From Macrostomum hystrix (lineage: Eukaryota; Animalia; Platyhelminthes), in the NCBI GenBank assembly GCA_950097015.1, contig CATNEN010000001.1:124001-188000 (forward strand): 64,000 bases of DNA. The letters are read 5' to 3'. Below, in pieces: positions 1-64,000 of the stretch (positions within the stretch are counted from its first letter, which is position 1; the number at the start of each line of letters is the position of its first letter). The position numbers were made by a program, and so were the translations under genes. A model generated the notes under the pieces. The model worked only from the letters and a program-made list of their open reading frames with translations. It did not search any database and was not told the DNA's origin.

Positions 1-2235
1 GAGGTACACAGAGGGGATGAGACTGAGGTACACAGAGGGGATGAGAGTGAGGTACACAGAGGGGATGAGAGTGAGGTACACAGAGGGGATGAGAGTGAGG
101 TACACAGAGGGGATGAGAGTGAGGTACACAGAGGGGATGAGAGTGAGGTACACAGAGGGGATGAGAGTGAGGAACTGAGAGGGATGAGAGTGAGGAACTG
201 AGAGGGATGAGAGTGAGGAACTGAGAGGGATGAGAGTGAGGAACTGAGAAGGATGAGAGTGAGGAACTGAGAGGGATTAGAGTGAGGAACTGAGAGGGAT
301 GAGAGTGAGGAACTGAGAGGGATGAGAGTGAGGAACTGAGAGGGATGAGAGTGAGGAACTGAGAGGGATGAGATTGAGGAACTTAGAAGGATGAGAGTGA
401 GGAACTGAGAGGGATGAGAGTGAGGAACTGAGAGGGATGAGAGTGAGGAACTGAGAGGGATGAGAGTGAGGAACTGAGAGGGATTAGAGTGAGGAACAGA
501 GAGGGATGAGAGTGAGGAACTGAGAGGGATGAGAGTGAGGAACTGAGAGGGATGAGAGTGAGGAACTGAGAGGGATTAGAGTGAGGAACTGAGAGGGATG
601 AGAGTGAGGAACTGAGAGGGATGAGAGTGAGGAACTGAGAGGGATGAGAGTGAGGAACTGAGAGGGATGAGAGTGAGGAACTGAGAGGGATGAGAGTGAG
701 GTACACAGAGGGGATGAGAGTGAGGAACTGAGAGGGATGAGAGTGAGGTACACAGAGGGGATGAGAGTGAGGAACTGAGAGGGATGAGAGTGAGGAACTG
801 AGAGGGATGAGAGTGAGGAACTGAGAGGGATGAGAGTGAGGAACTGAGAGGGATTAGAGTGAGGTACTGAGAGGGATTAGAGTGAGGAACTGAGAGGGAT
901 GAGAGTGAGGAACTGAGAGGGATGAGAGTGAGGAACTGAGAAGGATGAGAGTGAGGAACTGAGAGGGATTAGAGTGAGGAACTGAGAGGGATTAGAGTGA
1001 GGAACAGAGAGGGATGAGAGTGAGGAACTGAGAGGGATAAGATTGAGGAACTGAGAGGGATGAGAGTGAGGAACTGAGAGGGATGAGAGTGAGGTACACA
1101 GAGGGGATGAGAGTGAGGAACTGAGAGGGATGAGAGTGAGGAACTGAGAGGGATTAGAGTGAGGAACAGAGAGGGATTAGAGTGAGGAACAGAGAGGGAT
1201 GAGAGTGAGGAACAGAGAGGGATGAGATTGAGGAACAGAGAGGGATTAGAGTGAGGTACACAGAGGGGATGAGAGTGAGGTACACAGAGGGGATAAGAGT
1301 GAGGTACACAGAGGGGATGAGAGTGAGGTACACAGAGGAGATGAGAGTGAGGTACACAGAGGGGATGAGAGTGAGGTACACAGAGGGGATGAGAGTGAGG
1401 TACACAGAGGGGATGAGAGTGAGGTACACAGAGGGGATGAGAGTGAGGTACACAGAGGGAATGAGAGTGAGGTACACAGAGGGGATGAGAGTGAGGTACA
1501 CAGAGGGGATGAGAGTGAGGAACTGAGAGGGATTAGAGTGAGGAACTGAGAGGGATTAGAGTGAGGAACTGAGAGGGATGAGAGTGAGGAACTGAGAGGG
1601 ATGAGAGTGAGGAACTGAGAGGGATGAGATTGAGGAACTGAGAGGGATGAGAGTGAGGAACAGAGAGGGATGAGAGTGAGGAACTGAGAGGGATTAGAGT
1701 GAGGAACAGAGAGGGATGAGAGTGAGGAACTGAGAGGGATGAGAGTGAGGAACTGAGAGGGATTAGAGTGAGGAACTGAGAGGGATGAGAGTGAGGAACT
1801 GAGAGGGATTAGAGTGAGGAACTGAGAGGGATTAGAGTGAGGAACTGAGAGGGATTAGAGTGAGGAACTGAGAGGGATTAGAGTGAGGAACTGAGAGGGA
1901 TGAGAGTGAGGAACTGAGAGGGATGAGAGTGAGGAACTGAGAGGGATGAGAGTGAGGAACTGAGAGGGATGAGAGTGAGGAACTGAGAGGGATGAGAGTG
2001 AGGAACTGAGAGGGATTAGAGTGAGGAACTGAGAGGGATGAGAGTGAGGAACTGAGAGGGATGAGAGTGAGGAACTGAGAGGGATGAGAGTGAGGAACTG
2101 AGAGGGATGAGAGTGAGGAACTGAGAGGGATGAGAGTGAGGAACTGAGAGGGATTAGAGTGAGGAACTGAGAGGGATGAGAGTGAGGAACTGAGAGGGAT
2201 GAGAGTGAGGAACAGAGAGGACATTGGAGTGAGGA
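1..2235. repeat. Purine-rich minisatellite with mixed 23-bp (GAGAGTGAGGAACTGAGAGGGAT) and 24-bp (GAGAGTGAGGTACACAGAGGGGAT) units; truncated by the window start
   Basis: Tandem periodicity read directly from the sequence; the two unit variants occur in blocks. Confidence 0.97.
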
Positions 2236-2864
2236 ACAGAGAGGGTGATGTGAGGTGGAGAAGTGGGACTTGAGGAACAGGGTTAAGACTTTAGCAAATT
2301 TTCAAGATTAGATATTTGATTTCTAATATTAGCTATTTCATTATTCTACTATTATTTATTTTATATATTATTAGCTGTTGCTATTGCAAAATTATTTAAC
2401 GAAAAATACATTACTTGTGCACTTAGCAATACGGTGTCAGGCAATAATTGTACCTGAAAATTATTTACTAAAAACTGCACCAATTTAGGATCTCAATGTT
2501 ATATTCTAATTTACCATTAAACTCAATAAAAGGTTGATCAGCACAGGCTGGATAGAGGAATAAGGATCCAGAATAAGGAGATAGGAAGAATGCAGAATGG
2601 GAAGAGAGGAACGGAAGGAGGAAGTGTGGGAGATTCAATAGCGGGATTAAGAAGGTGATAAGCGGTACACGCATGAATGTGCTCATATTTTTAATGTCTT
2701 GTAATTTCAAAACATTTTCATTAATTGCCTTTTTTAATTAACGGCACGTGCAGCAGCATTTCAAGTACACGAATAAGAAATTTATTGTTTCCAACGTTCT
2801 TTTTCTTCAGCCTAAAAAGTCTTCTGAGAAAAATTTCACGGACTAGGAAGAGAAGCAAGGGTTC

Positions 2865-5800
2865 ATGGACACCAATGCTAGCGTCCGTGGACCGGAAGAT
2901 GCCGGATCAGAGGACCGGGAACTCGAGGATGCAGAATCGCCGGTCTCTTCGTGGGAAGACAGTGGATCAATGAGTCAGAGAAGTGAGTCGGACTCAACTT
3001 TCTCTCTGCTGAGCGTTGAAAACTTCTTAATGAACCAAGAGCCTTGGTTGCTAGTTTTCTTCTGGAACATCAAGTATGGAGGTGTTGAAAATAGTCTGCG
3101 CAATGACCTTCTTCGAGCCATAGACAGCAGCGACTCTGAGGAGCTGAGCAGAATATCAGACAGAATCAGAAGAGGACTTCAAGACGATGAGGATGCAGAA
3201 GTGAAAGTGCTGCTGCTTTATGTCAGCCGCCAAGCCAGACCTGGAACTGCTGCAGTTCTTGACTGAAAGACACGCCGACTCATGCCTGCAGGTGCGAAGT
3301 TCATCAGCGAACAACATGCTGCACTTTGTGTGCGGATGCGACAACTCAGATTCAGCAACTGCAGCCTTGGAGCTGATCTACAACAAAGTGGGCAAACAGC
3401 TGGTCAAGGAGGTCAACAACTCGAAGCAGCTGCCTGTACACATCGCAGCTGAAAACAGCAAGAATCCTGCAGTGTTTCTCTGGCTCATTTCCACCGTCGA
3501 GGACAAGAATCTGTTTTTCGTTCAAGACGACAGCGGCTACAGTGCTGTTAGCATAGCATTTTATAAGCAGAATTTGGACACACTCAAACAAGTGACTGAG
3601 AAGCTTGGTCTGGCGGAGTGCCTGGCGGCAAAAACTGCCAAAAATGTAAATATTTGCAAAAGAGCCGCATTCAATACAGCCAATCCTGCAGTGTTTCTCT
3701 GGCTCATTTCCACCGTCGAGGACAAGAAACTGTTTTTCGTTCATGACGATTATGGCCAAACTGCTGTTAGCCTCGCATTTGAGAAGCAGAATTTGGACAC
3801 TCTCAAACAAGTGACTGAGAAGCTTGGTCTGGCGGAGTGCCTGGCGGCAAAAACTGCCAAAAATCAAAATATTTGCCTTCGAGCCGCATTCAATACAGCC
3901 AATCCTGCAGTGTTTCTCTGGCTCATTTCCACCGTCGAGGACAAGAAACTGTTTTTCGTTCATGACGATTATGGCCAAACTGCTGTTAGCCTCGCATTTG
4001 AGAAGCAGAATTTGGACACTCTCAAACAAGTGACTGAGAAGCTTGGTCTGGCGGAGTGCCTGGCGGCAAAAACTGCCAAAAATCAAAATATTTGCCTTCG
4101 AGCCGCATTCAATACAGCCAATCCTGCAGTGTTTCTCTGGCTCATTTCCACCGTCGAGGACAAGAATCTGTTTTTCGTTCAAGACGATGACGGCTACAGT
4201 GCTGTTTTCGTAGCCTTTGATCAGCTGAACTTGGACACACTCAAACAAGTGACTGAGAAGCTTGGTCTGGCGGAGTGCCTGGCGGCAAAAACTGCCAAAA
4301 ATGTAAATATTTGCAAAAGAGCCGCATTCAATACAGCCAATCCTGCAGTGTTTCTCTGGCTCATTTCCACCGTCGAGGATAAAAATCTGTTTTTCGTTCA
4401 TGACGATTATGGCCAAACTGCTGTTAGCCTCGCATTTGAGAAGCAGAATTTGGACACTCTCAAACAAGTGACTGAGAAGCTTGGTCTGGCGGAGTGCCTG
4501 GCGGCAAAAACTGCCAAAAATGAAAATATTTGCAAAAGAGCCGCATTAAATACAGCCAATCCTGCAGTGTTTCTCTGGCTCATTTCCACCGTCGAGGACA
4601 AGAATCTGTTTTTCGTTCAAGACGATGACGGCTACAGTGCTGTTTTCGTAGCCTTTGATCAGCTGAACTTGGACACACTCAAACAAGTGACTGAGAAGCT
4701 TGGTCTGGCGGAGTGCCTGGCGGCAAAAACTGCCAAAAATGTAAATATTTGCAAAAGAGCCGCATTCAATACAGCCAATCCTGCAGTGTTTCTCTGGCTC
4801 ATTTCCACCGTCGAGGACAAGAAACTGTTTTTCGTTCATGACGATTATGGCCAAACTGCTGTTAGCCTCGCATTTGAGAAGCAGAATTTGGACACTCTCA
4901 AACAAGTGACTGAGAAGCTTGGTCTGGCGGAGTGCCTGGCGGCAAAAACTGCCAAAAATGAAAATATTTGCAAAAGAGCCGCATTAAATACAGCCAATCC
5001 TGCAGTGTTTCTCTGGCTCATTTCCACCGTCGAGGACAAGAATCTGTTTTTCGTTCAAGACGATGACGGCTACAGTGCTGTTTTCGTAGCCTTTGATCAG
5101 CTGAACTTGGACACACTCAAACAAGTGACTGAGAAGCTTGGTCTGGCGGAGTGCCTGGCGGCAAAAACTGCCAAAAATGTAAATATTTGCAAAAGAGCCG
5201 CATTCAATACAGCCAATCCTGCAGTGTTTCTCTGGCTCATTTCCACCGTCGAGGACAAGAAACTGTTTTTCGTTCATGACGATTATGGCCAAACTGCTGT
5301 TAGCCTCGCATTTGAGAAGCAGAATTTGGACACTCTCAAACAAGTGACTGAGAAGCTTGGTCTGGCGGAGTGCCTGGCGGCAAAAAACTGCCAAAAATCA
5401 AAATATTTGCCTTCGAGCCGCATTCAATACAGCCAATCCTGCAGTGTTTCTCTGGCTCATTTCCACCGTCGAGGATAAAAATCTGTTTTTCGTTCAAGAC
5501 GACGACGGCTACAGTGCTGTTAGCATAGCATTTTATCAGCTGAACTTGGACACACTCAAAAAAGTGACTGAGAAGCTTGGTCTGGCGGAGTGCCTGGCGG
5601 CAAAAACTGCCAAAAATCAAAATATTTGCCTTCGAGCCGCATTCAATACAGCCAATCCTGCAGTGTTTCTCTGGCTCATTTCCACCGTCGAGGACAAGAA
5701 TCTGTTTTTCGTTCAAGACGATGACGGCTACAGTGCTGTTTTCGTAGCCTTTGATCAGCTGAACTTGGACACACTCAAACAAGTGACTGAGAAGCTTGGT

Positions 5801-8800
5801 CTGGCGGAGTGCCTGGCGGCAAAAACTGCCAAAAATGTAAATATTTGCAAAAGAGCCGCATTCAATACAGCCAATCCTGCAGTGTTTCTCTGGCTCATTT
5901 CCACCGTCGAGGATAAAAATCTGTTTTTCGTTCATGACGATTATGGCCAAACTGCTGTTAGCCTCGCATTTGAGAAGCAGAATTTGGACACTCTCAAACA
6001 AGTGACTGAGAAGCTTGGTCTGGCGGAGTGCCTGGCGGCAAAAACTGCCAAAAATGAAAATATTTGCAAAAGAGCCGCATTAAATACAGCCAATCCTGCA
6101 GTGTTTCTCTGGCTCATTTCCACCGTCGAGGACAAGAATCTGTTTTTCGTTCAAGACGATGACGGCTACAGTGCTGTTTTCGTAGCCTTTGATCAGCTGA
6201 ACTTGGACACACTCAAACAAGTGACTGAGAAGCTTGGTCTGGCGGAGTGCCTGGCGGCAAAAACTGCCAAAAATGTAAATATTTGCAAAAGAGCCGCATT
6301 CAATACAGCCAATCCTGCAGTGTTTCTCTGGCTCATTTCCACCGTCGAGGACAAGAAACTGTTTTTCGTTCATGACGATTATGGCCAAACTGCTGTTAGC
6401 CTCGCATTTGAGAAGCAGAATTTGGACACTCTCAAACAAGTGACTGAGAAGCTTGGTCTGGCGGAGTGCCTGGCGGCAAAAACTGCCAAAAATGAAAATA
6501 TTTGCAAAAGAGCCGCATTAAATACAGCCAATCCTGCAGTGTTTCTCTGGCTCATTTCCACCGTCGAGGACAAGAAACTGTTTTTCGTTCATGACGATTA
6601 TGGCCAAACTGCTGTTAGCCTCGCATTTGAGAAGCAGAATTTGGACACTCTCAAACAAGTGACTGAGAAGCTTGGTCTGGCGGAGTGCCTGGCGGCAAAA
6701 ACTGCCAAAAATCAAAATATTTGCCTTCGAGCCGCATTCAATACAGCCAATCCTGCAGTGTTTCTCTGGCTCATTTCCACCGTCGAGGATAAAAATCTGT
6801 TTTTCGTTCAAGACGACGACGGCTACAGTGCTGTTAGCATAGCATTTTATCAGCTGAACTTGGACACACTCAAAAAAGTGACTGAGAAGCTTGGTCTGGC
6901 GGAGTGCCTGGCGGCAAAAACTGCCAAAAATCAAAATATTTGCCTTCGAGCCGCATTCAATACAGCCAATCCTGCAGTGTTTCTCTGGCTCATTTCCACC
7001 GTCGAGGATAAAAATCTGTTTTTCGTTCAAGACAACGACGGCTACAGTGCTGTTAGCATAGCATTTTATCAGCTGAACTTGGACACACTCAAAAAAGTGA
7101 CTGAGAAGCTTGGTCTGGCGGAGTGCCTGGCGGCAAAAACTGCCAAAAATGTAAATATTTGCAAAAGAGCCGCATTCAATACAGCCAATCCTGCAGTGTT
7201 TCTCTGGCTCATTTCCACCGTCGAGGACAAGAAACTGTTTTTCGTTCATGACGATTATGGCCAAACTGCTGTTAGCCTCGCATTTGAGAAGCAGAATTTG
7301 GACACTCTCAAACAAGTGACTGAGAAGCTTGGTCTGGCGGAGTGCCTGGCGGCAAAAACTGCCAAAAATCAAAATATTTGCCTTCGAGCCGCATTCAATA
7401 CAGCCAATCCTGCAGTGTTTCTCTGGCTCATTTCCACCGTCGAGGATAAAAATCTGTTTTTCGTTCAAGACGACGACGGCTACAGTGCTGTTAGCATAGC
7501 ATTTTATCAGCTGAACTTGGACACACTCAAAAAAGTGACTGAGAAGCTTGGTCTGGCGGAGTGCCTGGCGGCAAAAACTGCCAAAAATCAAAATATTTGC
7601 CTTCGAGCCGCATTCAATACAGCCAATCCTGCAGTGTTTCTCTGGCTCATTTCCACCGTCGAGGATAAAAATCTGTTTTTCGTTCAAGACGACGACGGCT
7701 ACAGTGCTGTTAGCATAGCATTTTATCAGCTGAACTTGGACACACTCAAAAAAGTGACTGAGAAGCTTGGTCTGGCGGAGTGCCTGGCGGCAAAAACTGC
7801 CAAAAATGAAAATATTTGCCTTCGAGCCGCATTAAATACAGCCAATCCTGCAGTGTTTCTCTGGCTCATTTCCACCGTCGAGGACAAGAATCTGTTTTTC
7901 GTTCAAGATAATGAAGGCTACAGTGCTGTAACCACTGCATTTCTTAAGCAGAATTTGGACACACTCAAACAAGTGACTGAGAAGCTTGGTCTGGCGGAGT
8001 GCCTGGCGGCAAAAACTGCCAAAAATCAAAATATTTGCCTTCGAGCCGCATTCAATACAGCCAATCCTGCAGTGTTTCTCTGGCTCATTTCCACCGTCGA
8101 GGACAAGAATCTGTTTTTCGTTCAAGACGATGACGGCTACAGTGCTGTTTTCGTAGCCTTTGATCAGCTGAACTTGGACACACTCAAACAAGTGACTGAG
8201 AATCTTGGTCTGGCGGAGTGCCTGGCGGCAAAAACTGCCAAAAATGAAAATATTTGCAAAAGAGCCGCATTAAATACAGCCAATCCTGCAGTGTTTCTCT
8301 GGCTCATTTCCACCGTCGAGGACAAGAATCTGTTTTTCGTTCAAGATAATGAAGGCTACAGTGCTGTAACCACTGCATTTTATAAGCAGAACTTGGACAC
8401 TCTCAAACAAGTGACTGAGAAGCTTGGTCTGGCGGAGTGCCTGGCGGCAAAAACTGCCAAAAATGTAAATATTTGCAAAAGAGCCGCATTCAATACAGCC
8501 AATCCTGCAGTGTTTCTCTGGCTCATTTCCACCGTTGAGGACAAGAAACTGTTTTTCGTTCATGACGATTATGGCCAAACTGCTGTTAGCCTCGCATTTG
8601 AGAAGCAGAATTTGGACACTCTCAAACAAGTGACTGAGAAGCTTGGTCTGGCGGAGTGCCTGGCGGCAAAAACTGCCAAAAATCAAAATATTTGCCTTCG
8701 AGCCGCATTCAATACAGCCAATCCTGCAGTGTTTCTCTGGCTCATTTCCACCGTCGAGGACAAGAAACTGTTTTTCGTTCATGACGATTATGGCCAAACT

Positions 8801-11800
8801 GCTGTTAGCCTCGCATTTGAGAAGCAGAATTTGGACACTCTCAAACAAGTGACTGAGAAGCTTGGTCTGGCGGAGTGCCTGGCGGCAAAAACTGCCAAAA
8901 ATCAAAATATTTGCCTTCGAGCCGCATTCAATACAGCCAATCCTGCAGTGTTTCTCTGGCTCATTTCCACCGTCGAGGACAAGAATCTGTTTTTCGTTCA
9001 AGACGATGACGGCTACAGTGCTGTTTTCGTAGCCTTTGATCAGCTGAACTTGGACACACTCAAACAAGTGACTGAGAAGCTTGGTCTGGCGGAGTGCCTG
9101 GCGGCAAAAACTGCCAAAAATGTAAATATTTGCAAAAGAGCCGCATTCAATACAGCCAATCCTGCAGTGTTTCTCTGGCTCATTTCCACCGTCGAGGACA
9201 AGAAACTGTTTTTCGTTCATGACGATTATGGCCAAACTGCTGTTAGCCTCGCATTTGAGAAGCAGAATTTGGACACTCTCAAACAAGTGACTGAGAAGCT
9301 TGGTCTGGCGGAGTGCCTGGCGGCAAAAACTGCCAAAAATCAAAATATTTGCCTTCGAGCCGCATTCAATACAGCCAATCCTGCAGTGTTTCTCTGGCTC
9401 ATTTCCACCGTCGAGGAAAAAAATCTGTTTTTCGTTCAAGACGACGACGGCTACAGTGCTGTTAGCATAGCATTTTATCAGCTGAACTTGGACACACTCA
9501 AACAAGTGACTGAGAAGCTTGGTCTGGCGGAGTGCCTGGCGGCAAAAACTGCCAAAAATCAAAATATTTGCCTTCTAGCCGCATTAAATGCAGCCAATCC
9601 TGCAGTGTTTCTCTGGCTCATTTCCACCGTCGAGGACAAGAATCTGTTTTTCGTTCAAGATAATGAAGGCTACAGTGCTGTAAACACTGCATTTCTTAAG
9701 CAGAATTTAGACACACTCAAACAAGTGACTGAGAAGCTTGGTCTGGCGGAGTGCCTGTCGGCAAAAACTGCCAAAAATCAAAATATTTGCCTTCGAGCCG
9801 CATTCAATACAGCCAATCCTGCAGTGTTTCTCTGGCTCATTTCCACCGTCGAGGATAAAAATCTGTTTTTCGTTCAAGACGACGACGGCTACAGTGCTGT
9901 TAGCATAGCATTTTTTAATCAGAACTTGGACACACTCAAACAAGTGACTGAGAAGCTTGGTCTGGCGGAGTGCCTGGCGGCAAAAACTGCCAAAAATCAA
10001 AATATTTGCCTTCGAGCCGCATTAAATACAGCCAATCCTGCAGTGTTTCTCTGGCTCATTTCCACCGTCGAGGATAAAAATCTGTTTTTCGTTCAAGACG
10101 ACGACGGCTACAGTGCTGTTAGCATAGCATTTTATCAGCTGAACTTGGACACACTCAAAAAAGTGACTGAGAAGCTTGGTCTGGCGGAGTGCCTGGCGGC
10201 AAAAACTGCCAAAAATCAAAATATTTGCAAAAGAGCCGCATTAAATACAGCCAATCCTGCAGTGTTTCTCTGGCTCATTTCCACCGTCGAGGACAAGAAT
10301 CTGTTTTTCGTTCAAGATAATGAAGGCTACAGTGCTGTTAGCATAGCATTTTATCAGCTGAACTTGGACACACTCAAAAAAGTGACTGAGAAGCTTGGTC
10401 TGGCGGAGTGCCTGGCGGCAAAAACTGCCAAAAATCAAAATATTTGCCTTCGAGCCGCATTAAATACAGCCAATCCTGCAGTGTTTCTCTGGCTCATTTC
10501 CACCGTCGAGGATAAAAATCTGTTTTTCGTTCAAGACGACGACGGCTACAGTGCTGTTAGCATAGCATTTTATCAGCTGAACTTGGACACACTCAAAAAA
10601 GTGACTGAGAAGCTTGGTCTGGCGGAGTGCCTGGCGGCAAAAACTGCCAAAAATCAAAATATTTGCAAAAGAGCCGCATTAAATACAGCCAATCCTGCAG
10701 TGTTTCTCTGGCTCATTTCCACCGTCGAGGACAAGAATCTGTTTTTCGTTCAAGATAATGAAGGCTACAGTGCTGTAACCACTGCATTTCTTAAGCAGAA
10801 TTTGGACACACTCAAACAAGTGACTGAGAAGCTTGGTCTGGCGGAGTGCCTGGCGGCAAAAACTGCCAAAAATCAAAATATTTGCCTTCGAGCCGCATTC
10901 AATACAGCCAATCCTGCAGTGTTTCTCTGGCTCATTTCCACCGTCGAGGACAAGAAACTGTTTTTCGTTCATGACGATTATGGCCAAACTGCTGTTAGCC
11001 TCGCATTTGAGAAGCAGAATTTGGACACTCTCAAACAAGTGACTGAGAAGCTTGGTCTGGCGGAGTGCCTGGCGGCAAAAACTGCCAAAAATCAAAATAT
11101 TTGCCTTCGAGCCGCATTCAATACAGCCAATCCTGCAGTGTTTCTCTGGCTCATTTCCACCGTCGAGGACAAGAAACTGTTTTTCGTTCATGACGATTAT
11201 GGCCAAACTGCTGTTAGCCTCGCATTTGAGAAGCAGAATTTGGACACTCTCAAACAAGTGACTGAGAAGCTTGGTCTGGCGGAGTGCCTGGCGGCAAAAA
11301 CTGCCAAAAATCAAAATATTTGCTTTCGAGCCGCATTCAATTCAGCCAATCCTGCAGTGTTTCTCTGGCTCATTTCCACCGTCGAGGACAAGAAACTGTT
11401 TTTCGTTCATGACGATTATGGCCAAACTGCTGTTAGCCTCGCATTTGAGAAGCAGAATTTGGACACACTCAAACAAGTGACTGAGAAGCTTGGTCTGGCG
11501 GAGTGCCTGGCGGCAAAAACTGCCAAAAATGAAAATATTTGCCTTCGAGCCGCATTCAATACAGCCAATCCTGCAGTGTTTCTCTGGCTCATTTCCATCG
11601 TCGAGGACAAGAATCTGTTTTTCTGTCACGATGATGACGGCTACAGTGCTGTTAGCACTGCATTTTTTAAGCAGAACTTGGACACACTCAAACAAGTGAC
11701 TGCGAAGCTTGGTCTGGCGGAGTGCCTGGCGGCAAAAACTGCCAAAAATCAAAATATTTGCCTTCGAGCCGCAATAAATGCAGCCAATCCTGCAGTGTTT

Positions 11801-14800
11801 CTCTGGCTCATTTCCATCGTCGAGGACAAGAAACTGTTCTTTGCAAAGGCAGCAGGTGATTTCGGAAGCAATGCCGTCAATTATGCCTTTTATCGCCAAG
11901 GGTTGGTCACAGTGAAGCTTTTGACAGACCGTTTTGGACTCAGCGAGTGTTTGAGCTGCATTGACAATCTAAATCGGGATTTGTTTTATGATTCTATTCT
12001 GAACAGCGCGAACCCGGCAGTATTTCCCTGGCTTCTCGAGCAGGTCTCCCAGCAATGTCCAGACAAGAAGTCCAGAATTTTCGAGTTGGATTCCAACGGC
12101 AACACTCTGCTTCATGCACTGTTTAGGAAGGTCGATTTGTTCGGCGATGCTGATGCGCTTGCAGTGCTGATCGGCCGCATCGACTTTCTTTTTGAAAATG
12201 AAGTTGATCCAAGAAAAGAAAACAAATTCAGACTCAACTGTCTGCTTGCCGCTGAATCCAGTGCTGACAATCTCAATCGTCTTTTGCGAGCTCTTCAAAG
12301 ATCAGCGCATTTGGAAATCTTCAGAAATCTGCAAAGAAACTCGGAGGGCCTTCACGCAGCTCATGTCTTCTGCACTCGCTACGAGCTCCGAGTTATCGAG
12401 AACGATTTGAGCAAGCTGTGCGGTCTCAGTCCTGACGAGCTCCTTGCAGTCCGAGTTTCTGACGGACCGCTGAAGGACGCGACTTGTCTGCACTTTGCCT
12501 GCGAATCCGGTCACAAGCTGAACATCGAATACCTTCTAAAGAAAGGACGGAAGCTGGAAGATGAGACAGACGCCGGGCAGACGAGTGTCGACTTTGCCTG
12601 CAACAAGGCGAAGCTCGAGGATGTTTTGGATGTTGCAGAGAAGTCAGTTGGTCTCGGAAAACTGCTCAAGCTGGTTGATCCAACGAAGCGAGCTCTGAAC
12701 CTTCCGGACGTTCAGAGCGCCCGAGGTCACCTGACTCGATTCAACGACTCATCGCTGAAGGCCAGCATTGAGGATGATAAATCCAGACGACAGACGAGAG
12801 GCAAGGAAGCCGGTGAGATGAAAAACGAGAGTCTGCAGGCCGGACACGGAGCTGACAGCATTTCAAAGTCCGAGGATTCGCCAGAAGTGAAAATGCTGTT
12901 CAGAGCATTCGAGCTCGACTCAAGTGAGATGCTCCGCAGCTTGATCAGTTTGGGCTTCGCCATCGATGAGATCGATGACCAGTTCTCCAGGCATGTCTCA
13001 AAGCAAATTGGCAATGGGCGGGAAAGCAGTAAGTGTCCTACAATAGCCAAGCTTCAAAAGTACTTCTCCTCAGAAGGAAGAGAATCTGAAGCTCTCATGC
13101 TGATGGAGTACGCAGTGCTGCTCGAGAAGCCGAAGCTGCTCAATGACCTGATGCTTCTGCCACAGTTTGACATCATCCCACAGACTTTGAGGCTGCTCGT
13201 TTATCTCAAGCCCAGAGTGAAGTCGAGCAATGTTGAGAATCTGAAAAAAGTGCAAGCTCTAGCCTTGAACATTGTCGTCAATGTTCTGGAGCACCTCTAC
13301 GTGAATGCTGATGAAGAAGAGCGGAATCTTGTTTTCGACTACCTGAGTGGCTCATTTATGGTGTCAGACGGGCATCCTCAGGTTCGAGGTCCGAGGTTCC
13401 CGCCACCATTGGATTATCTTACCAGACCAATTTCAAACGATAAAACTGATCACGAAAAAGTGAGCAAAGATGCGAAGACACCAAAAAAGCCATCAGAAAA
13501 GAAGTCTGCAGCTGCAGTGATGTCAGTGATGGATCTGGTGCAGACCCTGGACTGTGACGATGTGTTTGCCACTGACTGCATCAGCCAGTTGGTGGATCAG
13601 CAGTGGAACAAGGCTCCACCGTTGCCCTGGAGCAGTCCTGCACGCTGCTGCTCATGCAACATACCGCAAAAGGTGACAATTAAACAGCGGTTCTTCATCC
13701 ACTCTGCTTTTTTCCTGGTCTTTCTTCTCTACTTTGCCTGGTACGTGACGGATTTCAGTCGGACAAAGCAGTTTCCGATTCTAGACGTCGTCCTGTTGGC
13801 CTACGCGCTGTCCTTCACTCTGCAGGAAGTCAACGACTTGCTGAACAAGCTGTCTATGAAGGACATACGAATTTTCAGAAGGCACAGGAGATGTCCTCGC
13901 TACTTCACCGACTTCTTCAACTACTTTGACATGCTCGGCCTGCTGCTGATGTGGGCGGGGCTGGTCCTGAAGCTGCTTGGTCGGCTGAGCGACCCCAGCC
14001 TCATGCGCAGCTCTCAGGTCGTCCTCAGCGTCTCGTTCCTGTTCCTGGGATTCCGCTCCGTGGCCCTGCTCAGCTACTTCAAGGTCACTGGGCCGAACAT
14101 TAGTATGCTGAAGAGCTTGCTGTTCAAAGACCTGCTGCCATTCTTGATCATCATGCTGGTTCTGATCTTCTCATTTGGCATTTTCTTCTTCAACCTGCTG
14201 TTCCCGGCCTTCTCAGACCTGACAGACGTCCTGGCTCTCGTGAAGATTTTCACAACGCCCCTGGCGCTGGCCTTAAGCATCTTTGAGCTCTCGCTGTTCG
14301 AGTCGTGCAACTCCAGCAGTCTCGCGACCGGACAGACCTGTGCGGACAGTGGAGGCAACCAGGTGTACAGCCTATTCCTGATGTTCGTGTACGTCTTGCT
14401 GGTAAACATTGTGATGTTCAACCTGCTGATCGCACTGTTCAACCGCACCGTGACAGCGATGGCCAGCAGGGCGGAGGTTCTGTGGCGCAAGAATCGGTTC
14501 GAGCTGCTGGAGGAGTTCGCAGAGGTCAGTCCGGTTCCGCCGCCGCTGTCGTTCCCGCTCTACGCCTGGAAACTGCTGCGGAGGTGCCGCCCTTCGCACT
14601 GCCGACCCTGCGCTGGCAAAGTCGGTCCTTCTGACGGCTCTGAGAGAAGCAAGGTAAGAGGCCTGGTGGACTGAGGGACTGACTCTGTTACTCACAGATG
14701 ATAAATGGTCTGAATATATAGCCCTTAGATTCAGTCAGACAATGACCGAATCCAATTTTCAATTGCAAGAACTGATTGTGTGTACATGAATGCAAATGGC

Positions 14801-15690
14801 TTTGTAGCAAAGACATGCTCAGATTATAGTAAGCTGGGGCTGGTCATGAAACTCTTGAGGACTGATTAACCGTAGAAGCAAGGTAAGAGGCCTGGTGAGC
14901 ACAGGTGAACTGAGGGGCTGACTATGTTTACTCATATAGGCACTAGATTCAGTCAGACGATGACCGAATCCAATTCAGAGCAATGTTGGTTGTCCTTGTC
15001 ACCAGGGTCTTCGACGAGAATCGAACATGTGTGTGTATTTAATTTAAATTTAAATTAAGACCCTGTGGTCTTTGTACTGCTAAGGATTAGTCAAGCCTCC
15101 AACCCGTTTGCCTGAGTTCTTCAACCGCTAGAACCGAACCGCTAAGAGTTTTAAGGCGCTCTTTCTCATGGCTTCCGTTCCAGCCGTGGTGGACGAACCG
15201 CAGCGACTTCAGCGGCTACCCCGAAGGCTTCAGGCGCTTCCTGATCTTCCAGGCCGAGCAGCTGCGGCAGCAGCGGCCGCGGCTCCAGCGGGCGGTCGAG
15301 CGGCACAAGGGGGACGTCGATGTGCTGAAGGCACACGTGGAGAACCAGGTCAAGGACCTGCGGGAGGAACTGCGGGATAATATTCAGGATGTGCTCACCG
15401 CTCAGAGAGAGGACACTGAGAAAATCGAGACCGATGTGAAGGGCGTCAAAGAAATTGTTGGAAAGCTGAACGCGGATGTTGGAAAGCTGAACACGGATGT
15501 TGGAAAGCTGAAGGCGGATGTTGGAAAGCTGAACGAGGGCGTCAACGAACTCAAAGAGCTGCAGCTCCGCCAACGAAGACGAGCAAAGCGTCTAGACGAT
15601 AAGATGACAGAAAATTCCGAGAACCTGCAGCAGCAAATGTCGCAGGTGATGAGCATTCTGCAGCAACTGCAGCAGCAGCGTCAGCAGTGA
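2865..15690 (+). CDS. Giant ankyrin-repeat TRP-superfamily cation channel (copy 1), ~4100 aa; coding exons 2865-14653 and 15184-15690; two +1 homopolymer frameshifts (3217-3219, 5382-5387)
   Basis: ORFs 2865-3266, 3220-5478 and 5357-14674 join into one frame colinear with the paralog at 31145. Ankyrin motifs (LPVHIAA, GNTLLHAL, TCLHFAC). Pre-S1 FATDCISQLVDQQW, six hydrophobic helices, YFTDFFNYFD (S3), GPNISMLKSLLFKDL (S4-S5 linker), NLLIALFN (S6), WRKNR...PVPPPL TRP box. Phase-0 intron AAG|GTAAGA at 14654 to TTCCAG|CCG at 15184 adds an in-frame coiled-coil exon. Candidate acceptor TTTTCTTCAG at 2810 upstream of the ATG. Confidence 0.88.
3463..11785 (+). repeat. Coding tandem array: 38 x 219-bp units (73 aa, two ankyrin-like repeats each), followed by a diverged 39th unit
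   Basis: AATCCTGCAGTGTTTCTC recurs every 219 bp from 3463 to 11786 (8323 = 38x219 + 1 inserted A). Confidence 0.97.
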
Positions 15691-16474
15691 CGATGCGACT
15701 TCAGCACACGCAGTTTGTAAGCTCTGAACAGTTCTAGACGAAACTGAAGTAAAAAATCAACTCGTGCACATCAGTTTGTTTTAAATTGCAAAACAACTTT
15801 CTCTTTTCCAAAGCATCCTTGACTGCTTTCAGGCCTCCAAATCAATGCGGCGCGCCTTGAACTGGCAATTCTTCAGTTGCTGGGCTGCACAATCGCCTTG
15901 GATTTGTTTAAGAACTATTTTACCAACAGAAGATTTTCAATATCAAACTTTTAATTCAGCGAGATTTCGCTACCACTGTTTTAACAGACAATTAATTACA
16001 ATTACCATCATACTTAATTTAACTCAATTTAATTTAAAATAGAAGTTCTTGGAAGATAACTACATGAACGAGCCGTATATCACAAAACTATATTTGCTTG
16101 CTTTCTACTAGCTTTGTTCGGTATTTTAAACTATTCCATTTTTTCGAACTTTGTTGAGGTACCTCTGTGCGTTGAGTTTATAATTCAGAAACTGCCTTCA
16201 ACATTGACAATGCTTTTGTGCCATCACGCTTCACTTTCTACAATTTTCTAGTGTCTTGAAATGCTTGCTGAATTTCTTGTGCTCACTGGCACCTCAGTGT
16301 GCTCAAGCCCCACCCTGAGCTCGTTTCCGCTTTTACTTGAGTACTTAGCAAGCTTTCGTATATTTTCTGGTGCTTTTTTGGTGATGACAAAGAAACATTT
16401 CCTTGCTGATGAAATTTACAGCTTCTCAAACTCGGGCAGATTTAGCACTGATTGACAGTTTGATCGAGTAATGA

Positions 16475-18005
16475 GTCTAGAATCCGCTGTGTGAGCAGTC
16501 TAGAATTCCCCTGTGCAAAGCAGTCTAGAATGCCCTGTGCGAGCAGTCTAGAATCCCCTGTGTGAGCAGTCTAGAATCCCCTGTGCAAAACAGTCTAGAA
16601 AGCCCTGTGTGAGCAGTCTAGAATCCCCTGTGTGAGCAGTCTAGAATGCCCTGTGTGAGCAGTCTAGAATCCCCTGTGTGAGCAGTCTAGAATCCCCTGT
16701 GTGAGCAGTCTAGAATCCCCTGTGTGAGCAGTCTAGAATCCTCTGTGTGAGCAGTCTAGAATCCCCTGTGTGAGCAGTCTAGAATCCCATGTGTGAGCAG
16801 TCTAGAATGCCCTGTGTGAGCAGTCTAGAATCCTCTGCTCTGTGTGAGCAGTCTAGAATGCCCTGTGTGAGCAGTCTAGAATCATCTGTGTGAGCAGTCT
16901 AGAATGCCCTGTGTGAGCAGTCTAGAATCCCCTGTGTGAGCAGTCTAGAATCCCCTATGCAAAACAGTCTAGAATCCTCTGTGTGAGCAGTCTAGAATCC
17001 CCTGTGTGAGCAGTCAAGAATCCCCTGTGCAAAACAGTCTAGAATCCCCTGTGTGAGCAGTCTAGAATCCCCTGTGTGAGCAGTCTAGAATCCCCTGTGC
17101 AAAACAGTCTAGAATCCTCTGTGTGAGCAGTCTAGAATCCCCTGTGCAAAACAGTCTAGAATCCTCTGTGTGAGCAGTCTAGAATCCCCTGTGTGAGCAG
17201 TCTAGAATCCCCTGTGTGAGCAGTCTAGAATCCCCTGTGTGAGCAGTCTAGAATCCTCTGTGTGAGCAGTCTAGAATCCCCTGTGTGAGCAGTCTAGAAT
17301 CCTCTGTGTGAGCAGTCTAAAATCCTCTGTGTGAGCAGTCTAGAATCCCCTGTGTGAGCAGTCTAGAATCCCCTGTGTGAGCAGTCTAGAATACCCTGTG
17401 TGAGCAGTCTAGAATCCCCTGTGTGAGCAGTCTAGAATCCTCTGTGTGAGCAGTCTAGAATCCTCTGTGTGAGCAGTCTAGAATCCTCTGTGTGAGCAGT
17501 CTAGAATCCCCTGTGCAAAGCAGTCTAGAATCCCCTGTGCAAAGCAGTCTAGAATGCCCTGTGTGAGCAGTCTAGAATCCCCTGTGCAAAGTAGTCTAGA
17601 ATCCCCTGTGCAAAGCAGTCTAGAATCCCCTGTGCAAAGCAGTCTAGAATCCCCTGTGCAAAGCAGTCTAGAATCCCCTGTGCAAAGCAGTCTAGAATGC
17701 CCTGTGTGAGCAGTCTAGAATCCCCTGTGCAAAGCAGTCTAGAATGCCCTGTGTGAGCAGTCTAGAATCCCCTGTGCAAAGTAGTCTAGAATCCCCTGTG
17801 CAAAGCAGTCCAGAATCCCCTGTGCAAAGCAGTCTAGAATCCCCTGTGCAAAGTAGTCTAGAATCCCCTGTGCAAAGCAGTCTAGAATCCCCTGTGCAAA
17901 GCAGTCTAGAATCCCCTGTGCAAAGCAGTCTAGAATCCCCTGTGCAAAGCAGTCTAGAATCCCCTGTGCAAAGCAGTCTAGAATCCCCTGTGCAAAGCAG
18001 TCCAT
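16475..18005. repeat. Minisatellite, 23/24-bp units AGCAGTCTAGAATCCCCTGTGTG / ...GTGCAA
   Basis: Tandem periodicity; 23-bp variant at the 5' end, 24-bp variant at the 3' end. Confidence 0.97.
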
Positions 18006-18219
18006 AATCTATAAATTCAGTTTTTAGAAATTTATTAAGTATTTTTCACTTTTAAAATTTTCAAATAGTCAAAAACAAGCACTTTCCTTTAGATATAGAC
18101 CTTTGACTTGGTTTTGCTTTTTAATTTATTTCGGTTGTTCTTTTCTTAACTGCTATTATTGTGCACACCTTTTTAAGAACTAACAAGATTACATGCTTAT
18201 CGTTTAATCTATCTTTACT

Positions 18220-19245
18220 CACATGTTTATCTGGCGTTTACAGACCCAGCTCACATGTTTATCTTGTGTTTACAGCCCTACCTCACATGTTTATCTTGTG
18301 TTTACAGCCCTAGCTGACATGTTTATCTTGTGTTTACAGCCCCAGCTCACATGTTTATCTTGTGTTTACAGCCCTAGCTCACATGTTTATCTTGTGTTTA
18401 CAGCCCTAGCTCACATGTTTATCTTGTGTTTACAGCCCTAGCTCACATGTTTATCTTGTGTTTACAGCCCTAGCTGACATGTTTATCTTGTGTTTACAGC
18501 CCCAGCTCACATGTTTATCTTGTGTTTACAGCCCCAGCTCACATGTTACCTTATTTATACAGCCCCAGCTCACTTGTTTATCTTGTGTTTACAGCCCAGC
18601 TCACATGTTTATCTTGTGTTTACAGCCCAGCTCACATGCTTATCTTGTGTTTACAGCCCCAGCTCACATTCTTATCTTGTGTTTACAGCCCAGCTCACAT
18701 GTTTATCTTGTGTTTACAGCCCCAGCTCACATGTTTATCTTGTGTTTACAGCCCCAGCTCACATGTTACCTTATTTATACAGCCCCAGCTCACTTGTTTA
18801 TCTTGTGTTTACAGCCCCAGCTCACATGTTACCTTATTTATACAGCCCCAGCTCACTTGTTTATCTTGTGTTTACAGCCCAGCTCACATGTTTATCTTGT
18901 GTTTACAGCCCAGCTCACATGCTTATCTTGTGTTTACAGCCCCAGCTCACATTCTTATCTTGTGTTTACAGCCCAGCTCACATGTTTATCTTGTGTTTAC
19001 AGCCCTAGCTCACATGTTTATCTTGTGTTTACAGCCCAGCTCACATGCTTATCTTGTGTTTACAGCCCTAGCTCACATGTTTATCTTGTGTTTACAGCCC
19101 AGCTCACATGCTTATCTTGTGTTTACAGCCCCAGCTCACATTCTTATCTTGTGGTTACAGCCCAGCTCACATGTTTTTCTTGTGTTTACAAGTTACATGT
19201 GAGTAACCAGCTCACATGGTTATCTTGTGTTTACGGCCCTAGCTC
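18220..19245. repeat. Minisatellite, 31/32-bp unit CAGCCCCAGCTCACATGTTTATCTTGTGTTTA
   Basis: Tandem periodicity. Confidence 0.96.
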
Positions 19246-19639
19246 ACTCATTTCTAACACTAAATTGTTTTACAACAGTGTTCGGGTGTCTAATGGCATG
19301 AATGCTGCTTCACAATGGTCGAGTGTACAGTTTTCGAGTTGTATTTGAGCAGTTTTAGTCATGAATTGATCAAAATATTCAAAATTATCTTGGCTGAATC
19401 TGATCTGACACATGAGTGAAGCAACAGCTGTCATCCAATGGTCCCGAGTCCTGTTTCAAATCCCATGACTATTTTCTCCCTAGAATTGAATTATCCCAGA
19501 CTAAAAGCTGATTGACAGGAGCAATCGATGTTTATCCCAGCCATTTGCTCAAAATCAAAAGAAATAATTTTGTTATAAAAGTCTCAGACTCGAACTCTGA
19601 GAACTATTGACACCTTCTGATTAGAAACCTAATGTCTCT

Positions 19640-19805
19640 GACTTGCCTGATGATTCACTCACTCAGTTGGCACAATGTCACAGGTGTGGCTCTTGGACTT
19701 GGCTGATGATTCACCACTCAGTTGGCACAATGTCACAGGTGTGGCTCTTGGACTTGCCTGATGATTCACTCACTCAGTTGGCACAATGTCACAATTGTTG
19801 CTCTT
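19640..19805. repeat. 56-bp tandem repeat x3 (CTGATGATTCACTCACTCAGTTGGCACAATGTCACAGGTGTGGCTCTTGGACTTGG)
   Basis: Units start at 19647, 19703 and 19758. Confidence 0.93.
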
Positions 19806-20104
19806 GAGCCCGAGTCCTTGAAATTACGTTGTTTCATAAGACTTTATGCAGCTGAGGTTAGCTATGTTGCCTCGAACTCTCAAGACAAACATAAAGTACG
19901 AGTGTCAAGAGAAGTCAACTCAGATTTTGTTTAGTAGGCTAATAGGCTAATGGAGCAGAGAGAGAGGGTGGGAGGGGCAGAGAGGACCAACCTCTCAGGG
20001 CTAGCAAACGTTCAACTGGCGTGGATGTGCATAAGCCTACGCGAAGCCTTCTCAACAAGTCAAGTAGTTCGTAGAGTTGTGGAGTTTCTGGTTTGCTTCT
20101 GGTT

Positions 20105-20780
20105 AGGTTGTGGAGTTTATGAGTATGGTTGTGGAGCTTCTGAGTAAGGCTGTGGAGTTTATGAGTAAGGCTGTGGAGCTTCTGAGTAAGGCTGTGGAGT
20201 TTATGAGTAAGGCTGTGGAGTTTCTGAGTAAGGCTGTGGAGTTTATGAGTAAGGCTGTGGAGTTTATGAGTAAGGCTGTGGAGTTTATGAGTAAGGCTGT
20301 GGAGTTTCTGAGTAAGGTTGTGGAGTTTCTGAGTAAGGCTGTGGAGTTTCTGAGTAAGGCTGTGGAGTTTATGAGTAAGGCTGTGAAGTTTCTGAGTAAG
20401 GCTGTGGAGTTTCTGGTAGGTCGTGGAGTTTCTGGTAGGTCGTGGAGTTTCTGGTAGGTCGTGGAGTTTCTGGTAGGTCGTGGAGTTTCTGGTAGGTCGT
20501 GGAGTTTTTGGATAGGTCGTGGAGTTTCTGAGGTCGTGGAGTTTCTGGTAGGTCGTGGAGTTTCTGGTAGGTCGTGGAGTTTCTGGTAGGTCGTGGAGTT
20601 TCTGGTAGGTCGTGGAGTTTCTGGTAGGTCGTGGAGTTTCTGGTAGGTCGTGGAGTTTCTGGTAGGTCGTGGAGTTTCTGGTAGGTCGTGGAGTTTCTGG
20701 TAGGTCGTGGAGTTTCTGGTAGGTCGTGGAGTTTCTGGTAGGTCGTGGAGTTTTCGGATAGGTTGTGGAGTTTCTGAGAG
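20105..20780. repeat. Compound minisatellite: 21-bp GTGGAGTTTATGAGTAAGGCT, then 19-bp GTGGAGTTTCTGGTAGGTC
   Basis: Two adjacent arrays sharing a GTGGAGTTT core. Confidence 0.96.
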
Positions 20781-21656
20781 GTTTCTAAAGGTAACTACTA
20801 AACTAAAGGTGTGTACTTAAATTGAATGCTCAGGAATTTAAAATTCGTAAGACCCTAATCTTGAAAATTTGCCTAAAGCATACATTAATTAACATTGCTT
20901 TCCTGAACTTTTTTCTCAAACTAGAAAATGAGGATTGGTTCATCAAAATCCTTTGTTACGTTACGACTCATTCGTTAATTTTTTTCTAATCTAAAAGCTT
21001 CCTGAATTTTATTGGCGCGTCTATGATTACAACCATAAAAGTATGTGAAGCTAAGCCATTTTTGTTAATCTGCAATAAAGTCTAATTATAAACAGACACG
21101 AAATACTTTTAACAAACTTTGTTTAAGAGTCTAAATCAGACAGTTAACTTTTGTTAAACCCAATGCATCTTAAAAACCCATTCTTTCCGTCATTAACTAG
21201 ATTCTTTACTGTCATAATAAAAAATTAGCACTAAAAGCCACGAGGCCTACAGTGATAAAACCATAAAAACAGAAAACCCTGCAGAATTGATGTCGTAACG
21301 AAAAGTACAGAAATCTAAAATCGCATATAAATATTTAACTAAAAGGCGAACTGTGATTAAGATTACCATATGCATGTCGCAATGAACAACACAATGATCT
21401 GCACCCACTGGGAAAAAAGCAGGCGGCCCGCTTACGGCGGAGCAGCGTGGCGTAGAGTCTGTGCCGAAGTCGGGATGCGCCACGCTTAGCAAGCGGCTAG
21501 CACGCTATGGTGGCTGCAAAGTCGCAGTCTGGCCGTGTGAGAGATACAATTCAGACTACTGACAACAGTAGAAAAGCAAGGACTTGGCTGCAAAACTCTC
21601 ACATGACACTAAAAAATATCGCCATAGAAAATGACAAGCTTAAAAGAGACTTCTGT

Positions 21657-21774
21657 GCACACTGAGAGTGGTGGGAGAGGACTGCGTGTGGCTATGGCTG
21701 ACTGACGAAGGCAAACAAGCCAGAAACCGGTCTCGGTCTGCCAGCGCGAGGTTCGTTCCCCACTTTTAGTGTGT
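21657..21774 (+). ncRNA. Candidate type I hammerhead ribozyme with extended stem I
   Basis: CTGACGA (21702-21708), stem II GGC/AAACAA/GCC, GAAA (21723-21726), stem III ACCG/GTCT/CGGT, then a GTC cleavage triplet (after 21738). Flanks pair (GCACACTGAGAGTGG with CCACTTTTAGTGTGT, including G-U wobbles). Extra A residues flank stem II. Confidence 0.6.
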
Positions 21775-23513
21775 TACAGGCCGAATGCTAGCCGAAAGCG
21801 GTATCTACATTTCGAAGCGTTGCCACCGCAATGCCGAATTGCAAGCCTGTATGCATTGGCACTGGATGCTGACCAAATAAGAACACAATGAAAGGACAGA
21901 ACAGAATAAAACAGGAGGCACTTATCATTGAGCAGACATCAGACGAAAACGAGCCCGAGAATAAACTGCTCAATAGTAAATTTATAAGCAGCAGAGCTCG
22001 AAATTATTTTTATTTTATTTACAAATGACTAATTAGTCGATAACAATAGCGAGTATTCGAAGATTTTGAAAAATAAACTAGCTATATGTTTAACTGCGAA
22101 GCATAAGGAAATTATAGAAAACAGAGTGAATAACATTTGCCTAATAAAAATATTAATCGACAAGTTTGAGGAATCGCCATGCACCTTTGGGAGGGCAACT
22201 GCTTTTCCATCTGGTATACCAGAGACGATTTGGCGGCAAGTAGTGTAAGTGCCTTATGTGTAGCAGGCGCGACTCACACGGATATTCATAAAGGTTGCAA
22301 CGAAGAATATTAATTGTTCGTTATACCGCCATGACAATCAACAGAATTTGCCCCTTCACGGCCTTCAGTTGCACCAATATAATGCGACTCAGGACGGTAA
22401 TGACTTCTGAATCCTGTAGAAAACCGGCAAATCTTAGTGATAATCCCCTCCACTGGAACATGTTTCCACTTGACACTCCTGCAGTAGGTTCAGACAACAC
22501 CAGGATTTTCTTCAGCCAAAGCTAATTGCACAATTACTGCAGTGACAGGTTTACTGTCTTATTTAGCAGTAATTGCCAGCCGAAATGACTGACTAGCAAG
22601 AGTGCCAATTCCATGATGTATAAACTAGTTCATTAATAGAAAACTGGCTGAACTTTGACTTTTTGTCTTCAGGAAAGTAGAGTAGAGCACACTGCCTATT
22701 TTCAAATGCTAACTTTGAAAAGGATTGTAGAACAAGTTGCTGAAATGAATAAAATATAAATGAGTGATAGCATACAGATAATTTGTTAGCTAAGCAATTG
22801 TTTTACCTAGCAAAAGTGGCTCTAATGCTATAGTAGAATGCCTGCCGTAACGGCCACCGTAACGCTGCAACGGATAGAAGAGACGCTGATTGCGGGCCGA
22901 CTACGCAATGGCTACAGAATAGAGCTTGCTGCTGAAGTTGCTGCTTCCGAGCCTAGCTCTCGCAGCTGTCTTTGTACCTCACAATACGAGTATGCCAACT
23001 GCAACAATAAGCCACAATGAGCATAAGACTCAGAGACTAAAACTGTCTGCAGCCATAAAAATGGAGGCTGTCGAGGCTTTGAAATCTTTCGCCCAAGAAA
23101 AACTTTAGTCATAAAGGAAAGCCGAATCGAGCACAGACTCTTAATTGAGGCTCGAGTAGTGCTCTAGCTGCTCAGCCGTGTTCTCGAACTCAACTCGGGG
23201 TTTGGTGGGTCCTTTGTGTAGCCGCACAGATTCTCTCTTGTGTTGAGGCACAAGTTGAGTACAGGACTCATTCTTTTAAATGCTGAGCAGCCAAGAATGT
23301 ATTTTACCTGGCATTGAAACTGATGCAAATGGAGGCTGCGAATGGGGGATGGTCATTTTGTCTCCTACTCAAACTCAACTCAACTAGTAAGTCTACTCAG
23401 TGCAGCCATGCAGAAATATTTCTATATGAGCTCAGAAAGCATTGCGATAGAGGAGCCCTAAAAACTGATGCACACAGTCGCAATGCAGTGTGGCCTGCGA
23501 TGCCCATCCTTCT

Positions 23514-23536
23514 GTTGCTAGGCAACAATAAACAAA
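23514..23536. promoter_or_regulatory. RFX X-box (GTTGCTAGGCAAC) with adjacent forkhead-type site (AATAAACAAA)
   Basis: Near-palindromic X-box consensus; the same pairing recurs at 26066-26089. Confidence 0.55.
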
Positions 23537-23630
23537 CTGGCGCCAATTTAAGAGCCGGAGTGGAGCATCGTTTCGCTCTTCATTTGCGACGGCAGCTTTC
23601 AAGCAGCCGACTGACCGACATCCACCGACC

Positions 23631-23760
23631 GAGTCTCTCCTTTGCTAGGCGACTCTCTCCGTTGCTAGGCGACTCTCTCCGTTGCTAGGCGACTCTCTCC
23701 GTTGCTAGGCGACTCTCTCCGTTGCTAGGCGACTCTCTCCGTTGCTAGGCGACACTCTCC
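23631..23760. repeat. 20-bp tandem repeat GACTCTCTCCGTTGCTAGGC (X-box-like GTTGCTAGGCGAC), ~6 copies
   Basis: Tandem periodicity; related arrays at 26178-26347 and 27796-27880. Confidence 0.93.
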
Positions 23761-23936
23761 GGATCTCCCGTTGCTGCTGGAGTGCAGGTGAGGGGGTTAA
23801 TTGCTGAACTAGTTTCCATAAACTACAAAACAGTTCTTTACTCTCTTAATGCTGTTATTTCTAAACAACAGTAGGTATATTAGTCGTTTGTTAAACTATG
23901 CTTTAGCTGGATTTCAGAAACACAATCCTGACAGAT

Positions 23937-25484
23937 AAAATGAGAGACACAATGATATGAAATGAGAGACACAATGACATGAAATGAGAGACACAATGAC
24001 ATGAAATGAGAGACACAATGACATGAAATGAGAGACACAATGACATGAAATGAGAGACACAATGACATGAAATGAGAGACACAATGACATGAAATGAGAG
24101 ACACAATGACATGAAATGAGAGACACAATGACATGAAATGAGAGACACAATGACATGAAATGAGAGACACAATGACATGAAATGAGAGACACAATGACAT
24201 GAAATGAGAGACACAATGACATGAAATGAGAGACACAATGACATGAAATGAGAGACACAATGACATGAAATGAGAGACACAATGACATGAAATGAGAGAC
24301 ACAATGACATGAAATGAGAGACACAATGACATGAAATGAGAGACACAATGACATGAAATGAGAGACACAATGACATGAAATGAGAGACACAATGACATGA
24401 AATGAGAGACACAATGACATGAAATGAGAGACACAATGACATGAAATGAGAGACACAATGACATGAAATGAGAGACACAATGATATGAAATGAGAGACAC
24501 AATGACATGAAATGAGAGACACAATGACATGAAATGAGAGACACAATGACATGAAATGAGAGACACAATGACATGAAATGAGAGACACAATGACATGAAA
24601 TGAGAGACACAATGACATGAAATGAGAGACACAATGACATGAAATGAGAGACACAATGACATGAAATGAGAGACACAATGACATGAAATGAGAGACACAA
24701 TGACATGAAATGAGAGACACAATGACATGAAATGAGAGACACAATGACATGAAATGAGAGACACAATGACATGAAATGAGAGACACAATGACATGAAATG
24801 AGAGACACAATGACATGAAATGAGAGACACAATGACATGAAATGAGAGACACAATGACATGAAATGAGAGACAGAATGACATGAAATGAGAGACACAATG
24901 ACATGAAATGAGAGACACAATGACATGAAATGAGAGACACAATGACATGAAATGAAAGACACAATGACATGAAATGAGAGACACAATGACATGAAATGAG
25001 AGACACAATGATATGAAATGAGAGACACAATGACATGAAATGAGAGACACAATGACATGAAATGAGAGACACAATGACATGAAATGAGAGACACAATGAC
25101 ATGAAATGAGAGACACAATGATATGAAATGAGAGACACAATGACATGAAATGAAAGACACAATGACATGAAATGAGAGACACAATGACATGAAATGAGAG
25201 ACAGAATGACATGAAATGAGAGACAGAATGACATGAAATGAGAGACAGAATGACATGAAATGAGAGACACAATGACATGAAATGAGAGACACAATGACAT
25301 GAAATGAGAGACACAATGACATGAAATGAGAGACACAATGACATGAAATGAGAGACACAATGACATGAAATGAGAGACACAATGACATGAAATGAGAGAC
25401 ACAATGACATGAAATGAGAGACACAATGACATGAAATGAGAGACACAATGACATGAAATGAGAGACACAATGACATGAAATGAG
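23937..25484. repeat. Highly homogeneous 22-bp minisatellite AAATGAGAGACACAATGACATG (~70 copies)
   Basis: Period 22; it produces the spurious minus-strand ORFs at 23880-25547. Confidence 0.98.
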
Positions 25485-26065
25485 GCCCAATTTAGTCTCC
25501 AAAGTTTGCACCTGAGCTAATTTTGCAATATTTCTTCGCGAATACATTAAAAGTCCATCTTCAAGACCTCACAGAAAGTCTAATCTTAGTATTTTAGAAA
25601 ATTATTCGTCAAGCAATGGCCCTCTCACCCAAATACACCCAAAGCAATTCGCACAGAACAATGGACAGCAACAATGAACCCACAGCCGAAACAGTTTTGC
25701 AGCAATAAAATATTCAATGGCGAGTTTGAGCAGGCTAACTCATGCTTTGTCTTCGTCTCAAACTCAACTCGAGTCTTCTCTGTGCAGATTGAAGCAAGCC
25801 CCTCAACCTGTGTGCTCAAAGTGAGCAGTGTTTAATCTCTCATGTGGCATTGAAACTGTAGCGAATGGAAGCTGAGAATGGGTTGGACAAAGTACTTTTG
25901 TCACCGACTCAAACTCATCTCAGATGCTTTAGTAGGCCATGCAGACCTGTCTCCGTATGGACTCAGTGTTCATGTACTTTAATCAGCTCATAGGGTGTTT
26001 GAGTAGCACAAACTGGAGCACACAGTCGCAATGCAGTGTAGAATGTATGCTCAGCCCATGCTTCT

Positions 26066-26089
26066 GTTGCTAGGCAACAAATAAACAAA
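26066..26089. promoter_or_regulatory. RFX X-box (GTTGCTAGGCAAC) plus forkhead-type site (AAATAAACAAA), second module
   Basis: Motif pair conserved within a diverged duplicate of the 23470-23790 module. Confidence 0.55.
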
Positions 26090-26177
26090 TTCGCACCGAT
26101 TCAAAGTTTCTGTGGAGTATCCGTTTTCTCTTCATTCACAGCCAACTGAATCATTTTTTAAACTGCTGAAGCCTCTG

Positions 26178-26347
26178 AGTCTCTCCGTTGCTAGGCGAGT
26201 CTCTCCGTTGCTAGGCGAGTCTCTCCGTTGCTAGGCGAGTCTCTCCGTTGCTAGGCGAGTCTCTCCGTTGCTAGGCGAGTCTCTCCGTTGCTAGGCGAGT
26301 CTCTCCGTTGCTAGGCGAGTCTTTCCGTTGCTAGGCGAGTCTCTCCG
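26178..26347. repeat. 20-bp tandem repeat CTCTCCGTTGCTAGGCGAGT (X-box-like), ~8 copies
   Basis: Tandem periodicity. Confidence 0.93.
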
Positions 26348-27026
26348 GATCGCCCATTGCTGGCAGTGTCCAGAGGACTCAAAGGTAAGTAAATTAAACT
26401 TTTTAGTTCAACAGCTTCCGAATTTTGTGCGCACATCCAAGATCTTTAATCATAGTTTAAAGTCCGCATACTTTAAGTTACTTGTAGCGTCTTTTCCATT
26501 TGCCAATAGCTACTTCACCAGCTGTTACAGTATTTAGGACAAAATATGTATTTATATGGGCTGGCCTGGCGGTGCAATCAGAGTGGAAAAAGTTGTCTTT
26601 TACAATTCCGTTTTCAGGCAGCTATTTGCTACTTTCTACTGTAAGTAGTGCTGATTAGGCATGCTTTTAGGTTACCATTTCTTAGGTATTATACTTTTCA
26701 TATGGAATCAAGTGCTACTTTTAGGATAAAACTCACTGTTATTTCCGATACTCACTACTGTAATAATTTGACAAAGAAGTATCCTAGTCGAAGAAGATAA
26801 TTTGCCCAGGAAGGATAATTTAAACCAAGGGCTTTAGACAAAGGGGACACTTTCTCAAATGAGGATATATCGATTAAGGGACTTTTTGCCACGGAAAACA
26901 GATAAGTATGTACCAAGAGACAAATAATGAAAATCAGGAACAATATACCACATTTAAATTTAACACACCAATTTTAAACTATTTGACACGGGCGAATAAA
27001 TTAATGAAAGAAGTAAAACCCAGCTG

Positions 27027-27641
27027 TTATACTTGCAGTAGTACTGTAGTGATATTATACTCGCAGTAGTACTGTAGTGATATCATACTTGCAGTAGTAC
27101 TGTAGTGATATTATACTTGCAGTTGTACTGTAGTGATATTATACTTGCAGTAGTACTGTAGTGATATTATACTTGCAGTAGTACTGTAGTGATATTATAC
27201 TTGCAGTTGTACTGTAGTGATATTATACTTGCAGTAGTACTGTAGTGATATCATACTTGCAGTAGTACTGTAGTGATATTATAATTGCAGTAGTACTGTA
27301 GTGATATCATACTTGCAGTAGTACTGTAGTGATATTGTACTTGCAGTAGTACTGTAGTGATATTGTACTTGCAGTAGTGCTGTAGTGATATCATACTTGC
27401 AGTAGTACTGTAGTGATATTATACTTGCAGTAGTACTGTAGTGATATTGTACTTGCAGTAGTACTGTAGTGATATTATACTTGCAGTAGTACTGTAGTGA
27501 TATTATACTTGCAGTAGTACTGTAGTGATATTATACTTGCAGTAGTACTGTAGTGATATTGTACTTGCAGTAGTACTGTAGTGATATTATACTTGCAGTA
27601 GTACTGTAGTGATATTATACTTGCAGTAGTACTGTAGTGAT
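27027..27641. repeat. 28-bp minisatellite TTGCAGTAGTACTGTAGTGATATTATAC (~22 copies)
   Basis: Period 28; internal CAGTA-G-TACTG quasi-palindrome. Confidence 0.96.
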
Positions 27642-27795
27642 AATTTGCTTGCATCATTGCTGCAGTATGAAGGGATTATTGAGGCAAAAAGAGAGTAGAA
27701 AGAATATGTTGGCGTTTAATTAGACTATTTTTTACATCATATTTTCTTATTCAGTTTCGGCAGCCTTCGAACTGCTCACTCACTGACAGCCTCTG

Positions 27796-27880
27796 AGTCT
27801 CACCGTTGCTAGGCGAGTCTCACCGTTGCTAGGCGAGTCTCCCCCGTTGCCAGGGAAGTGTCTCCGTTGCTAGGCGAGTC
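27796..27880. repeat. Degenerate 20-bp X-box-like repeat (~4 copies)
   Basis: GAGTCTCACCGTTGCTAGGC variants. Confidence 0.85.
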
Positions 27881-28309
27881 TCAGCAAGTCGCTCACCACT
27901 GCTGTTGCAGCTGCGGCTGCATCGTGGACTCATCGGTGAGTGTTCTTGGGATTGTAGTTTGCAATTGACTGGAAAAGTACAATTTGCATACTGGCGTTTG
28001 CTGACTCTGACCATAGACACAAATAGGAAATAAAGTGCGAATTTACTGATTGGACGGGTTTGAAGCTTCTTGCTGAAATTCGCTGGTGGAATTTCGCTTA
28101 AGAACTTTGTGTTCTTAAGAATATTGGTAAGAATATTGGCGATAAATCTTCGTTCGTGAGTAGCATTTTACAGGAAATAATTTGCCTATTGAGAGGATAA
28201 TTTGACAATTAAGGGGGGGCATTTTTTAATTAAGTGCGACAAGCTGCTTATTGAGAAGATATATTTGTTGATTAAGGGGATGACTTGGGGATTAAGGAAA
28301 TCATTTAGG

Positions 28310-29565
28310 GATTTGTGGGGTTAATTTGTGGATTGAGGGGATAAATATAGGATATAGGGGATAATCTGTGGATTGAGGGGATAATCTGTGGATTCATGGG
28401 ATAATCTGTGGATTGAGATTGTAATCTGTGGATTGAGGGGATAATCTGTGGATTTAGGGGATAATCTGTTGATTGAGGGGATAATCTGTATATTGAGGTT
28501 ATAACCTGTGGATTGAGATTACATTCTGTGGATTGAGGGGATAATCAGTTGAGTGAGGGGATAATCTGCGGATTGAGGGGATAATCTGTCGATTTAGGGG
28601 ATGATCTGTTGATTGAGGGGATAATATTTGGATTGAGGGGATAATCTGTTGATTGAGGGGAGAATCTGGGGATTAAGGGGATAATTTGTGGATTGAGAAG
28701 ATAATCTGTGGATTGAGAGGATAATCTGTGGATTGAGGGGATAAGCAGTGGATTGAGGGGATAATCTTTCGATTGAGGGGATAATCTGTGGATTGAGGTT
28801 ATAATCTGTGGATTGAGGGGATAATCTGTTGATTGAGAGGATTATCTGTGGATTGAGGTGATAATCTGTGGATTGAGGGGATAATCTGTGGATTGAGATT
28901 ATAATCTGTGGATAGAGGGGATAATCAGTTGAGTGAGGGGATAATCTGTGGATTGAGGTTATAATCTGTGGATTGAGGGGATAATCAGTTGAGTGGGGGG
29001 ATAATCTGTGGATTGAGGGGATAATCTGTGGATTGAGAGGATAATCAGTGGATTGAGGTGATAATCTGTTGATTGAGGGGATAGTTTGTTGATTGAGGGG
29101 ATAATCTGTAGATTGGGGGGATAAGCAGTGGATTGAGGGGATAATCTTTGGATTGAGGGGATAATCTGCTGATTGAGGGGATAATCTGTGGATTGGGGGG
29201 AAAATCTTTGGATTGAGGGGATAATCTGTTGATTGAGGGGATAATCTTTGGATTGAGGTGATAATCTGTGGATTGAGGGGATAATCTGTGGATTGAGGTT
29301 ATAATCTGTGGATTGAGGGGATAATCAGTTGAGTGAGGGGATAATCTGTGGATTGAGGTTATAATCTGTGGATTGAGGGGATAATCAGTTGAGTGAGGGG
29401 ATAATCTGTGGATTGAGTGGATAATCTGTGGATTGAGGGGATAATCTGTTGATTGAGGGGATAATCAGTTCAGTGAGGGGATAATCTGTGGATTGAGTGG
29501 ATAATCTGTGGATTGAGGGGATAATCTGTTGATTGAGGGGATAATCTTTGGATTGAGGGGATAAT
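28310..29565. repeat. 20-bp minisatellite GATTGAGGGGATAATCTGTG
   Basis: Period 20. Confidence 0.96.
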
Positions 29566-30171
29566 ATTTCTGTTAATTCGACGAGAGGAATCAGTTGCTA
29601 ACTGAGGGTGGTGTCGACAATAAGATGCTTGTTTAATAAGCAGTATTTTCCGGTTCTATAATTTTAGAGCTGAGTTTAGAACCTGTATCAAGGCCATAGA
29701 CAACGAGGATTAAAACTAATGATTTGAGTGGAAACTGAAATGAATGTGGGAAGGGGATGAAATGTGGGTTTTAGTTTGCTAGTGACCTGTTTCTGGCCAA
29801 GCCCAAGTGTCTGATCTCTAATGACTTGAGGCCAAAGGTTTTAAGGAAGTCTTAGATATAAAACTGGTTCAGGAAAGGGTCGCTGATACTGCGAATCAGC
29901 AGTGCATGGCGAATTATATTGTCTGTATATGAAGTACATTGGATTGGAGTCAAGTTGCTGTATGCAGTGAGGGAGACAGACTGAGATGAAGCAAGGAAGA
30001 TGGGAAACAGACATAAATAGACAGTAGAAAAGAAATGGGATTAGAGAGGGAAAAAGAGGAATAGAGAAGGGAATAAGGAGGGAATATGGGAGTCGAGACG
30101 GGTACCAGTCAAGACTATTCAATTCCAACTTATTTTCCACAGCAGATAACTGACTACCAATGAGTGTCTCT

Positions 30172-30184
30172 GTTGCTAGGCAAC
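30172..30184. promoter_or_regulatory. RFX X-box GTTGCTAGGCAAC ~1 kb upstream of TRP copy 2
   Basis: Third exact occurrence of the 13-mer. Confidence 0.45.
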
Positions 30185-30324
30185 TTTGCGTACTTGTAGT
30201 TGCTAACTTTGTCGACAGTAACCCAATAGGAGATAATTTCACTTGCGAACTCTGTGTTTACAGTTCAGGCGAAAATTCTTTGTTTGGTTGTACAGTTGCC
30301 GACTGAGGCAAATATTTTGAGAAC

Positions 30325-30702
30325 TGAGGGGATAATTTGGGGATTTAGAGTGATAATTTGCGGATTTAGAGGATAATTTGCGGATTTAGGGGATAATTTG
30401 CGGATTTAGAGGATAATTTGCGGATTTAGGGGATAATTTGCGTATTTAGGGGATAATTCGAGGATTTAGGGGATAATTCGAGGATTTAGGGGATAATTCG
30501 AGGATTTAGGGGATAACTCGTGGATTCTGGGGATATTTCGCGGATTCAGGGGATAATTTGCGGATTTAGAGGATAATTTGCGGATTTAGGGGATGACTCG
30601 CGGATTTAGATTATAATTTGCGGATTTAGGGGATAATTCGAGGATTTAGGGGATAATTTGCGGATTTAGGGTATCATTCGAGGATTTAGGGGATAATTTG
30701 CC
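30325..30702. repeat. 20-bp minisatellite CGGATTTAGGGGATAATTTG (related to 28310-29565)
   Basis: Period 20, shared GGGGATAAT core. Confidence 0.95.
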
Positions 30703-31144
30703 TATGGTTTGATAATATGGAACCTTTTATCAGTTTTTATGTTTAAGGGATAAAGGGTACAATACGCAAAGCTTCAGTCTCAAAAACATTTTACAGTTTT
30801 TCTGTCCTGTTGTTGTTATGATGGGGTGCTCTAAATATTTCTATTGTTAGCTATTTCATTACTATTCAATCACTATTCCATTTGCTGTTGCTAAGGCTAA
30901 AAGACAATAAACAGAAAAAAGTCATTCTTTGTGCCACTCAGCAACATTGTGTCTAAGCATCAAGCAATCATTATTGTTTCAGAGAATTCTTTACCTGAAC
31001 ACTTTGTAATGTTTTTATATCTGTATTTTTTTATTTTTTAAGGCATGATTATTCAGTGACATAATATACGAGCGTACATAACGCTTGGCATATTAAAGTT
31101 TCAGAGTTGCTAAGCAGGCCACCGAGTCGAATCTTCACCAAAAA

Positions 31145-34100
31145 ATGGATCTATCAGTCTCATATATCGACAAACAGCGGAACTTCGCTGCACAGACAGA
31201 AGCTGACGAAAGCAGTCTTCGCAATGACCTTCTTCGAGCCATAGACAAAAGCGACTCCGAGGAGTTAAGCAGAGTGTCGGACAGAATCAGAAGAGGACTT
31301 CAAGACGATGAGGATGCAGAAGTGAAAGCGCTACTGCTGCAGTCAGCCGAAAAGCCAGAGCTAAAGCTGCTGAAATTCTTGACTGAAAGACACGCCGACT
31401 CATGCGTGCAGGTGCGAAGTTCATCAGCAAACAACATGCTGCACTTTGTGTGCGGATGCCACAACTCAGATTCAGCAACTGCAGCCTTGGAGCTGATCTA
31501 CGACAAAGTGGGCAAAAAGCTGGTCAAGAAGGTCAACAACTCGAAGCACCTGCCTGTACACATCGCAGCTAAAAACAGCAAGAATCCTGCAGTGTTTCTC
31601 TGGCTCATTTCCACCGTCGAGGAAAAGAATCTGTTTTTCGTTCAAGACGATTATGGCCAAACTGCTGTTAGCATCGCATTTCTTAAGCAGAATTTGGACA
31701 CTCTTAAACAAGTGACTGAGAAGCTTGGTCTGGCGGAGTGCCTGGCAGCAAAAACTGCCAAAAATGAAAATATTTGCCTTCTAGCCGCCACATTAAATGC
31801 AGCCAATCCTGCAGTGTTTCTCTGGCTCATTTCCACCGTCGAGGAAAAGAATCTGTTTTTCGTTCAAGACGATTATGGCCAAACTGCTGTTAGCATCGCA
31901 TTTGAGAAGCAGAATTTGGACACTCTTAAACAAGTGACTGAGAAGCTTGGTCTGGCGGAGTGCCTGGCAGCAAAAACTGCCAAAAATGAAAATATTTGCC
32001 TTCTAGCCGCCACATTAAATGCAGCCAATCCTGCAGTGTTTCTCTGGCTCATTTCCACCGTCGAGGACAAGAATCTGTTTTTCGTTCAAGACGACGACGG
32101 CTACAGTGCTGTTAGCATCGCATTTGAGAAGCAGAACTTGGACACACTCAAACAAGTGACTGAGAAGCTTGGTCTGGCGGAGTGCCTGGCGGCAAAAACT
32201 GCCAAAAATGAAAATATTTGCCTTCGAGCCGCATTTAATACAGACAATCCTGCAGTGTTTCTCTGGCTCATTTTCATCGTCGAGGACAAGAAACTCTTCT
32301 TTGAAAAGGATGATTATGGAGCTGCTGCTGTATCCTTTGCCTTTCATCGACAAGGCTTGAACACAGTGAAGTTTTTGACAGACCGTTTTGGACTCAGCGA
32401 GTGTTTGAGCTGCATTGACAATCTAAATCGGGATTTGTTTTATCATTCCATTCTGAACAGCGCGAACCCGGGAGTATTTCCCTGGCTTCTCGAGCAGGTC
32501 TCCCAGCAATGTCCAGACAAGAAGTCCAGAATTTTCGAGTTGGATTCCAACGGCAACACTCTGCTTCATGCACTGTTTAGGAAGGTTGATTTGTTCGGCG
32601 ATGTTGATGCGCTTGCAGTGCTGATCGGTCGCATCGACTTTCTTTTTGAAAATGAAGTTGATCCAAGAAAAGAAAACAAATTCAGACTCAACTGTCTGCT
32701 TGCCGCTGAATCCAGTGCTGACAATCTCAATCGTCTTTTGCGAGCTCTTCAAAGATCAGCGCATTTGGAAATCTTCAGAAATCTGCAAAGAAACTCAGAG
32801 GGCCTTCACGCAGCTCATGTCTTCTGCACTCGCTACGAGCTCCGAGTTATCGAGAACGATTTGAGCAAGCTGTGCGGTCTCAGTCCTGACGAGCTCCTTG
32901 CAGTCCGAGTTTCTGACGGACCGCTGAAGGATGCAACTTGTCTGCACTTTGCCTGCGAATCCGGTCACAAGTTGAACATCGAATACCTTCTAAAGAAAGG
33001 ACAGAAACTGGAAGATGAGACAGACGCCGGGCAGACGAGTGTCGACTTTGCCTGCAACAAGGCGAAGCTCGAGGATGTTTTGGATGTTGCAGAGAAGTCA
33101 GTTGGTCTCAGAAAACTGCTCAAGCTGGTTGATCCGACGAAGCGAGCTCTGAACCTTCCGGACGTTCAGAGCGCCCGAAGTCACCTGACTCGATTCAGCG
33201 ACTCATCGCTCAAGGCCAGCATTGAAGATGATAAATCCAGACGACAGACGAGAGGCGAGGAAGCCGGTGTGATGAAAAATGAGATTCATGTCGGACACGG
33301 AGTGAAAATGCTGTTCAGAGCATTCGAGCTCGACTCAAGTGAGATGCTCCGCAGCTTGATCAGTTTGGGCTTCGCCATCGATGAGATCGATGACCAGTTC
33401 TCCAGGCATGTCTCAAAGCAAATTGGCAATGGGCGGGAAAGCAGTAAGTCTCCTACAATAGCCAAGCTTCAAAAGTACTTCTCCTCAGAAGAAAGAGATT
33501 CTGAAGCTCTCATTCTGATGGAGTACGCAGTGCTGCTCGAGAAGCCGAAGCTGCTCAATGACCTGATGCTTCTGCCACAGTTTGACATCATCCCACAGAC
33601 TTTGAGGCTGCTGGTTTATCTCAAGCCCAGAGTGAAGTCGAGCAATGTTGAGAATCTGACAAAGGTGCAAGCTCTAGCTTTGAACATTGTCATCAATGTT
33701 CTGGAGCACCTCTACGTGAATGCTGCCGCTCTACGTGAAGAGCGGAATTTTTTTTTCGACTACCTGACTGGCTCATTTATGGTGTCAGACGGGCATTCTC
33801 AGGTTCAAGGTCCGAGGTTCCCGCCACCATTGGATTATCTTAACAGACCAATTTCAAACGAAAAAGTGAGAAAAGATGCGAAGACACCAAAAAAGCCATC
33901 AGAAAATAAGTCTGCAGCTGCAGTGATGTCAGTGATGGAGCTGGTGCGGACCCTGGACTGTGACGATGTGTTTGCCACTGACTGCATCAGCCAGTTGGTG
34001 GATCGGCAGTGGAACGAGGCTCCACCGCTGCCCTGGAGCAGTCCTGCACGCTGCTGCTCATGCAACATACCGCAAAAGGTGACAATTAAACAGCGGTTCA

Positions 34101-35917
34101 TCATCCATCATGATTTTTTCCTGGTCTTTCTGCTCTACTTTGCCTGGTACGTGACGGATTTCAGTCGGACAAAGCAGTTTCCGATTCTAGACGTCGTCCT
34201 GTTGGCCTACGCGCTGTCCTTCACTCTGCAGGAAGTCAACGACTTGCTGAACAAGCTGTCTATGAAGGACATACGAAGGCACATGAGATGTCCTCGCTAC
34301 TTCACCGACTTCTCCAACTACTTTGACATGCTCGGCCTGCTGCTGATGTGGGCGGGGCTGGTCCTGAAGCTGCTTGGCCGGCTGAGCGACCCCAGCCTCA
34401 TGCGCAGCTCTCAGGTCGTCCTCAGCGTCTCGTTCCTGTTCCTGGGATTCCGCTCCGTGGCCCTGCTCAGGTACTTCAAGGTCACTGGGCCGAACATTAG
34501 TATGCTGAAGAGCTTGCTGTTCAAAGACCTGCTGCCATTCTTGATCATCATGCTGGTTCTGATCTTCTCATTTGGCATTTTCTTCTTCAACCTGCTGTTC
34601 CCGGCCTTCTCAGACCTGACAGACGTCCTGGCTCTCGTGAAGATTTTCACAACGCCCCTGGCGCTGGCCTTAAGCATCTTTGAGCTCTCGCTGTTCGAGT
34701 CGTGCAACTCCAGCAGTCTCGCGACCGGACAGACCTGTGCGGACAGTGGAGGCAACCAGGTGTACAGCCTATTCCTGATGTTCGTGTACGCCTTCCTAAT
34801 GAACATTGTGATGTTCAATATGCTGATCGCACTGTTCAACCGCACCGTGACAGCGATGGCCAGAAGGGAGGTTCTGTGGCGCAAGAATCGGTTCGAGCTG
34901 CTGGAGGAGTTCGCAGAGGTCAGTCCGGTTCCGCCGCCGCTGTCGTTCCCGCTCTACGCCTGGAAACTGCTGCGGAGGTGCCGCCCTTCGCACTGCCGAC
35001 CCTGCGCTGGCAAAGTCGGTCCTTCTGACGGCTCTGAGAGAAGCAAGGTAAGAGGCCTGGTGGACTGAAGGACTGACTCTGTTACTCACAGATGATAAAT
35101 GGTCTGAATATATAGCCATTAGATTCAGTCAGACAATGACCGAATCCAATTTTCGATTGAAAGAATTGATTGTGTGTACACGAATGCAAATGGCTTTGTA
35201 GCAAAGACATGCTCAGATTATAGTAAGCTGGGGCTGGTCATGAAACTCTTGAGGACTGATTAACAGTAGAAGCAAGGTGAGAGGCCTGGTGAGCACAGGT
35301 GAACTGAGGGGCTGACTATGTTTACTCATATAGGCACTAGATTCAGTCAGACGATGACCGAATCCAATTTAAATGGAAATAACAGGTTGTGTGCACATGA
35401 TTGCAAATAAGCTCATGTTTCAAGGCGCTCTTCCTCACGGCTTCCGTTCCAGCCGTGGTGGACGAACCGGAGCGACTTCAGCGGCTACCCCGAAGACTTC
35501 AAGCGCTTCCTGATCTTCCAGGCCGAGCAGCTCCGGCAGCAGCGGCCACAGCTGCAGCGGGCGGTCGAGCGGCACAAGGGGGACGTCGATGTGCTGAAGG
35601 CGCACGTGGAGAACCAGGTCAAGGACCTGCGGGAGGAACTGCGGGATAATATTCAGGATGTGCTCACCGCTCAGAGAGAGGACACTGAGAAAATCGAGAC
35701 CGATGTGAAGGGCGTCAAAGAAAGTGTTGGAAAGATGAACGCAGATGTTGGAAAGCTGAACGAGGGCGTCAACGAACTCAAAGAGCTGCAGCTCCGCCAA
35801 CGAAGACGAGCAAAGCGTCTAGACGATAAGATGACAGAAAATTCCGAGAACCTGCAGCAGCAAATGTCGCAGGTGATGAGCATTCTGCAGCAACTGCAGC
35901 AGCAGCGTCAGCAGTGA
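31145..35917 (+). CDS. Ankyrin-repeat TRP-superfamily cation channel (copy 2), ~1455 aa; exons 31145-35047 and 35453-35917
   Basis: Intact 1307-aa ORF with the same ankyrin/6-TM/TRP-box architecture as copy 1 but only 3 units of the 73/74-aa repeat (222, 222, 219 bp from 31583). Phase-0 intron AAG|GTAAGA at 35048 to TTCCAG|CCG at 35453, in frame with the coiled-coil exon. Confidence 0.92.
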
Positions 35918-36696
35918 CGATTCGACTTCAGCACACGCAGTTTGTAAGCTCTGAACAGTTCTAGACGAAACTGAAGTAAAAAATCAGTTCGTGCACATCA
36001 GTTTGTTTTAAATTGCAAAACAACTTTCTCTTTTCCAAAGCATCCTTGACTGCTTTCAGGCCTCCAAATCAATGCGGCGCGCCTTGAACTGGCAATTCTT
36101 CAGTTGCTGGGCTGCACAATCGCCTTGGATTTGTTTAAGAACTATTTTACCAACAGAAGATTTTCAATATCAAACTTTTAATTCAGCGAGATTTCGCTAC
36201 CACTGTTTTAACAGACAATTAATTACAATTACCATCATACTTAATTTAACTCAATTTAATTTAAAATAGAAGTTCTTGGAAGATAACTACTTGAACGAGC
36301 CGTATATCACAAAACTATATTTGCTTGCTTTTTACTCGATTTGTTCGGTATTTTAAACTATTCCATTTTTCGAACTTTGTTGAGGTACCTCTGTGCGTTG
36401 AATTCATAATTCAGAAACTGCCTTCAACATTGACAATGCTTTTGTGCCATCACGCTTCACTTTCTATAATTTTCTAGAGTCTTGAAATGCTTGCAGAATT
36501 TCTTGTGCTCACTGGCACCTCAGTGTGCTCAAGCCCCACTCTGAGCTCGTGTCCGCTTTTACTTGAGTACTTAACAAGCTTTCGTATATTTTCTGGTACT
36601 TTTTGGTGATGACAAAGAAACATTTCCTTGCTGGTGAAATTTACAGCTTCTCAAACTCGGGCAGATTGAGCACTGATTGACACTTTGATCGAGTAA

Positions 36697-49149: not shown

Positions 49150-52100
49150 GATACGGGAGAGATTAGATACGCGATAGAGACAGGAGAGATATGGCACTGA
49201 AGAGATAGGACACGAGTGAGACGAGACGTGGGAGAGATAAGACACGAGTGAGACGAGACTTGGGAGAGATAAGACACGGAAGGGACGAGACGTGGGAGAG
49301 ATAAAACACGGGTGAGATTCGACGTGGGAGAGATAAGACACGGAAGGGACGAGACTTGGGAGAGATTAGACACGGAAGGGACGAGACTTGGGAGAGATTA
49401 GACACGGAAGGGACGAGACTTGGGAGAGATTAGACACGGAAGGGACGAGACTTGGGAGAGATTAGACACGGAAGGGACGAGACTTGGGAGAAATTAGACA
49501 CGGAAGGGACGAGACTTGGGAGAGATTAGACACGGAAGGGACGAGACTTGGGAGAGATTAGACACGGAAGGGACGAGACTTGGGAGAGATTAGACACGGA
49601 AGGGACGAGACTTGGGAGAGATTAGACACGGAAGGGACGAGACGTGGGAGAGATTAGACACGGAAGGGACGAGACGTGGGAGAGATTAGACACGGAAGGG
49701 ACGAGACGTGGGAGAGATTAGACACGGAAGGGACGAGACGTGGGAGAGATTAGACACGGAAGGGACGAGACTTGGGAGAAATTAGACACGGAAAGGACGA
49801 GACTTGGGAGAAATTAGACACGGAAGGGACGAGACTTGGGAGAGATTAGACACGGAAGGGACGAGACTTGGGAGAAATTAGACACGGAAGGGACGAGACT
49901 TGGGAGAGATTAGACACGGAAGGGACGAGACTTGGGAGAGATTAGACACGGAAGGGACGAGACTTGGGAGAAATTAGACACGGAAGGGACGAGACTTGGG
50001 AGAGATTAGACACGGAAGGGACGAGACTAGGGAGAGATTAGACACGGAAGGGACGAGACGTGGGAGAGATTAGACACGGAAGGGACGAGACGTGGGAGAG
50101 ATTAGACACGGAAGGGACGAGACGTGGGAGAGATTAGACACGGAAGGGACGAGACGTGGGAGAGATTAGACACGGAAGGGACGAGACTTGGGAGAAATTA
50201 GACACGGAAAGGACGAGACTTGGGAGAAATTAGACACGGAAGGGACGAGACTTGGGAGAGATTAGACACGGAAGAGACGAGACTGGAGAGATAAGACACG
50301 GAAGGGACGAGACTTGGGAGAGATTAGACACGGAAGGGACGAGACGTGGGAGAGATAAAACACGGGTGAGATTCGACGTGGGAGAGATAAGACACGGAAG
50401 GGACGAGACTTGGGAGAGATTAGACACGGAAGGGACGAGACGTGGGAGAGATTAGACACGGAAGGGACGAGACTAGGGAGAGATTAGACACGGAAGGGAC
50501 GAGACTTGGGAGAGATTAGACACGGAAGGGACGAGACTTGGGAGAGATTAGACACGGAAGGGACGAGACTTGGGAGAGATTAGACACGGAAGGGACGAGA
50601 CTTGGGAGAAATTAGACACGGAAGGGACGAGACTTGGGAGAGATTAGACATGGAAGGGACGAGACTTGGGAGAGATTAGACACGGAAGGGACAAGACTTG
50701 GGAGATATTAGACACGGAAGGGACGAGACGTGGGAGAGATTAGACACGGAAGGGACGAGACTTGGGAGAAATTAGACACGGAAGGGACGAGACTTGGGAG
50801 AGATTAGACACGGAAGGGACGAGACTTGGGAGAGATTAGACACGGAAGGGACGAGACTTGGGAGAGATTAGACACGGAAGGGACGAGACGTGGGAGAGAT
50901 TAGACACGGAAGGGACGAGACGTGGGAGAGATTAGACACGGAAGGGACGAGACGTGGGAGAGATTAGACACGGAAGGGACGAGACGTGGGAGAGATTAGA
51001 CACGGAAAGGACGAGACTTGGGAGAAATTAGACACGGAAGGGACGAGACTTGGGAGAGATTAGACACGGAAGGGACGAGACTTGGGAGAGATTAGACACG
51101 GAAGGGACGAGACTTGGGAGAGATTAGACACGGAAGGGACGAGACTTGGGAGAGATTAGACACGGAAGGGACGAGACTTGGGAGAGATTAGACACGGAAG
51201 GGACGAGACTTGGGAGAAATTAGACACGGAAGGGACGAGACTTGGGAGAGATTAGACACGGAAGGGACGAGACTTGGGAGAGATTAGACACGGAAGGGAC
51301 GAGACTTGGGAGAAATTAGACACGGAAGGGACGAGACGTGGGAGAGATTAGACACGGAAGGGACGAGACTTGGGAGAAATTAGACACGGAAGGGACGAGA
51401 CTTGGGAGAGATTAGACACGGAAGGGACGAGACTTGGGAGAGATTAGACACGGAAGGGACGAGACTTGGGAGAGATTAGACACGGAAGGGACGAGACTTG
51501 GGAGAGATTAGACACGGAAGGGACGAGACGTGGGAGAGATTAGACACGGAAGGGACGAGACGTGGGAGAGATTAGACACGGAAGGGACGAGACGTGGGAG
51601 AGATTAGACACGGAAGGGACGAGACTTGGGAGAAATTAGACACGGAAGGGACGAGACTTGGGAGAGATTAGACACGGAAGGGACGAGACTTGGGAGAGAT
51701 TAGACACGGAAGGGACGAGACGTGGGAGAAATTAGACACGGAAAGGACGAGACTTGGGAGAAATTAGACACGGAAGGGACGAGACTTGGGAGAGATTAGA
51801 CACGGAAGGGACGAGACTTGGGAGAGATAAGACACGGAGGGACGAGACTTTGGAGAGAAAAGACACGGAAGAGACGAGACTTGGGAGAGATAAAACACGG
51901 GTGAGAGGCGACGTGGGAGAGATAAGACACGGAAGGGATGAGACGTGGGAGAGATAAGGCATGAAATATTAGACACGGAAGGGATGAGACTTGGGAGAGA
52001 TAAAACACGGGTGAGAGGCGACGTGGGAGAGATAAGACACGGAAGGGACGAGACTTGGGAGAGATAAAACACGGGTGAGAGACGACGTGGGAGAGATAAG

Positions 52101-52200
52101 ACACGGAAGGGATGAGACTTGGGAGAAATAAAACACGGGTGAGATACGACGTGGGAGAGATAAGACACGGAAGGGACGAGACTTGGGAGAGATAAGACAG
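49150..52200. repeat. 32-bp minisatellite AGACACGGAAGGGACGAGACTTGGGAGAGATT (~95 copies)
   Basis: Period 32, homogeneous centre, divergent edges. Confidence 0.97.
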
Positions 52201-52818
52201 ACGATAGTTTTAGACATTGGTGAGATTATATAGAGTAGAGATTCAACGTTGGAGATATGTGGAGACCGAAGAGATTAGACTTTTCTGTTTTGATTTCTCA
52301 ATCTCACTAATTTTGAAGCTTACGAACAGTTTTATAAATGCTTACAAAATGCGCTAGTACTCATTTCAAATAACAATAATTAAACGACTGAGGTGAGTTG
52401 TGACTCAGTACCCTTGAATGATAGCTGGTAATTTCTATCCAGCTGTCGTTTGTCTTGATTTGCGTCACACGCATTTAATTGCTGCTTGAGGAATGCTGCT
52501 GGCCCCACCTCAGATTGAATCTTAAAGGTATCGCCCGTCTCTCCTCAACCGCACCTATACTAGGATGCGATTAAGTACTCGTACGTACATTGCATGTTTG
52601 TTAAGGGGGAAAAATTGCAATCCCTATTTGGCCACTGAACCTGTAGCCAATCCGGCGCATTCTAAGCGTTTGGCGTCATCAGGGAAGGAGGGGAACTCTA
52701 ACATACACCTGCTACTCAGCGCGGTGGATTCCATTCAAAGGCGATCGCTTCTAACCGTTTATTTTCACATTCTCTACATCGAATTTTTTAATTGTTATTT
52801 CTTTTCGCTTTTCACAAC

Positions 52819-55800
52819 ATGTCGCTTAGCGGCTCATCTGGCGGTGGTGCTTCGCCCTGGATGATGGCTCTGTTTCTAGCCGCCGGCGTGATCGGCGGGG
52901 TACTCATGGTGCTGGCTGTGCTGCTAGTCTGCAAGTTCTGCTGCGGGCGCAATGCTAGAAGCGACGATAGCGGCGGCGGCTGCTTTGGTGGCAGCGGGGG
53001 CGGCAGTGGACGGTAATTATCTGGGGCCCATTCTGTATTTCGCATGGTTTAATTATAGGTCTCAATCCTAATCTTTCATCCTCTCAAATCCCAATATTCT
53101 ATCCTCTCAAACTTCGATATTATCCTTCCCAAATCCCAATTTCCCATCTTACTAAATTCAAATATGTTCCCAAATCTCCCATCTTCCCAAATCTCCCATC
53201 TTCCCAGATCTCCCATTTTACCAAATCTCCTATCTTCCGAAATCTCCCATTTTCGCAAATCTCCCATTTTACCAAATCTCCTATCTTCCGAAATTTTCCA
53301 TCTTCCCAAATCTCCCATTTTCCCAAATCTCCCATTTTCCCAAATCTCCCATCTTCCTAAATCTCCCATCTTCCCAAATCTCTCATCTTCACAAATCTCC
53401 CATTTTCCCAAATCCCCCATCTTCCTAAATCTCCCATCTTCCCAAATCTCCCACCTTCCCAAATCTCCCATCTTTCCAAATTCTGATCTTCCATTTTCTC
53501 AAATCCCAGTCTTTCATCCGAGTTCAGTTGAGAATACATAGATCCCATTTTTTCGTCGCATTAGGCCTTCAAAGTCATTTTCAATATTTTAGGATTCAAA
53601 TTTTTGTGTTTAGGCCCATTTACGAGATCCAACGAAATGAAAAAGTCGAGAAATTTTTGGAATGCCTTAAAACTGCTACGTTATCTTTATTGTTGTAGGC
53701 AATGCTTTTTAATTCCTTTCAAAGACGAAGTGGTTTTTCACCTGTCATTTTATTGACAAGATGATTTTTTAATAGGATTTCAGTCAGAACCAGATTAATT
53801 TGCTAGTGTAACATCATGCAATTTGTCTTATCTTAACTTCGGGTACATATGTACTAAGTTGGTAATGACAAGTTCTGAAAATATGTTCTCTTGAAAAAGA
53901 TCGCTACGCTACGAGTGTGTTGGGTGCCTCGATTTTTTTCCAGCAAAAAATCCTTATTTTAAGCACTATCAGTTGCACAGTTCCTCGATTGTTGTATAAT
54001 TTTTTTCTATAAGAGAAGAGAAAATGCCTCTCTCTCTCTTCCCTGTTCCTCTCCCTCTCTCTTCCCTGTTCCTCCCCCCTCTCTTTACTGTTCCTCTCCC
54101 TCTCTCTTCCCTGTTCCTCTCCCCCTCTCTTCACTGTTCCTCTCCCTTTCTATTCCCTGTTCCTCTCCCTCTCTCTTCCCTGTTCCTCCCCCCCTCTCTT
54201 TACTGTTCCTCTCCCTCTCTCTTCCCTGTTCCTCTCTCTTCCCTGTTCCTCTCCCCCTCTCTTCACTGTTCCTCTCCCCCTCTCTTCACTGTTCCCCTCT
54301 CTCTTCCCTGTTCCTCTCTCTCTCTCTTCCCTGTTCCTCTCCCCCTCTCTTCACTGTTCCTCTCCCCCTCTCTTCACTGTTCCCCTCTCTCTCTTCCCTG
54401 TTCCTCCCCCTCTCTCTCTTCCCTGTTCCTCTCTCTCTCTTCACTGTTCCCCTCTCTCTCTTCCCTGTTCCTCTCTCTCTCTTCACTGTTCCTCTCTCTC
54501 TCTTTTCCCTGTTCCTCCCCCTCTCTCTTCCCTGTTCCTCTCCCTATCTCTTCCCTGTTCCTCCCCCCCTCTCTTCACTGTTTCTCTCCCTCTTTTCCCT
54601 GTTCCTCTCTCTCTCTTCCCTGTTCCTATCCTTCTCTCTTCCCTACTCCTCTGACTTCCTCCATATTTGTCTTATTTTCTACCTATAGTTTTCTGTCAAC
54701 TAGTTTTGTAGTCAATATTCAAATCAAATCCTAGCAAAGTTATTCCCGTGAACTCGACGCAGACAATAATAACGTTGGAATGGCAGCGATTAAAAGTGCT
54801 CCAAGCATCTATTCATAAAAAAATCTGGTTCAAATTCTCAGAGACAATGCTTAATAATCCCGGGTTCCAGTTTTTTAGTTTAAAACAATGAGACTCTAAA
54901 ATGGTAGTTTAGAATAATTTCAGATTTTTTGAAAATCACGTGTCTTTCATTTGCACTTTTTCGGGTTCCGCTCTGTCGCAGCTCCACTCTGTCTCTCTCA
55001 TCTGTCCCCTGTTCCATAACTCAGAAGACAATAGTAGGCTACTAGTGGAGTTCACGATATTTTTTTCACATTTCCTCTTCCTCTGTGGAGGAAAAATAGC
55101 GTAGAGACTCGTTAGGGAAGGGAGTATGACGTTTAAAAACATACTCGTACATGCTGCTGCCGCTGCTGCTGCTGCTGCTACTGATGATGAAGCGCAGATA
55201 GGAATCCGACCTGCATCACGAGGCCCTGTGTTTTTTAGGTCCTAACAAAATTTTTCATTCTACACATATGAGGTGTGATTTTTTCCTATCCCATCGCAGT
55301 TTCACTAGGCGGGTATTGTCGCAGCTCAAATGTCACTTGGAGATTGTTTGTTTGCGTTCTATTATCAAAAATAGTCACGTGGCTCATGAGGATTTGGGGA
55401 GAGGAATGCAGTGGAATGGGATTCTGAATTGATCTACTGGGAAGTATTTGTCTGTGATCTGAGTAATATGGATTCACATAGAAATGGGATTCCGGAGAAA
55501 TGGGATCACAAAGAAATGGGATCACGGAGAAATGGGATCATAAAGAAATGAGATCATGGAGAAATGGGATCCTGGAGAAATGAGATCATGGAGTAATAGG
55601 ATCATGGAGTAATGGGATCATGGAGAAATGGGATCATGGAGAAATGAGATCATGGAGAAATGGGATCATGGAGAAATGGGATCATGGAGTAATGGGATCA
55701 TGGAGAAATGGGATCATGGAGAAATGGGATCATAAAGAAATGGGATCATGGAGAAATGAGATCATGGAGTAATGGGATCATGGAGAAATGGGATCATGGA

Positions 55801-58800
55801 GAAATGAGATCATAGAGAAATGGGATCATGGAGAAATGGGATCATGGAGAAATGGGATCATGGAGAAATGGGATCATGGAGTAATGGGATCATGGAGAAA
55901 TGGGATCATAGAGCTTTGGGATCATAGAGATATGGGATCATAGAGCTTTGGGATCACAGAGATATGGGATCATAGAGATATGGGATCATAGAGATATGGG
56001 ATCATAGAGCTGTGGGATCACAGAGATATGGGATCATAGAGATATCGGATCATAGAGATATGGGATCATAGAGATATGGGATCATAGAGCTTTGGTATCA
56101 CGGAGAATTGGGATCATGAGAAAATGGAATCATGGAGAAATGGGATCATAGAGCATTGTGATCATAAAAATATGGGATCATAGACCAATGCTTTCGCAGA
56201 AAGTGCTGTATCAACTATGTGCGATGCATTCCACCTAATTTCTAGTATGAATCAAGCAAAAATGTATCTAGAATTAAACCCAATATCCCATTCACGATAG
56301 ATCACAATTTCCCAGTTGTTAAGACTCTATTTATGTGAAGGCGTGAACATCTGCTTATCTGGTGTATATATTATCTATATATTTCGCTCTTCATTCGACA
56401 TCCATTAAATAGATGGACTTAGTTCCTAATGACTAATACTGTTCGGATTTATTAATTATTCATCATTTTTTAAGAACAGAAGGAATACTTATATTGAGAG
56501 AGAGAGAGGGAGAGACAGGGCCTTTTGGCGATTTCGAGTGCTCTAGCGAGAGTAGGAGGTAGAGAGAGAGAGGCGAATGCCATCTGCTCCCCCCCCATGG
56601 CCCCCATGAGATCTTAAAGAGCCATATAGCCACTCACTGGCAATGCCCGCATCCGCATAGACACATACTCCTATCATCGCTCACTAGCCATTGTAGTGAA
56701 TGAACTTCCCTCTAGCACTAATCGAATACTTACATGTGTGATGCGTAACCCTGTCACATCCTTATTTAGGCACTTTCTATTCTAATGCCTTCTCTATTTT
56801 CATACACAAAATATGTGAATGACAGAATTAAATAACAGGTCTCCATTAGCACACTGGAAGCACCCGAGGCTCAGGGGGACGATTCCTATTAACACGATTT
56901 AGCTTTTTTAATAAACATATTTACGATCCAACGACAATATTAGAACGATCAGATCCAATTAAAACAGAGCCTAAAAGCTTGGCCAACTGAAATGGGTGCT
57001 TTGTTGGCTAGGACATTGTAGTTAGTATGGCTCGGGATTTTGGGATTTGCGAGGACAGAAGATTAGGTTTTTGGGGATGGAAGATTGGGATTTGGGAGCA
57101 TGGAAGATTGGGATTTGAGAGGATGGAAGATTGGGATTTGAGAGCATGGAAGATTGGGATTTCAGAGGATGGAAGATTGGGATTCGAGAGTATGGAAGAT
57201 TGGGATTTGAGAGCATGAAAGATTGGGATTCGAGAGCATGGAAGATTGGGATTTCAGAGGATGGAAGATTGGGATTTCAGAGCATGAAAGATTGGGATTT
57301 GAGAGCATGGAAGATTGGATTTGGGAGGAAGAAATATTGAAATCTAAGAGATTGAAGATTAGGATTTGGAATTTGGGAGCCGGAGGATGGATTGTTTAGG
57401 ATTAAAGAGGATTGTAGATTGAGATTTGAGAGGGTGGGAGATTGGGAATGGGATTTTAGCTACAGTTGTCGCATTGCTCTAGAATATCGTTTATCCAAAG
57501 CTTTGAATAATATTGTTAAACTAGTGTGGCAAAGTCGAATGTCAATTTTTATTCCGTAAAAAATCCCAATGAAATTATTAGTCGAGAATCTCAGTCGAAA
57601 GCGCGCCATAGGTCAATCTATCCCTGGTCCTGCAATCTCCTATGCCAGCTATTCCCTATTCCATCATAGCCAACTGGTTCCGTTGACAAATATGGGAATG
57701 GCAAGCAGGATCTAGCCTTGGAGTTACAGTCGTCGGTCCTGTTTGAATAAAGTATATTTTTTACGGTACTTACTAACCCACCGCCAAAGCTCAAAAACCA
57801 ATCAATTATGCATTTGACGCTCACGTGACTTTAGAGCCATGCAAGCTAAATTTAGGGTTCCGCTGCGACTACACCCACTTTTACTTATTTTATTTCTTAA
57901 AATTTTATTATTTTTTTCAGACGCAAAAGCAGCTTTAATTATAACTTCGAGAGTTCCATAGCCATACCGCAAGAGTTGGACAGCTTCCAGTGCTCTGAGT
58001 ACTGCTCAGCTGCTGAGCCACTGCGGAGAGGGTGAGATTCTTTTCGACTGTTTACCTGTTAGACATGAGTACTCGCCTGTTAGACACGAACACTCACCTG
58101 TTAGACATGAGCACTCACCTGTTAGACATGAGCACTCGCCTGTTAGACATGAGCACTCGCCTGTTAGACACGAACACTCACCTGTTAGACACGAACACTC
58201 ACCTGTTAGACACGAACACTCACCTGTTAGACACGAACACTCACCTGTTAGACATGAGCACTCGCCTGTTAGACACGAACACTCACCTGTTAGACACGAA
58301 CACTCACCTGTTAGACATGAGCACTCACCTGTTAGACATGAGCACTCGCCTGCTAGACATGAGCACTCGCCTGCTAGACATGAGCACTCACCTGTTAGAC
58401 ATGAGCACTCACCTGTTAGACACGAACACTCTCCTGTTAGACATGAGCACTCGCCTGTTAGACACGAACACTCTCCTGTTAGACATGAGCACTCGCCTGT
58501 TAGACACGAACACTCACCTGTTAGACACGAACACTCACCTGTTAGACATGAGCACTCGCCTGTTCGATATGAGCACTCACCTGTTAGACATGAGCACTCG
58601 CCTGCTAGACACGAACACTCACCTGTTAGACATGAGCACTCACCTGTTAGACATGAGTACTCACCTGTTAGACATGAGCACTCACCTGTTAGACACGAGC
58701 ACTCACCTGTTAGACATGAGCACTCGCCTGCTAGACATGAGTACTCACCTGTTAGACACGAACACTCACCTGTTAGACACGAGCACTCACCTGTTTGACA

Positions 58801-60706
58801 TGAGTACTCACCTGTTAGACACGAGCACTCACCTGTTTGACATGAGTACTCACCTGTTAGACACGAGCACTCACCTGTTTGACATGAGTACTCGCCTGTT
58901 AGACATGAGCACACACCTGTTAGACATGAGCACTCACCTGTTAGACATGAGCACTCGCCTGCTAGACATGAGCACACACCTGTTAGACACGAACACTCAT
59001 CTGTTAGACATGAGCACTCGCCTGCTAGACATGAGCACACACCTGTTAGACACGAACACTCACCTGTTAGACATGAGCACACACCTGTTAGACATGAGCA
59101 CTCGCCTGCTAGACATGAGCACTCGCCTGCTAGACATGAGCACACACCTGTTTGACAAGTGAGATCTTTCCTATGTAATTTTTCATAGAACACTTGTTTT
59201 TTATGCCTTACAAGTCTAGTTTTATATGCACTTTTCGAAATCAGTTTTAGCTCTTCAAATGTCGGGTAGATCAAACAGATTACTGAACTTTACAACGGAA
59301 AATGGCAATATAGTTATTTGTCTGTGAGCTCTGGGAAGCAAGTATTTAGCAATAGTCTGTAGTACAGGATTTTTCTTTTTTGTCTCTTGCCGCCCTTTGT
59401 TAGTTTGTCTGAATTGATTTAAAAAAACTAGTTCAAAAAGTGAATCATGTCGAGGACTAGCCTAGTTGCTTATTGATTAAACTAGTAAAGTTAAATCTAA
59501 AAAACTGTTTTCTGTTTTATCAAAAAATGTTATATAGAAATTTTATATAGAGTCATCGCCAAGCAACCAAAAAATCATTCTTTCATTGTCACTTTCAATT
59601 TCTCAGCCTTCACGTGTCTGACACATGTCGGCTGTCGCTTCCTTGAATATCAATTCAATGCATAATCGGAATTTCGTTTTATACTCGTATTTGCACTAAG
59701 AGAAGTCACAACACTAAATAGTTACCAAGGTGATTAGTGCTCGTATGCTAGTTTAAACACATTCGCTGGCTTGATGACAAAGAATTAGCATTTTTGCCTT
59801 TTCTAAATTATAACTCCCCATTTTTTTCGTTCTCTAAATTTATTTCGATTCTTTAATGGAATCTTCATTATCGCATTTTTATCTGTCTTTATCCGCCATT
59901 ATCCAAGCCCTATAAAGTTGTATTTCACCACTATCTGAACTTCTATCAACCTCTATCCATCATCTATCCACCTCTATCCACTGTCTATCCACCTCTACCC
60001 ACTGTCTATTCACCTCTATCCACTGTCTATCCACCTCTATCCACTGTCTATCCACCTCTACCCACTGTCTATCCACCTCTTATCCATCATCTATCCACCT
60101 CTATCCACTGTCTATCCACCTCTATCCATCATCTATCCACCTCTATCCACTGTCTATCCACCTCTATCCACTGTCTATCCACCTCTATCCACTGTCTATC
60201 CACCTCTATCCACTGTCTATCCACCTCTATCCATCATCTATCCACCTCCATCCACTGTCTATCCACCTCTTATCCATCATCTATGCACCTATACCCATTG
60301 TATTTCCACCTCTATTCAGTGTCTATCCGCTTCTATCTACTGTCTATCCACTTATCCACCTCTGTCCAGTGTCTTTCCATCTCTATTCAGTGTCTTTTCA
60401 CCCATATCCATTGTATTTCCACCTCTTTTCAGTGTCTATCCGCCTCTATCTACTGTCTATCCACCTCTGTCCAGTGCTTATCCACCTCTATCCAGTGCCT
60501 ATCCACCTCTATTCAGTGTCAAACCATATCTATCCAATTTTGTCTAATCTCAATCAATCTCTGTGCTATTTGAATGCATTTAAATACATTGCTGATCCAC
60601 ACTAAAGTCGAGTCGAGTTTAGCTCTTAGGAGTGAATCATCATTTGAAGAGTTCATCCTTCAACTCATTTTAGTTCGCCTACAGCAGCATGGGAAGGCGG
60701 TGATGA

Positions 60707-60737
<31 letters not shown>

Positions 60738-63019
60738 GATGAGGAGGAGGAGGAAACACCTATCGATGACGTAGTGACTCAGTTTCGAAACTCGCTCGGT
60801 ACGCTGGATTTCTTGAGTTATTTGCTGTCTGTTTTCTGTTATTGTTCTTTATTATTTTTAGTGTTCCGAACATGCACTTTTAAGAATAACACTTATCAAT
60901 AAAGTTACGTTAGCTAAACAACATGATAATATAAACATTTTCTGACAAACCTCAAACCTGTTAGCCACACCTCAAACCTGTTAGACAGACCACAAACCTG
61001 TTAGACAGATTTCAAACCTGTTAGACACACCCCAAACTTGTTAGACAGACTCCAAACCTCTTAGACAGACTCCAAACCTGTTAGACAGACTCCAAACCTG
61101 TTAGACAGACTTCAAACCTGTAAGTCGCATCTCAAAGCTGTTAGGCAAACCTCAAACCAGTGAGACAGACTCCAAACTAGTTAGACAGACTCCAAACTAG
61201 TTAGACAGACTCCAAACTAGTTAGACTGACTCCAAACCTGTTAGACAGACTTCAAACCTGTAAGTCGCATCTCAAAGCTGTTAGGCAAACCTCAAACCTG
61301 TTAGACAGACTCCAAACAAGTTAGACAGACTCCAAACAAGTTAGACAGACTCCAAACCTGTTAGACAGACTCCAAACCTGTTAGACAGACTCCAAACCTG
61401 TAAGACAGACTCCAAACCTGTTAGACAGACTCCAAACCTGTTAGACAGACTCCAAACCTGTTAGACAGACTTTTAAACCTGTTAGACAGACTCCAAACAA
61501 GTTAGACTGACTCCAAACAAGTTAGACAGACTCCAAACCTGTTAGACAGACTCCAAACCTGTTAGACAGACTCCAAACCTTTTAGACAGACTCCAAACAA
61601 GTTAGACTGACCTCAAACCAGTTAGACAGACTCCAAACAAGTTAGACTGACCTCAAACCTGTTAGACAGACTCCAAACAAGTTAGACTGACCTCAAACCA
61701 GTTAGACAGACTCCAAACAAGTTAGACTGACCTCAAACCTGTTAGACAGACTCCAAACAAGTTAGACTGACCTCAAACCTGTTAGACAGACACCAAACCT
61801 GTTAGACAGACTCCAAACCTGTTAGACTGACTCCAAACAAGTTAGACTGACCTCAAACCTGTTAGACAGACTCCAAACAAGTTAGACTGACCTCAAACCT
61901 GTTAGACAGACACCAAACCTGTTAGACAGACTCCAAACCTGTTAGACTGACTCCAAACAAGTTAGACTGACCTCAAACCTGTTAGACAGACACCAAACCT
62001 GTTAGACAGACTCCAAACCTGTTAGACAGACACCAAACCTGTTAGACAGACTCCAAACCTGTTAGACAGACTCCAAATCAGTTAGACTGACCTCAAACCA
62101 GTTAGACAGACTCCAAACAAGTTAGACTGATTCCAAACCTGTTAGGCAGACTCCAAACCTGTTAGACAGACACCAAACCTGTTAGACAGACTCCAAACCT
62201 GTTAGACAGACTCCATACCTGTTAGTCAGACACCAAACCTGTTAGACAGACACCAAACCTGTTAGACAGACACCAAACCTGTTAGACAGACACCAAACCT
62301 GTTAGACAGACTCCAAACAAGTTAGACAGACTCCAAACCTGTTAGACAGACACCAAACCTGTTAGACAGACACCAAACCTGTTAGACAGACTCCAAACCT
62401 GTTAGACAGACTCCAAACCTGTTAGACAGATTTCAAACCTGTTAGACAGACACCAAACCTGTTAGACAGACTCCAAACCTGTTAGACAGATTTCAAACCT
62501 GTTAGACAGACACCAAACCTGTTAGACAGACTCCAAACCTGTTAGACAGACTCCAAACCTGTTAGACAGACACCAAACCTGTTAGACAGACACCAAACCT
62601 GTTAGGCACAGACTCCAAACCTGTTAGACAGACACCAAACCTGTTAGGCAGACGCCCTACATTTTCGGATCCCATTTTTTAATTAAATGAATTAAAAAAA
62701 TGGATTGAATCAGGCATTGGCCATATTTCGTATAACTGTAGCTTGTATTGTAGGCTCGAACCAACCCCCCAAACTAAACAGGACAGCTGCATGATTGCGA
62801 TAGATTAAAGACGATAATGAACTAAAACATCGCTATTTAGCACTGTCACCCCTGGCATACAACAGAATCTGAGTGTCATCAGCTCGTGATGCAAATTTTT
62901 TACAATCCCCTAATTGCAGGCTCGCAGCAGCAGCAGCAGCAGCCGCTATTAGTTGCCAAGGAGACCAAAAAGCTCTCACAGATAGGACAGTTGAACCTGT
63001 CCACGAACGCTGGTTTTGA
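52819..63019 (+). CDS. 5' part of a single-pass membrane protein, possibly synaptotagmin-like; exons 52819-53012, 57921-58031, 60674-60798, 62920-63019; continues beyond the window
   Basis: Four GT-AG-bounded exons splice in compatible phases (2, 2, 1) without stops: MSLSGSSGGGASPWMMALFLAAGVIGGVLMVLAVLLVCKFCCGRN...GR|RKSSFNYNFESSIAIPQELDSFQCSEYCSAAEPLRR|GSPTAAWEGGDDKQ9DE5TPIDDVVTQFRNSL|GSQ6PLLVAKETKKLSQIGQLNLSTNAGF. TM helix followed by a Cys cluster. Confidence 0.6.
53165..53500. repeat. 17-bp minisatellite CAAATCTCCCATCTTCC
   Basis: Period 17, degenerate. Confidence 0.9.
54028..54650. repeat. Pyrimidine-rich ~23-bp minisatellite CTCTCTTCCCTGTTCCTCTCCC
   Basis: Variable-length tandem units. 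Confidence 0.92.
55480..56180. repeat. 16-bp minisatellite TGGAGAAATGGGATCA / TAGAGATATGGGATCA
   Basis: Period 16; the variant switches along the array. Confidence 0.95.
57075..57330. repeat. 23-bp GGAAGATTGGGATTTGAGAGCAT minisatellite (family of 46290-48260)
   Basis: Same unit. Confidence 0.92.
58052..59158. repeat. 21-bp minisatellite CACCTGTTAGACATGAGCACT
   Basis: Period 21; explains the stop-free ORFs on both strands. Confidence 0.97.
59945..60500. repeat. 21-bp minisatellite ACCTCTATCCACTGTCTATCC
   Basis: Period 21, built from two TCTATCCAC sub-units; degenerate 3' end. Confidence 0.93.
60950..62650. repeat. 20-bp minisatellite TTAGACAGACTCCAAACCTG
   Basis: Period 20. Confidence 0.97.
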
Positions 63020-63319
63020 GTAAGTCGTTTTACCTTTGCTTTATCAATGATGAATTACATATTTTATACTATAATGTAAGATGTGTACTTTCTCTATCAA
63101 ATTTGAGTACTTATTTAATTTAGTTTAACACCATAGTCCTTGTCACCTTCAGATATTGCATTACTTTCTCACAACTGGTTCAGAATCTTTTCGGATCTGG
63201 TTAGTTTGCGATGAGCAAATAGAAGAAACTAGGTTGGTTCTGCGTACATAAAATTTGTCTCCCAATTCCCATCTATCCAGATCTAGCACTTTCTTATCTC
63301 CTAACGTTCCCTATTACAA

Positions 63320-64000
63320 TATACCAAAATCTCCCCTTTCCCATTTATCCCAATCTGCCCTTTCCCATTTATCCCAATCTGCCCCGTCCCATTTATCCCA
63401 ATCTGCCATGTCCCATTTATCCCAATCTGCCCTGTCCCATTTATCCCAATCTGCCCTGTCCCATTTATCCCAATCTGCCCTGTCCCATTTATCCCAATCT
63501 GCCCTGTCCCATTTATCCCAATCTGCCCCTTCCCATTTATCCCAATCTGCCCTTTCCCATTTATCCCAATCTGCCCTGTCCCATTTATCCCAATCTGCCC
63601 TGTCCCATTTATCCCAATCTGCCCTGTCCCATTTATCCCAATCTGCCCCTTCCCATTTATCCCAATCTGCCCTTTCCCATTTATCCCAATCTGCCCTTTC
63701 CCATTTATCCCAATCTGCCCCTTCCAATTTATCCCAATCTGCCCTTTCTCATTTATCCCAATCTGCCCTTTCTCATTTATCCCAATCTGCCCTTTCCCAT
63801 TTATCCCAATCTGCCCTGTCCCATTTATCCCAATCTGCCCTGTCCCATTTATCCAAATCTGCCCTTTCCCATTTATCCCAATCTGCCCCTTCCCATTTAT
63901 CCCAATCTGCCCTTTCCCATTTATCCCAATCTGCCCTGTCCCATTTATCCCAATCTGCCATGTCCCATTTATCCCAATCTGCCCTGTCCCATTTATCCCA
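63320..64000. repeat. 24-bp minisatellite TCCCATTTATCCCAATCTGCCCTG, truncated by the window end
   Basis: Period 24. Confidence 0.96.

Follow-up and report, generated by a model that had tools for sequence, protein, structure and literature searches.

Gene A (2865-14674) lies within the window, the 64,000-nucleotide stretch of Macrostomum hystrix DNA analysed in this study, and combines in one intronless gene a long array of near-identical ankyrin modules with a TRPM-like six-helix pore C-terminal to it. The pattern is real and unusual: one double-ankyrin module is almost the same as the next, and the differences are confined to a handful of groove-facing residues. We consider it probable that gene A carries the longest array in a family of ten ankyrin plus TRPM-like channel genes of the Macrostomum lineage, with modules that evolve in concert, few groove cassettes and an array that serves as an intracellular platform, gene A itself being a probable recent pseudogene.

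Results

Upstream of gene A, Tandem Repeats Finder detected a 23-bp satellite of about 96 copies with strong GC skew (14-2245, no strand assigned), whose 3' end is separated from the first ATG of the gene by 620 bp. All features of the gene are on the forward strand. The N-terminal coding segment (2865-3219, in the frame of base 2865) was aligned with paralog B, L033 and L009 and is homologous to the in-frame N-termini of the paralogs; its frame stops at 3266. An N-terminal ankyrin cap region (3220-3462; Pfam Ank_2 at residues 3-96 of the piece, E 1.1e-8) precedes the array. The initial annotation had described an array of 38 units at 3463-11785, and this was upheld by Tandem Repeats Finder (period 219, 38.2 copies and 92% matches at 3463-11838) and by separate extraction, which gave 38 units and a degenerate 39th (11786-12004). 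Each unit of 219 bp comprises 73 codons and two ankyrin repeats, in agreement with Ank_2, AlphaFold and Foldseek. More diverged ankyrin repeats prolong the solenoid (12005-12674), with AlphaFold helices up to about model residue 515 and Ank_2/Ank_4 matches at residues 230-276. The linker or pre-S1 cytoplasmic region (12675-13690) is conserved among Macrostomum homologues in the alignment consensus and gave no match in a Pfam search. The six-helix channel domain, S1-S6 with the pore (13691-14473), was located by Ion_trans (residues 643-896), TRPM alignments (residues 621-940) and hydropathy segments (636-893). It is followed by a TRP-box-like helix, LWRKNRFELL, just 3' of S6 (14480-14509) and by a short C-terminal tail with the stop codon that ends the ORF (14510-14674).

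The gene had been annotated as a TRP channel, and its C-terminus indeed carries a TRP-type pore. PF00520 (Ion_trans) matched with E values of 1.5e-7 and 8e-8, and the best 60 solved-structure matches were almost all TRPM2/3/4/5/7/8 (E down to 2e-16); no NOMPC chain was present among these best 60 sequence matches of the channel piece. LWRKNRFELL starts 6 residues past the last hydrophobic segment and falls inside the TRPM alignments. Neither Pfam nor the sequences of solved structures revealed melastatin homology regions at the N-terminus, where the ankyrin solenoid is located, and no NOD/STAND signalling domain was found by Pfam search. Hydropathy placed hydrophobic segments in the channel domain only. 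Since neither a signal peptide nor a membrane segment was detected in the array, and since it is N-terminal to the pore, the array is probably cytoplasmic. The immune, non-self or chemosensing role proposed for it was unsupported on these grounds. Judged by topology and by analogy to NOMPC and ankyrins, the array of the intact paralogs would not be an extracellular or immune-type receptor, and a role inside the cell, in tethering or binding, is more probable than non-self sensing. In these paralogs, the array probably acts as a tether, a spring or a platform for binding, its length and the composition of its groove differing from one paralog to another.

To describe the fold, a single-sequence AlphaFold model of the N-terminus and four units (pLDDT 51.7) was replaced by a model based on a 28-sequence alignment, which reached a pLDDT of 93.5 and a pTM of 0.85 and presents a solenoid of helix-turn-helix and hairpin elements. 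The top Foldseek matches were NOMPC, ankyrin-1, AnkB, TRPA1 and DARPins (E 5e-13 to 1e-7). Five units scored 30.7 bits with Ank_2 in Pfam against a gathering cutoff of 27.3, and the homologous M. lignano array P0007 matched Ank_2 with an E value of 4.7e-56; three units alone, searched by sequence against solved structures, returned no ankyrin protein (E > 0.3). The TPLH motif with its conserved histidine is absent from the array units, which carry S/F/T/N and L/K/F at the histidine sites, and the histidine is kept in diverged paralogs and in P0007. Variable sites were then mapped onto the groove via the secondary structure of the model. Of the 16 commonly variable residues, 14 sit in a hairpin loop, in an inner helix or in the turn that comes next (Fisher p 3.8e-4), and units of the paralogs reproduce the positional variability profile (rho 0.70), as does M. 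lignano P0003 (rho 0.48). The proposal that the variable sites occupy the ankyrin binding face was therefore borne out on this confident model; its extension to the positions randomised in DARPins holds for the first repeat of each unit (six of six) but not for most of those in the second (two of six). These results define the anatomy of the array and, as modelled, its ankyrin fold.

Only 19 distinct units (20 when counted as DNA) are found among the 38, one of them in eight copies; they combine 13 + 10 cassette haplotypes, of which three in each set predominate. All units agree at about 96 of the 219 bases. Between the main unit types, none of the 96 scaffold bases differs, compared with 9-19 of 90 bases in cassette 1, and cassette haplotypes diverge by 10-21% at the DNA level. 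The residue sets originally listed for the two variable cassettes were matched exactly in the 38 units, with 2-5 residues at each variable site. Near-invariance of the scaffold was found at codons 1-13 and 44-61, where no variant, synonymous or nonsynonymous, is common to at least two units, but the first of the proposed scaffold segments varies in DNA at codons 37, 40 and 43. The description of the array as hypervariable and DARPin-library-like was overstated: diversity is low, and the array reuses a few cassette haplotypes again and again instead of drawing on a library. In the order of unit types, units 4-10 are almost duplicated as units 11-16, and the 5' half of the array consists of five unit types arranged in duplicated blocks. 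Targeted hypermutation of the cassettes was rejected, as the base changes have no strand- or base-specific pattern and the haplotypes are common to paralogs.

A search of the genome yielded nine further close paralogs, all open, and the ten genes are tandemly clustered, gene A having the longest array. Their C-termini are 94-100% identical. Paralog B (31145-35068, forward strand) is intact, with 1307 codons, the same layout and three units, two of them of 222 bp; its C-terminus is 94% identical to that of gene A. Array spans imply about 2-38 units among the ten paralogs, an about 15-fold range, with unit counts taken from the match table and units sampled as the last 2-4 of each paralog and the first of one. 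The other long arrays, in intact paralogs, have 29, 21 and 16 units. The paralogs are 0.5-4.1% different in their coding regions and 1.6-26% different in their 3' flanks, and the nearest neighbours are not the same in the two comparisons. The C1 and C5 clusters were rejected as simple allelic haplotigs, as no one-to-one pairing was present in both coding sequence and flank. The paralogs display mosaic homogenisation, and their coding regions have evidently been homogenised by gene conversion, judging from these sequence comparisons. The nearest public proteins are all from Macrostomum lignano, the only species returned by word-indexed homologue searches; the nearest relatives outside Macrostomum are trematode and cestode proteins with ankyrin and Ion_trans (Opisthorchis, Schistocephalus), one of which is named TRPM7 in UniRef. 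Arrays of M. lignano use a scaffold of their own, homogeneous within the species. In its diverged arrays the groove positions are conserved and not free, and groove variation is therefore no default of the family.

We propose concerted evolution of the 73-residue double-ankyrin modules, driven by unequal crossing-over inside each array and by gene conversion that acts both within a paralog and from one paralog to another. This process would keep the scaffold identical and let the unit number swing from about 2 to 38, and the array of gene A may have been inflated largely via recent block duplication of its five unit types. A few old cassette haplotypes, which extend over the hairpin loop and the inner helix in every repeat, the elements of the concave groove, would escape homogenisation.

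As assembled, gene A contains two +1 insertions, at about 3217-3219 and 5382-5387. At the first, pairwise alignments gave a T run of TTT against TT in the paralogs; the extra T divides the N-terminal coding segment (ORF 2865-3266) from the remainder of the gene and also generates the ATG at 3220. An intron at this break was rejected, since the paralogs are collinear and in frame there. At the second, unit 9 (5215-5434) is 220 bp instead of 219 bp because an A5 run, found in 14 other units of the same type, became A6, splitting the reading frame into ORFs 3220-5478 and 5357-14674; the upstream frame stops at 5478. Both breaks are confined to gene A, the nine close paralogs being open. Given the two frameshifts, gene A is most likely a very recent pseudogene, and a mis-polished copy is less likely; being frameshifted, it would add less than its paralogs. 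It is very improbable that the array length, the two single-base insertions or both are long-read assembly or polishing errors in a repetitive region. Homopolymer runs host both insertions, and near-duplicate multi-unit blocks are present in the array, as such errors would suggest. However, the longest exact internal repeat is only 1015 bp, the 3' half is aperiodic, about 130 units across the nine other paralogs are without frame error, and the first insertion is outside the array, in non-repetitive sequence.

Selection on the aligned units was examined by event-based dN/dS. The whole unit gave 0.64-0.89, and the ten face codons gave about 1.2-1.7, with no significant excess over 1 (p 0.04-0.4 according to the baseline chosen, on only about 4 synonymous sites), while omega was 0.23-0.34 in the remaining cassette codons. 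These values do not establish diversifying selection. Within the cassettes, diversity is higher at third codon positions than at the first two. Synonymous polymorphisms cluster in the cassettes, adjoining nonsynonymous ones (p 0.004), and scaffold synonymous diversity is zero. These two observations suggest that the cassettes may be selectively maintained, which would bring the picture closer to the idea behind the initial annotation.

The same variation could be a functionless by-product in a dead gene, where the 10-21% divergence blocks heteroduplex formation and confines conversion tracts to the scaffold, and where 38 units reflect unconstrained slippage. The two breaks in gene A alone, the duplicated blocks of five unit types in its 5' half, the overall omega below 1 and the excess of third-position diversity are consistent with this. 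We nevertheless regard it as unlikely: the intact paralogs with 29, 21 and 16 units show the same positional pattern, about 3100 codons past the second break are still open, and conserved groove positions in diverged M. lignano arrays are not what a family default of groove variation would give.

Stronger roles for the cassettes were also weighed against concerted evolution of an intracellular platform. It is unlikely, in our judgement, that family-wide selection guards a small combinatorial groove-cassette code against a homogenisation powerful enough to wipe out every other difference inside and among the genes, with composition and length setting the intracellular partners of each channel. 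Were this true, candidate partners would be cytoskeletal filaments and microbial or endogenous ligands, and the fungal NLR repeat sensors would have a counterpart among animal ion channels. Quite doubtful is the original proposal of a diversifying immune, non-self or chemical recognition surface, selected, shuffled and coupled to channel gating. The variable sites do fall on the canonical ankyrin binding face; homogenisation is complete at neutral scaffold sites, while diversity in the cassettes, linked synonymous sites included, persists; M. lignano arrays, homogenised independently, vary at the same positions; face codons exceed other cassette codons in omega; and fungal NLR ankyrin arrays offer a parallel (PMC4986451). 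Against it, omega does not significantly exceed 1, third positions are the more diverse, the haplotypes are few with three of each dominating, the array is probably cytoplasmic, immune-type domains are absent, and gene A is frameshifted.

Discussion

The layout of this family was taken to be new, but N-terminal ankyrin repeats with a TRPM-like pore have already been published for flatworm TRPM_MCLZ (Smp_333650) and its parasitic-flatworm orthologues (PMC10788528, PMC12861061). Both share N-terminal ankyrin repeats, a TRPM-like six-helix pore and a TRP helix, and the family may be assigned a TRPM_MCLZ-type architecture, a likeness that rests on architecture, the further marks of the class being Smp_333650 orthology and activation by meclonazepam. 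The published channels are not described with homogenised tandem modules, whereas 76 of the about 86 ankyrin repeats of gene A are near-identical copies; the about 15-fold range in repeat number among the M. hystrix paralogs and the broken state of gene A are further differences. The relatives of the family include an anthelmintic drug target. With nearly identical pores and arrays of graded length, the family provides a natural series and a ready test of solenoid length and groove composition in TRP gating.

Fungal NLR ankyrin/TPR/WD arrays, for which positive selection has been shown (Dyrka et al. 2014, PMC4986451), have more than 85% internal conservation, variable repeat number and concerted evolution, and the array of gene A has 92% matches. 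In both systems, polymorphism is confined to the inner helices of the concave face and the hairpin loop (PMC4986451). The flatworm array differs in being on an ion channel without NOD/STAND, in its double-repeat unit and in its small haplotype alphabet. The claimed fungal hallmark is recognisable in the anatomy (homogenised scaffold, concave-face variation, repeat number varying among paralogs), whereas positive selection is established for the fungal arrays only.

With the register taken from Pfam and the model helices, the first repeat of each unit varies at every one of the six sites that DARPin libraries randomise (33, 2, 3, 5, 13 and 14). In contrast to DARPins, the second repeat varies at positions 5 and 13 only, the array sites have 2-5 residues each, linked in few haplotypes, and variation extends to positions 9 and 10, which are buried or semi-buried.

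NOMPC has 29 diverged ankyrin repeats in fixed number. If the intact paralogs are expressed, they would provide a rare animal example of a homogenised ankyrin solenoid and, to our knowledge, by far the most ankyrin repeats of any TRP channel, about 68 in the open 29-unit paralog. Like NOMPC/TRPN, whose chain 5vkq_A was the best structural match of the model, gene A joins a TRP pore to a long N-terminal ankyrin solenoid that is probably cytoplasmic; unlike it, gene A has a TRPM-like pore and up to about 86 homogenised repeats, in a number that is variable.

Channel Domain and Ankyrin Fold

In gene A, the gene under study, Tandem Repeats Finder located the array at 3463-11838, with a period of 219 bp, 38.2 copies, and 92% matches. 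Cutting at this period gave 38 units of 73 codons each; a 39th, at 11786, is degenerate. The array sits within a single long coding region of the + strand, in which no sign of introns was seen. An Ion_trans domain was found within the last 962 codons (E 1.5e-7). In a sequence search, this piece matched the solved structures of TRPM2, TRPM3, TRPM4, TRPM5, TRPM7, and TRPM8 from S1 to the TRP helix, with E down to 2e-16. Its hydrophobic segments are confined to residues 636-893 and are followed by a TRP-box-like sequence, LWRKNRFELL.

As ankyrin repeats, the array units are very divergent. No solved ankyrin protein was found by sequence when three units were used as the query. Five units scored 30.7 bits against Pfam Ank_2 (gathering score 27.3), and a homologous array in the Macrostomum lignano protein P0007 matched Ank_2 with an E of 4.7e-56. 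An AlphaFold run on a single sequence, the N-terminus and four units, gave a pLDDT of 51.7. When units 36-39 and the downstream repeats were modeled from an alignment of 28 sequences, taken from paralogs and M. lignano homologues, the pLDDT was 93.5 (pTM 0.85). The best Foldseek matches to the latter model were the NOMPC ankyrin spring (5vkq_A, E 4.7e-13), ankyrin-1, AnkB, Drosophila TRPA1, and DARPins. One 73-residue unit forms two ankyrin repeats: an outer helix (residues 2-11), a short extra helix (15-19), a hairpin loop (20-27), and an inner helix (28-35), followed by an outer helix (38-48), a short extra helix (50-55), a loop (56-63), and an inner helix (64-69).

The N-termini of TRP channels are cytosolic. 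Because, in addition, neither a hydrophobic segment nor a signal peptide was detected in the N-terminal pieces of gene A, the array is predicted to lie inside the cell. From the fold similarity found by Foldseek and this topology, the solenoid of the intact paralogs is probably a tether or spring, or a binding platform as in NOMPC and ankyrins.

Variation and Selection among the Units

The 38 units fall into 20 different sequences at the DNA level and 19 at the protein level, and one DNA unit is present eight times. Variable columns number 47 of 219, 35 of which vary in more than one unit. Two variable stretches, cassettes 1 and 2, lie within a near-invariant scaffold, and their residue sets were the same as those listed in the initial annotation. 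Three of the 13 haplotypes of cassette 1 account for 26 units, and three of the 10 haplotypes of cassette 2 for 29 units. Units 11-16 are a near repeat of units 4-10.

Sixteen residue positions vary in at least two units. When these were mapped on the AlphaFold model, 14 fell within the 34 positions that make up the hairpin loops, the inner helices, and the turns that follow, and two within the remaining 39 (Fisher p 3.8e-4); exposure was derived from secondary structure and canonical ankyrin geometry. Of the six DARPin-type positions (33, 2, 3, 5, 13, and 14), the first repeat varies at every one (unit positions 21, 23, 24, 26, 34, and 35) and the second at just two, 5 and 13 (unit positions 62 and 70). 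The histidine positions of the TPLH motif (30 and 66) and a neighbor (31) are variable as well. The array had been described as resembling a DARPin library. These results bear out the location of the variable sites on groove elements but not library-like hypervariability, as there are 19 distinct proteins built from few haplotypes. The observation was partly confirmed, and its interpretation as a recognition array coupled to a cation pore was partly supported.

Selection was examined by counting the minimum mutational events per codon, with ranges spanning two counts; the site analysis covered 63 units, the arrays of the other paralogs having been read in part. The dN/dS was 0.64-0.89 for the whole unit, 0.55-0.75 for the cassettes, and 0.23-0.34 for the cassette codons outside the binding face. 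For ten face codons, which hold only about four synonymous sites, it was 1.2-1.7, which did not exceed 1 significantly (p 0.04 to 0.4, according to the baseline used). Within cassettes, diversity was higher at third codon positions (0.178) than at first and second positions (0.102).

Paralogs and the Status of Gene A

A search of the 220-Mb, 42-contig genome with the channel piece identified ten paralogs, gene A included, with 94-100% amino-acid identity. Five are located at C1:20-160 kb, on the contig of gene A (the window is C1:124001-188000), and the other five at the end of C5 (C5:5.96-6.07 Mb). Since the C5 cluster occupies the extreme end of its contig and the C1 cluster the extreme beginning of its own, an assembly gap may have split a single cluster in two. 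The array spans imply about 2-3, 3, 9, 12, 13, 14, 16, 21, 29, and 38 units. One of these genes, paralog B (31145-35068), is intact, with 1307 codons and only three units. Two of its units have 222 bp, with one extra codon (AATLNAA), and its N-terminus upstream of the conserved segment is unlike that of other paralogs. The intergenic space near the channel genes is crowded with satellites whose periods are short (21-63 bp); they lie at 14-2245, 16474-17992, 18218-19190, 23880-25547, 39798-40310, 46333-47979, 54024-54734, and 58006-59274. Some have a strong GC skew, and the satellites yield long spurious ORFs. A distant paralog on contig C38 (L011, L039) is likewise flanked by a satellite.

The nine paralogs other than gene A have open frames from the N-terminus through the array. 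In gene A, two + strand ORFs, 3220-5478 and 5357-14674, overlap in different frames. The switch is one extra A in unit 9, which has A6 (5382-5387) versus an identical A5 run in the other units of its type. Comparison with paralog B and two other paralogs revealed a conserved N-terminal segment (ORF 2865-3266, + strand). In these paralogs the segment shares its frame with the remainder of the gene. In gene A it does not, and another +1 insertion lies at 3217-3219. Gene A as assembled therefore consists of three open pieces in successive frames, and spans about 3930 codons when read through both breaks. The longest exact repeat inside the array is 1015 bp, with copies at 4028-5042 and 5562-6576 that are shifted by seven units and the single inserted base. 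This duplicate marks a recent multi-unit block duplication bracketing the frame break in unit 9.

Since two independent +1 insertions interrupt an otherwise open frame, gene A is most simply read as a pseudogene of very recent origin that carries the most inflated array. Assembly error would also account for the frame breaks, but it is less likely, as about 130 units of the nine other paralogs are without frame errors and the first insertion (3217-3219) is outside the repeat.

Homogenization of the Scaffold

The divergence between the main unit types is a striking mosaic: cassette 1 shows 9-19 differences in 90 bases and cassette 2 shows 0-6 in 33, but none of the 96 scaffold bases differs. 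The cassettes and the scaffold each offer 24.7 synonymous sites; about 12.5 common synonymous variants were counted in the former and none in the latter (p 3e-5). In a test run without pre-defined cassette boundaries, purely synonymous polymorphic codons lay 1.4 codons from the nearest nonsynonymous one, compared to 3.3 expected (p 0.004). Simple relaxed constraint does not account for this, because neutral scaffold sites are erased while cassette differences survive. Two readings of this persistence remain: selection for different groove types, or a cassette divergence of 10-21% that blocks conversion tracts.

The coding regions of the ten paralogs (C1:35-160 kb and C5:5.96-6.07 Mb) are 0.5-4.1% apart, whereas their 3' flanks are 1.6-26% apart and have other nearest neighbors. 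Gene A and the copy at C5:5985343 differ by 0.5% in coding sequence and 15.8% in the flank. Because coding regions and flanks are discordant in both divergence and grouping, homogenization acts between genes too, which indicates gene conversion between paralogs. M. lignano arrays have another scaffold, homogeneous within that species; this pattern is that of classical concerted evolution.

The per-position entropy profile of the gene A array was compared with other arrays; rho was 0.70 for the paralog units, 0.48 for the M. lignano homologue P0003, 0.25 for P0001/P0002 of that species, and 0.01 for its older, diverged P0007/P0010. In P0007/P0010, groove positions are conserved and outer helices are variable. 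These two and the C38 paralog (L039, minus strand) are older, non-homogenized arrays of the same 73-residue double-ankyrin module. They keep the canonical histidines, and their conserved groove and varying outer helices are the opposite of the homogenized arrays.

Gene A is part of a lineage-specific expansion of ankyrin-TRPM-like channels, whose cytoplasmic solenoids most likely lengthen and shorten via unequal crossing-over between identical scaffold segments, a process that would also shuffle cassette 1 and cassette 2 types.

Relatives and Known Channels

The close public homologues are all M. lignano proteins, with 49-64% identity; the genome studied here is that of another, related flatworm. 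An exhaustive profile-free search returned 802 relatives. Outside Macrostomum, the two closest are a protein from Opisthorchis annotated as "ankyrin repeat protein" and one from Schistocephalus with the UniRef name TRPM7, both with ankyrin and Ion_trans domains. A further protein, P0022 (NCBI MEE4247282.1; 1537 residues), is 41% identical to the gene A channel domain. Its 5.1-kb contig is labeled as part of the MAG of a Kangiellaceae bacterium, and its JGI name is ankyrin repeat protein. The contig is probably eukaryotic and flatworm-like, and mis-binned into the bacterial MAG.

The initial annotation stated that no such architecture had been described for animal TRP channels. This was wrong, because the layout has been published for TRPM_MCLZ (Smp_333650), the schistosome target of meclonazepam. 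It carries N-terminal ankyrin repeats, groups beside the TRPMs, and was formerly named TRPM7-like (PMC10788528; PMC12861061). Compared by architecture, its layout is exactly that of gene A. Gene A joins two kinds of system already known, the TRPM_MCLZ-type channel and the ankyrin array of high internal conservation.
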